55,635 bases of DNA from an uncultured Rhodothermales bacterium (GCA_964570345.1 CAZMXY010000006.1:1-55635), one strand, 5' to 3'. Positions 1 through 55,635 are shown, counted from the first letter of the stretch. Notes: generated by a model not told the origin, from the letters alone. Translations and numbers: made by a program.

Positions 1-385
<385 letters not shown>

Positions 386-408
386 CTTCGGGGTGGCTAC
401 AGAACGAG

Positions 409-439
409 AAAAGCCGGCCTTGACGGGCTCGGCTTTTTT
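409..439. terminator. Probable bidirectional rho-independent terminator between rnpB and secG
   Basis: AAAA-AGCCGGCC-ttgac-GGGCTCGGCT-TTTTT: an imperfect GC-rich stem flanked by an A-run on one side and a T-run on the other. It lies 8 nt from the secG stop (447). Confidence 0.55.
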
Positions 440-446
440 CGTATGC

Positions 447-842
447 CTACTGGCCGCCCTCCGGTGTGGTACCGGGCGACTGCTCCGTCGGTGGAGGCAC
501 CTGCTGCTGACCAGGCGTCTGCTCTTGTGGAAGCCCCTCCTGTCCTCCCGGCGGAAGCATCGGCTGCTGTTGCTGCTGCGAACGTTGTTGAATGACGCTC
601 TCCTGCACCTGAGCGCGGTCGATCGCGAAATTGCTCAAGATGCAGAGGACGATAAATAACGTCGCGAGCGTCCAGGTCGCCTTCTCCAACACGTCCGGCG
701 CCTGGCGAGCTCCGAGTATTTGCGTCGTCGCACCGCCGGAAGCGATACCGGCGAGACCGCCGCCCTTTCCGCTCTGCACGAGGACCACGAACGTGATCAA
801 AATCGCGATCAGCGTGATGAGGATGATGATAAACGTAAACAT
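447..842 (-). CDS. secG: Preprotein translocase subunit SecG, with an unusual Gln/Pro-rich C-terminal tail
   Basis: 131 aa, ATG at 842. An N-terminal TM helix is followed by the SecG signature LVQSGKGGGLAGIASGG and a second hydrophobic helix (TWTLATLFIVLCILSNF). The last ~45 aa are Q/P-rich. Confidence 0.85.
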   Translation of the reverse strand: MFTFIIILITLIAILITFVVLVQSGKGGGLAGIASGGATTQILGARQAPDVLEKATWTLATLFIVLCILSNFAIDRAQVQESVIQQRSQQQQQPMLPPGGQEGLPQEQTPGQQQVPPPTEQSPGTTPEGGQ

Positions 843-951
843 GGGACTTCCTTAGCGTTTCGGACAATCAAGTCAATTTACGAAAACCGGGCGGCGAAGA
901 TCAACGCGGCGAAGTCGCCACGCGGTTTTCGACGTCTCCCACCGGCCAAAT

Positions 952-1527
952 TCACCGCAGCTTCTTCGCTTCGACGTCGTCGTCGCGGGCTTCCATGTAG
1001 TCTCGCGCGCACGTCAGCGCCACGACCGTTTTCATGTCGACGACGTCACCGGATCGCACGATCTCCAATGCTTCTGCGAATCCCATCGGGACGACCTCCA
1101 TAAACTCACCGTCGCTGAGTGCGCGCGCTCCTTTCTCGAGGCTCTCCGCTAGAAAGACGTGAATCACCTCGTTGCTGTAACCGATGCAAGGATAGAACGT
1201 GCCCAGTGCGACGAATCGCTTCGCGCGCCATCCCGTCTCCTCCTCCAGCTCTCGTGCGGCGACGTCCTGCGGATTCTCGCCCGGCCGGTCGATCTTACCG
1301 GCGGGTACTTCCAAAAACGTCCGGCGCGGCGGATACCGAAATTGGCGGACGAGAAGCGTCGTACCGTTCTCGAAGAGAGGCACGACCGCGGAGGCGCCCG
1401 GATGGTCGATCCACTCTCGTATCGTCTCGCTGTGGTCCGGAAGCTCGACCCGATCCCGATATACCTTGAGGAGCTTCCCGTCGACGAGCCGTTCGGAATG
1501 AATCGTGATCTCTGTGAGATCTTTCAT
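952..1527 (-). CDS. NUDIX hydrolase, ADP-ribose pyrophosphatase-like
   Basis: 191 aa, ATG at 1527. Nudix box GKIDRPGENPQDVAARELEEETGW. The N-terminal beta-rich extension before the box resembles NudF-type enzymes. Confidence 0.85.
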   Translation of the reverse strand: MKDLTEITIHSERLVDGKLLKVYRDRVELPDHSETIREWIDHPGASAVVPLFENGTTLLVRQFRYPPRRTFLEVPAGKIDRPGENPQDVAARELEEETGWRAKRFVALGTFYPCIGYSNEVIHVFLAESLEKGARALSDGEFMEVVPMGFAEALEIVRSGDVVDMKTVVALTCARDYMEARDDDVEAKKLR

Positions 1528-1722
1528 GATTTCTGAATTTCGTCGTACGATCCGGTTGAAAACGGCGTCTCACGTAGATGCAACCGGCACGCTCGCTCCA
1601 ACGTCGTCCCAAGACGAGCCGGTGAACCCAACCGGTTCATTTTGTGGAACCCCGAAACGACGCCGACGACGCAAGGGTCCCGTCAGTCGTCCAAGATCGT
1701 GCGAAGCACGCGCACGTTGAGA

Positions 1723-2457
1723 TCAACGGTCGTAGGCGAGCATGACTGCCGCCGATGCGACGATCGCTGCCGTTTCCGCCCTGAGCCGGCGCGGCCCCAG
1801 GGAGACGGGTCGGTACCCCCGCTCGACGGCTTGCGTGATCTCGTCGTCCGTAAACCCCCCTTCCGGCCCGACGAGAACGCTTACGCTCTTAACCCGGCGT
1901 CCAGACGCGAGCACGTTGGCAAGGGCGGATTCCCCACGGGCTCCCTCGTGGCAGATCAGCTTGACGTCAAACGCATGATTCGCTCGATCCGCCCGTAGAA
2001 ATTCGCCGAAAAGGACCGGATCAGTCAGCCGAGGCAAGCGGGAGCGCCCGCACTGCTTCATGGCGGAAATAAGAACGTTCTCCGACCGCTGCTCACGAAC
2101 TCGCTCCCTCTCGGTGCGATGGGTCACGACCGGTGTAATCGTGGTTACCCCCAATTCCGCGGCTTTCTCCAGGAACGTCTCGAAGCGGCTTCGGTGCTTG
2201 ACGACGGCGACGGCCAACGTGAGATCGAAGGGCGGCTCGCCGATTCCTGATCTCCTCTCTACGACTCGCCCACCCGCGGTTCGCTTGTCGAGGTGATCGA
2301 GAACGATCCGGTACCATCCACCCACCCCGTCAACCGCGACGATCTCGTCGCCGGGCCTTTTTCGGAGCACTTTCGACGCATGGCGCGCCTCATCCTCCGG
2401 GAGGGTGACGCGGTCGCCGTGAACGTGGTCGCGCGGAATGTAAAAGTTTGTCGCCAA
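1723..2457 (-). CDS. rsmE: 16S rRNA (uracil1498-N3)-methyltransferase RsmE
   Basis: 244 aa. It has a PUA-like N-terminus (FYIPRDHVHGDRVTLPEDEARHASKVLR) and SPOUT knot motifs (LVGPEGGFTDDEI, SLGPRRLRAETAA). The start codon is TTG at 2457; there is no nearby in-frame ATG. Confidence 0.85.
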   Translation of the reverse strand: MATNFYIPRDHVHGDRVTLPEDEARHASKVLRKRPGDEIVAVDGVGGWYRIVLDHLDKRTAGGRVVERRSGIGEPPFDLTLAVAVVKHRSRFETFLEKAAELGVTTITPVVTHRTERERVREQRSENVLISAMKQCGRSRLPRLTDPVLFGEFLRADRANHAFDVKLICHEGARGESALANVLASGRRVKSVSVLVGPEGGFTDDEITQAVERGYRPVSLGPRRLRAETAAIVASAAVMLAYDR

Positions 2458-2475
2458 GCGTAGATACGGCCGTCT

Positions 2476-4215
2476 TCAGAGCCCGAAGGACAATCCGGCG
2501 TGAATTCGCGCCTCCGTCGGACCGCTGTCGGGATTGAGCGCCGCACTGACGTTGATCAGACCGAGCGCGCTGCGAAACTGAATTCCGACCCCATATCCTG
2601 GACGAACGGCGCGGCTCGGCGCCAGGTCCGGCGCCTCCGGGCGGTCGACGTAACCGAGGTCAAAGAAAAGATAGGCGAATGCGTCTCGATCGATCAGCAG
2701 GCGGTATTCCGCCAGTGCCCGCGCGACGATCCGACCCAGGAACTGATCCTCGTCGTAGCCTCGAAGGCTCGTCGCCCCACCGAAGCGAAAAAGGTCGCTC
2801 CGGTCGTACGTATCGCTCAAAAGAAGGCCCCCTTCCCCACCGACGACGAGTACTTGCCGCGAGAACGTCGGCACGTATAGACGTCCGGATGCTTGCAGGC
2901 GCCGCTGATCCATCAGGTGGACGATACTCGACGTATCGCTACCCACGACGCGGCGATCGATGAATTCCTTCCTTCCGCTCTCGAGGTTTGTCTCGACAAA
3001 GTATCCCCTCGTCGGATTGACGTGCCGATCCACGTTCTCCATCCGAACGCCCAGACCGAGAAACCATGCGTCCGAACGCGAAATGACCTGCCTTCCGCTC
3101 TCAGACAACCGCAGACCCGCCTGTCCGGGCCGTGTGACCTCGCGACTGAATCCGACGAAGGCGCTCAGTCCCCGTTCGAATCGATACGCGATCTCGCCGC
3201 GATACGACTGCTTTCCATAAGTCGAGTCCTGTTCGAGTCCTTGGAACCGTCCCTCGAGACCAAGCGGCATCCTGAATAGAAACGGGTCGGAGGCCCGAAC
3301 ATCGACGCTGCTTACCTGGTTCGGCAACCTATTCAGTCGGATCGATATGCGCCTTCCGCCACCTACGACGTTGCGTAGTTCGAGGCGACCGTTGCCGACG
3401 AGGCTTCCGGCGTCGCCCGGCGCTTGCGGGGGCAGGTAACCGATGACGAGATCGAAGTTACCCGGGGCGGCCTCGACGAGCGGTATCATCAGCACGGCCG
3501 CCGAATCGGGTTCGATCACGAGCTCCGGAGGGCCAACCGTTTCGAAAAGTCCGGTTTCCTCGAGGCGACGCCGTATCAGCTCGGGTTCATAGCGGCCCAA
3601 TACGCCGCCGACGTCGTATCCGACGAGTCGCGAAACGAATGACGCGCTGGTCCGGTCGGCCCCCGGCAGCTCGATCCGCTCCAGACGAACCTGCGGGCCT
3701 TGCTTGATCCGTAAGGTTAGACTGATGGATCCGTCTTCCATCGAGCCGATCTCTTCGATCGAGACCTCGGCGAGAGCGTATCCACGCGTGTCGAAGCTCG
3801 TCAAGATCCGCCGCAAGTCGTCTTCGAGAACGGACGGTTCGAGAATGCGACCTATGCGCGTGTCCATCTCGAGACGCATCGCATCCGCCTCTCTTGAGTC
3901 GATGCCCTCGATGGCGATGCGCCCGACACGAATGAGCGGCCCGCTCGAGACGAACAACTCCCCATCGACCATCGAATCGACGGCGGCAAAATAGCGGCCG
4001 CGTGCTCGAAGCGAATCGACGAGCGCCTCCGCATCGGTCTGCACGTTCTCCGGCCTGCCGGCCCGTACCACGGCTTCCGGTTCACCATCGACGAAGACCC
4101 GGATGAGGCTCGTATCGCGCTCGGCCGCATGCTGAGCCTCGGCCCGCATCGGTCCACCGCACGCGGCGGCGGCGGCGGCGATCAGGCAGAGTCGATGAAA
4201 AATGATCGGACGCAT
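2476..4215 (-). CDS. Omp85/BamA-family outer-membrane protein (POTRA repeats plus surface-antigen barrel)
   Basis: The 881-aa ORF in the track is over-extended. The ATG at 4215 is followed by a signal peptide (MRPIIFHRLCLIAAAAAACGG) and gives 579 aa. POTRA-like repeats precede a D15/Omp85-type barrel rich in alternating aromatic strands, ending ...IHAGLSFGL. Confidence 0.8.
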   Translation of the reverse strand: MRPIIFHRLCLIAAAAAACGGPMRAEAQHAAERDTSLIRVFVDGEPEAVVRAGRPENVQTDAEALVDSLRARGRYFAAVDSMVDGELFVSSGPLIRVGRIAIEGIDSREADAMRLEMDTRIGRILEPSVLEDDLRRILTSFDTRGYALAEVSIEEIGSMEDGSISLTLRIKQGPQVRLERIELPGADRTSASFVSRLVGYDVGGVLGRYEPELIRRRLEETGLFETVGPPELVIEPDSAAVLMIPLVEAAPGNFDLVIGYLPPQAPGDAGSLVGNGRLELRNVVGGGRRISIRLNRLPNQVSSVDVRASDPFLFRMPLGLEGRFQGLEQDSTYGKQSYRGEIAYRFERGLSAFVGFSREVTRPGQAGLRLSESGRQVISRSDAWFLGLGVRMENVDRHVNPTRGYFVETNLESGRKEFIDRRVVGSDTSSIVHLMDQRRLQASGRLYVPTFSRQVLVVGGEGGLLLSDTYDRSDLFRFGGATSLRGYDEDQFLGRIVARALAEYRLLIDRDAFAYLFFDLGYVDRPEAPDLAPSRAVRPGYGVGIQFRSALGLINVSAALNPDSGPTEARIHAGLSFGL

Positions 4216-4248
4216 GCTTAGACGGCCGCGTTTGATATATTGCAGGCC

Positions 4249-4689
4249 ATGAGCCGACGGAAAAAAGTAGTCGTAGCAATGGGCGCGATGATGGTCGCCG
4301 CGTCGACCTGGAATCCGCCTCCATTCCTCGAGGACGCACCGCAGCAAACTACGAGCGATGCTTCGGCTCGTTCCGCTGCAGTCGCCGCGGTTCGGCCGGT
4401 TTCGTCGCCTGGCGTCGCCCGCGGCGTGAGCGATGGTGCGGAACAGGACACGCTCCGACGTCGAATCCTCGCGGGCGATATTTTGATCGTTGCGCTTCCC
4501 GGTGAAGTTGATGGCGAGTCCGTCGATCGATACTCGCTCGTGCGCGGACCGGCCCTGAGTTGGTTGATCGACCGCTCGCTCATGTGGCGGACGACGCCGG
4601 GCGATACGGGTGGACACGACGTGCTGATCCGCGTCGACCTTGAATCTTCGCCGGCCGACACCCTCGTAGTCTCCGTTCACGTCGAATAG
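4249..4689 (+). CDS. Hypothetical secreted protein (beta-rich C-terminal domain)
   Basis: The ORF 4240..4689 begins with TTG. The ATG at 4249 gives MSRRKKVVVAMGAMMVAAS, a signal-like N-terminus. The C-terminal half (ILIVALPGEVDGESVDRYSLVRGPALSWLIDRSLMWRTTPGDTGGHDVLIRVDL...VVSVHV) looks like a genuine Ig/cadherin-like beta domain. The opposite-strand ORFs here are Ser/Arg junk. No family recognised. Confidence 0.5.
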   Translation: MSRRKKVVVAMGAMMVAASTWNPPPFLEDAPQQTTSDASARSAAVAAVRPVSSPGVARGVSDGAEQDTLRRRILAGDILIVALPGEVDGESVDRYSLVRGPALSWLIDRSLMWRTTPGDTGGHDVLIRVDLESSPADTLVVSVHVE

Positions 4690-4701
4690 TCCTTCGCGAT
4701 C

Positions 4702-5817
4702 GTGCAGATCGAAGTCACCGACGTACTTCGTAAGATTTTTCGGTCGGCGCTGGCGGACTGGTATGTGTCCGCGCAGCGCGATCTCCCGTGGAGGAAAACG
4801 GACGATCCTTACCGCATCTGGCTGTCGGAAGTGATGTTGCAGCAAACACGCGTCGACCAGGCTACGCCGTATTACCGCCGGTTCGTCGAACGTTTTCCTA
4901 CGGTGCGCGACCTCGCAGACGCGGATTTGGATGACGTACTCCTCTCCTGGGAGGGCCTCGGATATTATTCTCGCGCGCGCAATCTGCACCGCGCCGCCCG
5001 AAAAGTCGTTGACGACTTCGCCGGCGAGATCCCCAGCACGTTCGACGACATTCGCACGCTTCCGGGCGTCGGGCCGTACACCGCCGCCGCCGTCCTCTCC
5101 ATCGCGTTCGAGCGCCCGCACGCCGTCCTCGACGGCAACGTAATCCGCGTACTTTCGCGCGTGTTCGCCGTAGAGACGGACGTCAGAAGAGCCGCGTCAA
5201 AACGCATGCTGCAGCAGGCGGCGGACGCCCTGATGGACCCGGCGAGCCCCGGGGAATTCAATCAAGCCATGATGGAATTGGGCGCGCGCATCTGCACGCC
5301 GCGGTCTCCCTCGTGTACGAAGTGCCCCGTGTCTCTAGCGTGCAAGGCGTTCGGGTCCGGGAGGCCGGAGGCGTACCCGAAGTCGGCTTCGCGCCCCTCG
5401 ATACCTCACCACGACGTCGTCGTGGCGATCATCTACGACGATATCGGCCGCGTGCTCATACAGCGCCGGCCCGATGAAGCCATGTTAGGCGGGCTTTGGG
5501 AGTTTCCCGGAGGAAAGCGCCGCGAAGGAGAGACGCTGCGGCAGTGCTGCACTCGAGAGCTACGAGAAGAGCTGGGGATCGACGTCGACGTTGAAACGTT
5601 CTTCTGCGAACTATCTCACGCCTACAGCCATTTTCGTATCACGCTATACGCGTTTCGCTGTTCGATCGCACGCGGACGGCCAAGATCTGTGACGGGCGAG
5701 CCCATTGAATGGATCCGTCCGGAGTCGTTGGATGCCTATCCCTTCCCGCGGGCGAGTCGGCGCCTCATCGAGGAGATGGCGCGCTCGAGGCGCGTACTGC
5801 GACTCTTTGATGCGTGA
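4702..5817 (+). CDS. mutY: A/G-specific adenine DNA glycosylase MutY
   Basis: HhH-GPD motifs are present: LPWRKTDDPYRIWLSEVMLQQTRV, GLGYYSRARNL, LPGVGPYTAAAV. There is a 4Fe-4S cluster loop C-x6-C-x2-C-x5-C (CTPRSPSCTKCPVSLAC) and a C-terminal MutT-like domain (GGLWEFPGGKRREGETL). GTG start at 4702. Confidence 0.9.
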   Translation: MQIEVTDVLRKIFRSALADWYVSAQRDLPWRKTDDPYRIWLSEVMLQQTRVDQATPYYRRFVERFPTVRDLADADLDDVLLSWEGLGYYSRARNLHRAARKVVDDFAGEIPSTFDDIRTLPGVGPYTAAAVLSIAFERPHAVLDGNVIRVLSRVFAVETDVRRAASKRMLQQAADALMDPASPGEFNQAMMELGARICTPRSPSCTKCPVSLACKAFGSGRPEAYPKSASRPSIPHHDVVVAIIYDDIGRVLIQRRPDEAMLGGLWEFPGGKRREGETLRQCCTRELREELGIDVDVETFFCELSHAYSHFRITLYAFRCSIARGRPRSVTGEPIEWIRPESLDAYPFPRASRRLIEEMARSRRVLRLFDA

Positions 5818-5944
5818 GCCCGCGAAGACGAGGTCGCGAAAACGCGTCGGCGTGCACGACGATGAGTTTGGAGCCGAATTTGCGAGCCCTTGAAGGTCTG
5901 GCGTTCTTTCCGATCGCCCCTCGTTCCAACGATCTCGTTGCCGA

Positions 5945-8263
5945 ATGCGCATCCCGTTAAGCGTCCTCTTACTGTCCTCTTTAGTCTACGCCGCGACACC
6001 CGTCGAAGCGCAGGATCGGCAGGAGAATGCACGGCGCATACTCGGTGACGTGCGGGAAACGCAGCGTGCCACGTCGGATTCGGCTCGCGAATGGGCCCGA
6101 GAAAGGGAGCTGCCGACGCGGATCCGCCAGTCGGATGGACGGCTGATCGAGCTCGTGGCACTCGACCGTGGCCGACCCGTCTATTTTACGACCACCAACC
6201 AGACGGCCGCTGACGTCACCGGGACGCGCCATCTCTACCCGGGCGAGCGAATGAATCTCGGCCTCACGGGGGCGGGCCTCCAGATCGGCATATGGGATGA
6301 AGGACACGCACTCGGCCGCCACTCCGAGCTCGCCGGCCGCGTCTCGTACGGTGACGAGGCCGAGGAGTCACATCATGCAACGCACGTAGCGGGTACGCTG
6401 TCGGCAACCGGGCTCGATGCCGAGGCTCGCGGAATGGCCTATGAGGGCCTCGTCAGATCGTACGACTGGAAGAACGACGCCACGGAGATGACGAACGAGG
6501 CCGCCGGGGGACTTCTCGTCTCGAATCACTCGTACAGCACCATTGCAGGGTGGCACTTCGGCGACGTCGAAGGCAACGGCGACGGATGGTATTGGATGGG
6601 CGACCCATCCGTTTCGGCGGTTGAGGACGTCGCGTTCGGCTGGTATGACGTGCAGGCGGTTCAGTACGACCGCGTGACTTACACCAATCCATACTATCTG
6701 CCCGTCGTCGCCGCGGGGAATGACCGGATCGACCGTGGGCCCGTCTCCGGTACGTATCGAGCCCTTGACCCATACGGTACGTATCAGACCTACGACGTTT
6801 CTCAACGGCGGATACCTGCCGACGGAGGCAGTGACGGCTACGATACCATCACCGGCGGGGGGCTCTCGAAAAACGTGTTGACCGTCGGCTCCATCGGTTC
6901 TTCGGGCTTCGGCGAGGCGGCCCGCATGAGCTCTTTCAGCAGCTTCGGACCGACGGACGACGGCCGAATCAAGCCCGATCTCGTCGGCCTGGGCGAGAAC
7001 CTCTATTCACTTTCGGCCGAAGGAACGGCAACGTATGCTCGATCCAGCGGAACGTCGATGGCCACTCCCAACGTGGCCGGTTCGCTGCTGCTCCTACAGC
7101 AGCAGTACCTCGAAGCGTTCGGCGATTTCATGCTCTCCGCCTCGTTGAAGGGCCTCGTACTGCATACGGCAACAGACCTCGGCCGTCCGGGCCCGGACTA
7201 CCAGAGCGGTTGGGGCCTGTTAAACGCGGAAGCCGCGTCGCAGCAGATCATCGAATCGATGACGAATCCGATCGGCCTGCTGGAGGAAGTGCTGGACGAC
7301 GGTGATACGTTTGGGCGGACGTTTAGCGTGCCGAATCACGGTCCGCTGCGAATTACGCTGAGTTGGACGGACCACCCCAGCGTTCGCCGACCGCTCGTGG
7401 GATCGTCCTCGCTCAACGATCCGACACCCCATCTGCGAAACGACCTCGACGTGCGCCTGATCCGCAATGCGACCGGCGACGTCTATTTTCCATACACGCT
7501 CGATCCGTCCAGAATCCTGCAGGACGCCAGGCCGGGTGACAACGTCGTCGATCCCGTCGAACAAATATTCATAGCCGACGCCGACACGGGATCGTACACG
7601 CTGACGGTCACACACAAAGGGGAGCTCTATGGAGGCTATGCTCAGTGGTTCTCGTTGATCGTCTCGGGGGCAGTCGACGACAGCGCCCCCGTCGGCGTGT
7701 CGCATCTCAATGCAGAGATCTCGCTCGAAGGCATTCGCCTCCACTGGAAGACGCTTTTCGAACGAGCGCAGGGCTCATTCGTGATCGAGAGAGCATCGAA
7801 GGCACCTTCGTCGAGCAAGAGCGTCTCCGACGACGATTTCATTGCCGTCGGCGAGATTGCCTCCGCGCGAGACGATGGGAGAGAGTACGAATTCACGGAC
7901 CCCCATTCCGTCTCCGGCCGATACGTATACCGTCTCGTCTTCGTCTCCGGGGGGCGAGACTACGTGGCGGCACGGACGGAGATCAACCTTCCTCCACCGG
8001 ATACGTATGCCATTCTGACGAATTACCCGAATCCGTTCCACGACCGAACGACGGTCGAAGTCGACCTTCCGAAAATGCAGCACGTTCGAATCGAGGTGTA
8101 CGACGTCCTTGGGCGCCGCGTCGTGCAGCTGCATGACGGCACGCTGCCGGCTGGCCGCCACCGCCTCGCCGTCGATGCTGCATCCTGGCCGGCGGGCGTG
8201 TATTTTGCACGCGTCGACACTCCGAACGGCGTGGCCACGCATCGCATGGTGCTGGCGCGCTAG
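5945..8263 (+). CDS. Secreted subtilisin-family (S8) serine protease with T9SS C-terminal sorting domain
   Basis: Signal peptide MRIPLSVLLLSSLVYAATPVEAQ. Catalytic motifs: IGIWDEGH (Asp), HATHVAGT (His), GTSMATPNVAGS (Ser). The last ~80 aa fit the Por secretion-tail pattern (YPNPFHDRTTVEVDL...IEVYDVLGRRV...AGVYFARV). Confidence 0.9.
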   Translation: MRIPLSVLLLSSLVYAATPVEAQDRQENARRILGDVRETQRATSDSAREWARERELPTRIRQSDGRLIELVALDRGRPVYFTTTNQTAADVTGTRHLYPGERMNLGLTGAGLQIGIWDEGHALGRHSELAGRVSYGDEAEESHHATHVAGTLSATGLDAEARGMAYEGLVRSYDWKNDATEMTNEAAGGLLVSNHSYSTIAGWHFGDVEGNGDGWYWMGDPSVSAVEDVAFGWYDVQAVQYDRVTYTNPYYLPVVAAGNDRIDRGPVSGTYRALDPYGTYQTYDVSQRRIPADGGSDGYDTITGGGLSKNVLTVGSIGSSGFGEAARMSSFSSFGPTDDGRIKPDLVGLGENLYSLSAEGTATYARSSGTSMATPNVAGSLLLLQQQYLEAFGDFMLSASLKGLVLHTATDLGRPGPDYQSGWGLLNAEAASQQIIESMTNPIGLLEEVLDDGDTFGRTFSVPNHGPLRITLSWTDHPSVRRPLVGSSSLNDPTPHLRNDLDVRLIRNATGDVYFPYTLDPSRILQDARPGDNVVDPVEQIFIADADTGSYTLTVTHKGELYGGYAQWFSLIVSGAVDDSAPVGVSHLNAEISLEGIRLHWKTLFERAQGSFVIERASKAPSSSKSVSDDDFIAVGEIASARDDGREYEFTDPHSVSGRYVYRLVFVSGGRDYVAARTEINLPPPDTYAILTNYPNPFHDRTTVEVDLPKMQHVRIEVYDVLGRRVVQLHDGTLPAGRHRLAVDAASWPAGVYFARVDTPNGVATHRMVLAR

Positions 8264-8294
8264 ATCGCACTTATCGATACGTTACCAGCCAATC

Positions 8295-9008
8295 ATGAAC
8301 ATCGACGGTGAATTTTTCTGGGTCGTTTTGCTCGTCTTGTACCTGATTTTTCAGGTCCTGAGCGGACGAAAAAAGAAGAAAACGCAGCAGCGCCGTCCGG
8401 AGGCCGCGGATCGACGCCGTTCGGATGCACCGCCACGACGCCGACCGCAGACCGCCGCCGAATCGCCCGGACGCGGAACGGAACTGGACGAAGCGCTGCA
8501 AGAGATCCGTCGAGCACTCGGATTCCCCGACGAACGCGATCAGGGCGAGACGCGGGACGCAGAGGTGCCAACGAGGCACGATCGCGAAGACGAGGAACAG
8601 CGAGAAGCGGTCTTCCGCACGGCGGAAAAGCCCGTCGTGGAGGGCCGGTACGAATCCGGGATCGACACGACGACCGTGCGGGAACGCCCGCGTCCTAAGA
8701 CGACACGACCGCTTCCGAAGCCCGCCACGACGCCGTCACGGTTACCCGAACGACCGGCGCCCAAATCTCCACCGACGTTCGCGCGCGGCGACGTTCCGGG
8801 TGCCGTCCTTGAGTCGCGCATCGCAAAGAAGAGCATCGTCGACCGGCGTGGAGAGCGTTTACCGCGTGAGATAGGCCAATCGTCTCTCGGGCGCTCCGTC
8901 AGGGAAAGCGCGCTAAAAGCACGTCTTCGCCATCCCCAGTCGCTTCGGGAGGCCATTCTGTTGAAAGAAATCCTCGACCCCCCGATATCACTGCGGCCGA
9001 GGCGGTGA
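8295..9008 (+). CDS. Hypothetical membrane-anchored, highly charged Arg/Pro/Glu-rich protein
   Basis: The track ORF 8109..9008 overlaps the protease. The ATG at 8295 gives a single N-terminal TM helix (FFWVVLLVLYLIFQVL), then a KKKK stop-transfer and ~200 aa of low-complexity charged sequence. No recognisable domain; the coding status rests on the TM start and the lack of alternatives. Confidence 0.55.
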   Translation: MNIDGEFFWVVLLVLYLIFQVLSGRKKKKTQQRRPEAADRRRSDAPPRRRPQTAAESPGRGTELDEALQEIRRALGFPDERDQGETRDAEVPTRHDREDEEQREAVFRTAEKPVVEGRYESGIDTTTVRERPRPKTTRPLPKPATTPSRLPERPAPKSPPTFARGDVPGAVLESRIAKKSIVDRRGERLPREIGQSSLGRSVRESALKARLRHPQSLREAILLKEILDPPISLRPRR

Positions 9009-9067
9009 CGAGCGTCGGTGACGAGCCTATGAAGATGCCCGTATACTTCGGCCGTCGACGCATCGCC

Positions 9068-9556
9068 TCAGGATTCGGCCGTTTCGTCGAAGAAGTCGCC
9101 CCCTCGCTTGAACGTGCTCGCGCCGATCGCGCCGCCGATCGCGCCGAGAATCGAGTAGATCACGAGGGCGACGAGGACGATACCGACGATAAAAAAGGGC
9201 GATTCTACCATGTTCATGATCTGCTCGACCTGAGCGGGATCCATTCCCGAGGTGTCCAGCTGATCGGCGATGATCTGTTCAAGAGACGGACGGAGGTCGG
9301 TCGCCATCAAGAGTAACTGAATGGCGCTCGCCGCTACCATCGCGACGATGCCGGCAAGCGCACCGATTCCGGCTCCCTGGCCGCCCTTGAGCGTCAGCTG
9401 ATGGCGGTCGGTGTAGTGCCAGACCGCCAGCAGCCCCGCACCGACGTACGCGATGCACGCAAGGCAGCTACCAACGAAGGGAATGAGGCCCAAAATGGAT
9501 GCCGCAACGCCGATGGCGATGCCGGCCAACAAGATCGACTGGAATTTGTCGGGCAT
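9068..9556 (-). CDS. Multi-pass membrane protein, family not identified
   Basis: 162 aa, ATG at 9556. Four Gly/Ala-rich hydrophobic helices surround a soluble loop (DLRPSLEQIIADQLDTSGMDPAQVEQIMNMV). Confidence 0.7.
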   Translation of the reverse strand: MPDKFQSILLAGIAIGVAASILGLIPFVGSCLACIAYVGAGLLAVWHYTDRHQLTLKGGQGAGIGALAGIVAMVAASAIQLLLMATDLRPSLEQIIADQLDTSGMDPAQVEQIMNMVESPFFIVGIVLVALVIYSILGAIGGAIGASTFKRGGDFFDETAES

Positions 9557-9632
9557 GAGTGACCGTTCGACTTGGTGCGAAGTCTTGCGTCGCGAATGGG
9601 TGGACTCGCCTTCGACATTGCGCGCCGTGACG

Positions 9633-10193
9633 TCAATCCGAATACGAATCTGGCGGAAGATATCGATCCGGTCCGCTTTTTACTACCGCCTCGGATTCCA
9701 ACGAGGCCGCCGAACGTATGGCGCCGGCCTCGCCCTCGTCGAGAAGTCCGGATAGCGCTCGGCTGAGGAAATAGCCGGCAACCAGGCCGAAGACCGCGCC
9801 CGTCGCAAGCCGGCTAATGGCCGTGTTCGACCAGAGGCCCAGTACGTCACCCAGCCAATCGATGCCGGGCACGGCTACGGCGGCGCCGAGGAGAACCGGT
9901 GCCGGCCCGTTCAGCCGTTCGTCCCACCGTCGCGCGAACGGAAAGGCCAGAGCGGCAATCGGAAGGGCGAGATAGATACCGTAGCATCGGTGGCAGACGG
10001 CGAGCTGCACGTCGTGCAGATGCGGTGATCTTTCGGCGATCTGGTGGCAGACGCCGGAAAAGGCGAACATGACGATCCCTCGCAATTCCGTCCCCAGAAA
10101 GGGTGGCAGCGTGGCGACAATGAAGAGCACGAAGCTGCCTGCGAACGCGAGACTCCATCCCCGGCACGTGCGACTCGTCATCCTAAGCGTCAT
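9633..10193 (-). CDS. DUF2085-type membrane protein
   Basis: 186 aa with several TM helices. Paired Cys motifs GVCHQIAERS and AVCHRCYGIYL (CHQ ... CxRC) are characteristic of DUF2085. Confidence 0.7.
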   Translation of the reverse strand: MTLRMTSRTCRGWSLAFAGSFVLFIVATLPPFLGTELRGIVMFAFSGVCHQIAERSPHLHDVQLAVCHRCYGIYLALPIAALAFPFARRWDERLNGPAPVLLGAAVAVPGIDWLGDVLGLWSNTAISRLATGAVFGLVAGYFLSRALSGLLDEGEAGAIRSAASLESEAVVKSGPDRYLPPDSYSD

Positions 10194-10330
10194 GCGAAGC
10201 AGCGGAGGTTAATGGTGCAGGTCCGAGCCCGCGCGGCCGGCGCCGCCATCGGCTGCGTCGTCCGTTCGACTCGATAACGGTATAGCCGGACGACTTAACG
10301 ATGGTTTCATCCAACGGCGATGTTTGCACC

Positions 10331-10361
10331 TTGACGAGGAACAGGCCGGGTTGATATTTTG
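10331..10361 (+). promoter_or_regulatory. Putative groESL promoter
   Basis: TTGACG (10331-10336) is followed after ~16-18 nt by GATATTTTG (10353-10361). It sits immediately 5' of the CIRCE operator. Inferred from the sequence pattern only. Confidence 0.4.
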
Positions 10362-10368
10362 TTGACCG

Positions 10369-10395
10369 TTAGCACTCACGAATTGAGAGTGCTAA
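10369..10395 (+). promoter_or_regulatory. CIRCE operator (HrcA binding site)
   Basis: Perfect consensus inverted repeat TTAGCACTC-N9-GAGTGCTAA (TTAGCACTC acgaattga GAGTGCTAA), 58 nt upstream of the groES ATG. Confidence 0.9.
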
Positions 10396-10452
10396 CGACG
10401 GGTAGAACCGGCAACGCCGAACGATCACGTAACACATATGGAGGAAAACAGC

Positions 10453-10743
10453 ATGGCAGCAATCAAACCCCTCGGCGACCGCGTCGTGGTTCGTCCGGAG
10501 GCCGCTGAGGAGAAGACCGAAAGCGGACTCTACATCCCCGACACGGCAAAGGAGAAGCCGCAGCGCGGGACCGTCGTTTCCGTAGGGCCTGGACGAGTCG
10601 AGAATGGTACGAAGATCGACATGACCGTCGGTCAGGGAGACAAAGTGCTCTACGGCAAGTACGCCGGAACGGAGATTTCAATCGACGGGGAAGACCTTCT
10701 GATTCTTCGAGAGAACGATATTCTCGGAATCATCGAGGGGTAG
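10453..10743 (+). CDS. groES: Co-chaperonin GroES
   Basis: [15 protein letters not shown]...[23 protein letters not shown]...[11 protein letters not shown]. The ATG at 10453 is preceded by GGAGGA; the ORF-track ATG at 10438 lies inside that Shine-Dalgarno sequence. Confidence 0.95.
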
Positions 10744-10751
10744 GAAGTTGA

Positions 10752-12497
<1,746 letters not shown>

Positions 12498-12529
12498 ACC
12501 CTTCTCGTCTCAACGCTTGCAACAGTAAA

Positions 12530-12568
12530 GCGGAGGCGCAACCGGACGGCGTCTCCGCTTTTGCTTTT
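12530..12568 (+). terminator. Rho-independent terminator of groESL
   Basis: GCGGAGGCG (12530-12538) pairs with CGTCTCCGC (12550-12558): 9 bp including one G-U pair, with an 11-nt loop. TTTTGCTTTT follows. Confidence 0.75.
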
Positions 12569-12633
12569 GAGCGCGGCGTATTCGTTGAGCCAGGGCACCG
12601 GTGCACGGCGCGCTCCGGCAGTTTCACGCGTGA

Positions 12634-13434
12634 TCACGCTTTCGAGCCGTGACCCTCGTAGTTCGCGTACGGATCGACGTCCCACGCGTCCGTTAGATGA
12701 TTGATCAGGTCTTCTTCGGTGTCGAGAAACACGCCGTCGGCGTTCGCGATTTTGACGAGATCGTTCAGCGCGGCCATCCTCTGTTCCCTCGGAAGCGAAC
12801 GCCTGACCGAATCGATCGCTCGCTCGATGCGCTCCTCGTCCGGGCCGAGAGCGTACGCCGACGTGGCGCTGTCGAAAACCGAGCGCACGTCCTCCGACGC
12901 CTCGTCCGGCCTCCACTCCTGAAGCTTATTGAGCATGACCTGCATTTCGGTGTGCGCCAGGTCATGGTCCGTACCATGGGCAAGTACGAGATACAGATAA
13001 GCGATGTCGTGTAGGACGCCCCAATCCTCTTCTCGGACAGCCGCCGCATTTTCCGTCTCCCGCGCCACTCCCCAATCGGCGGCCAACCGATCGAGCATGA
13101 TTCGTTCCTGTCGGTGTAACACGCCGTCGGCCATCGCGATGGAAGTGAGATCAGCCAGTACCGTCTCCCTCTGCCCTCTCGTCAAGACGCGCCCGAGACG
13201 CGCGATGGTCTCGGCGGCGCCGGCGTCGACGTCCGTCAGCCTCACGTACCCATCGAGCGCTTCCATGACGAGCGGTTGCACTCGTTCACGTCGCTGCAAA
13301 GCCGAGCGTTCGGCGAGCTTTCTGGTAACCGTCTCCAGTTCGGAATCAGTCAGATAGTCACCCGATTGGTGGGCGATGCACAGGTAAAGGAACGCGAGAT
13401 CGAGAAGACAGCTATGGTCGTCGATGCGGGACAT
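12634..13434 (-). CDS. Tandem TerB-like (tellurite-resistance TerB / DjlA N-terminal type) domain protein
   Basis: 266 aa made of two ~125-aa internal repeats. Repeat 1: LLDLAFLYLCIAHQSGDYLTDSELETV...LADLTSIAMADGVLHRQERIMLDRLAADWGV. Repeat 2: LHDIAYLYLVLAHGTDHDLAHTEMQVM...LNDLVKIANADGVFLDTEEDLINHLTDAWDV. The ADG-x3-x-E-x-x-L pattern is typical of TerB-fold domains. Confidence 0.7.
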   Translation of the reverse strand: MSRIDDHSCLLDLAFLYLCIAHQSGDYLTDSELETVTRKLAERSALQRRERVQPLVMEALDGYVRLTDVDAGAAETIARLGRVLTRGQRETVLADLTSIAMADGVLHRQERIMLDRLAADWGVARETENAAAVREEDWGVLHDIAYLYLVLAHGTDHDLAHTEMQVMLNKLQEWRPDEASEDVRSVFDSATSAYALGPDEERIERAIDSVRRSLPREQRMAALNDLVKIANADGVFLDTEEDLINHLTDAWDVDPYANYEGHGSKA

Positions 13435-13506
13435 GTCCCACCTCCAATCGAGTGCGGCTTTGGGCTGACGTGGGGATATTCAACCTACGAAACGACATGA
13501 ACTGCG

Positions 13507-15102
13507 TTATGGCCGGGCGGCCAGGGTAATCGTAAAGACGCTTCCGCGGCCCTTCTTGCTTTCGACGGTAATTTCACCACCCATCAGCTCCAACAGACGC
13601 TTCGAGACCGTCAATCCCAGCCCACTTCCCTGGTGCGTCCGATCGAGCCCGCTACTCTCCTGCGTAAACGGATCGAATACCTGCGACAGGAAACGATCGT
13701 CGATGCCAATGCCCGTATCCGTGATGGTGATCACGATCGTCGAGTCCTCCCTTGCCACACTGATATCTATGCTTCCATTCTCAGTGAACTTGATGGCGTT
13801 GTCGAGTAAATTGTTCAGCACACGAGACAGCACGCCGTGGTCGACGTTCGCGTAGCATCGGTTCGCCGGCAAAGACAGGTTGATTTCGAGCCCTCGTTCC
13901 TCCGCCAGCGGAGTCAGGGTGAGGGCAATGCTTTCGACGATTTCCGTCACGCTCTGCGCGTGGGCGTCGATCTCCAGGGTACCGGCTTCGAGCTGCGCGA
14001 GATCGAGCATCGAGTCGAGCATGTGCATGAGCCGCCGTCCGCTCCGTTCGATGAGATTGATGAAGCGGTGATATTCCGAGCGTACGCCCTGTCGGAGAAT
14101 GGACGTAAACCCGAGAATCACCGTCAGCGGCGTCCGAATCTCATGGGTCAGATTCGTCAGGAACGTCGATTTGAGCAAGGCCATCTCTTCGGCATGCTCC
14201 TTCGCTTCCAGCAACGTTCGTTCGGTATCCTTTCGCTCGTTGATGTCGATCACGGATCCGATGAAGCCGGTGAACGAACGATCGGGCAAATATCTCGGAA
14301 CGCCGTGATCCAGGATCCACCGGTACACGCCGTCCCTGCGCCGCAGTCGATACTCCAGGCTGAACGTTTCGCGATTATTAAGTGCCCGAGCGTAATTTTC
14401 CAGATATTCCTCGACGTCATCGGGGTGCACGTTCTGAGACCAACCCGTTCCCAGCTCTTGCCGTAGGTCCCGGCCGGTGAACTCGAGCCACGGTTTGTTG
14501 ACGTAGACGTACTTCCCTGATTCATCCGCCACCCAGATGAGCACGGGGGCAGAGTCCGCCATCATGCGGAAACGTTCCTCGCTCTCCTTTAGCGCATTGC
14601 GGGTACGCTTGTGCTCGGTGATGTCGTTCATCACGGTGAGAACGCACGGTACGCCCTCCACGTCAATGAGTTGTGACGAGCAGACGACAGTCTTGATCTC
14701 GCCCGCGCGCGCATAGACGTCGAGTTCGTGTTCATGCAGCGAGGAGTGCTCCCGGACCCGATCGACGAACTCCTCTTGCCTCCGTTCGTCGACCCAGAGC
14801 GAAAGATCGGCGCCCGATTGGCCGATCGCCTCCTCCGCCGTGTAGCCGAAGAACGACGTCCATTCTTCGTTGAGGTCAATGAAGACGCCGTCACTCAGGC
14901 GACTGATCGCGATCGGCGACGGGCTGGCGTGGAAGATCTTGTGGAGGAGGCTCCGACTTTCACGGCTATGGCGCAGTCGCTCGACCGTCTTGCCCTGCGC
15001 CTCCGATCCGAAGTTCGAAACGTCTCGCATGACAGGAACACAGGTCGTTGGTCCGTTGGAGCTCCTCGGAAGGGAGAACCCGGCCGGCTCGATCCCCGCC
15101 AT
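13507..15102 (-). CDS. Soluble PAS-PAS sensor histidine kinase
   Basis: Two PAS domains are followed by the HisKA H-box LTHEIRTPLTVILGF and HATPase_c boxes LNNLLDNAIKFT, DTGIGI and GSGLGLTVS. There is no TM segment and no receiver domain. ATG at 15102; the alternative ATG at 15030 (MRDVS) is possible. Confidence 0.85.
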   Translation of the reverse strand: MAGIEPAGFSLPRSSNGPTTCVPVMRDVSNFGSEAQGKTVERLRHSRESRSLLHKIFHASPSPIAISRLSDGVFIDLNEEWTSFFGYTAEEAIGQSGADLSLWVDERRQEEFVDRVREHSSLHEHELDVYARAGEIKTVVCSSQLIDVEGVPCVLTVMNDITEHKRTRNALKESEERFRMMADSAPVLIWVADESGKYVYVNKPWLEFTGRDLRQELGTGWSQNVHPDDVEEYLENYARALNNRETFSLEYRLRRRDGVYRWILDHGVPRYLPDRSFTGFIGSVIDINERKDTERTLLEAKEHAEEMALLKSTFLTNLTHEIRTPLTVILGFTSILRQGVRSEYHRFINLIERSGRRLMHMLDSMLDLAQLEAGTLEIDAHAQSVTEIVESIALTLTPLAEERGLEINLSLPANRCYANVDHGVLSRVLNNLLDNAIKFTENGSIDISVAREDSTIVITITDTGIGIDDRFLSQVFDPFTQESSGLDRTHQGSGLGLTVSKRLLELMGGEITVESKKGRGSVFTITLAARP

Positions 15103-15328
15103 TGCGGACGACCGGCGTCACGAGGGTCAAAGGGATGGTGTGGCGTCGCTCAAAGTATCGTGTGCGGTCGCTTAGTCCATCGCGTACCGTCAGTCACAAT
15201 CACAGTTCGACGCCAGTTAGCTGAAGTCGTTGCGTAAACTCAAGCGATACGCCGTTACAGTCTTGCAAGAAAATGAAGACGTTACACGGCTCAAGACGGT
15301 CGGTGTGTCGGCGTTTGTGCGCACCCAC

Positions 15329-15358
15329 AAAAAAAGCGGGCCGAACGAGTGACCCGCT
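15329..15358 (-). terminator. Possible rho-independent terminator on the minus strand (orphan)
   Basis: Read on the minus strand: GCGGG-tcactcgttcgg-CCCGC followed by TTTTTTT. The stem is short (5-6 bp) with a 12-nt loop, hence the low confidence. It lies ~40 nt downstream of the stop of the small ORF 15401..15619. Confidence 0.4.
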
Positions 15359-15853
15359 GCCGCGCCGCGTCTCGGGGCCGCGCCGTATGACGTCAGCTTG
15401 TCACGCGCACGTGCACGGCGGCTCAGCGGCCGCAGCCCGCAAGTTTCGGTTAAGGGACGCTTCGAACGGTCTCGATTCGTTGAAATTGAGAGGAAGGGCT
15501 CGGCGACACGTGATCGGCCGCTTGCGCGAGTCAAGTAGCCGCTCGCGACGCCCCTGTATCGCCGTCATCACGGCCAGGGCGGCGCTCTCTAGCATTACGG
15601 CCGAAACTTCTTGACGCATGACATTCTCTCATAGCAATATCGTCAAACGGGCCTGTGCGCCCGATTACGAGGACTAAGATACTGGACGTGGACCCGGACG
15701 GCAATAATTCCCGCCGGCTATTCCACAATTCCAACATGTTTCTTAATAGCGTTCCCGACCCGCACGCGCAAGGCATTTCGCCGCGCAGCCGATTAGTTTC
15801 CCCGCAAACGTCGACGACGAAAGCGGACACGGGCCGAACGTGCCGGAACGGCG

Positions 15854-17248
15854 CTATACGCTCGAGGTCGCGTTCCGAAGTTCCACAATGAAGCGATTTG
15901 CCAGCCGGTCTGCCCGCTCCTGACTGGCCGCTTCGGCGTAAATTCTAATGATCGGCTCGGTGTTGGATTTTCGGAGGTGCACCCAATCGTCGTCAAAATT
16001 GATCTTCAGACCGTCCGTCCTATCGACATCGTGGTCCTCATACCGATCTGCCACGAACCGCAGCACGGTCTCCGGGTCGAGTTCGCCGATCGGCGTCTTG
16101 TTCTTGCTGAGCCTGTAACTCGGCAGCGTGGCACGCAGCGCCGACATCGTGTAATTCTCGTTCGCCAGGTGCTGCAACACGATAGCCGCGCCCGCGAGGG
16201 CGTCTCGCCCGTAATGCAGGTCCGGCAGAATGACGCCGCCGTTTCCCTCGCCACCCAGAATCGCATTCACCTCCTGCATCTTCTTGACGACGTTGATCTC
16301 GCCTACGGCTGAACGAAATACGTTCTGGCCGTGCCGCGCGGCGATGTCGTCGATCGCCCGTGAAGAAGACAAGTTCGTCGCAAAGGGACCGCTACGGATG
16401 CGCCACATGAAGTCTGCCGCGATCACTTGCGTGAGCTCCTCGCTTAGATATTCACCGTCCTCCGCCACGAGTGCGAGGCGGTCCGCGTCGGGATCGACGG
16501 CGAGCCCTACGTCGGCCCCTACCTCCTTCACTCTGGACGTCAGCTCCTTCAAGTTTTCGGGTAGGGGTTCGGCCGGATGAGCAAACCGGCCGGTCGGATC
16601 GCAGTGAAGGCACACGATACGGTCGGCTCGAACCCCGAGCTTTTTCAGCAGGTAAGGAATCGCGATCCCTCCGACGGAATTGACGGCGTCGACCACGACC
16701 TTAAAATTTCGATCCCTGATGACGTCCGGATCGATGAAATCGAGATCCAGAATGCGTGCGACGTGGTATTCGAGAAAGTCGCGGCCGTCGCGCGTTCCGA
16801 TCGCGTCATACGCCACGGTCTTCGATTCGCCGGCATCGGCTATCCGCAGCACCTCCTCTCCCTCTTCAGCCGATAGGAATTCGCCCTTCTCGTTCAGCAG
16901 CTTAAGCGCGTTCCATTCTTCGGGATTATGGGACGCGGACAGAACGATTCCACCGACGGCCTTCGCCTCGATCACGGCCATTTCGACGGTCGGCGTCGTT
17001 GCGAGTCCGGCATCGATGACGTCAAGTCCGGCACTCTGCAGCGTGGACGACACGATCGCGGCGCAAAGGCCGCCCGTCACTCGTGCGTCTCGACCGACGA
17101 CCACGGTGGCCGACGTTCCCTTCTCCGATGCTCTTCGTCGACACCAGGTGCCGTACGCTCCGGCGTAACGTACCAGCGTCGCGGGGTCGAGACCCTGTCC
17201 GAAGATGCCGCGAATGCCAGATATCGAAACGATTAGCGTACTTGCCAT
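15854..17248 (-). CDS. glmM: Phosphoglucosamine mutase (alpha-D-phosphohexomutase family)
   Basis: 464 aa. SGIRGIFG N-terminus, active-site Ser loop SASHNPEEWNALK, Mg-binding loop VDPDADRLA, sugar loop GGEGNGG. GlmM versus PGM/PMM specificity cannot be settled by eye. Confidence 0.8.
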   Translation of the reverse strand: MASTLIVSISGIRGIFGQGLDPATLVRYAGAYGTWCRRRASEKGTSATVVVGRDARVTGGLCAAIVSSTLQSAGLDVIDAGLATTPTVEMAVIEAKAVGGIVLSASHNPEEWNALKLLNEKGEFLSAEEGEEVLRIADAGESKTVAYDAIGTRDGRDFLEYHVARILDLDFIDPDVIRDRNFKVVVDAVNSVGGIAIPYLLKKLGVRADRIVCLHCDPTGRFAHPAEPLPENLKELTSRVKEVGADVGLAVDPDADRLALVAEDGEYLSEELTQVIAADFMWRIRSGPFATNLSSSRAIDDIAARHGQNVFRSAVGEINVVKKMQEVNAILGGEGNGGVILPDLHYGRDALAGAAIVLQHLANENYTMSALRATLPSYRLSKNKTPIGELDPETVLRFVADRYEDHDVDRTDGLKINFDDDWVHLRKSNTEPIIRIYAEAASQERADRLANRFIVELRNATSSV

Positions 17249-17500
17249 TTCAGCCGCGTCGTAGTGTCAGCCGGGGTCGTACTGAGTGAAAGCCGCGTTC
17301 CCATGCGCCCGATCGCCATGGAGAGGAGCGTCGAGCGCAGCGCGCAAACGGCCGGCTTCATCGACGCTGCTGTGGAGTGATGGTTTCGGGCGTCGAAAGA
17401 CGGTTTCAAGACCTTTTAACGGAACTGAGGTACCGTACCCCTGTTGACGCCCTGTCTTCTCAGGCGTCTGACCGGGCATTCCACCATCGATTTACCTGTC

Positions 17501-18502
17501 ATGGCTCCACGTTTCGGATCGCGCGCATACCCGGTTACCGGTGAGGTCCGCCTTCGGTACGGTTTCACGATTCTGACCGCCCTGACCACCGTGATCCTTC
17601 TGGCCTGGGGTGCGTTCGTAACGAGCATAAATGCGGGCCTTGCCGTCCCGGATTGGCCGTCGTCGTTCAACTCGTACGATCCGTTCAACCCGTGGCCGGA
17701 ATGGTGGAAGCTGACGCCGGTGCTCGCAGAACACGGGCACCGGCTCCTCGGCGCGCTCACCGGTACGTTCACGCTGATTCTGGCGATTTGGACGTGCCTA
17801 CGTGATCCGCGACGCTGGATGAAGGTCGTCGCCGTCGGCGCATTGGCCCTCGTCTCCTTCCAGGGCGTGCTCGGTGGAATGCGCGTCGTCCTCCTCTCGC
17901 TCGATCTGGCGGTCGTCCACGCCTGCGTCGCGCAGATTTACTTCGTCCTCATAGTCGGCATGGCCCTCTTTACCTCGCGCACGTGGCTCGAGGCGGAATT
18001 CGGGTCGATCCCATCTACCGACGTCCCGAAACTTCGACAGTTCACACTCCTGACCGCGGGTCTCTTATACGTCCAGATCATCCTCGGAGCGCTGCTACGG
18101 CATCCGGGCACCGGAATCGATCCGCTTCTGGCGGGCCTTCATATCGCAGGCGCAGTCGTAGTATCGACGGCCCTCATTCTTCTCTTCGCCTTCGTCCGCC
18201 GTCGATTTCGTCATGCGCGCATTGGTTTCCCGGCGGCTCTGTTGATCCTTCCTTTGTTGACGGTACAGGTCGTGCTCGGTGTCACCGCCTATCTCGTGAC
18301 GATCGACGACGCCGGCTTTCTCGAGCCTAGCAACCTCCAGGTGGTCGTCAGTACGGTCCATATGGTCACGGGGGCCCTCCTCATGGGAGCCTCTTCCATT
18401 CTGGTTTTCGAGGCATTTCGCCTGCCACGAGAACCCGATTCAGCCAAAGATGCGCAGACCGAGAATTCTCGTATATTGAAAGCGCCGACGCTCAGTAGTT
18501 GA
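17501..18502 (+). CDS. ctaA: Heme A synthase (COX15/CtaA family)
   Basis: Polytopic membrane protein with a PDWPSSF motif and conserved His-containing helices (AEHGHRLLG, GLHIAGAVV, TVHMVTGA). The track start at 17444 is TTG; the ATG at 17501 is preferred. Confidence 0.8.
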   Translation: MAPRFGSRAYPVTGEVRLRYGFTILTALTTVILLAWGAFVTSINAGLAVPDWPSSFNSYDPFNPWPEWWKLTPVLAEHGHRLLGALTGTFTLILAIWTCLRDPRRWMKVVAVGALALVSFQGVLGGMRVVLLSLDLAVVHACVAQIYFVLIVGMALFTSRTWLEAEFGSIPSTDVPKLRQFTLLTAGLLYVQIILGALLRHPGTGIDPLLAGLHIAGAVVVSTALILLFAFVRRRFRHARIGFPAALLILPLLTVQVVLGVTAYLVTIDDAGFLEPSNLQVVVSTVHMVTGALLMGASSILVFEAFRLPREPDSAKDAQTENSRILKAPTLSS

Positions 18503-18515
18503 TTCGTAATCCCCT

Positions 18516-19478
18516 GTGCCCAGAAAACCAGGTCCGTCTTCTTCCGTCGTGAGCGGAGGTCGTGCTCGGGCCGACGCATTGACTGCCGGGTCGGCCTCGA
18601 CCTCAAGGCTCGTTCGTGATTTCTTCGAGCTGACCAAGCCGGAAATTACGTTTCTGGTAGCCCTTTCGTCGGTCGCAGGCTTCGTCCTGGCGCCAACGGA
18701 TCTCTTCGACGCCCGAGCGTTCTTGTTTCTCGTCATCGGCGTGTGCCTGACGAGTGGAGGCGCCAGCACGCTCAACCACTGGCTGGAGCGAGAGAATGAC
18801 GCCCGCATGCGCCGGACGATGCGGCGACCCCTGCCGGCCGGGCGTGTTTCGCCGAACGCGGCCCGAAACTTCGGATGCGTCCTCGTCGCGGCCGGTGTGG
18901 GCATTCTGTGTCCGCTGACGAACCCGCTTACGGGAGTGATCGCCGTCGCCACGGCGCTGATCTATCTGCTCGTGTACACTCCGTTGAAGCAGCATTCGAC
19001 CTGGAACACCCTGATCGGAACGATCCCCGGCGCATTACCCGCCCTCGGAGGCTGGACGGCGGCGACCGGATCGATCGGCTGGGGTGGTGCTGCCGTGTTC
19101 GGCATTCTCGCAGCGTGGCAGATGCCGCACTTTCTTTCGCTGGCCTGGATGTATCGGAAGGATTACGAACGTGCCGGCTACGTGATGCTGCCCGTAGCCG
19201 AGCCCGACGGCGGCTCAACGGTTCGTCAGACCCTCTTCTACACGATCGCTCTCGTCCTGGTTAGTCTTGCACCATTGGTCCTCGGACTCAGCGAATGGCT
19301 CTACGGCATCGGGGCCGCAGGACTGGGTATCTGGTTTCTTGCGGCCTCGGTCGCGTTCTATCGATCTCGTTCCGTGCAGGATGCGCGGCGGGTGCTGCGC
19401 GTCTCGATAGCTTACGTCCCCGCCCTCGTATTCGTGATGCTCCTCGATCGCGTCACCCTCGGCGGCCTCTTTTCCTGA
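18516..19478 (+). CDS. ctaB: Protoheme IX farnesyltransferase (heme O synthase)
   Basis: UbiA superfamily: ELTKPEITFLV and the Asp-rich motif LNHWLERENDARMRRTMRRPLPAGR. It lies directly downstream of ctaA. GTG start at 18516; in-frame GTG 18549 and TTG 18579 are alternatives, and there is no ATG before the conserved region. Confidence 0.88.
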   Translation: MPRKPGPSSSVVSGGRARADALTAGSASTSRLVRDFFELTKPEITFLVALSSVAGFVLAPTDLFDARAFLFLVIGVCLTSGGASTLNHWLERENDARMRRTMRRPLPAGRVSPNAARNFGCVLVAAGVGILCPLTNPLTGVIAVATALIYLLVYTPLKQHSTWNTLIGTIPGALPALGGWTAATGSIGWGGAAVFGILAAWQMPHFLSLAWMYRKDYERAGYVMLPVAEPDGGSTVRQTLFYTIALVLVSLAPLVLGLSEWLYGIGAAGLGIWFLAASVAFYRSRSVQDARRVLRVSIAYVPALVFVMLLDRVTLGGLFS

Positions 19479-19600
19479 GCGAATTTGTGATCGAACGGCA
19501 ACCGCGCGACCGAGCGAAGGGGCCGGCCGACCGGTCGAACCGACCCTTTCGTTCGAAGCGAGAATCTCTGCCGAATCGGATGGGCGGCGCCGATCAGCCG

Positions 19601-20782
19601 ATGGAGGGCACCCGTGAAACGGTCCGACACGGTCACGCGTTCGATGGGGCAAAATCGAGCTCTCTTGCTCAATCGACCACGCGCATTCCATTGGACGTTC
19701 AAAGCTCACTCACTCACCGGACCGATGTGGTCGACCTCAAGACGCTTTCGCGCGCCGAACTCGAAGCGTTCGTCGCCGGCCTAGGGCTGAGAGCGTTTCG
19801 CGGCCGGCAGATCTACAAATGGCTCTACGAGAAAGGAGCAACGTCATTCGGTGAGATGACCGACCTCCCGCAGCGGCTGCGCGATCGCCTGGAGACCATC
19901 GCAGCGATCGGGCGCCTGGAGCCGGGTCGGGTGCAGACGGCCTCCGACCAGACCATCAAAGCGCTCTTCACGCTTCCTACCGGACGCCGCGTCGAGACGG
20001 TCCTGATTCCAGACGTCGCCCCGGACGGCAGCGTCAATCGGCTGACCGTGTGCGTGTCAAGCCAGGTTGGATGCGCCATGGCCTGCGGCTTTTGCGCCAC
20101 GGGCATGATGGGTTTCCAGCAAAATCTGACGCCCGGAGAAATCTTCGATCAAGCATTCTACATGAATCGCCTCGCGATCGAGAGGTACGGCCGTGCGATC
20201 TCAAACGTCGTCTTCATGGGGATGGGCGAACCGCTCCTCAATTATGAGCGAGTGATGCTCGGCATCGAGGCGCTAATCCATCCGGATGGCCTCGGGCTCG
20301 CTCCTAGACGAATCACGCTGTCGACGGTCGGCCTCGCGCGGCGCATCAAACAATTGGCGGATGAGGACCTGGGAATCAACCTCGCCGTATCGCTGCATGC
20401 ACCCACGGATACGAAGCGGAGCAGCATCATGCCGGTCAATCGAGCCGGCGCGACCGATCTGACCGCGCTCCGCGATGCCATTCGGTATTACTCGGCTTCA
20501 ACTGGACGGCGGGTGACGTACGAGTACTGCATGTTTCACGGCTTCAACGACTCGGTAGAAGACGCCGTCCAACTTGCTGAAGTCGTCGAGTGGGCGCCGA
20601 GCAAGGTCAATCTCATCATGTACAATCCCGTTGAGGGACTGGCGTTCGAACGAACCCCGGAAGACCGGCTCGATGCCTTCATTCGCACTCTCTTGCAGCG
20701 GGGCGTGACGGTCACGGTACGCCGAAGCCGGGGCCAGGACATCGACGCGGCCTGTGGTCAGCTTGCCGTCAGGGAGAATTGA
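19601..20782 (+). CDS. rlmN: 23S rRNA/tRNA (adenine-C2)-methyltransferase RlmN (radical SAM)
   Basis: LGLRAFRGRQIYKWLY N-terminal domain, CVSSQVGCAMACGFCATG (CxxxCxxC), GMGEPLLNY, and the C-terminal catalytic Cys DIDAACGQL. The track ORF (from 19295) overlaps ctaB. The ATG at 19601 or the GTG at 19727 (just before the conserved N-terminus) is the likely start. Confidence 0.88.
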   Translation: MEGTRETVRHGHAFDGAKSSSLAQSTTRIPLDVQSSLTHRTDVVDLKTLSRAELEAFVAGLGLRAFRGRQIYKWLYEKGATSFGEMTDLPQRLRDRLETIAAIGRLEPGRVQTASDQTIKALFTLPTGRRVETVLIPDVAPDGSVNRLTVCVSSQVGCAMACGFCATGMMGFQQNLTPGEIFDQAFYMNRLAIERYGRAISNVVFMGMGEPLLNYERVMLGIEALIHPDGLGLAPRRITLSTVGLARRIKQLADEDLGINLAVSLHAPTDTKRSSIMPVNRAGATDLTALRDAIRYYSASTGRRVTYEYCMFHGFNDSVEDAVQLAEVVEWAPSKVNLIMYNPVEGLAFERTPEDRLDAFIRTLLQRGVTVTVRRSRGQDIDAACGQLAVREN

Positions 20783-20916
20783 GCGCCGGCGGTCCGATTC
20801 AACCGGTCCGCGCTGAGGCGACGATGCAGAGCCCGCTGTAATAAGGCCGTGACTATGGGGATCAGGCTGACGCTTGGACATGGAGATCGTATATTGACGA
20901 AAACGGTGACCTGTTC

Positions 20917-21189
20917 ATGAGCAAACACGAAATCGTCTACCCGATGAAGAGTACGTCCCAGGAGCCAGACGCACCAAGCGGCCTTGTCTCGCTGCTACTC
21001 GGTTTTTTCGGCGTCACGGCGGCTTTCCTGCTGCTGCCGAAGACGATCAAGTTCGTGATTCGTCATTTCGTGCTGGGCATCGTCTCCGAGATCGTCGCCG
21101 TCGTCCTTGCCGGATTGCTCACCGAGAAACTCATCGATCTCATCGGGCGCGACGCGTCGGATTCCCCGGTGATCGACTCTTCGCAGTGA
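20917..21189 (+). CDS. Small hypothetical membrane protein
   Basis: 90 aa, ATG start, two hydrophobic helices (LVSLLLGFFGVTAAFLLL, GIVSEIVAVVLAGLL). No recognisable family. Confidence 0.5.
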   Translation: MSKHEIVYPMKSTSQEPDAPSGLVSLLLGFFGVTAAFLLLPKTIKFVIRHFVLGIVSEIVAVVLAGLLTEKLIDLIGRDASDSPVIDSSQ

Positions 21190-21256
21190 TGCGCTCGGCG
21201 ATCGATTGGAAGCCTGTTCGCCCCGCGCAGCTTCCGAGACGGCGCGCCTATCATTT

Positions 21257-22657
21257 TTACATCTCGTTCGAGTCGCGCTTCGCTCGAAGGCCGAGCGACA
21301 GGACCGTGAGCAAAAAGGCCGAACCGGCGATCCCCGCGAACGCAATCTGGTAGCCACGCATGTCGGCTCCGCTCGACGCCACGAGTGCTCCGATCAGTGC
21401 CCCTCCGGTTAGCTGCCCGACGCTGATCGACAGCGTCACGACGCCCTGCGCGACGGTTCTCTCGGCATGTTCCGCTTCCTGCAACAGAATGTAGGGGAGG
21501 GACGACCCGAGCAGTCCGGACAGTCCCAGGCCGATCAGTACGGATGCCGTGTAGTACACGGCAGTCGACGTCGGACCGAACGCCATGACGGCGCTGCCTG
21601 TGGTTAGAAGAATCGTGCTGGCAAGGATGATCACACGCGACCCGAGGCGGTCGAGCAACCGCCCGCCGAGCGGTGAGCCGACGGCCACCGCCGTTACCAG
21701 CGGGAGCAGCATGAACGAGGCCGTGGATTTCGTTACTCCGAAGGCCGAGACCGCCATCGCCGGCATGAACACGAAGGCGGCTTCCGTAAGCCCGGCACCC
21801 ACGCCGAGCAGTGCGGCGATGACGACTTGGCGACTCCGGAAAAGCCGTAGGCGGAGTAACGGATTCGGCGATCGGTCTTCGATCGCGACGAAAATGGGAA
21901 GCAAAACAGCCGATACGATCAACCAGGGCATGACCTGAAGCGAGAGCAAGCTCGCGGTGAACCGTTCGATATCGATCTGATTCATCCCGAAAGCAAACGA
22001 CGCGAGAAGCACGCCGAGCACTATGATGCCCGGGACATCGAGGGGCCTCTTTTCGGTCGACTCCGACGAGGGCAGGGCGTGCAAGCCGCCTATCAACACG
22101 ACAAGGGCCAGCGGCACGTTCACGACGAAGAGCCACGGCCACCCGACGAGCAGCAGGAGACCGGCAATGATCGGGCCGATGATGAAGGCAATGCCGAATA
22201 CCGCACCGAGCAGCCCCAACGCCGCGCCTCGCTTCTCCGGACGAATCACGTCGCCCACGACGGCGCTCGCCACCGGGAAAATGCCGGACGCGCCCAACCC
22301 CTGTATCGCGCGCCCTGCCAGAATGCCGGCGAACGGCGGCGCGAGCGCGACGATGATCGAGCCCGCGGCGAAGAGAATGACGTTCGCGGCGTAGACGGCT
22401 CGTCGCCCGTACACGTCCGACAAGCGCGCCATCAGGGGCAGACCGAGTAAATTGAACAGGACGAAGACGTTGAAAACCCAGGCGATCGCGCGTTCGCTGA
22501 GGCCGTAGTGCTCGCGCAGCGCGGGAAGCGCGGGACCGACGATCGCGATGTCCAGCGCGGCCATCAGCACCCCCAGGAAGAGGACGAGGAGGATTTTCGG
22601 CGTCGATGAAGGCGCAGGTGCCGACGATGACGGATCCAAACTTACGGCGACGGTCAA
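21257..22657 (-). CDS. MFS transporter, 14-TM drug:H+ antiporter (DHA2)-like
   Basis: 466 aa, about 14 hydrophobic segments, MFS loop motif ARLSDVYGRR after TM2. TTG start at 22657. The 564-aa ORF in another frame (21063..22757) is Arg-rich junk. Confidence 0.85.
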   Translation of the reverse strand: MTVAVSLDPSSSAPAPSSTPKILLVLFLGVLMAALDIAIVGPALPALREHYGLSERAIAWVFNVFVLFNLLGLPLMARLSDVYGRRAVYAANVILFAAGSIIVALAPPFAGILAGRAIQGLGASGIFPVASAVVGDVIRPEKRGAALGLLGAVFGIAFIIGPIIAGLLLLVGWPWLFVVNVPLALVVLIGGLHALPSSESTEKRPLDVPGIIVLGVLLASFAFGMNQIDIERFTASLLSLQVMPWLIVSAVLLPIFVAIEDRSPNPLLRLRLFRSRQVVIAALLGVGAGLTEAAFVFMPAMAVSAFGVTKSTASFMLLPLVTAVAVGSPLGGRLLDRLGSRVIILASTILLTTGSAVMAFGPTSTAVYYTASVLIGLGLSGLLGSSLPYILLQEAEHAERTVAQGVVTLSISVGQLTGGALIGALVASSGADMRGYQIAFAGIAGSAFLLTVLSLGLRAKRDSNEM

Positions 22658-22866
22658 TGAAGGAGGTGGAGATGGGACGCTCGGCCCCGCGAGTGCGGAG
22701 TTTATCGGTTCGAGCCGGAGGCGTCAAGCATTTCGCGGAAATTTGAGATTGCGGCAAGCGACGTCGACGCGCTGAAACGAAACTTTGGACACGTTTCGTA
22801 GATTGGAGGCGAGGTCACCGCCTCTTCGTCGTTCATTCGTCGCCAACGGTAACGATCATCGCCGGC

Positions 22867-25782
22867 ATGCTGCAACGATTACACCGACCCGCGCTCATAC
22901 TGGGTACGCTGGCCCTCTTTATCGCTGGATTTACCGCCTACGTGACGCTGAATCTACCCCTTTTCCCCGACGGCCCGACCCAGGATGACCTCTGGCCGGG
23001 TACGTCGGAATGGGCGCAAAAACGGCTCTCGCAGCTCACGCTCGAGCAGAAGGTCTCCCAACTCTTTGCGGCGAGGGCGTACAGCACGTATACGAGCGAG
23101 GACGACCCGCAATATCTGGCGCTAGTCGATCTCGTTGAGCGCTTCCAGATCGGCGGCATCACGTTCTTTCAGGGAGAGCCTCTCGAACAGGCGACGCTCG
23201 CGAACGCCCTGCAACGACGCGCCCGCCTGCCCCTTTTGATCTCCCAGGACATGGAATGGGGCGCCGGCATGCGGATCGAGCACTCGACGACGTTTCCCCG
23301 CACGATGGCCCTCGGCGCCGCGCGTGACGCGGAGCTCGCATACAAGGCCGGCTACGTGACCGCCATCGAGGCGCGAGCGATGGGAACGCATCAGGTGTTC
23401 GCACCGGTCGCCGACGTCAACAACAATCCGTTCAACCCCATCATCAACGTCCGTTCGTTCGGCGAGAAGCCGGAGCTCATATCAGAGCTCGCGACGGCGT
23501 TCGCACGAGGCATACAGGACGGAGGTGCCCTGTCGACGGCGAAACATTTCCCGGGCCACGGCGACACGGCGACGGATTCGCACGCCGCACTTCCGATTCT
23601 GTCCTTCGGTCTGGACCGGCTCGAATCGCTCGAGCTCATTCCATTTCGTCAGCTCGTAGATCAGGGGATCATGAGCATCATGACCGGCCACCTGGCCTTC
23701 CCCAGGGTTGAACCCGACTCGACCGTTCCGGCCAGCCTGTCTCGAAAAGTGACGACGGAAATCCTGCGGAAGGAGCTCGGTTTCAACGGGTTAATCGTGA
23801 CCGATGCGCTCGACATGGCCGGCGTCACGGTCAATTTCCCTACCGGTGAGATAGCGGTGCGCGCCCTGAAGGCCGGCGCCGACATGCTGCTGCTCTCCGA
23901 GGATCCGTATGCCGCGCGTGAGGCCATCCTCCGCGCCGTCGCCGCGGGCGAGATCGCCGAGCGGCGCATCGACGAGTCGGTCATGCGGATCCTGCGTGCG
24001 AAGGCGTGGGCCGGGCTCGCCGACGATCCGTTCGTCGATCCGGGACAGGTACGCGGACGAGTTGCCTCCGAGGCGCATCAAGCCGTGAGCGAGGCTATCG
24101 CACGCGCTTCGCTGACGCTCCTGCGCAATGACGGCGAGCTGCTTCCGCTGCGAGACAAGAAACGCATCCTCGTCGTCACCCTCAGCGACGGCTCCGATCC
24201 CACCGTCGGCCACTACTTCACGTCCCAGCTCCGACAACACGTAGCGGAAGCCAAAGTGGACGCGTACCTGCTCGACGATCGTTCTCATCCCGACGAATAC
24301 AAAGAGGTACTGGCATGGGCCGCCTTGTACGACCTCGCCGTCGTTCCCGCGTTCGTTTACGTCAGGTCGTGGAGCGGACGCATCAACCTGGCGGAAAAGA
24401 ATCTGGCCTTTCTGAATCAACTCGTCGCCGAAGGCCCGCCCGTCGCCCTGATCTCGTTCGGAAATCCGTACGTCGTCATCGGACTCGAGCAGCCCGACGC
24501 CTACGTGGCCGCGTACGGCGCGTCGGAGGTGTCGCAGCGCGCCGTGGCCGAGGCCCTCGTGGGCCGATCCGGGTTCTCCGGGCGTCTTCCGATCGAGATC
24601 CCGGGTACGTATGCGTATGGTGACGGCATCCAGATTCCGCAACAGACGGTACGGCGAGGCTTTCCCGCCGAGGCAGGAATGGACGGACACCGTCTTCGGC
24701 AGGTCGATTCGTTGATGCACGCCTCCATCGCCGACCGCGCCTTCCCCGGCGCCGCCGTCGCGATCGGACGCAACGGCGTATTGGTCAAGCTGGACGCCTA
24801 CGGCTATCACACGTTCGAGAAGAACGTACGCGTCACGACGCGATCTCGATTTGATCTCGCCTCGATGACGAAGGTCATCGCGACCGCGACCGCGGCCATG
24901 AAGCTATACGAGGAGGGAAGGCTGGACCTGGACGCTCGAGTGGTCGACTACCTTCCGCAATTCGGTCGGGGGGGGAAATACGACGTCACGATCCGTCATC
25001 TGCTCACGCACACGGCCGGGTTGATTCCCTTTCGACCCTTCCATCAGCTCGGTATTACGGATCGCCTGGCCCTGATCGACACGGTAATGGCCGAGCGGCT
25101 AACGTACCGGCCAGGAACGGATTCCCGTTACAGTGATCTGGGAATGATCACGCTCCTGCTCGTCATGGAGGCAATCACGAATCGACCCTTCGACGAATGG
25201 GCCGCCGAGAACGTTTTTCATCCGCTCGGCATGTTCGACACCGGATACCGTGGCCACATCTCCGACTCATCGATCGTGCCCACCGAATTCGACGCAAGCT
25301 TTCGGCGGCGACTCATTCAAGGTGAAGTGCATGACGAAACGGCCTGGATACTCGGGGGGGTCTCCGGCCATGCGGGACTCTTTTCGACGGTCGAAGATCT
25401 TGGCAAGTTTGCGTACATGCTCGTCAACGAGGGATACGCGAACGGTAGCTGGTTCTTGAAGGCGGAGACGATCCGAACGTTCACGAGGCCGCAGAACGCC
25501 GAGATGCACACACGGGCGCTCGGCTGGGACACGCGAAGCCCTGACGGCAACACCTCCGCGGGGCAGTATTTCGGACCGAACAGCTTCGGCCACACGGGCT
25601 TCACCGGGACGTCCCTCTGGGTCGATCCCGACCAGGATCTGTTCGTCATCCTGCTCACGAATCGGGTCTTTCCGACGCGCGAGAACAGTAAGATCGTCCA
25701 GGTGCGTCCCCGGCTTGCCGACATCGCGTACCAGTCGATTGTAGGACCGCCCCGGCTCGTCTTGCTCGAGCGGACTAATTGA
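22867..25782 (+). CDS. Membrane-anchored fusion protein: GH3 beta-N-acetylhexosaminidase (NagZ-like) plus beta-lactamase-fold serine hydrolase
   Basis: 971 aa. The N-terminal TM anchor is ALILGTLALFIAGFTAYVTL. The GH3 part has LLISQDMEWG, KHFPGHGDTATDSHAALP and GLIVTDALDMAG. The C-terminal ~370 aa carry the SxxK active site (LASMTKVIATATAAM), a Tyr motif (YSDLG) and an HTGFTG box, as in AmpC/AmpH/esterase-type proteins. Confidence 0.85.
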   Translation: MLQRLHRPALILGTLALFIAGFTAYVTLNLPLFPDGPTQDDLWPGTSEWAQKRLSQLTLEQKVSQLFAARAYSTYTSEDDPQYLALVDLVERFQIGGITFFQGEPLEQATLANALQRRARLPLLISQDMEWGAGMRIEHSTTFPRTMALGAARDAELAYKAGYVTAIEARAMGTHQVFAPVADVNNNPFNPIINVRSFGEKPELISELATAFARGIQDGGALSTAKHFPGHGDTATDSHAALPILSFGLDRLESLELIPFRQLVDQGIMSIMTGHLAFPRVEPDSTVPASLSRKVTTEILRKELGFNGLIVTDALDMAGVTVNFPTGEIAVRALKAGADMLLLSEDPYAAREAILRAVAAGEIAERRIDESVMRILRAKAWAGLADDPFVDPGQVRGRVASEAHQAVSEAIARASLTLLRNDGELLPLRDKKRILVVTLSDGSDPTVGHYFTSQLRQHVAEAKVDAYLLDDRSHPDEYKEVLAWAALYDLAVVPAFVYVRSWSGRINLAEKNLAFLNQLVAEGPPVALISFGNPYVVIGLEQPDAYVAAYGASEVSQRAVAEALVGRSGFSGRLPIEIPGTYAYGDGIQIPQQTVRRGFPAEAGMDGHRLRQVDSLMHASIADRAFPGAAVAIGRNGVLVKLDAYGYHTFEKNVRVTTRSRFDLASMTKVIATATAAMKLYEEGRLDLDARVVDYLPQFGRGGKYDVTIRHLLTHTAGLIPFRPFHQLGITDRLALIDTVMAERLTYRPGTDSRYSDLGMITLLLVMEAITNRPFDEWAAENVFHPLGMFDTGYRGHISDSSIVPTEFDASFRRRLIQGEVHDETAWILGGVSGHAGLFSTVEDLGKFAYMLVNEGYANGSWFLKAETIRTFTRPQNAEMHTRALGWDTRSPDGNTSAGQYFGPNSFGHTGFTGTSLWVDPDQDLFVILLTNRVFPTRENSKIVQVRPRLADIAYQSIVGPPRLVLLERTN

Positions 25783-25878
25783 AACGTGGAACAACTTTTG
25801 CTTAGTTCGATTCTGCACAAGCTCGCAGCGGCTACCGTCTGCGAAGACGTCATATCGACTGATTATCCGACATAGACT

Positions 25879-26178
25879 ATGCCGACGTACGTATACCGGC
25901 GCGAGGACGGCTCGACTTTCGAAGTTCAGCAGCGCATAACCGATGATCCGCTGAAGATCGACCCCGAAACGGGCCAGAAAGTGGAACGCATCATCTCGGG
26001 TGCCGGCCTGATCTTCAAAGGCAGTGGATTCTACCTGACCGATTACGCCCGGAAGAATTCGGACGGTGCCAAAAAGCCGGCCACCGACGGCAAGGAATCG
26101 ACGGGCGAAACGAAGCCTGCCGAGAAGCCGGAGACCTCAACGGAAAAGAAGGAGACGTCGAAAGCGTCTACGGAGTAG
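25879..26178 (+). CDS. FmdB/zinc-ribbon-family-like small protein lacking all cysteines, with Lys/Glu/Thr-rich tail
   Basis: 99 aa. MPTYVYRREDGSTFEV...LIFKGSGFYLTDYA matches the FmdB-family frame (MPxYEYxCxxCG...FKGSGFYxTDY), but the two CxxC pairs are replaced and the protein contains no Cys. Confidence 0.6.
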   Translation: MPTYVYRREDGSTFEVQQRITDDPLKIDPETGQKVERIISGAGLIFKGSGFYLTDYARKNSDGAKKPATDGKESTGETKPAEKPETSTEKKETSKASTE

Positions 26179-26190
26179 CCAGCCGGGCCC

Positions 26191-27588
26191 TCACATCGAC
26201 ACTCCTTCTCTCCATTTTTCGATACGCCGCCGCCAGTCGTGCTCGTACTCGGGCGAGCGCTGTAAGACGTAATTTTCAAACAGTCCGGCGAGTCCGTAAG
26301 CCGTCGAGCGCCTGAATATGAACGGCGGAAGTCGCCGGCTCAGCGCGATCCCCTTTTCGAAGTAGTACCACTCTCGGCGCAAGTAATGCGTCTCCGTATA
26401 ACTCGGCGCGCCGAAGACGACGTAGATCATCCCAAGATCCGTCTTCCATCCCTCTTTGTGATTTGAAAAAAGGACGTTGGCCTCTTCGACGCGGCTGTAA
26501 TACGTTTTCAGCAGCGTCGCCGCCGCTTCCTTGTTCGGAACGAGTCCGGCCCAGAACGCGTCGAAAAGGCGCTTTTTCTCCTCGGACGTAGGCGCTTGCA
26601 TCATCGTCGACCATTCGTAGTCGCGAGCGATGTAGCGGAGCGACTCTACCATCTCGTCCAGACCTGTAATCATGGGAAACCCCTCCCGCATGACGGCGAA
26701 ATGCCGGCTACTCTTGCGCTCCAGATTCGTGCCGCTGACCACGAGCTCCACCATGTAATTCCCCCGCTCCAGCACCGGTAGGGAGAAATCGATCGACACG
26801 TAGTCGCCCGCCTGCATGAGGCTGCGCCGCGACACTTGAATCGTGTCTCCCCGGTCGTAGTCCACGCCAACGTAGGGCATCGTGAACGGACCGGGCGTGA
26901 AATAGTACGGCGGGAGGGCGACGCTCTTGTCACTGTCGAAACGAACGAGCGTCATGACCGCTTCGGCCCTTTCGGGAAGGTTGTACAATTCGGTCGAAGC
27001 CCGCAGCGAATCGTAGCCGGTCGGAAGGTGAATCGAGAGGGCCGGGTGAAAGGAGCCGCCTCGGCGACTCGCCTTCAACAGGACGTCCGCGAGCAGTGTC
27101 TCTCCTCCGGAAGCATCCGCGATTTCCAATTCCCGAGAGCGTACCGCCTGCGCTCCGCTCCGTGCGTCCTCCAACGAAACCTCGACGGTATAGGTACCCG
27201 GAGGAACGTCAATTCGATCGTGTCGGTGTAGTCGCTGGGGGCTTCTAGTCGAATCGTAGGACGAGGTCACGAGCGTGTCGGCGAATGCTCTCTCGATATT
27301 GACGCTGCGATTTCCGGATGACAGGACGCGTATCACGAGCTCATAGCCGGCCTCGAACACGTCACCACGGCTCAGATAAACGAGAGACGTGACGGGAATT
27401 ACCGCATAAACGTCGATTCCCGTCTTTCCGTCGTAGAAAACGGCCACCGCGTCCATGTCGAAGCTCGGCGCACCGAGCTCAAAAACGGTGTTTTGACGTC
27501 CTTGCGGATCCGGGACGTTCGCCGCGCCGGAGCATCCGGCCAGAACGAGGAGCAGGATCGATGACAATATGTACCCGTATTGCTTCAT
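26191..27588 (-). CDS. GWxTD-domain lipoprotein (paralog 1)
   Basis: 465 aa. Lipoprotein signal ILLLVLAGCSG. C-terminal domain with HKEGWKTDLGMIYVVFGAPSY (the GWxTD motif). Colinear with the adjacent paralog. Confidence 0.8.
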   Translation of the reverse strand: MKQYGYILSSILLLVLAGCSGAANVPDPQGRQNTVFELGAPSFDMDAVAVFYDGKTGIDVYAVIPVTSLVYLSRGDVFEAGYELVIRVLSSGNRSVNIERAFADTLVTSSYDSTRSPQRLHRHDRIDVPPGTYTVEVSLEDARSGAQAVRSRELEIADASGGETLLADVLLKASRRGGSFHPALSIHLPTGYDSLRASTELYNLPERAEAVMTLVRFDSDKSVALPPYYFTPGPFTMPYVGVDYDRGDTIQVSRRSLMQAGDYVSIDFSLPVLERGNYMVELVVSGTNLERKSSRHFAVMREGFPMITGLDEMVESLRYIARDYEWSTMMQAPTSEEKKRLFDAFWAGLVPNKEAAATLLKTYYSRVEEANVLFSNHKEGWKTDLGMIYVVFGAPSYTETHYLRREWYYFEKGIALSRRLPPFIFRRSTAYGLAGLFENYVLQRSPEYEHDWRRRIEKWREGVSM

Positions 27589-27681
27589 TCGACGTAATTT
27601 CCGCCCGCGCGGCGAGGGGTGGCGACTATCGGCCTGGTCGAATGCGTCGTCTATCCTCTCGATGGCTGGGATACGGCATTG

Positions 27682-29076
27682 CTACAGGACCTCTCCCCTT
27701 CGCCAGAGATCCACGGCGCGCGTCCATTCGTGTTGATAGTACGGCCGGCGCTGGAGGACGTAGTTCTCGAAGCCGTTTTCGGAGAACGCTCGCACTTTTT
27801 CGAAGAGATACGCGTTGGCGGGGTCGCGATCTCCGTAACTATAGAACCACGTCTCGGATTCCACGCGGCGATCGACGTAGAGCGGCGGTCCCAGGATGAC
27901 GTACACCATCCCCCGATCCGTTTTCCATCCCTCTTTGTAGCCGGTGAAAAGAAGATTGGCTTCCTCGACCCTCCCGTAATAGAGCTTGATGAGATTTGAG
28001 GCTACGTTTCGGTTCGACACGCGCGTTCCCCAGAACGCATCAAAGCGGCGCTTTGCTTCGACAGGGTTCTCGGCCGATTCGATAAATTCGATCTCGTCGT
28101 CGAAGGCGATGTAGGCCAACGCTTCAATGAGATCGTAGAGTGCGGCCATTTGGGGGTACGTCGAGTTTTTGACGGAGATCATTCGCTCCCGCTCCGCGAT
28201 CCTTTCGCCGTCCGCGTGGGTCCCTTCTACCGTGAGGCGGTACATTCCCGGAGAGAGCTTCGGCAGCGAGAATTCTACGACCGCATTTTCTTCCGGAGCG
28301 GTTATCGTACGGCGGGTCACCTGGATCGTATCCGCCTTGTCATAAAAAATACCCCGGGACGCCAGGGAGGCTCGCGTCGGCGCCAGCCAGTACGGGGGAG
28401 GCGCGATGCTCGTGTCGCTCTCAAATCTAACCAGCCGCAGCGCGACGGTTAGATTTTCGGTAGCATCCAGGTTGAGGAGTTGGACGGACGCCCGCAGCGA
28501 GTCCATCATTGCCGGCAAGTGAAGAGAAACGAGGGGTTCGAAGCCGCCCGCGTCTCGCAGCGCCTCGAGATGGACGTGACCGACGTAGGGCTCGGAATCA
28601 TGCCGTCCCGGAACCGTCACGGCCTGGCGCCGAATCGCGCTCGCGCCCGTTTCTTGGTCGGTGATCGTCACCTCGACGACGTACGAGCCGGCCGGCACGT
28701 CCAGCGGACGCATGCGAACCTGGGGCGCGGGCAGGAGCGTCGAGTCGTAGTGGGCGACACGGATGGTATCGGACGCGGTCGTCTCGAATACGCGATCCTT
28801 GGACGTCCGCTCCACGACTTCGATCAGGACGTCGTAGGCGGCTTCGAAGGCCTCTCCGGAACGCACGAACACGAGGGACGACAACGGGATACTGAAATGC
28901 GCCTCCAGAGACGCGGCACCGTCTCGCGCGCGCACGATCGTCTCCATGTCGAAATTCGGGACGCCGGCCTCGAAGGTCCGCGTTCGCCCGGAATCGGACG
29001 AATCCAGCGTACTCGGACCCGAGCACGAGGCGATCATCGTCGCCAGCGTGACTATGATGACGGTGGTCTCTCTCAT
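27682..29076 (-). CDS. GWxTD-domain lipoprotein (paralog 2)
   Basis: 464 aa. Lipoprotein signal IIVTLATMIASCSG. C-terminal YKEGWKTDRGMVYVILGPPLY. Shares blocks with paralog 1 along its whole length. Confidence 0.8.
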   Translation of the reverse strand: MRETTVIIVTLATMIASCSGPSTLDSSDSGRTRTFEAGVPNFDMETIVRARDGAASLEAHFSIPLSSLVFVRSGEAFEAAYDVLIEVVERTSKDRVFETTASDTIRVAHYDSTLLPAPQVRMRPLDVPAGSYVVEVTITDQETGASAIRRQAVTVPGRHDSEPYVGHVHLEALRDAGGFEPLVSLHLPAMMDSLRASVQLLNLDATENLTVALRLVRFESDTSIAPPPYWLAPTRASLASRGIFYDKADTIQVTRRTITAPEENAVVEFSLPKLSPGMYRLTVEGTHADGERIAERERMISVKNSTYPQMAALYDLIEALAYIAFDDEIEFIESAENPVEAKRRFDAFWGTRVSNRNVASNLIKLYYGRVEEANLLFTGYKEGWKTDRGMVYVILGPPLYVDRRVESETWFYSYGDRDPANAYLFEKVRAFSENGFENYVLQRRPYYQHEWTRAVDLWRRGEVL

Positions 29077-29139
29077 TCCCGTCGGTATACTGAGTACGGT
29101 GAGAGACGTTCAGCGACCGTGCCGGTCGGGAGGGCGGGC

Positions 29140-29883
29140 CTACGCGGCTCGCACGATGGCGACGAAATCCTCCGCTCTGAGGCTCGCACCGCCGATCAGT
29201 CCACCGGTCACGTCTTGCTCGTTGAAGAGCTCTTCCGCATTGTGCGGCTTTACGCTGCCGCCGTACAGAATTTCAATTTTCCTGCCCTTGTTTTCGCCGT
29301 AGCGCGCTTTCAGCAGGCGGCGAATCAGCGCGTGCATCTCCTGTGCCTGCTTCGGGGTCGCCGTTTCCCCGGTGCCGATCGCCCAGACGGGCTCGTAGGC
29401 AATCACGAGCCAGTCCGGATCGTCGACCGGGACGCCGTCGAGCGCCCCTTCGAGCTGCATCCGAACCACGACTTCCGCGCGGCCGGCCTTTCGTTCGTCA
29501 AGGGTCTCACCCACGCACGCGATCGGCACGAGATCGTGCGCGAATGCTCGCTTGATTTTCTTGTTCACGCCCTCGTCCGTTTCCCCGAAGTATTGCCTGC
29601 GTTCGGAGTGTCCCAGGATCACGTACTGGCATCCGACGGACCGCAGCATGGGTGCCGAGACCTCGCCCGTGTACGCACCATACTCCTCCTCGTGCATGTT
29701 TTGCGCCCCGAGGCCGACAGGCGTCGAGCGTACGATTTCCGAGATTGCATGCAGGCTCACGGCCGGCGGGCAGACGACGACTTTCACCTTCCCGGGATCG
29801 CCGATGGCCTCCACCACGTCTTTCGCCAGGCTGCGGGCGGTGACGAGGTCGGTGTACATCTTCCAGTTGCCGGCGACGAGCAT
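29140..29883 (-). CDS. tpiA: Triosephosphate isomerase
   Basis: MLVAGNWKMY, ILGHSERR, AYEPVWAIGTG, YGGSVKP. The ATG at 29883 is preferred over the track start at 29928, which adds 15 non-conserved residues. Confidence 0.9.
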   Translation of the reverse strand: MLVAGNWKMYTDLVTARSLAKDVVEAIGDPGKVKVVVCPPAVSLHAISEIVRSTPVGLGAQNMHEEEYGAYTGEVSAPMLRSVGCQYVILGHSERRQYFGETDEGVNKKIKRAFAHDLVPIACVGETLDERKAGRAEVVVRMQLEGALDGVPVDDPDWLVIAYEPVWAIGTGETATPKQAQEMHALIRRLLKARYGENKGRKIEILYGGSVKPHNAEELFNEQDVTGGLIGGASLRAEDFVAIVRAA

Positions 29884-29946
29884 CGGTCGTTTTCGTTGTG
29901 GTCGGACGTCGTACGTTCGCGACTCCACAAGTCGCGTGATTTGCGC

Positions 29947-31446
29947 TCAAGTGCGATGTTCCTCGAGCTTCTCCGAGAGCAGTTTGCGAACCAGCTTCGG
30001 ATCCGGCGAGCCTTCGAAATTACGCATGACCTGGCCGATAAAGTACCCGATCAGCCCCTCTTTTCCACTGAGGTACGTCGCTACCTGCCCGGAATTCTCG
30101 CGAATCACTCGTTCGACGACCGGCCTCAGCGCGTTCTCATCCGATACTTGCCTCAGATTGCGTTCGGTCGCGAGATCGGACGGGGAGGTCGGAACTTCGA
30201 GCATCGCATCGAAGATTTCCTGCGCGGCGGACGAGCTGATCTCGTCAATCAGGCGCATGTGAACGAGCTCGGCGAGGCGCTCGGGCTCGATCGGGAAGTC
30301 TTCGACCGTGAGCGTCGACTCGTTCAATACCCGCAGGACGTCCGTCATGACGACGTTCGACACTGCTTTGGCCTGGGCGTGCGTGTTGCCGCCGCGCGTT
30401 CGAGAAAACACGGCTGAAAGCGTCGCTTCGAAGTAGTCGGCTATGGCGCGCTCTTCGGTGAGCAGGCGAGCGTCGTAGGCGGGCAAACCCCACTCGATCT
30501 GAAAGCGTCCGGCACGCACCTCGGGCATCTCCGGCAGATTCGCCCGCACCTTTTCGAGTAGCGGCTCGGTGACGATCATGGGCACGAGGTCCGGATCCGG
30601 GAAATAACGATAATCATGGGCTTCTTCCTTGCCGCGCATCGGGCGCGTTTCGTTGCGGTCGGCATCCCAGAGCAGCGTCTGCTGAACGACCCGGCCTCCC
30701 CCCTCCACCAACCGAATCTGCCGTGCGATCTCGTATTCGAGCGCCCGCTCGACGTTGCGGAAGGAGTTCATGTTCTTCACTTCGGTCTTCGTACCGAGCT
30801 CGGTCTGCCCTCTGAGACGAATGGACACGTTGGCGTCGCATCGGAGCGAACCTTCCTCCATGTTCCCGTCACAAACACCCAGATAGCGCACAATCTGGCG
30901 GATCTTCTGCACATAGAGGTAAGCCTCCCGTGGGGATCGGAGGTCCGGCTCGGAGACGATCTCGATCAGCGGCACTCCGCAGCGGTTAAAGTCCAGGAGC
31001 GTATCGTACGGATCCTGGTCGTGGAGCGACTTGCCCGCATCCTCTTCGATATGGATGCGCGTGAGTCCGATCCGTTTCGTACGCGGCGCGCCGTCGCCCT
31101 CCGATTCCTCCAAAACGATCTCGACGAAGCCGCCGTCACAAATCGGGGTCTCGTACTGGGAAATCTGGTAACCCTTGGGAAGATCGGGGTAAAAGTAGTG
31201 CTTGCGCGCGAAAACCGAGCGCTCGGCGACGTGGCATTGCGTCGCCAATCCGACGCGGATGGCAAATTCGACGACGCGCTCATTCAGGACGGGGAGCGTC
31301 CCGGGGTGACCGAGACTGATCGGATCTACGTGTGTGTTCGGCTCCGCTCCGAACTCGGCCGACTCCGGGCTGAACGCCTTCGACCGAGTCAGGAGCTGGC
31401 AGTGAACCTCGAGTCCGATGACGGGCTCGTACTTGTCGTGAACCAT
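29947..31446 (-). CDS. gatB: Asp-tRNA(Asn)/Glu-tRNA(Gln) amidotransferase subunit B
   Basis: 499 aa. YEPVIGLEVHCQL, HYFYPDLPKGYQISQ, RIHIEEDAGK, CDANVSIR, and a C-terminal GatB/YqeY tail (LIGYFIGQVMR). Confidence 0.95.
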   Translation of the reverse strand: MVHDKYEPVIGLEVHCQLLTRSKAFSPESAEFGAEPNTHVDPISLGHPGTLPVLNERVVEFAIRVGLATQCHVAERSVFARKHYFYPDLPKGYQISQYETPICDGGFVEIVLEESEGDGAPRTKRIGLTRIHIEEDAGKSLHDQDPYDTLLDFNRCGVPLIEIVSEPDLRSPREAYLYVQKIRQIVRYLGVCDGNMEEGSLRCDANVSIRLRGQTELGTKTEVKNMNSFRNVERALEYEIARQIRLVEGGGRVVQQTLLWDADRNETRPMRGKEEAHDYRYFPDPDLVPMIVTEPLLEKVRANLPEMPEVRAGRFQIEWGLPAYDARLLTEERAIADYFEATLSAVFSRTRGGNTHAQAKAVSNVVMTDVLRVLNESTLTVEDFPIEPERLAELVHMRLIDEISSSAAQEIFDAMLEVPTSPSDLATERNLRQVSDENALRPVVERVIRENSGQVATYLSGKEGLIGYFIGQVMRNFEGSPDPKLVRKLLSEKLEEHRT

Positions 31447-31729
31447 GAAAGCGAGTTATGTTCGAGAATCATCGACAAAATACGACGCATCGACCACAGG
31501 CGATCGGCGAGCGACTCCGTTGGAAGCGCCCGCGCTGTGCATGTCAATCGTGCCGCGCCGTTTGTACCGGACGTTTCGTTCAGAGTTCGACCGGAGAGCA
31601 ATCGGCCGCCTCTGGCGTGCCGAGGAGAACCAGCCCCGGCTTGTCGGCGTGAACCGCCATGTTGGAAGCGCCACATCGGGCGCCTCAGATTCACGCCCTT
31701 TCCCCGGCAACAGACGGTGCCTTCAAGGC

Positions 31730-32233
31730 ATGGAAAGCATGCGATTTGCTGGAATTAAACGGCGCGGCGTCTACGTCGCAATCCTACCGACCATCCTCAT
31801 CCTCGCCGCCGTCGGCTGCACGCAAGGGGATCAGCCCGATCAACCGGAGCAGCCGACGCATGACCGGCGTGCGTTCGGGGATGCTTATCGCATCGTCACG
31901 AACGAATTTCCGGCGCTGCCGGATGACCCTCCGGCGCTCATCTCGGACACGCTTTCGGTTCACGTGTCCTACCCGGGAGGCTGCGAAAATCATCGATTCG
32001 ATTTCGAATACGAATCGGAGGCCGATACGACGCGCCTGTGGATCTTTCATCGAGACGGGGGCGATTCGTGCGAGGAGCAGGTGTTCGAGCGGCTCGAATT
32101 CCCGCTCCCCGAGAGCGCTCTGCAATCAGGCACGATCGTCCTCCTCAACCCGAATCACGACGTTCCGTTCGTCTTGAGGTGGGGAACTACGTCGCCGGCC
32201 GCGACTGGGGCTGCCTCGCGAACCGATCGGTGA
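31730..32233 (+). CDS. Hypothetical lipoprotein
   Basis: The track ORF from 31445 is over-extended. The ATG at 31730 (or 31739) gives the signal plus lipobox VAILPTILILAAVGC. The mature part has paired Cys (YPGGCENHRF, GGDSCEEQVF). Its 3' end overlaps convergent bcp by 47 nt. Confidence 0.55.
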   Translation: MESMRFAGIKRRGVYVAILPTILILAAVGCTQGDQPDQPEQPTHDRRAFGDAYRIVTNEFPALPDDPPALISDTLSVHVSYPGGCENHRFDFEYESEADTTRLWIFHRDGGDSCEEQVFERLEFPLPESALQSGTIVLLNPNHDVPFVLRWGTTSPAATGAASRTDR

Positions 32234-32693
32234 TCTCCGACGCGTGATCCGCCACCTTGGGCCGTCTGATCACGTCGCGAACGACGCCGTCTTCGTCAAT
32301 GAGAAACGTCGTACGGTTTATGCCGAGAAACGTACGTCCATAGAGTTTCTTCTCGCCCCACACGCCGTACTTCCGCAGTATTTCCCGATCGGGATCGGCT
32401 ACGAGGGGAAATGGGAGGTCATATTTGTCGGCAAACTCCTTGTGCGATTTGACGTCGTCTCCCGAAACGCCGATCACGGCGATGTCGCCCTTCCCGAGAT
32501 ACGCGTATTCGTCACGTAGATTGCACGCCTGCTTCGTGCACCCCGACGTGTCATCTTTCGGGTAGAAATAAAGGGCCACCTTCCTCCCCCGGTAATCGCT
32601 GAGACGTATGACGTCGCCCGACTGTGTTACGCCTTCGAAATCAGGTGCGAGCTCGCCGGGTTCGGGCATTCCATTCTTCACGTTATCGGCCAT
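32187..32693 (-). CDS. bcp: Thiol peroxidase Bcp (peroxiredoxin Q family)
   Basis: YFYPKDDTSGCTKQACNLRD carries the peroxidatic Cys, with the resolving Cys 5 residues later as in Bcp. Confidence 0.85.
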   Translation of the reverse strand: MADNVKNGMPEPGELAPDFEGVTQSGDVIRLSDYRGRKVALYFYPKDDTSGCTKQACNLRDEYAYLGKGDIAVIGVSGDDVKSHKEFADKYDLPFPLVADPDREILRKYGVWGEKKLYGRTFLGINRTTFLIDEDGVVRDVIRRPKVADHASEITDRFARQPQSRPAT

Positions 32694-32717
32694 TGCCTTT
32701 CTGTTTTTGACGTGGTG

Positions 32718-34781
32718 TCAGTAGTCCAGCAGCCGGTCGAGAGCCGTCTTCAGCTTTGATTCGGCCGAATATACGTCCTTTTCCAGCTGCGTAGAAAAAG
32801 GTACGGGAAAATTTTCGGCACCCACGCGGATGGGTGGCGCATCCAGCCATTCGAAGCCCTTCTCCGTAATCTCGGATGCTATCTCCCCTCCGAAACCACC
32901 GGTCCTGTGCGCTTCGTGCAAGACGAGAAGCCTGCCGGTCTTCTTCACCGATGACATCAGGGCGTCCTCGTCCCACGGCACGAGCGTACGCAGGTCGATG
33001 ACTTCGATCGATCGCCCGTCGTCACCGGCACGTTCGGCCTCGTCGAGCGCCCAGTGCACGCCGAGGCCCCACGTGACGATCGTGGCGTCCGTTCCCTCAC
33101 GCGCCACGCGAGCCCGGCCGATTTCGATCTCGTAGAGTCCATCCGGAACGCTTCCTTTCAACGCGCGATAGAGGAATTTGTGTTCGAGGAAAATCACCGG
33201 ATTCGGCTCCCGGATCGCCGCAATAAGCAGGCCCTTGGCGTCTTCCGGCGTGGCCGGGATGACGACCTTAAGGCCCGGGACGTGACCGAACCAAGCTTCC
33301 ATGGACTGTGAGTGAAACGGACCCGCCCCGATGTTTCCGCCGAAAGGGGCCCGTATCGTGACGTTCACCGGACGACCCCATCGATAGTGGGTCGTGGCCA
33401 AATTGTTCACGATCTGATTGAAGCCGCACGCGATGAAGTCGGCGTACTGGATCTCTACCACGGGCACGAAGCCTTCAAGCGACAGACCGAGTGCGGCACC
33501 GATAACGCCGCTTTCCATGATGGGCGTGTTCCGGACGCGATCTCTACCGAAGCGATCGACGAATCCCTTCGTCACTTTGAAGACGCCGCCGTATTCGGCG
33601 ACGTCCTGTCCCATGATCAGCACGTGTTCGTCCGCGTCCATCGCCTCGCGCAGGCCCTCCGACACGGCGTCGATAAAGCGTTTCTCGGACCGTCGACCCT
33701 TGGGAGCAGCAGGAGGACCGGGCGATGGGGCCCAGCGGTCGGCACGCTCCGCGTCGAGCGTGCTCCGCTGCTCCGGTTGGGCCAGTGCATACTCGGCCGT
33801 CTCCTCGACGAGTGCGCGGAGCTCCTCACGAATGACGCCCAGCTCTTCCGTCGTGAGGCTTCCTTCGGCCAGTAGGCGCTCTTCGAGACGGCGAATCGGG
33901 TCCCTCGGGGACCACTCTTCGAAGCGCTCCCGGGGCACATACCAGGTACCGGAAGCTTCCTCGTGACCACGCATCCGGAAGGTCTTCATCTCGAGAAGCG
34001 TGGGCCCTTCTCCGTCGCGGCCGCGCCGTATCGCGCGGCGCACGGCTTCGATGACGGCAGCGACGTCGTTCCCGTCGACGACTTCACCGGCGATGCCGTA
34101 GCCCGCGGCCGCTGAGGCAATGTCTTCGACCGGAATGGCCTCGCTGGCCGGTGTCGAGAGGCCGTAGCCGTTGTTCTCGACGACGAAAATCACCGGCAGC
34201 TTCCATATCGCCCCCAGACTGAGTGCCTCATGAAAATCACCCTCCCGAGTGCCGCCGTCACCGGCGAAGGCAAGCGCAACGAAATCTTCGCCCTTCAGAC
34301 GAGCCGACAGTCCCAATCCGCACGCGACGGGCAACATAGCCGCCATGTGCGAGATCATTCCGATGATCCGCTTTTCGGGCAGTCCGAAGTGATACGTTCG
34401 ATCGCGACCTTTGGTAAATCCACCGGACTTGCCCATGAGCTGGCAGAATAGCGGCTTCAGCGGGACGCCGCGCGTCGTCCATACGCCCGTGTTTCGATGC
34501 ATCGGGAGCACGTAGTCTTGCTCGCGAAGCGCCCAGGTGCATCCCACGGCAACGGCTTCCTGGCCGTAGCCGCTAAACCACTTCGAGACGCGACCCTGAC
34601 GAATGAGCCGGAGCATCTTCTCCTCGATGGCACGCGGCAGCAGCAGCGCCCGGTAAAGCGTAAGGGTGTCGGCCGCAGTAGTTGCAGAATGTTCCATCTG
34701 TAGCTCTGGCGAAGAAACGCAATGAGCGACCGGGCGGCGCAGGATCGGTAGCATGACGACGGACGCGCCGCTCCGACTCAT
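32718..34781 (-). CDS. Fused 2-oxoacid dehydrogenase E1 component (alpha plus beta subunits in one chain)
   Basis: 687 aa. The alpha part has the TPP motif GDGGTREGDFHEALSLGAIWKLPVIFVVENNGYG. The beta part has transketolase-like pyrimidine-binding and C-terminal domains (VRNTPIMESGVIGAALG, EHKFLYR, IEVIDLRTLVPWD). The ATG at 34781 overlaps the upstream stop (ATGA). An internal ATG at 34697 is the alternative. Confidence 0.85.
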   Translation of the reverse strand: MSRSGASVVMLPILRRPVAHCVSSPELQMEHSATTAADTLTLYRALLLPRAIEEKMLRLIRQGRVSKWFSGYGQEAVAVGCTWALREQDYVLPMHRNTGVWTTRGVPLKPLFCQLMGKSGGFTKGRDRTYHFGLPEKRIIGMISHMAAMLPVACGLGLSARLKGEDFVALAFAGDGGTREGDFHEALSLGAIWKLPVIFVVENNGYGLSTPASEAIPVEDIASAAAGYGIAGEVVDGNDVAAVIEAVRRAIRRGRDGEGPTLLEMKTFRMRGHEEASGTWYVPRERFEEWSPRDPIRRLEERLLAEGSLTTEELGVIREELRALVEETAEYALAQPEQRSTLDAERADRWAPSPGPPAAPKGRRSEKRFIDAVSEGLREAMDADEHVLIMGQDVAEYGGVFKVTKGFVDRFGRDRVRNTPIMESGVIGAALGLSLEGFVPVVEIQYADFIACGFNQIVNNLATTHYRWGRPVNVTIRAPFGGNIGAGPFHSQSMEAWFGHVPGLKVVIPATPEDAKGLLIAAIREPNPVIFLEHKFLYRALKGSVPDGLYEIEIGRARVAREGTDATIVTWGLGVHWALDEAERAGDDGRSIEVIDLRTLVPWDEDALMSSVKKTGRLLVLHEAHRTGGFGGEIASEITEKGFEWLDAPPIRVGAENFPVPFSTQLEKDVYSAESKLKTALDRLLDY

Positions 34782-36235
34782 TGCCCCTTTCCGAGGAGAG
34801 TCGTCCTGATCGTCCGAAACAATATCTTAAAGTCCATCCGCAGATTGACGTTCTCGATATAGAAGAGATCGTACTTGACCTTCTGGCGGACGTCGTCCAG
34901 GCTGGTGTCGTACTTCCACTTCACCTGTGCCCAGCCGGTGATGCCCGGCTTGACGCGGTGCCGCCGGCTGTAGAGTGGAATCTCCTCGGACAGTTTTTCC
35001 ACGAAGAACGGCCGCTCCGGACGCGGCCCGACGAGACTCATGTCCCCCTTCAAGACGTTCCAAAATTGCGGAATCTCATCGAGACGCGCCTTGCGAAGCC
35101 ATCTACCAAGTTGCGTATACCTCGGATCGTTCTCGCGCGCCCAGACCGGACCCGAATGCGCCTCGGCATCCTCGAGCATGGTTCGGAATTTGAGCATCGT
35201 GAACGACCGTCCGTGTTGGCCGACTCGCTTTTGACGGTAGATTGCCGTTCCGGTAGAGGTCATTCGGATGAGGATGGCGATGGCGATCCAGACCGGTGCG
35301 CCGGCCAATAGCACCGTCGAGGAGACGACGATGTCGATCAGCCGCTTGGTGCTCTGCTCCCATGCCGGCATCGGCTCCGGCAGCACTTCGATCAATGGCA
35401 GGCCGTACATGTGCTCCGTACGCGCCATGCCGCCGATGATGGTGTAGAAATCCGGGATCAGCTTGAGGGAAACCGCCTTACCGTCACAGAGGTGGAGGAC
35501 GTCCATCAAGGGTCCGTGCTCTTCGGACCCCAACGCGATGAGCACGTCCTGCACTTTCAGTTCGTCGATCAAGCGCGGCAGCGCTTCGATTGAATGAAGG
35601 TCTCGGTCTGCCGCCGCACGGGAGAAGACGTCGTCACCGTTCCCGATCGCAAAATGTGCGCGCGCACCGGCGGCCACGGGCTCGGCCGGCTCGTCCTGTC
35701 GTCGCATTCGAATGGCGCCGACAATCTGGAGTCCGGCCTCGGGATAACGGCCAATCTCGTCGTACACCTGTTCGACGCGATCACTCCAGCCGACGATCAA
35801 AGCGCGGTGCAGGCCCTTGCCGCGCAGAATGAGCGATTTCTGAATGGACCGGACGATGATCCGGCCGACGGCCACGAACGAATACACCGCAATCCAGAAG
35901 AAAAAGACCGTGCTCCGACCCGCACCCGGTCGAAGGGATTCGATAAAGATGGCGAACACGAGGATGAGTACGCCCACGGTGACGACTTTGGCGAGCGAAA
36001 CGAGCTCGTCGAATCGGCTGTCCGCATAACGTTCACGATACATCCCGAAAAAGAAGAACAGGCACAGCCAGAAGATCGTGAACACGACGACGGGGGCGAC
36101 GAGCGTGGCCGGCCAACTCTCCGGCTGGTCGAACCACTGCCACTCGAAGCGCGCGACATAATAGAGAACGGTGGCCGCGGCGAATGCGAGCGTGTCGGCC
36201 AGAAGCAGTGCTATGAGTTCGGTTCTCCGTGACAC
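34778..36235 (-). CDS. Polyprenyl glycosylphosphotransferase (WbaP/EpsB-type initiating sugar transferase)
   Basis: 485 aa, GTG start. There are 4-5 N-terminal TM helices and a central nucleotide-binding-like domain. The C-terminal bacterial sugar-transferase domain has KRLIDIVVSS..., RQKRVGQHGRSFTMLKFRTM, DEIPQFWNVLKGDMSLVGPRPE. Confidence 0.85.
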   Translation of the reverse strand: MSRRTELIALLLADTLAFAAATVLYYVARFEWQWFDQPESWPATLVAPVVVFTIFWLCLFFFFGMYRERYADSRFDELVSLAKVVTVGVLILVFAIFIESLRPGAGRSTVFFFWIAVYSFVAVGRIIVRSIQKSLILRGKGLHRALIVGWSDRVEQVYDEIGRYPEAGLQIVGAIRMRRQDEPAEPVAAGARAHFAIGNGDDVFSRAAADRDLHSIEALPRLIDELKVQDVLIALGSEEHGPLMDVLHLCDGKAVSLKLIPDFYTIIGGMARTEHMYGLPLIEVLPEPMPAWEQSTKRLIDIVVSSTVLLAGAPVWIAIAILIRMTSTGTAIYRQKRVGQHGRSFTMLKFRTMLEDAEAHSGPVWARENDPRYTQLGRWLRKARLDEIPQFWNVLKGDMSLVGPRPERPFFVEKLSEEIPLYSRRHRVKPGITGWAQVKWKYDTSLDDVRQKVKYDLFYIENVNLRMDFKILFRTIRTTLLGKGQ

Positions 36236-36546
36236 GAAGCAGCCGTCTCTCTACCAGAGGAATTGCGAAAGATGCAGATTGAGTGGTAGCGGAGAAGTCG
36301 GCTGCCTTACATGGAGTTGATTCGCAAAGGTTTCGATTCGGTGAACATATCTACTGGGCCGAACCGAAGCAAGAGAATTGCACAGTCTCTCCCCGGGACC
36401 GACGTCCGAAGCTCCTTTGGCTAACCCGGTGTGAGAACGGCCGGCGCGGCCGTCCGACGGGCCTCCGCTCCGGCATGGCATCTTCCCGACTCGCGGACTA
36501 ACTTCCGACGCGATTCAATCTCCGGTTCGATCCAACCAACTCTCCG

Positions 36547-38142
36547 ATGACCCGAAAACACCGGCACGTTTTGTTTTGCGTGATCGTCTGGGCAACCGTT
36601 AGGCCGACGGCTGCGCAGGAGCACACGTTCATTCCGGTGGACGATTGGGCGTACGTCTACGTCGAGCGGCTCCAGCGCCGTGGGCATCTCCTCGAGCTCA
36701 ATCCTACCGCCCTGCCGTACACGCGCGGCGCGGTCCGAGCGGCGCTTCGGCGCATCGACGCCGGCCGACTCGCGGTCTCCGAGAAGCGATGGCTTGATCT
36801 GCTGCGCTCCGAATTTCGAACCGCAGGTCGGCGAACGCATCGACGAGGGGGAGACGGTACGCGGGCCGGAGTAGAGCTCGACGTGGGCATGCGAGGCTCG
36901 TCGGGCGAACGACTGGACGTCCTCCGGCCCGAAGCCCCGACCGATCCTCACTTAAATGCCGGATTGAACCTCTTCCCGAATGCCGGCCTTCACGGCTATC
37001 TCGAACGGGGACGTGCCGTCGCGCGCGGCGGCCTCCGATTCGACCTGTATTACCGGGACGATCCCGACGGTCTCGACGCCGCGAACCGGCTCATTACGCG
37101 CAATGACGAATCCTATCTGGGCTACGACGGCCGTTTCGCGTCAGTCTATCTCGGGCGTTTCGGTCGACACTGGGGGCTGCACGGACAGCCGGCGACGATG
37201 CTGAGCCGGAACCCCGTGAGCATGGATCAGCTCGCGTTGCGCCTCGGCGGCGAGACTCTGGCTTGGTATGGGCTATTGGGCGAACTCGACAGCGCGACGC
37301 CGGATGGACGATTCACCGGCACCGCCGGCGCCGACAGCGTCGGCGGTAGTATTCGTCGCTATCTGGCGACCCATCGCGTCGATTGGCGGCCGTCTCGACG
37401 GTTCGGGTTGACCGTCATGGAATCCGCACTCTACTCGGGTCCGAACGCCGGCATCTCCGTGAAATTCCTCAATCCCCTGCTGATCCACGTTTTTTCCGTC
37501 GACGGACGGCCCAAAAACGACGAGAACAACGGCCTGGTAGCCGGATTGCTTTGGGCACGGCTCGGCGACTGGACGACTACGTGGCAGCTCATGCTCGATG
37601 ACTTCGACCTCCTCGGTGAGACCGGGGAGCCGGCTGCCGCGGCGATCACGGGCTCGCTGATCTACGCCGGCTGGGCGTGGGCTGACGTAGGGGCAACGGT
37701 TGCGGCCGTGACGGCGCGGGCCTACAATACGCATCAGCCCGAAGGCCGTTATCTGTATCTGAATCGAGGCCTGGCGACGCAATTCAACGATTTCATTCAC
37801 GTCTCGGCGTTCGCGCCGCTCTACCTCGATCACGTGCTGCCCGGTGTCACTGCGATGCCGAAAGTGGACGTCCTGCTTCAAGGCGAGGCGAAACTCAACG
37901 AGCCGTTCCCCGGGGACGACGTCGGTCTCATATTACATGGCACGACCGAAAGAACCATACGGCCCGGACTCGAGGTCCGGCTGCAGTCGCATCGCAGCTG
38001 GTGGATCCGGATGGACGTCGGGCCGAATCTCGTCTCGAATTCGGCCCACCTAGGTGGACTTGATGCAACGAAATGGACATTTCTGGTCGAATTCGGTGCC
38101 AGCGTCCGCCTGGATCGCGGCCTCCGTCTATCCTTTCGATAA
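36547..38142 (+). CDS. Outer-membrane beta-barrel protein, possibly capsule-assembly Wzi family (tentative)
   Basis: 531 aa. Signal peptide VLFCVIVWATVRPTAAQE. The N-terminal helical segment DDWAYVYVERLQRRGHLLEL resembles the Y-x-x-L-x-R-L pattern I associate with Wzi-like proteins. It is followed by a long alternating beta-strand region. The Wzi call is memory-based, not searched. Confidence 0.65.
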   Translation: MTRKHRHVLFCVIVWATVRPTAAQEHTFIPVDDWAYVYVERLQRRGHLLELNPTALPYTRGAVRAALRRIDAGRLAVSEKRWLDLLRSEFRTAGRRTHRRGGDGTRAGVELDVGMRGSSGERLDVLRPEAPTDPHLNAGLNLFPNAGLHGYLERGRAVARGGLRFDLYYRDDPDGLDAANRLITRNDESYLGYDGRFASVYLGRFGRHWGLHGQPATMLSRNPVSMDQLALRLGGETLAWYGLLGELDSATPDGRFTGTAGADSVGGSIRRYLATHRVDWRPSRRFGLTVMESALYSGPNAGISVKFLNPLLIHVFSVDGRPKNDENNGLVAGLLWARLGDWTTTWQLMLDDFDLLGETGEPAAAAITGSLIYAGWAWADVGATVAAVTARAYNTHQPEGRYLYLNRGLATQFNDFIHVSAFAPLYLDHVLPGVTAMPKVDVLLQGEAKLNEPFPGDDVGLILHGTTERTIRPGLEVRLQSHRSWWIRMDVGPNLVSNSAHLGGLDATKWTFLVEFGASVRLDRGLRLSFR

Positions 38143-38184
38143 ACAGGTTCCTTTTCCGTACCACGAACTCATTCGGCTCGACCC

Positions 38185-38796
38185 GTGAACGTGACCGGTT
38201 CCTCCATCCAACGCGTGTGGCGGTCCCTCGTGGTCGCGCTCCTGACGTGCGCTCCGGTCGTCGGCTACGGCCAGGAGCCCTTCTCGAGGATCGAGATCTC
38301 CGCAGGCGGCACGTTCAACGTGAAAGAGGGCAACCTGACCGAGCGCAGAATCCACGATTATTGGAAACCGGGCTACGGCGGCGAGCTGTCGTTCATGACC
38401 CCGTTTTATTTTGGAGACGCCGAGGCGGCCGCGGCCGTTCATCGATACGAGTCCCTCACGACCGACGTCCCGAGCTTCGATGCCATCCTCGTGTATTTCG
38501 GATGGGGATACGACTGGGAGTTCTTTCCCGGCGTCTCGTGGTACAACGGCCTGCGCCTGGGCAACAATCGGATGACCTTCGACGATGACACGTTTCCGGG
38601 CGTAAGAAACGAGAGTGAGTTCTCAATAGCCGCGCAGACCCGTGCCACGATACATTTTTTTCAAAATACGGGTGTGTTCGCCTCCGCGCAGATTGCCCAG
38701 ACCTATACGTATATCCGGTTTCGTGCGGTGTACGTGTCGGCCGGAGTGACCACGTCGCTTTCTACGCCCGGCTGGCTGCAGTCTCTGATGCGATGA
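38185..38796 (+). CDS. Small outer-membrane beta-barrel-like protein
   Basis: 203 aa or less. In-frame GTG starts occur at 38185, 38191 and 38215. The last gives the signal WRSLVVALLTCAPVVGYG/QE. Alternating aromatic/hydrophilic strands (ELSFMTPFYFG, ILVYFGWGYDWEFF, YTYIRFRAVYVSAG). Confidence 0.6.
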   Translation: MNVTGSSIQRVWRSLVVALLTCAPVVGYGQEPFSRIEISAGGTFNVKEGNLTERRIHDYWKPGYGGELSFMTPFYFGDAEAAAAVHRYESLTTDVPSFDAILVYFGWGYDWEFFPGVSWYNGLRLGNNRMTFDDDTFPGVRNESEFSIAAQTRATIHFFQNTGVFASAQIAQTYTYIRFRAVYVSAGVTTSLSTPGWLQSLMR

Positions 38797-40910
38797 GGTG
38801 CGGTGGAATGTCGGTCGGGCGATTTTTCGTCATCGTCGCGCTCTCAGGGCTCGTCGGTACCTCGGCTGTTGCGGCCCCACACGGTCCCGACCCGCTCGGC
38901 ACGGCTGATGCGGCTCTCCACCATCCCCACCGTCTCGGCTCGGCAGGTGCGATTCGTACCGACTCGCTATACCACGACGCAATGGAGCCATGCGGTTCGA
39001 CGCCGGGCGCTGAGGTAATCACGCGCGAGGACATACGAAACGCGGGGTTAGTCCGCCTGAGCGAATTGTTTCGTCTATCGGAGAAATGGTACGCCTACTC
39101 CATCGACGGCTATCGGTGGGATGCGCAGGCAAGTGGTCTGTCACCCGCCTCGAATCCTCGATGGTCGCTGGTCATCGACGGCAAACCGGTCGACCTCGGG
39201 CTGATGGGAATCCAAAGCCTCGACGTCGCACCCATCCACATGAACGAGATCGCGTGCATTGAGCTGGTGTCCCGGCCGGCCGTCGTCGCCGGGGCCGTGC
39301 GTCCGTTCGGCACGATTCACGTCACCACGTACCGTCCTCGCCTCGGCCTGACCTTCAACGCCGGCGTATCGGCGGGCAACGAGATCAACGATCCGGGACC
39401 TTTTCTCTATACGCCTCAGGCCACCGCGAACGTGGACCGTATCGGGCCCGTCGGAACGGGGAGGATCGAACTCCGCTCCGACCGCCGATTCGCGCGGCTG
39501 TCCGGCAAGCTAGATGAGTTTCACGCGACGGATCTACAGATGGATCTCCGCGCCAAAGAGCTTTACGACGCCGACTCGAAGCCGCGCCTCAACGTGCAGG
39601 CCGTTGCCCTTACGGCCGGTATGGATGCAAATTGGGGTACGCATAGTTTGCTCGGCGGATACAGCGACACCGACGACCTGATCTTTCTCACCGCCCTCGG
39701 TCTCGAGGTCCCGTCGACCCGACGATTCGACTATCTCGGCGGCGGAGGCACGTTTCGACTCGGTCCGGCCGAGATGCGTTACCGCGGCGGATACCTCTCT
39801 CACGACCTCGTAAAGCGCCAGAATGCGGCGGATCTTGAGTTTGACTTCCGCAAGCGGCTGTATTCGGGAGCTCTCGAAAGTCGGATTCGATCAGGACCCG
39901 TCGGGGTATCTGCCGGCTGGTCGATCGACGTGACGGACGTGCGTTCGACGCAGGCACTGAGCGAAACGAAGACCCTGGTGACGCAAGTATTCGGCGAAAC
40001 GACCGGGTCCGTCGGCGGACTCGTGGAAGCGACGCTCCACGCAGCGTGGATTCAGGCCGACGAGCGCCCGGCCTTCGCCCTCTACCACCATCTCCACGTA
40101 ACGCCGGATCCGAATCACCGGATCGATCTGACGGCCTCACTGTCGCGGCGCACGACGTCGATGGACGAAACGCTGTGGCGGTGGACGCGTGTCGGATACG
40201 GACTGCCCGATCTCCCGTTGGAGGACGAGGAGCCGGCCTCGGGAAGCATCGAAGCATTTACGTCGCAGCCCGAGCCACGACTCGTCACGATTGATCTTGA
40301 GTACGCCGGTCGGGTCGCCGACGTCTTCCGGTACTCGATCGCCGGTTATTACCGGCGCTCCTTGTCGGAATACCTCCCCGTCTACGACCTGGCATACAAC
40401 CGACGGTCGTCCGGACTGACGGCGAAAACGCGCATTCAAAGCTTCGTCTCCGGTCACTACGCAGGGATTTCGGCCAGTGTCGGTCTCCGTCTGTTTCGTC
40501 GCCTGACGCAGCGGGTGACATACGTGGCCGAAGGTGCGACGGCGGGGGATCGGGCGTTCGAGGACGTACATGCTAGGGTGCCGGCGCAGCGCATCGCCTA
40601 TACCGTCACGTACTCGCCCGTAGATCGCTTCAGCCTGTTCGCACGAGTCCGGTATCACGTCGGCACGGTGTGGCAGGAATACCAATCCGTTGCGGCGTCT
40701 TCTAACGGATTCTATCCGGCCGAGCTGCCGGATGCGCTTCTAGTCGATTTTGCCGCGACGAAGCGATTTTGGAAGGACCACGTCGTTGCAAACGTCTCCG
40801 TCCGAAACGTGATGAACGAACCTCATCGCATGCATCCGATCGGCGCGATTTTCGACATGGCTTTCCATTTCGCCGTACGAGTGTCGTTCAATTCGGAGGC
40901 CGGATTCTAG
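38793..40910 (+). CDS. TonB-dependent-receptor-like outer-membrane protein (atypical plug plus barrel)
   Basis: 705 aa. The ATG at 38793 overlaps the upstream stop (ATGA); the ATG at 38808 (MSVGRFFVIVALSGLVGTSAVAA) is the alternative. The plug-like segment is EVITREDIRNAGLVRLSELFRL...LVIDGKPVDL...MNEIACIELV. The long barrel ends with an OMP beta-signal ...FAVRVSFNSEAGF. Confidence 0.7.
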   Translation: MRCGGMSVGRFFVIVALSGLVGTSAVAAPHGPDPLGTADAALHHPHRLGSAGAIRTDSLYHDAMEPCGSTPGAEVITREDIRNAGLVRLSELFRLSEKWYAYSIDGYRWDAQASGLSPASNPRWSLVIDGKPVDLGLMGIQSLDVAPIHMNEIACIELVSRPAVVAGAVRPFGTIHVTTYRPRLGLTFNAGVSAGNEINDPGPFLYTPQATANVDRIGPVGTGRIELRSDRRFARLSGKLDEFHATDLQMDLRAKELYDADSKPRLNVQAVALTAGMDANWGTHSLLGGYSDTDDLIFLTALGLEVPSTRRFDYLGGGGTFRLGPAEMRYRGGYLSHDLVKRQNAADLEFDFRKRLYSGALESRIRSGPVGVSAGWSIDVTDVRSTQALSETKTLVTQVFGETTGSVGGLVEATLHAAWIQADERPAFALYHHLHVTPDPNHRIDLTASLSRRTTSMDETLWRWTRVGYGLPDLPLEDEEPASGSIEAFTSQPEPRLVTIDLEYAGRVADVFRYSIAGYYRRSLSEYLPVYDLAYNRRSSGLTAKTRIQSFVSGHYAGISASVGLRLFRRLTQRVTYVAEGATAGDRAFEDVHARVPAQRIAYTVTYSPVDRFSLFARVRYHVGTVWQEYQSVAASSNGFYPAELPDALLVDFAATKRFWKDHVVANVSVRNVMNEPHRMHPIGAIFDMAFHFAVRVSFNSEAGF

Positions 40911-40979
40911 CCCGTCCGGTCGCGGTGGTGCCGGCGTGAACGGGTCCCTGGACGCTCGGAGGCGGGCGATCGGCGCGAA

Positions 40980-41735
40980 CTATTCGAGACGGAAGTGAAA
41001 CGTTACGACGCCGGTCTGCACGTCCTGGGGGGCGTTGGGCGGGAGCGGATTGAAGGTCCAGCGCGCGAGGGCATCCATGACGGCCTGTTCGAGTGCGGGG
41101 TTACCTTTGAGCAGGGGAAGACGCTGCACGATTCTCCCCTGGGGACTCACCGTAATTCGCACGCGAATCGTGGCGTTGACTTTCTCTCGGTACGCGGGAA
41201 GAGGTGCGTACAGCGCATTGCGGTCGAGACCTTCGATCTGGAACGGTGCGGCCTTCTGCTCCTCGGATCCCTCTCCTTCCTCTCCGCTCGCCGCGCCGGA
41301 AGTGCCGTCAGGAGTGCCGCTACCCAGCGGCTTGATCGGCCTCGAAGCCTCGTCCGGTTCGTTCTTCCGCACCTCTTCCGGATTGTTCTTGACCTCGGGC
41401 GAGATCGTCTCCGTCTCCGGGGTGGTGACTCGGTCCTGATCGGCGATCTCTTCCGGCTGATCCGGAAGGTCGACGGGCTTCGCCTCTTCGGGAGGAGAAG
41501 CCGCCTCGTTCTGAGGTTGGACCGGCTGCTCGGTCGGGCGATCTTGCGCGGCATCCGGATTCTCGATCGGCGCCTGCTGCACGGGTCGGCCTTCCGTGAA
41601 CGGGCCGAACTCTACCTCGACGAATCCAAGCTGCGCCGTTTCCGGCGCCGCCGCCGTAAGAAACGTCATCAGAAAAAGAAGCAGGGCGTGGGCCGTCACG
41701 CTCGCCGTCAGTCCGATCCAATCATTCTTCTTCAT
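40980..41735 (-). CDS. Energy transducer TonB-family protein
   Basis: 251 aa. N-terminal TM anchor (LTASVTAHALLLFLMTFL), Pro/Glu-rich spacer, and a C-terminal TonB_C-like fold (IRVRITVSPQGRIV...PALEQAVMDALARWTFNPL). Confidence 0.8.
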   Translation of the reverse strand: MKKNDWIGLTASVTAHALLLFLMTFLTAAAPETAQLGFVEVEFGPFTEGRPVQQAPIENPDAAQDRPTEQPVQPQNEAASPPEEAKPVDLPDQPEEIADQDRVTTPETETISPEVKNNPEEVRKNEPDEASRPIKPLGSGTPDGTSGAASGEEGEGSEEQKAAPFQIEGLDRNALYAPLPAYREKVNATIRVRITVSPQGRIVQRLPLLKGNPALEQAVMDALARWTFNPLPPNAPQDVQTGVVTFHFRLE

Positions 41736-41815
41736 ATGCCTACCGTTGCCTTTCCACGCCGTAGAAGAGGTCCGTGAGTCCAGTAAATTCGCTTGATTCG
41801 TGCATGATCCCGTAA

Positions 41816-42874
41816 TCAGGCGATCAGTTCGGCGAGTAGCATCCGTAGATGCTCCTCATATGGAGGGCGAACGACGCCGCGTTCCGTCACGATCGCCGTC
41901 ACCAGCTCGCCCGGCGTGACGTCAAAGGCGGGATTGTACACCGCGATGCCCTCGGGAGCGGTCGGGCGTCCGAAGCCGTGCGTCACCTCGCTCGCTTCCC
42001 GTTCTTCGATCACGATCGCGGTCCCGTTCGGCGTCTCGAGATCGATCGTCGAGACGGGCGCCGAGACGTAGAAGGGAATCTCGTGCGCCTTCGCGAGAAC
42101 GGCCAGCGAGTACGTTCCAATCTTGTTCGCAACGTCACCGTTCGCTGCGATCCGATCCGCACCGACGAAGACCGCGTCGACTCGGCCCTCGCGCATGACG
42201 TGTCCGGCCATCGAGTCGGTAATCAAGGTCGCCGGCACGCCTGACTTCTCAAGTTCCCAGGCCGTGATCCGGCTGCCTTGCAGCAGAGGACGGGTCTCGT
42301 CGACGTACGCTCGAAGGTCCACCCCTTTCTCGCGGCCGAGCAGGAGCGGTGCCAGCGCCGTGCCGTATCCCGACGTGGCCACCCCACCCGTGTGGCAGTG
42401 CGTCAACACCGTCATGCCGCCGTGCAAGAGCGACAGGCCGTGCTCGCCGAGCCGCCGACCCGCCTCGAGGTCGTCTTGAAAGATGGCGTGGGCCTCCTCG
42501 AGGAGGCGTCGTCTGAGTGCATCCACGTCTACGGGCCGGTTCGTGCACTGCTCGTCGACCGTGCGCTGCATGCGATCGAGCGCGTAGAACAGGTTCACGG
42601 CCGTCGGTCGGGTCGTACGCAACAGATCGATTGCCGCTTTCGCCGCCTCGCAAGGATCACCCGCAGGCGCGGGGTCGTGCCTCAAGGCCAGGACCACACC
42701 GTAGGCCGCCGCGACCCCGATGGCCGGTGCTCCGCGAACACGGAGCATGCGAATCGCTTCGGCCATTGCTTCCGGTGTCCGGATGTCTAACCACACCTCC
42801 TCCAGAGGCAGCCGCGTCTGATCGAGAAGATCAATCCGGGCCTCATGGTCGATCCAGTGAAGCGGTGGGATCAT
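41816..42874 (-). CDS. mtnA: S-methyl-5-thioribose-1-phosphate isomerase
   Basis: 352 aa, eIF-2B alpha/beta/delta-related. LDQTRLP, RVRGAPAIGVAAAYG, VLTHCHTGGVATSGYGTA, VGADRIAANGDVANKIGTY, NPAFDVTP. Confidence 0.9.
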   Translation of the reverse strand: MIPPLHWIDHEARIDLLDQTRLPLEEVWLDIRTPEAMAEAIRMLRVRGAPAIGVAAAYGVVLALRHDPAPAGDPCEAAKAAIDLLRTTRPTAVNLFYALDRMQRTVDEQCTNRPVDVDALRRRLLEEAHAIFQDDLEAGRRLGEHGLSLLHGGMTVLTHCHTGGVATSGYGTALAPLLLGREKGVDLRAYVDETRPLLQGSRITAWELEKSGVPATLITDSMAGHVMREGRVDAVFVGADRIAANGDVANKIGTYSLAVLAKAHEIPFYVSAPVSTIDLETPNGTAIVIEEREASEVTHGFGRPTAPEGIAVYNPAFDVTPGELVTAIVTERGVVRPPYEEHLRMLLAELIA

Positions 42875-42956
42875 TACGGTTGAGCGCTGATAGTTAATAT
42901 ACCGGCTCCGTTGCGCGGACGGTGCGCGATGCCAATTCGTCTAACGCAGAAACGAC

Positions 42957-43865
42957 ATGACGGCTCCGAAGCACATACCACGTCGTACGGCGATTCTCGA
43001 ACTCCTGCTCGGGTGGATTGAGGCGCGCGACGACGATGGCGGCGTTCGGTGGCTGCGGGACACGCTGGGCGAACTCCGTCGAGGCGCACCGGAATGGCGC
43101 TTTTTTACCAGTTTCAGTGCCGTTCCGCGACGTCTCGGAAAGAGCGACCTGCGCTTGTCGGACGGCGATTTGAAAAACGCCCTCACCGAACGTGCAGGGT
43201 GGGACCCGTCGCGCTGGAGCATCGATCAGGCCGCCCGAACGGCACTCACGCTTGCTCTGCCGAGTGACGATGCCGATGAATATGTCGCGACGCTCGACAA
43301 AGTCTTTTCGACGGCCGACGTGGGCGAATCCGTCGCGTTGTATCAAAGCCTGCCGCTCCTCCCTCATCCCGAGCACTTCACGTCGCGCGCTGCCGAAGGC
43401 CTACGGAGCAATATGACGTCCGTTTTCAACGCGGTGGCGCTCGACAACCCCTATCCGGCCGAATACCTCAGCGAGGCCGCCTGGAATCAGATGGTGCTCA
43501 AGGCCGTATTCGTCGGCAGCCCTTTGCACCGCATCTTCGGACTGGACACGCGTTCGAATGCGGACCTGGCGCGGATGCTTGTCGACTATGCGCGGGAGCG
43601 GCGGGCCGCCTCGCGATCGGTCGAGCCCGAGCTGTGGCGTCCGGTCGGGCCTTTCATCGACGATGCGATGATTCACGATCTGGACGTCGCCTTGCAGGGC
43701 AGTCGCGACGAGGAAAGTCAGGCCGCGGCCCTCGCGCTCCATGCCTCCGGCTCGGAGCCCGCCCTGCGCCTGCTCGAGTCGAAGCCGGATTTGAAGCAGC
43801 AAATTGAGAGCGGATCCCTCTCGTGGGCTATAATTGGCCGGAACCGCATCGTATCGGAGTCATAG
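42957..43865 (+). CDS. eboA: EboA-like protein (first gene of ebo-type cluster; no known catalytic domain)
   Basis: 302 aa, ATG start, alpha-helical, no motif of a known enzyme family. The assignment rests on its position as the first gene of a cluster with the exact ebo gene order, and on its general length and character. Needs an HMM check. Confidence 0.65.
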   Translation: MTAPKHIPRRTAILELLLGWIEARDDDGGVRWLRDTLGELRRGAPEWRFFTSFSAVPRRLGKSDLRLSDGDLKNALTERAGWDPSRWSIDQAARTALTLALPSDDADEYVATLDKVFSTADVGESVALYQSLPLLPHPEHFTSRAAEGLRSNMTSVFNAVALDNPYPAEYLSEAAWNQMVLKAVFVGSPLHRIFGLDTRSNADLARMLVDYARERRAASRSVEPELWRPVGPFIDDAMIHDLDVALQGSRDEESQAAALALHASGSEPALRLLESKPDLKQQIESGSLSWAIIGRNRIVSES

Positions 43866-43877
43866 TTTTTCATCTGA

Positions 43878-44828
43878 TTGTCGACCTCTCCAATGCTTCC
43901 TCATCCCCAACTCTACGTCGATCCGCACGTTCACATGATCTCCCGCACGACGGACGATTATGAGAAGATGCGGGATGCCGGCGTCGTCGCCGTGATCGAA
44001 CCCGCGTTCTGGCTCGGCCAGCCGCGCACCACGGTCGGATCGTTCATGGATTATTTTTCGATGATCGTGGGGTGGGAACGTTTTCGGGCCGGGCAGTTCG
44101 GAATCCGTCATTACTGCACGATCGGATTGAATGCGAAGGAGGCGAACAACGAGCCGCTGGCTGACGAAGTGATGGAGCTGCTCCCCCTCTATGCGATGAA
44201 AGAGGGCGTCGTCGCCATCGGCGAGATCGGATTCGACGACATGACGCGGGCTGAAGAAAAGTACTTCGGCATGCAGCTCCAGCTCGCCAATGAGCTCGAC
44301 ATGCTCGTGCTCATCCACACGCCCCATCGCAACAAGAAAGAGGGCACGACGCGAAGCATGGACCTCTGCGAAGAGCACGGCCTCGAGCCGTCCCGCGTAA
44401 TCGTCGATCACAACAACGAAGAGACGGTCAAGGAGGTGCTCGACCGCGGGTACTGGGCCGCGTTCACCATCTATCCGCACACGAAGATGGGTAACGAACG
44501 CATGGTGGAGGTGGTGCGCCGTTACGGCTCCACTCGGATCTTCGTCGACAGCGCGGCGGATTGGGGCATCAGCGACCCCGTTGCCGTACCGAAGACCGCT
44601 CGGCTCATGCTGGAGCGCGGGATCTCCGGTGACGACGTCACGGCCGTCACCTACGGCAACGCCCTCGAGGCGTACGGTCAGAGCGGACAAATCGACGAAA
44701 AGGACTGGATGGAGCCCGCCGCGATCGATCAGCGCCAGCTCTACGGAGGCAACTCCGTCTTGCGCGGCGGCCAGGCGCCGGTCGTAGACGCGCAGATCGC
44801 GGATCGAAACGATCTCATCATCGAATGA
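43878..44828 (+). CDS. eboB: TatD-family metal-dependent hydrolase (EboB)
   Basis: 316 aa. Amidohydrolase-fold metal ligands: YVDPHVHM (HxH), AIGEIGFD, LIHTPH, VDHNNE, FVDSAAD. The track start at 43878 is TTG; the ATG at 43893 is the alternative. It lies 12 nt after the eboA stop. Confidence 0.8.
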   Translation: MSTSPMLPHPQLYVDPHVHMISRTTDDYEKMRDAGVVAVIEPAFWLGQPRTTVGSFMDYFSMIVGWERFRAGQFGIRHYCTIGLNAKEANNEPLADEVMELLPLYAMKEGVVAIGEIGFDDMTRAEEKYFGMQLQLANELDMLVLIHTPHRNKKEGTTRSMDLCEEHGLEPSRVIVDHNNEETVKEVLDRGYWAAFTIYPHTKMGNERMVEVVRRYGSTRIFVDSAADWGISDPVAVPKTARLMLERGISGDDVTAVTYGNALEAYGQSGQIDEKDWMEPAAIDQRQLYGGNSVLRGGQAPVVDAQIADRNDLIIE

Positions 44829-45727
44829 GGACGTCCGTTCCGGTCCGGTTTCGCGCCTACATCGAGCTGACGAGGCCGGCCAACGTCGTCACGGCGTTTG
44901 CCGACGTCCTCGCCGGCTGCGCGGCGGTGGGGGTATTCGGATCATTCTCCGACGCCGGGCTGCCGCACGTTCTGTGGTTGCTCGTGTCGACCGGCGGCCT
45001 CTACGCCGGCGGCGTGGTATTGAACGACTTTTTCGATGCGGCCGTTGACGCCGTAGAGCGTCCGGAGCGACCGATCCCCAGCGGCCGGGCATCACGGAGG
45101 AGCGCCGCGGTGCTGGGCGCGTCGCTGCTTGCCCTTGGGATGGGGGCCGCGGCATTCGTTTCGACGACGTCGTTGCTGGTCGCCGCCGTGATCGTGTTCT
45201 TCGTCGTGGTCTATGATGCGGGAGGTAAGCGCCACTTCCTTCTTGGGCCGATCAACATGGGCCTGTGCCGAGGGGGCAATCTCTTGCTCGGCGTAAGCGC
45301 CGTGCCGGCCCTGCTCGATGAATTGTGGTTTCTTGCATTGCTTCCGCTCGTCTACGTCGGGGCCGTGACGGCCGTGAGCCGAGGCGAGGTTCACGGAGGA
45401 AGCGGCGCCACGGGCGTGCTGGCCATCACGCTCGCCGGCAGCGTGGCGGCCGCACTCTTCCTTCTCGGCATCCGGATCGGCTACCGAACCGTTCATGCGG
45501 CGCCGTTCGTGGTGCTCTTCATTTTTCTCGTCTTTCCGGCTTTCATGCACGCGGCGAGGCAGCCGTCGCCGGATGTCGTCCGCCGGGCCGTCAAACGCGG
45601 AGTCCTTTCGCTCGTCGTGATGGACGCGTCGCTGGCCGCGGGATTCGCGGGTTGGCCCATCGGGCTGGCCGTCCTCGCTCTGCTTCCGATTTCCGCGGCA
45701 CTGGCGCGTCTCTTTGCCGTCACGTAG
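44825..45727 (+). CDS. eboC: UbiA-family aromatic/polyprenyl prenyltransferase (EboC)
   Basis: 300 aa, ~8 TM helices. First Asp-rich motif VLNDFFDAAVDAVERPERPIPSGR. The ATG overlaps the eboB stop (ATGA at 44825-44828). Confidence 0.85.
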   Translation: MRTSVPVRFRAYIELTRPANVVTAFADVLAGCAAVGVFGSFSDAGLPHVLWLLVSTGGLYAGGVVLNDFFDAAVDAVERPERPIPSGRASRRSAAVLGASLLALGMGAAAFVSTTSLLVAAVIVFFVVVYDAGGKRHFLLGPINMGLCRGGNLLLGVSAVPALLDELWFLALLPLVYVGAVTAVSRGEVHGGSGATGVLAITLAGSVAAALFLLGIRIGYRTVHAAPFVVLFIFLVFPAFMHAARQPSPDVVRRAVKRGVLSLVVMDASLAAGFAGWPIGLAVLALLPISAALARLFAVT

Positions 45728-45835
45728 AATGGCGGGGTCGTCTGCGCGATCTTTTCTCGTCCGGTTCGGTTAGAGATGCGCCACACATATCGCGACTACC
45801 CACGGTCGCCGTCTCGAAGGAAGTAATGTGTACCG

Positions 45836-47035
45836 ATGCAGACCATCCGACAGGAAGTGAAGGTTGGGTTCCGATATGACGTCCACTTCACCGAAGGAGT
45901 GTTCGACGTCGAAAACAACCTGCTTGCCGACATCATCGAACGTTCCGACGACCCGTTTCCGCGACGCGTTCTCGCCGTCGTCGATCACGGTCTTCTCGAT
46001 CATTATCCCGAGCTGCTCAAGAAGGTCCTACGCTACTTGAACGAGCATAGCGCTCTCGAGAGCGCCGGAGCGCCGCTTACGATTCAGGGCGGCGAAACCG
46101 CAAAGAACGATCCGGGTGCAGTCGAGCGTATCCGCCGAGCGATTCATGCAAGCGGACTGTGCCGCCACTCCTACCTACTCGCGATCGGCGGGGGCTCGGT
46201 GCTCGATGCCGCGGGATATGCGGCCGCGACCGCGCATCGAGGGATTCGCCTGATCCGTGTGCCGACGACCGTGCTCAGTCAGAATGATTCGGCGATCGGC
46301 GTGAAGAACGGCGTCAATGCCTTCGGTACCAAGAATTTCCTCGGGACGTTTACTCCACCCTACGCAGTCGTCAGCGACTTTTCGTTTCTGAAGACGCTGG
46401 AGGATCGGGACTGGCGCGCCGGCATCGCCGAGGCCATCAAGGTGGCGCTCATCAAGGACGCCGATTTCTTTCGAGAGCTAGAGGAGAACGCACAGAAGCT
46501 CGCCCCACCGGTCCGTAGTCAGGATGCGATGGAATCGCTCGTCTATCGCTGCGCGAAGCTGCATCTCGAGCATATCGCGACGTCGGGCGACCCGTTCGAA
46601 ATGGGAACCTCGCGCCCGCTGGATTTCGGGCACTGGGCCGGGCACCAGCTCGAACAGCTGACGGATTACGAGCTGCGTCACGGAGAGGCCGTCGGCATCG
46701 GGATCGTCCTGGACAGCACTTATTCCCATCTCCGCGGCCTGCTCGACAAAGAGGACTGGCTCCGGATCCTCGGCCTCTTCAGCCGTCTAGGCTTCGACCT
46801 TTACGTCCCTGAGATGGAGCAGCGTTTGACCGAACCCGATCATCCTGCTTGCCTCTTCCGCGGGCTCGAAGCCTTTCGCGAACATCTGGGAGGAGAGCTC
46901 ACGATCATGCTGCTCGAAGGCATCGGCAGCGGAGTCGAAGTCCACGAGGTCGATCTAAACACGTACCGCGAGGCGGTCGCAAAATTGAGAGCGGCACGAG
47001 CCGTCGCCGAGAACGTCTACGATCGAGCGATCTAA
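45836..47035 (+). CDS. eboD: 3-dehydroquinate-synthase-like sugar-phosphate cyclase (EboD)
   Basis: 399 aa. DHQS fold: GGETAKN, LAIGGGSVLDAAGYAAA, IRVPTTVLSQNDSAIGVKNGVN, metal-binding His region (HLEHI...GHWAGHQLE...LRHGEAVGIG). No other shikimate-pathway genes are nearby. Confidence 0.85.
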   Translation: MQTIRQEVKVGFRYDVHFTEGVFDVENNLLADIIERSDDPFPRRVLAVVDHGLLDHYPELLKKVLRYLNEHSALESAGAPLTIQGGETAKNDPGAVERIRRAIHASGLCRHSYLLAIGGGSVLDAAGYAAATAHRGIRLIRVPTTVLSQNDSAIGVKNGVNAFGTKNFLGTFTPPYAVVSDFSFLKTLEDRDWRAGIAEAIKVALIKDADFFRELEENAQKLAPPVRSQDAMESLVYRCAKLHLEHIATSGDPFEMGTSRPLDFGHWAGHQLEQLTDYELRHGEAVGIGIVLDSTYSHLRGLLDKEDWLRILGLFSRLGFDLYVPEMEQRLTEPDHPACLFRGLEAFREHLGGELTIMLLEGIGSGVEVHEVDLNTYREAVAKLRAARAVAENVYDRAI

Positions 47036-47041
47036 GAATTC

Positions 47042-48256
47042 ATGCGCGTAGGACCCGACGATTTTTTCCACCTCACCTACTGCACGAACATCCATCCCGG
47101 CGAGTCCTGGCCCGAGGTCGAGTCCAATCTTAAGCGGTATGCGCTCCCGTTGAAAAGGCGCCTATCGCCGGAGGCGCCCTTCGGCATCGGCCTCCGTCTC
47201 TCCAACGAAGCCGCACGCGACCTCGTCGCCGACGACCGCCTCCCGCGTCTGCGCGAGTGGATGGATGAGAATGGGCTCTACGTGTTTACGCTGAACGGTT
47301 TCCCCTTTGGCGGATTCCACCGGCAGGTCGTCAAAGACCGCGTTTACGAGCCGGACTGGCGCACGGAGGCACGCGTCGAGTATACGATGAGGCTCATCGA
47401 CGTTCTCGAAGCGCTTCTCCCTGACGACGTCGAAGGGAGCATCTCGACGTCGCCCATTTCTTACAAGCCGTGGCTGACCGAAGCGGAGACCGCCGATACG
47501 CTTCAGGTCGGTGCGCGCAACCTGATCCGCATTGGGGCGAGGCTCCACGAGATCCATGAACGATCGGGAAAGCTCATCCACGTCGGGATCGAGCCTGAAC
47601 CGGACTGTCTCATCGAGAACGCCAAAGAAACGGTAGACTTCTTCAACGATTACCTCCTTCCCGCTTCCGGAAAGCCTCCCGGCGGGCCCCGGGGGCGCAA
47701 TAACGGATTTCCGATCGACGCCGATCTCCTCCGCCGTCACGTCCGCGTTTGCTACGACGCCTGTCACTTCGCCGTCGAGTTCGAGAATCCGAGCGACGCG
47801 CTGACTCGTTTCGACGCCGCCGGCATCCTTCTGAGCAAGATCCAGATCAGCTCCGCACTGCGCGTCGACCTCCGCCAGGATCGTGGCACCTTGCTTGAGG
47901 AGCTTCGTCCCTTCGCCGAATCGACGTATCTGCATCAGGTCGTCGCGCGGGACGCGGGCGGGCGACTGAACCGCTATCGTGACCTTCCTGACGCGCTGCC
48001 CCGCCTTGAAAGCGATCGGGCCGAGGAATGGCGCATTCATTACCACGTGCCCATCTTCCTGGAACGGTACGGCCTGCTGCACTCCACCCAGTCCGATTTG
48101 CTGCATAGCATCGACCTGATCCTGGCGGATCGCCGCACGGCCCATCTCGAAATCGAAACCTATACGTGGGAGGTTCTTCCGAATCGGCTTAAGACGGATG
48201 CCGTCACGTCCATCGAACGCGAATTCGATTGGATACGGGGTCGGATCACAAGCTAA
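47042..48256 (+). CDS. eboE: Xylose-isomerase-like TIM-barrel protein (EboE)
   Basis: 404 aa, starting 6 nt after the eboD stop. Beta/alpha-barrel pattern with conserved acidic/His positions (GIEPEPDC, VCYDACHFAVEFE, HLEIETYTW), as in sugar-phosphate isomerase/epimerase-fold proteins. Confidence 0.78.
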   Translation: MRVGPDDFFHLTYCTNIHPGESWPEVESNLKRYALPLKRRLSPEAPFGIGLRLSNEAARDLVADDRLPRLREWMDENGLYVFTLNGFPFGGFHRQVVKDRVYEPDWRTEARVEYTMRLIDVLEALLPDDVEGSISTSPISYKPWLTEAETADTLQVGARNLIRIGARLHEIHERSGKLIHVGIEPEPDCLIENAKETVDFFNDYLLPASGKPPGGPRGRNNGFPIDADLLRRHVRVCYDACHFAVEFENPSDALTRFDAAGILLSKIQISSALRVDLRQDRGTLLEELRPFAESTYLHQVVARDAGGRLNRYRDLPDALPRLESDRAEEWRIHYHVPIFLERYGLLHSTQSDLLHSIDLILADRRTAHLEIETYTWEVLPNRLKTDAVTSIEREFDWIRGRITS

Positions 48257-48264
48257 GCGGATCC

Positions 48265-49641
48265 ATGCAGAATACGGCCGTCCTCAACGTCGTGGGGCTC
48301 ACCCGGGAATTGCTCCGACACGCTCCCTTCCTGTCTGCGTGGGCGGAGGATGCGCGGCCGAGCGAGGTAACGCCCTGCCTTCCTGCCGTCACCTGCCCGG
48401 TACAGTCCACTTATCTCACCGGCGTGATGCCGGCCGTCCACGGCATCGTCGGCAACGGCTGGTACTTTCGTGACGAATGCGAGATCAAATTCTGGCGCCA
48501 GTCGAACCGGCTCGTGCAATCGAAGAACCTCTGGGAAACGGCACGCGAGAGCGATCCCGAGTTCACCTGCGCGAATCTGTTCTGGTGGTACAACATGTAC
48601 TCGTCGGTCGATTACGCGGTAACGCCCCGGCCGATGTATCCGGCCGACGGTCGCAAGATTCCGGACGTATGGACGAACCCACCCGAGCTGCGGCAGGATT
48701 TGCAAGACGCGCTCGGAAGGTTTCCCCTTTTCAATTTCTGGGGGCCCAACACCAGCATAGACGCGAGTGCGTGGATTGCCCACGCATCCATCCGCGTGGT
48801 CGAACGATTCGATCCAACCCTCACGCTCGTCTATCTTCCGCATCTCGACTACGTGCTACAGCGGGCGGGCCCTCTCGGTGACGACGTACTCCGGCACGTC
48901 CGTGAGATTGACGCCGTCTGCGAAGAACTCGTCACTTTTTTCGAGCGGCGCGGGACGCAGCTCATCATCCTGTCCGAATACGGCATCACGCGCGTGCGCC
49001 GCGGCGTTTCGTTGAACCGCACGTTGCGCGAACAGGGCTTCGTTTCGGTCCGAGAGGAGCTCGGACGCGAGCTGCTCGATGCCGGCGCAAGTCGCGCCTT
49101 TGCCGTGGCGGATCATCAGGTGGCGCACGTCTACGTACGGGACAAGGCCGATGTCTCCCCCGTTCGCGATCTGCTGGCGCACCACGACGGCGTCGACCTG
49201 GTGCTCGAAGGGCGCAGTCGGAGTGCGGCGGGACTCGATCACGAGCGGTCGGGTGAGCTCGTCGCCGTGGCGGAGGCCGAAGCGTGGTTTACGTACTATT
49301 ACTGGATGGACGACGAACGCGCTCCTGATTTCGCCCGGACGGTGGACATTCACCGAAAACCCGGATACGATCCGGTCGAGCTCTTCGTGGATCCGGACCT
49401 GAGGGCTCCGGCGGCCAGAGTCGGCTTTCGCTTGCTGCAGAAGAAGCTCGGATTTCGGTACCTGATGGACGTGATACCGCTCGAACCCTCTCTGGTGAGT
49501 GGGTCGCACGGGAGACTGCCGGACGCACCCGAGCACGGACCGCTGCTGATTTCGCGACGTGCGGACCTGGTGGGCGGAGCGCACCTCCACGCCGCGGCCG
49601 TTCACGACGTCATTTTAAATCATCTCCGTGGGCGCCGGTAG
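48265..49641 (+). CDS. eboF: Nucleotide pyrophosphatase/phosphodiesterase (alkaline-phosphatase superfamily; EboF)
   Basis: The ATG at 48265 (MQNTAVLNVVGLT), 8 nt after the eboE stop, is preferred over the track start at 48229. The nucleophile region LPAVTCPVQSTYLTGVMPAVHGIVGNGWY is typical of type I phosphodiesterase/NPP enzymes. Later metal ligands: YLPHLDY, SEYG, GSHG. Confidence 0.8.
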   Translation: MQNTAVLNVVGLTRELLRHAPFLSAWAEDARPSEVTPCLPAVTCPVQSTYLTGVMPAVHGIVGNGWYFRDECEIKFWRQSNRLVQSKNLWETARESDPEFTCANLFWWYNMYSSVDYAVTPRPMYPADGRKIPDVWTNPPELRQDLQDALGRFPLFNFWGPNTSIDASAWIAHASIRVVERFDPTLTLVYLPHLDYVLQRAGPLGDDVLRHVREIDAVCEELVTFFERRGTQLIILSEYGITRVRRGVSLNRTLREQGFVSVREELGRELLDAGASRAFAVADHQVAHVYVRDKADVSPVRDLLAHHDGVDLVLEGRSRSAAGLDHERSGELVAVAEAEAWFTYYYWMDDERAPDFARTVDIHRKPGYDPVELFVDPDLRAPAARVGFRLLQKKLGFRYLMDVIPLEPSLVSGSHGRLPDAPEHGPLLISRRADLVGGAHLHAAAVHDVILNHLRGRR

Positions 49642-50605
49642 CCATGAGCCGGCGCTTGCCGCTCTCGGAGGTCCACATTTCCTTCATTACGTATCGGGGC
49701 CGCGACTTCACCTCTTCGTACACGCGCGCCAGATACGCGCCTACGATGCCCAGAAAGAACAGTTGAACGCCGCCGAAGAAGAATGCCGCGAAGATGAGCG
49801 AAGCCCACCCCGTGACTGGAACGCCGAAGACGTACTTGTCGACCAGAACCCAGACGAGACCCACAACCGACAGCATCGAGAGTCCGATGCCTACGGTAGC
49901 GGCATACCACAGCGGTTTGTCGGAAAACGACGTAATGCCGGTAGTGGCGAGACTCCAGAGCTTACGAAAAGGATATTTCGTCCTTCCCGCGGCTCTCTTC
50001 GGTCGCGCGTAGCGGATGCCGATCTGGTTGTATCCTAACCAGGCAACGAGACCGCGTACGAACGGCTGACGCTCCTTCAGGGCATTGAAGGCGTCGAGAA
50101 CCTCGCGACTGATGAGCCGGAAATCGCCGGTGTCGAGAGGCGCTTCGATGTCGCTCATCTGCTTGAAAAATCGATAGAACACGAACGTCGCCGCACGCCT
50201 GAAGATCGTCTCACCCTCTCGCTCTTCACGAATTCCGTAAACGACGTCGTAGCCGTCGCGCCACTTCTCCACCATCTCCGAGACGATCCAGAAAGGATCC
50301 TGTAGGTCGGCGTCCATGATCACGGCCGCGTCCGCCTCGACGAACTCGAGCCCGGCGGTGATGGCAATCTGGTGCCCGAAATTCCTCGAGAATCGAAGCA
50401 GTTTGTACCCGGGTTGGCCGGCGGTCAAGTCGCGCACGCGCTCCGCCGTCGCGTCGCGACTCCCGTCATCTACCAGCACGACCTCCACGACATCGGGATG
50501 CTCGGAGCGATAGGCTTCGAGTTCCTCGATCAAGAGCGGGACCACGGCCTCTTCGTTGTAGAGGGGGATGACGATGGCGACGGTGTTGCGGCCTCGATCG
50601 GTCAT
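49610..50605 (-). CDS. GT2 polyprenyl-phosphate glycosyltransferase (GtrB/ArnC/DPM1 architecture)
   Basis: 331 aa. GT-A motifs VAIVIPLYNEE, VDDGSRD, MDADLQD (DxD), plus two C-terminal TM helices (VGIGLSMLSVVGLVWVL, IFAAFFFGGVQLFFLGIVGAYL). Its 3' end overlaps the eboF 3' end by 32 nt in convergent orientation. Confidence 0.85.
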   Translation of the reverse strand: MTDRGRNTVAIVIPLYNEEAVVPLLIEELEAYRSEHPDVVEVVLVDDGSRDATAERVRDLTAGQPGYKLLRFSRNFGHQIAITAGLEFVEADAAVIMDADLQDPFWIVSEMVEKWRDGYDVVYGIREEREGETIFRRAATFVFYRFFKQMSDIEAPLDTGDFRLISREVLDAFNALKERQPFVRGLVAWLGYNQIGIRYARPKRAAGRTKYPFRKLWSLATTGITSFSDKPLWYAATVGIGLSMLSVVGLVWVLVDKYVFGVPVTGWASLIFAAFFFGGVQLFFLGIVGAYLARVYEEVKSRPRYVMKEMWTSESGKRRLMATGAHGDDLK

Positions 50606-50708
50606 TTGGTGATGACTCGCTTCGTTTCGGTGGAGCGATTCGCCGACGGTTGGCGCCCTTCCTGATCCTCCGAAACGCCCTCGCCCTCAGGTTCAGTTCC
50701 GCCACGCC

Positions 50709-51815
50709 CTACTCGGCCCTGCTCCAGCTGTCCTGGTCGATCGTCAGACGGGCCGAGATGCGGTGCGAATAGCCCAGGTCCGCAGCGAGTCCGGCGAAGT
50801 CCCCGAAGCCGTAATCGACCGAGAGCTGCTTGATATGAAGACCGGCACCCACGGTCGGCGTCGCGTTCCATCCGTAGCGTTCCGATACGACGACGTTCGA
50901 CAGCCCCGCGCGAATCGCCACGACGCCTTTGTAACTGTATTCGGTACCTACGCGGGGATGGAACGAGACGTCCCCTGCATTCAGAGCGTAGGCGCGCTGG
51001 CCGTCGAAGGCCAGATCGACGTCGGCGCCGAGCACCACGCTATGATCCCCCGTTCCCATCAGGTATCCGGAGCCGAGCCGCGCAACGGGAAGGACGACCT
51101 CGACGCCGCCCTGCGGGAGCTCCTCTCCGAACACGTCCTGAATGTTCCGAAGCTGGTCCTGGTTCACGCTCCACGACTGCCGCATGCCGGCCGCGTCCTG
51201 CAGGTTTGCACCGACGACGAACCGGCGCGTCCGGTACTGCACGCCCGCGTCGAAGCTGTAGCCCCATGCGTCGGCGAAGTCACCGATGTTACGTCGGATG
51301 ATCTTGCCGGATACGCCGACGGCAACGTTTTCGCGGATCGCCCGGGCATAGCTCAGAAAAAACGCCACGTCAGCCGCCGAAAAGCTCGAAATGTGATCCT
51401 CCGGGTTCGGCCGCGGCTGGTCGCGCTCCGGGTCCCATGCGTCGAGCGTGTTCTTGATGTCGTTGACGCCGCTGCGGAAGAACGAGAATCCGAAAGTCGA
51501 CCTCGAATTGATCGGCAGGGCGATGCCTCCGTAATCAAACGACACGATGCCGGCGAAACGCTCGGCGTGCATGTAGGCGACCTCGGGATAATAGAGCCGG
51601 CTGAGTCCCGCCGCATTCCAGTATCCCGCGCTGACGTCCTCTGCCAGGGCGACGTGCGTGCCGCCCATACCCAGCGCTCGGCCGCCCACCCCTCCGGAGA
51701 GAAAATCAGCGCCGTAGCTTACCACCTTCTGGGCGAACGCCGTGTGTGGCAGCGTGACGAACGCCCCCGCGAGAACCACGATTCGTGCGGCGGTGAGTAC
51801 AGTTCGGATCGACAT
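50709..51815 (-). CDS. PorV/PorQ-family (FadL-like) outer-membrane protein
   Basis: 368 aa. Signal peptide IVVLAGAFVTLPHTAFAQ. The N-terminal motif GGRALGMGGTHVALAEDVSAGYWNAAGLS matches the PorV/PorQ-family pattern as I remember it. The rest is beta-strand rich. Confidence 0.65.
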   Translation of the reverse strand: MSIRTVLTAARIVVLAGAFVTLPHTAFAQKVVSYGADFLSGGVGGRALGMGGTHVALAEDVSAGYWNAAGLSRLYYPEVAYMHAERFAGIVSFDYGGIALPINSRSTFGFSFFRSGVNDIKNTLDAWDPERDQPRPNPEDHISSFSAADVAFFLSYARAIRENVAVGVSGKIIRRNIGDFADAWGYSFDAGVQYRTRRFVVGANLQDAAGMRQSWSVNQDQLRNIQDVFGEELPQGGVEVVLPVARLGSGYLMGTGDHSVVLGADVDLAFDGQRAYALNAGDVSFHPRVGTEYSYKGVVAIRAGLSNVVVSERYGWNATPTVGAGLHIKQLSVDYGFGDFAGLAADLGYSHRISARLTIDQDSWSRAE

Positions 51816-52036
51816 GACGGCGCCGGCCAGTTTGATCAGGCGAAATTGCGACGATGCAAGCTACGGATCGGATTCGCGTGCGAAGGCCGATGAATTCGTC
51901 GTACCGATTCGGTCGATAGGCGCGCGGCGGCGTTGCGGAGTGGTGGTGACGACGTGAGTACTCAGTACCCCTACGCGCGTTCCGACACCCAATCGTTCGA
52001 TCACGACGACTCAGTCCCCGTGCCTTCGGGAACGAG

Positions 52037-52750
52037 CTACTCGCGAATCGACGACGCACCCTTTTCCACCATGGCCTCCTGAGCGTCCCGGTGTCGGATG
52101 TCCACCCCTTCGACGAGGAAGACGACGACTTCGGCGATGTTCTTGGCGTGATCGGCGATGCGCTCGACGGATTTGCTCATGTTCACGAGATGGACGATTT
52201 CCGTCGCGGCTTCGGGCCTCTCCCGGATCAGTTCAGCGAGCGTAACGAAAGTCTCGCTGTGCATGCGGTCGATCCGGCGGTCATGAGCGAGCACCTGGCG
52301 TGCGAGGATTCGATCCTGCTTGATGAAGGCATCCTGCGCCTCGTGAAGGACTTTTCGCGCCTCGTCGGCCATTTCCCGGATCTGAGTCTTTTCGATCAGA
52401 TCCGATGCGCCCCCTAGGTGCTGCGTATTCTTCGCCAGATTTTTGGCGTGGTCGCCGATGCGCTCGAGGTCGGTGTTGACCTTGACGGCCGATATGATGA
52501 GTCGAAGATCGACCGCTACGGGAGTGAACAGAGCGAGTATGCGCTCGCACTGATGGTCGACCTTCAGCTCATAGGCATCGACTTCGTCGTCGCGTTTACG
52601 CACTCTTCGAGCGAGATCGACGTCGCATTTGGCGACGGCATCGATCGCGCCGGCAACCTGCTCGTCGACCAGCTCGGACATTTCGATCAACAACGACCGC
52701 AACCTCGCGAGTTCTTCGTCGAGATGCCTGTGGCCCTTCGTGTCAACCAT
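52037..52750 (-). CDS. phoU: Phosphate signalling complex protein PhoU
   Basis: Two PhoU repeats (DLERIGDHAKNLAKN and SVERIADHAKNIAEV). The ATG at 52750 is preceded by GGAGGT 9 nt upstream, so the TTG at 52771 in the ORF track is less likely. Confidence 0.9.
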   Translation of the reverse strand: MVDTKGHRHLDEELARLRSLLIEMSELVDEQVAGAIDAVAKCDVDLARRVRKRDDEVDAYELKVDHQCERILALFTPVAVDLRLIISAVKVNTDLERIGDHAKNLAKNTQHLGGASDLIEKTQIREMADEARKVLHEAQDAFIKQDRILARQVLAHDRRIDRMHSETFVTLAELIRERPEAATEIVHLVNMSKSVERIADHAKNIAEVVVFLVEGVDIRHRDAQEAMVEKGASSIRE

Positions 52751-52787
52751 ACTGCCGTTACCTCCTGGCAAACGTGTAGTTGGGGGG

Positions 52788-53660
52788 TCATCCGAACCGC
52801 CCCGTGATGTAATCCTCCGTTCGTGGATTCTTCGGCCGGGTAAACAGTTCCCCCGTGTCGTCTATTTCGACGAGCTCGCCCATGTAAAAAAACGCCGTGC
52901 GATCGCTGATGCGACCGGCCTGCTGCATGTTGTGAGTTACGACGACGATCGTGTAGCGGTCTTGGAGCTTGAGGATGGTCTCCTCGAGCTTCGCCGTCGC
53001 GATGGGATCGAGGGCGCTCGCCGGCTCGTCCATCAGCACGACGTCGGGCTCCACGGCGAGCGCTCGTGCAATGCAGAGCCGCTGCTGCTGGCCGCCGCTC
53101 AGCGAGTACGCCTGCGTCTGGAGCCGGTCCTTGACCTCGTCCCACAGTGCGGCCTGTCGCAGACACCGCTCGACGAGCGTGTCATGATTGCCCCGGTAGC
53201 CGTTGATGACGGCCCCCCAGATTACGTTCTGATAGATGGTCTTCGGAAAAGGATTGGGCTTTTGAAAGACCATCCCGATTCGTCGCCGCACCATCACGGG
53301 ATCGGCATTCTTGTAGATGTCGCGGTCGTCGATCAGAACCTGCCCTTCCAGGCGCGCCTCCGGAATCAACTCGTTCATCCGATTCAGGCAGCGTATGAGC
53401 GTGCTCTTGCCGCATCCCGAGGGACCGATGAAGGCCGTTACCTCGTTCGCACGAATGTCCAGCGAGATGTCCTTGAGTACGTGGTTGCTGCCGTACCAGA
53501 AGTCGAGGTTCCTGATCTGTATTTTGGACCCGGCACCGACGGGCTTTTCGGCCGGCGCCTGCCCCAAGACGGGCTCGCTTGCCGCACGACGCTCCGATTG
53601 CGCGTCGTCCTGCGCTTCCGCCTCCTCTCGGACTCGATCTTTGGTCGCCGTCTTATCCAT
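52788..53660 (-). CDS. pstB: Phosphate ABC transporter ATP-binding protein PstB
   Basis: IRNLDFWYG, Walker [10 protein letters not shown], signature [14 protein letters not shown], Walker [13 protein letters not shown]. The ATG at 53660 is preferred over the GTG at 53666. It has a ~40-aa acidic N-terminal extension. Confidence 0.93.
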
Positions 53661-53778
53661 ACTCACCCTTTCCGTCGAATGCTGCTAGGATACGTACGAT
53701 CTGCGTCGTCCCCATCACTGCCTTCTCTCCGTTCGCGTATTTCCGTTCACGCATCGTCGATCCACGTCCTCGCTTGCC

Positions 53779-54657
53779 TCACTGCACGCGATGCCGTTCA
53801 AAATAGTTACGCAGGAGGATGGCGCTCAGGTTCATCGCAAAGAGAACGACGAGCAGCACGACGATCCCTGCCGCCGCCAACCCCTGAAATTCGGCCTGGG
53901 GACGGGCGGTCCAATTGAATATCTGGATGGGCAAGACCGTGAAGGGATCCATTACGCTGCTCGGAAGAAATGCGATGAACGTAAGGGCGCCGATCATGAT
54001 CAGCGGCGCCGTTTCACCGATGGCCCGGCTCAACGCCAGTATGACACCCGTCAAGATTCCCGGAGCGGAAATCGGCAAAAGGTGACTCCAAATGACCTGC
54101 CGGCGCGTCGCCCCGAGCGCGTACGCACTCTCGCGAATACCCTGCGGTACGGCACGCAGCGCCTCCTGCGATGCAATGATGATGATCGGCAGGATGAGCA
54201 GCGCCATCGTGAGCGCGCCGGCCATCAGGCTTCGCTCCAGTGCAAAGAAACGGACGAAGAGGGCCAGGCCCAGAATGCCGTAGAGTACCGACGGGACGCC
54301 CGCCAGGTTGGCGATGTTGATCTGGATGATCCGAAAGAACCACCCCTTCCTCGCATATTCTTCCAGGTACACGGCCGACGCGATACCCACGGGGACCGAA
54401 ATCAGGGCCGTAAGTCCGATCATCCAGAGGGATCCGACGATGGCCGACTTGATGCCGGCACGCTCGGCGAATCGCGACGGATAACTCGTCAGAAAGTCGA
54501 GATCCAGCCACGGGCGCCCTTTGACGACCACGTCGACGAGCAGCGTTACGAGAACGACGAGGCCGAAAAGCGTGGCGACGAAGAACACGGCGCCCAGGAC
54601 GAGACCCTTCCTGCGCCGGTGTTCGATTCGTTCGTCGAATGTGGTGTGGACGCCCAT
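53779..54657 (-). CDS. pstA: Phosphate ABC transporter permease PstA
   Basis: 292 aa, 6 TM, EAA-type loop [17 protein letters not shown], in pstC-pstA-pstB-phoU order. Confidence 0.9.
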
Positions 54658-54663
54658 GTAGGA

Positions 54664-55629
54664 TCAGTAGCGCTCGCGAAACCTTTGGATGACGGCGTTG
54701 GCGAGGAAATTCATCACCAGCGTAATCAGAAACAGGACGAGTCCGACCGCGAAAATGCTGTAATAGACGACCGTGCCCTGAGGGGTGTCGCCGAGGCTGA
54801 CGTTGACGATGTAGGCCGTCATCGTCTGAATCGACTCGACTGGATTGAACGTGAGCTTCGGCGTGGCGCCGGCGGCCAGCGTAACGATCATCGTTTCTCC
54901 GATAGCGCGGCTCAGCGCGAGGATGAAGCTGGCGATGATCCCGCTTATGGCACCCGGCACCATGACCCGCAGCACGACCTCGATTTTCGTTGCTCCGAGT
55001 GCGTAAGCCCCTTCCGAGAGCGAGCGTGGAACGGCCCGGATGGCGTCCTCGCTGAGTGAGGCAACCATGGGGATGATCATGATCCCGACGACGATGCCCG
55101 CACTCAGTGCATTATAAATGTTGAGGCCCGGAACGATCGGCTGGAGAAGCGGGGTCACGAAGGTAAGCGCGAAGTAGCCGTAGACCACCGTCGGAATCCC
55201 GGCCAACAATTCGAGACCCGGTTTGAGGACGCTTCGAACTCGCGGCGGTGCGTACTCTGCGATAAAAATCGCGCTTGCGAGGCCGGTCGGAAGGGCCACC
55301 ACGGCCGCGATGAGCGTGACCAGGAGCGTGCCCGACAGCAGCGGCCAGATACCGAAATGCTTGTCGACGAACTGAGGCGTCCATTTCGTGTCCGTCAGGA
55401 AGTCGATGATCGAGACCTCGGCGAAAAAGTTCGCCGATTCGTACACGAGCACGCCGGCAATGCCGAGCGTCGTTACGATGCTGATCAGCGCGCAGAATGC
55501 CAGCGCATATTCAACGATCCTTTCCTTCGGACCTTGAAAGACGTTCTTCGATAGATCGGCCTCCGGTAGGCTGCGATCCGAAAGGCCGCCCGGACCCCGG
55601 ACCCCGGCTTGTGTCTTCGCGGCGTCCAT
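54664..55629 (-). CDS. pstC: Phosphate ABC transporter permease PstC
   Basis: 321 aa, 6 TM, EAA-type loop [20 protein letters not shown] at 55629, so its promoter and any Pho box lie beyond the window end. Confidence 0.9.
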
Positions 55630-55635
55630 GCGTTA

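Follow-up and report, generated by a model that had tools for sequence, protein, structure and literature searches.

The canonical ebo operon of an uncultured Rhodothermales bacterium and its predicted meroterpenoid product

The window analyzed here, a stretch of 55,635 nucleotides from an uncultured Rhodothermales bacterium (GCA_964570345.1, CAZMXY010000006.1:1-55635), carries six open reading frames on the plus strand across positions 42957–49641, as given by an ORF listing. They encode, in order, an EboA-family protein (eboA, 42957–43865, 302 amino acids), a predicted TatD-fold metal hydrolase of the amidohydrolase superfamily with a TTG start (eboB, 43878–44828, 316 amino acids), a predicted membrane UbiA-like aromatic prenyltransferase (eboC, 44825–45727, 300 amino acids), a DHQS-like cyclase (eboD, 45836–47035, 399 amino acids), a xylose-isomerase-like TIM-barrel protein (eboE, 47042–48256, 404 amino acids), and a predicted phosphodiesterase of the NPP/alkaline-phosphatase superfamily (eboF, 48265–49641, 458 amino acids). 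An 82-nt intergenic region (42875–42956, plus-strand numbering) separates eboA from the divergent mtnA gene on the minus strand, while the 3′ end of eboF shares a 32-nt overlap with a convergent GT2 gene. Exactly six genes, without extras, lie between these two neighbors.

Reading of the junctions shows the TAG stop codon of eboA followed after 12 nt by the TTG of eboB, a 4-nt ATGA overlap of eboB and eboC (44825–44828), and gaps of 6 nt between eboD and eboE and of 8 nt between eboE and eboF. The last value takes ATG 48265 as the eboF start (458 amino acids; TTG 48229 would give 470), which we favor because methionine at position 1 is at least 97% conserved among 76 orthologues. The eboC–eboD spacer on the same strand (45728–45835) spans 108 nt and contains a CGATCTTTT motif, common to L163 and L166, as well as a weak hairpin. 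Packing and junctions (12, −4, 108, 6 and 8 nt) are thus as described in an earlier note on this DNA, and the motifs it quoted, DPHVHM, NDFFDAAVD, GGGSVLDAAGY and VPTTVLSQNDSAIGVKNG, are all present in the translations.

From its position, the 82-nt mtnA–eboA region is presumed to be the operon promoter region; a sigma-70 consensus scan of it gave no match. Across 42600–50000, sigma-70 scanning, which did not cover Bacteroidota-type promoters, returned two promoter-like sites (ca. 1.6 expected), and a scan for intrinsic terminators returned nine terminator-like sites (ca. 5.4 expected), none of either kind meaningfully placed. Rfam models detected neither a riboswitch nor a leader close to the operon, and the window contains no tRNAs. 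The operon is flanked by genes for MtnA, TonB, outer-membrane proteins, GT2, PorV2, and PhoU-Pst, and the remainder of the window is housekeeping. In agreement with the earlier note, the 55-kb window holds no scytonemin-type or other cargo genes; neither an FPP synthase nor an oxygenase is encoded in it, and the ferritin-like accessory pair of other ebo variants was not found in the window or in Rhodothermales loci. One outer-membrane neighbor, a protein of 705 amino acids, gave a weak, sub-threshold match to the TonB-dependent-receptor plug and no PDB sequence match, so that its link to TonB receptors is speculative.

The first protein had been described as lacking a recognizable domain, which holds for the local Pfam copy, where EboA has no match, but not for NCBIfam: an EboA-family match is present at 325.8 bits (NF035937, EboA_family), just over the cut-off of 320, accompanied by 186 bits against the domain model NF035938 (cut-off 50). 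A total of 1944 homologues were found, for which PF28008 is precomputed and the NCBI name is EboA. The AF2 model (pLDDT 93.9) is all helical, and a fold search against the PDB returned nothing at E ≤ 0.001, the matches being generic HEAT/ARM solenoids (best E 0.04, TM ≤ 0.44). On this model, EboA is probably an all-α, HEAT/ARM-like solenoid without catalytic function. W216R is the sole departure among 67 positions that are at least 97% conserved, and the protein has a C-terminal helical extension of ca. 70 amino acids that occurs in a subset of the family. A deoxyhypusine-hydroxylase-like di-iron protein was considered and dropped, as EboA has no invariant histidine. An exact copy of EboA is otherwise found solely on one Logan contig of 3.2 kb (SRR12687320).

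The earlier domain calls hold for the remaining proteins. EboB matches PF01026 (TatD_DNase) at 63 bits and conserves the DPHVHM metal motif; against the TatD DNase model TIGR00010 it reaches 38.8 bits, far under the cut-off of 206. EboF matches PF01663 (Phosphodiest) at 194 bits and has 142 positions that are at least 97% conserved, among them those of the LPAVTC..Q.TylTG nucleophile motif. A dedicated curated model exists for neither protein, and both were assigned by Pfam and by position-matched identity to the proteins encoded at the corresponding positions of other ebo loci (57–83% for EboB, 52–73% for EboF). The TIM-barrel assignment of EboE comes from the equivalog model NF035939 (TIM_EboE, 493 bits, cut-off 250); the match to the Pfam AP_endonuc_2 TIM barrel is weak (18.2 bits). 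EboE has 103 positions that are at least 97% conserved, and its exact protein product was not found on record. EboC scores 380 bits against its equivalog model NF035940 (cut-off 250) and 77.9 bits against Pfam UbiA, stays below the cut-off of the SCO3242-family model (163.8 bits, cut-off 260), and lies far under those of the UbiA and MenA models. It conserves GLY.GG...NDFFDAAVD, with tyrosine in place of the UbiA arginine together with the DxxDxxxD motif, and this Tyr and N-DxxDxxxD signature matches that described for the characterized UbiA-297.

EboD matches the N- and C-terminal DHQ_synthase domains (116.5 and 110 bits) and scores 555 bits against NF004852, the de facto EboD model (cut-off 333), which separated EboD from AroB when known members of both groups were scanned as controls. 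Against the aroB model TIGR01357 it reaches 226 bits, under the cut-off of 305, whereas true AroBs score 334–410. In a neighbor-joining tree that left out DOIS and aminoDHQS, the EboD clade was split from AroB and from S7P cyclases/DDGS with 100% bootstrap support; identity to AroB is 26–32%. Klebsiella AroB residues K226, N244, and T248 correspond to H, D, and W in EboD, clade-specific active-site substitutions, and a lysine invariant in the sampled AroBs is histidine in all EboDs. A PDB sequence search returned no EboD structure, only DHQS, EEVS, DDGS, and DOIS at E values of 1e-26 to 1e-41. Judged by sequence, the window cyclase falls in the EboD clade, apart from AroB, EEVS/EVS, and DDGS; model scores, tree, and control scan rule out that it nests within AroB.

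The gene order ABCDEF is kept in the nearest Rhodothermales metagenome-assembled genomes, as are the chromosomal neighbors, and in most of ca. 55 cyanobacterial loci. Recurrence of this order in the nearest Rhodothermales and in dozens of loci from cyanobacteria puts the arrangement well outside what chance would produce. In a sister Rhodothermales lineage, eboC has been relocated away from the cluster to a site directly behind the gene for the 705-amino-acid outer-membrane protein, and the eboC–eboD junction is a recurrent breakpoint in both cyanobacteria and this lineage. Against the genome collections, the window proteins reach best identities of 55–81%; they resemble orthologues from cyanobacteria (51–73% identity to those of Nostoc) more closely than those from Cytophagales (30–69% identity to one cluster). 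At positions conserved to 95%, each of the six proteins shows one to six mostly conservative changes. The operon is inherited vertically within its Rhodothermales family, and the window copy shows no departure from the ebo family. NCBIfam models and synteny thus bear out the earlier reading of a complete, stand-alone cluster, and 42957–49641 is almost certainly a canonical, intact eboABCDEF operon with EboA to EboF in order. Salt-lake samples are the source of some of the closest relatives.

What such an operon makes has become clearer in the recent literature, and the statement that the product is chemically undefined is now outdated. EboC orthologues were reported in 2022 to farnesylate hydroxyquinaldic (hydroxyquinoline-2-carboxylic) acids (PMC9235831), and three of them, from three phyla, farnesylate a 6,7,8-trihydroxyquinaldic acid ester and 8-HQA in vitro (bioRxiv 10.64898/2026.05.21.724671; PMC9235831). 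A preprint of May 2026 found the ebo core genes to be needed for thallusin/saccharoquinoline biosynthesis in five phyla (bioRxiv 10.64898/2026.05.21.724671). This link comes from one source that is not peer-reviewed and that combines comparative genomics, deletions, isotope labeling, and enzyme assays; Rhodothermales are neither tested nor mentioned in it. Thallusin was lost in single deletions of eboB, eboC, eboE, and eboF, and aspartate labeling showed that all four carbons and the nitrogen enter the quinoline (bioRxiv 10.64898/2026.05.21.724671). Bacteroidota producers carry exactly the ABCDEF operon, and Nostoc punctiforme is itself a thallusin producer (bioRxiv 10.64898/2026.05.21.724671). 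EboD orthologues are reported to convert M6P to DEI (bioRxiv 10.64898/2026.05.21.724671; PMC12904256).

By analogy, the window operon probably makes a farnesylated hydroxyquinoline-carboxylate meroterpenoid of the saccharoquinoline/thallusin type, a judgment that concerns product class and is separate from that on cluster identity. After cyclitol formation, the cyclitol would be dehydrated or isomerized and condensed with L-aspartate to give the quinaldic-acid core. For this second step, candidates are EboE, whose TIM barrel relates it to the inosose dehydratase/isomerase superfamily, and EboB as an amidohydrolase-fold cyclase or hydrolase; EboF would remove a phosphate ester, and EboA would be a non-catalytic helical-repeat partner. 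Membrane-bound EboC is then expected to add a farnesyl group from FPP to trihydroxyquinaldic acid and possibly to cyclize the product, and oxidative ring opening would finally yield thallusin, an Fe(III)-binding morphogen. Thallusin leaves unexplained the cytoplasmic build-up of scytonemin monomer in Nostoc ebo mutants and the indole-derived nematode repellents of Pseudomonas; the preprint treats both phenotypes as possible indirect effects (bioRxiv 10.64898/2026.05.21.724671). In eustigmatophytes, the role of the operon was still termed enigmatic in a paper of July 2026.

The earlier note favored a generic prenylated cyclitol(-phosphate) lipid or carrier, which is no longer the best-supported product. 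Following Klicki 2018, EboC would prenylate the EboD cyclitol directly, and the resulting membrane-anchored polyprenyl-cyclitol(-phosphate) would ferry hydrophobic metabolites over the inner membrane or, at a locus without cargo genes, serve as a generic envelope lipid. A prenylated cyclitol was proposed by Yurchenko 2016, and a carrier lipid of this kind is consistent with the scytonemin monomer that stays cytoplasmic in Nostoc ebo mutants (PMC6282210), with the NCBI name ‘metabolite traffic protein’ still borne by EboA and EboE, with EboC being an integral membrane UbiA enzyme, and with the envelope-gene neighbors seen here (TonB, outer-membrane proteins, a polyprenyl-phosphate-type GT2, PorV2). 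These neighbors are, however, conserved within one Rhodothermales family only, not across ebo loci. Moreover, characterized EboC orthologues take FPP as donor and aromatic quinolines, but not phenols or catechols, as acceptors (bioRxiv 10.64898/2026.05.21.724671; PMC9235831), labeling shows that aspartate becomes joined to the ring derived from the cyclitol, and deletion abolishes a defined, diffusible product (bioRxiv 10.64898/2026.05.21.724671). Given the farnesylation of quinaldic acids and the ebo–thallusin preprint, the carrier is now the weaker reading, and we consider it improbable. Only a little more credible, and still unlikely, is a different DEI-derived signaling or regulatory molecule that varies between lineages and acts on the metabolism of its producer, as proposed for EDB-dependent tryptophan/indole catabolism. 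A February 2026 review regards the final product as unknown and possibly a signal or regulator and notes that EDB phenotypes involve indole compounds (PMC12904256); lineage-specific accessory genes (ferritin-like pair, eboG, Ino1-3) and the modest identity to the Cytophagales cluster point the same way. Thallusin was nevertheless detected in ebo strains of five phyla including Nostoc (bioRxiv 10.64898/2026.05.21.724671), whose proteins are the closest characterized relatives of those in the window, and the latter keep essentially all family-invariant residues, giving no sign of altered specificity.

Two further readings start from the annotation of individual genes. EboB and EboE might be DNA-repair nucleases like YtkR4/YtkR5 that confer resistance to a DNA-damaging natural product, an idea raised by a yatakemycin study that saw ebo-like clusters around YtkR4/YtkR5 homologues and compatible with the Pfam placement of EboB in TatD_DNase and, weakly, of EboE in AP_endonuc_2. 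This is very unlikely: EboB shares only ca. 24% identity with YtkR4 and passes none of the TatD exonuclease models, it would be left unexplained why the genes are obligately linked to those for a cyclase, a prenyltransferase, and a phosphodiesterase, and deletion causes loss of a metabolite (bioRxiv 10.64898/2026.05.21.724671). That the locus is an ordinary shikimate/quinone operon, pairing AroB with a UbiA-type prenyltransferase for ubiquinone or menaquinone, is suggested by the label ‘3-dehydroquinate synthase’ on NF004852 and many NCBI records. The aroB model scores, the neighbor-joining tree, and the control scan refute it, the lysine-to-histidine exchange and the low UbiA and MenA scores of EboC also speak against it, and we give it practically no weight.

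For this Rhodothermales family, use of the product by the producer itself is hinted at by the linkage of ebo to TonB and the 705-amino-acid outer-membrane protein, which is conserved across the family, and by the eboC relocation behind the gene for the latter. That the product is here an envelope-associated or Fe(III)-binding metabolite for the producer rather than an algal morphogen, either metallophore-like and of the thallusin type or distinct and DEI-derived, is a doubtful suggestion at present. Should the thallusin model be true, uncultured Rhodothermales would join the predicted producers of an algal morphogen and iron chelator active at picomolar levels. The locus is an ordinary family member with no feature beyond already described ebo operons, and offers a compact six-gene template, free of insertions and accessory genes, that suits reconstitution in a heterologous host.

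Among known systems, the Actinomycetota-type cluster (Saccharomonospora, Streptomyces) shares with the window an EboA domain, TatD, EboE, a phosphodiesterase, and a UbiA-like prenyltransferase; unlike the window, it lacks EboD and has an inositol-3-phosphate synthase, an extra TIM-barrel protein, and a prenyltransferase of the SCO3242 family. The EDB cluster of Pseudomonas fluorescens NZI7 and the Pseudomonadota/Deinococcota variants encode homologues of the same enzymes, but their order differs (D-x-E-C-A-B-F in Mycetohabitans, D-x-B-E-C-F in Deinococcus), and EDB/eboG-type variants have extra genes or eboG replacing eboA, whereas the window has the plain six with EboA present. The literature links drawn earlier, with plastids of eustigmatophytes, with scytonemin export in Nostoc, and with EDB in Pseudomonas, stand, except that EDB does not equal ebo: it is a nine-gene variant (PMC12904256). 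Orthologues in the scytonemin-associated cluster of Nostoc punctiforme (Klicki 2018) are 49–77% identical to the window proteins, and most cyanobacterial loci are ordered ABCDEF; the window differs in having no nearby scy genes, and its eboC and eboD are not separated by a glycosyltransferase/tyrA/dsbA insertion. With the ABCDEF-type operon of Bacteroidota, Cyanobacteria, and eustigmatophyte plastids (Yurchenko et al. 2016; bioRxiv 10.64898/2026.05.21.724671), the window agrees in its six families, their order, the single strand, the tight junctions, and the freedom from extra genes, and differs in its uncultured Rhodothermales host.

The ebo operon at 42957–49641 (+) of the window is genuine, complete and in every way typical of its family. 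It comprises eboA (42957–43865, 302 aa), eboB (43878–44828, 316 aa), eboC (44825–45727, 300 aa), eboD (45836–47035, 399 aa), eboE (47042–48256, 404 aa) and eboF (48265–49641, 458 aa counted from the ATG), all on the + strand. The ORF listing and a reading of the sequence confirm the placement and the junctions of 12, −4 (ATGA, 44825–44828), 108, 6 and 8 nt given in the earlier note. A TTG lies in frame at 48229, and the N-termini of orthologues back ATG 48265 as the eboF start. The eboC–eboD spacer (45728–45835) contains a weak hairpin followed by CGATCTTTT, which recurs in the same spacer of two Rhodothermales relatives, L163 and L166; this junction is a site of insertions and breaks in other lineages. 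The eboF 3' end overlaps by 32 nt (49610–49641) that of a convergent polyprenyl-phosphate-type, PgfS/ArnC-like GT2 gene (49610–50605, −), which is present in the relatives L005–L008 and L163 and missing from others. GC content is flat (0.62–0.63 in the cluster vs 0.59–0.64 across the window), and the operon therefore carries no compositional sign of an island. Housekeeping genes make up the flanks and the rest of the 55-kb window, in keeping with its description as a stand-alone cluster.

Pfam matches among the encoded proteins were TatD_DNase, UbiA, DHQ_synthase with DHQS_C, a weak xylose-isomerase-like TIM barrel and Phosphodiest, and EboA had no match in the local Pfam copy. We regard the curated NCBIfam models as decisive for identity: EboA (NF035937, 325.8 bits, cut-off 320), as had been proposed for the first protein, EboC (NF035940, 380 bits, cut-off 250), EboE (NF035939, 493 bits, cut-off 250) and EboD (NF004852, 555 bits, cut-off 333). 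In a control scan, cluster-encoded EboDs of Aureibacter, Deinococcus and Gloeothece scored 531–594 against NF004852, and genuine AroBs scored 163–203 against it and 334–410 against TIGR01357, the true aroB equivalog; judged by this split, NF004852, labelled '3-dehydroquinate synthase', is shown to be in effect an EboD model. In each of the six proteins, residues conserved at 95% among orthologues are kept except for 1–6 mostly conservative changes. The AF2 model of EboA is confident (pLDDT 93.9) and shows an all-alpha solenoid that matches nothing in the PDB significantly; EboA also lacks an invariant His.

The reading of the cyclase as AroB is refuted. Its score against TIGR01357 (226 bits) lies below the cut-off of 305, and in a neighbor-joining tree (21 sequences, 364 columns, 300 bootstraps, outgroups from annotated plasmid records) it clusters with ten cluster-encoded EboDs (48–68% identity). 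With 100% bootstrap support this group splits from the outgroups, namely six AroBs, three sedoheptulose-7-P cyclases and one DDGS (26–32% identity), a position outside AroB that the earlier note had anticipated. EboD and outgroup sequences have the metal and NAD core residues in common. Klebsiella AroB K226, N244 and T248, invariant in the six AroBs and invariantly different in EboDs, correspond to H243, D263 and W267. In the DHQS structure K226 is presumably the Lys contacting the DAHP carboxylate, and its loss in EboD would fit a substrate without a carboxylate.

The ebo operon was first defined in 2016 (PMC5133447), was tied in 2018 to export of the scytonemin monomer in Nostoc and, as the nine-gene variant EDB, to nematode repellence; its product or role is still described as unknown in a review of February 2026 and a paper of July 2026. 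For farnesylation, UbiA-297/EboC orthologues accept 8-hydroxyquinoline-2-carboxylic acid and quinaldic acid and reject phenols and catechols (PMC9235831). In a preprint that is not peer reviewed (bioRxiv 10.64898/2026.05.21.724671), thallusin was made by strains of five phyla, N. punctiforme among them; all producers had ebo genes and non-producers lacked them, single deletions of eboB, C, E or F abolished thallusin, all four aspartate carbons and the nitrogen were incorporated, and EboC farnesylated 6,7,8-trihydroxyquinaldate.

As the product we favor a farnesylated hydroxyquinoline-carboxylate of the saccharoquinoline/thallusin type. As shown for orthologues, the window EboD would form the cyclitol DEI and EboC would farnesylate a hydroxyquinaldic acid in the membrane. 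EboE, whose TIM-barrel superfamily includes inosose dehydratases and isomerases, would modify DEI; EboB, with the amidohydrolase fold of cyclic amidohydrolases, would contribute to ring closure or to hydrolysis; EboF would strip off a phosphate ester; and EboA, whose domain in actinomycetes adjoins or is fused with a TIM-barrel protein, would serve as a non-catalytic partner. A nuclease or repair role, to which the TatD_DNase match might point, is a weak alternative. That the operon instead supplies a lipid carrier appears unlikely given the EboC substrates, and a different DEI-derived signal has an equally small chance of being the product. A phosphomannomutase/phosphoglucomutase gene (15854–17248, −), 26 kb upstream and not linked to the operon, may bear on mannose-phosphate supply. 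A second UbiA-family gene (18516–19478, +; 192 bits) adjoins a CtaA/COX15 gene (pair, 17444–19478) and is probably heme O synthase CtaB, unrelated to ebo.

Elsewhere in the window lie a bacterial class A RNase P RNA (1–380, +; 203.5 bits), its 5' end cut by the window edge, two tandem GWxTD-domain paralogues (26191–29076, −) and a 971-aa GH3 glycosidase–beta-lactamase-family fusion (22867–25782, +). An outer-membrane trio (36547–40910; Wzi-like 531 aa, 203 aa and 705 aa) ends in a predicted outer-membrane protein whose last residue is Phe (38793–40910, +). Its TonB-dependent-receptor plug signature stays below threshold (NF053590, E 3e-5; Pfam Plug, E 0.11), and a PDB sequence search gave no match; it is followed by a TonB gene on the other strand. 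In other ebo carriers, namely Aureibacter, Mycetohabitans, Gloeothece and Symploca, the cluster is flanked by a conserved gene pair (L173, 233–3293; L174, 2418–5436; L171, 7855–11136; L003) for a ~590–660-aa hypothetical protein and a PF12902 'Ferritin-like' protein, which might be an accessory oxidase module and was not found in the window or the Rhodothermales loci.

The window GatB is 72–74% identical to those of uncultured Rhodothermales MAGs; an identical EboA is encoded on one Logan contig of 3.2 kb, and no record of the exact EboE was found. The nearest relatives (L161, L162, L163 and L166; Ebo identities 55–81%) share with the window the order TonB(−), MtnA(−), eboABCDEF(+), [GT2(−)], PorV2-like OMP(−), PhoU(−), so that the operon is a vertically inherited chromosomal locus. 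The expected conservation of the six-gene order holds in L161, L163 and L166, and the short L162 contig ends inside eboC. In a sister Rhodothermales lineage (nine MAGs), eboAB and eboDEF occupy the same chromosomal place without eboC between them; in L005 a DUF4172-Fic/DOC-HTH gene (7353–8456, −) lies there. Four of the nine carry eboC elsewhere (L164, L165, L167 and L168, ~6001–6930), directly 3' of homologues of the outer-membrane trio.

The interest of this locus lies in the unfinished biochemistry of the ebo family, the window copy being no more tractable than many described ones. The ABCDEF order is found in most of ~55 cyanobacterial loci, often with a ~3-kb insertion between eboC and eboD, described as GT/tyrA/dsbA (Yurchenko 2016; PMC5133447). 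The window proteins are clearly nearer to their cyanobacterial orthologues in Nostoc than to the ones in a Cytophagales bacterium of their own phylum (EboA, 56% vs 30%; EboC, 55% vs 38%; EboE, 51% vs 41%), and these identities hint at an old transfer between Rhodothermales and Cyanobacteria.
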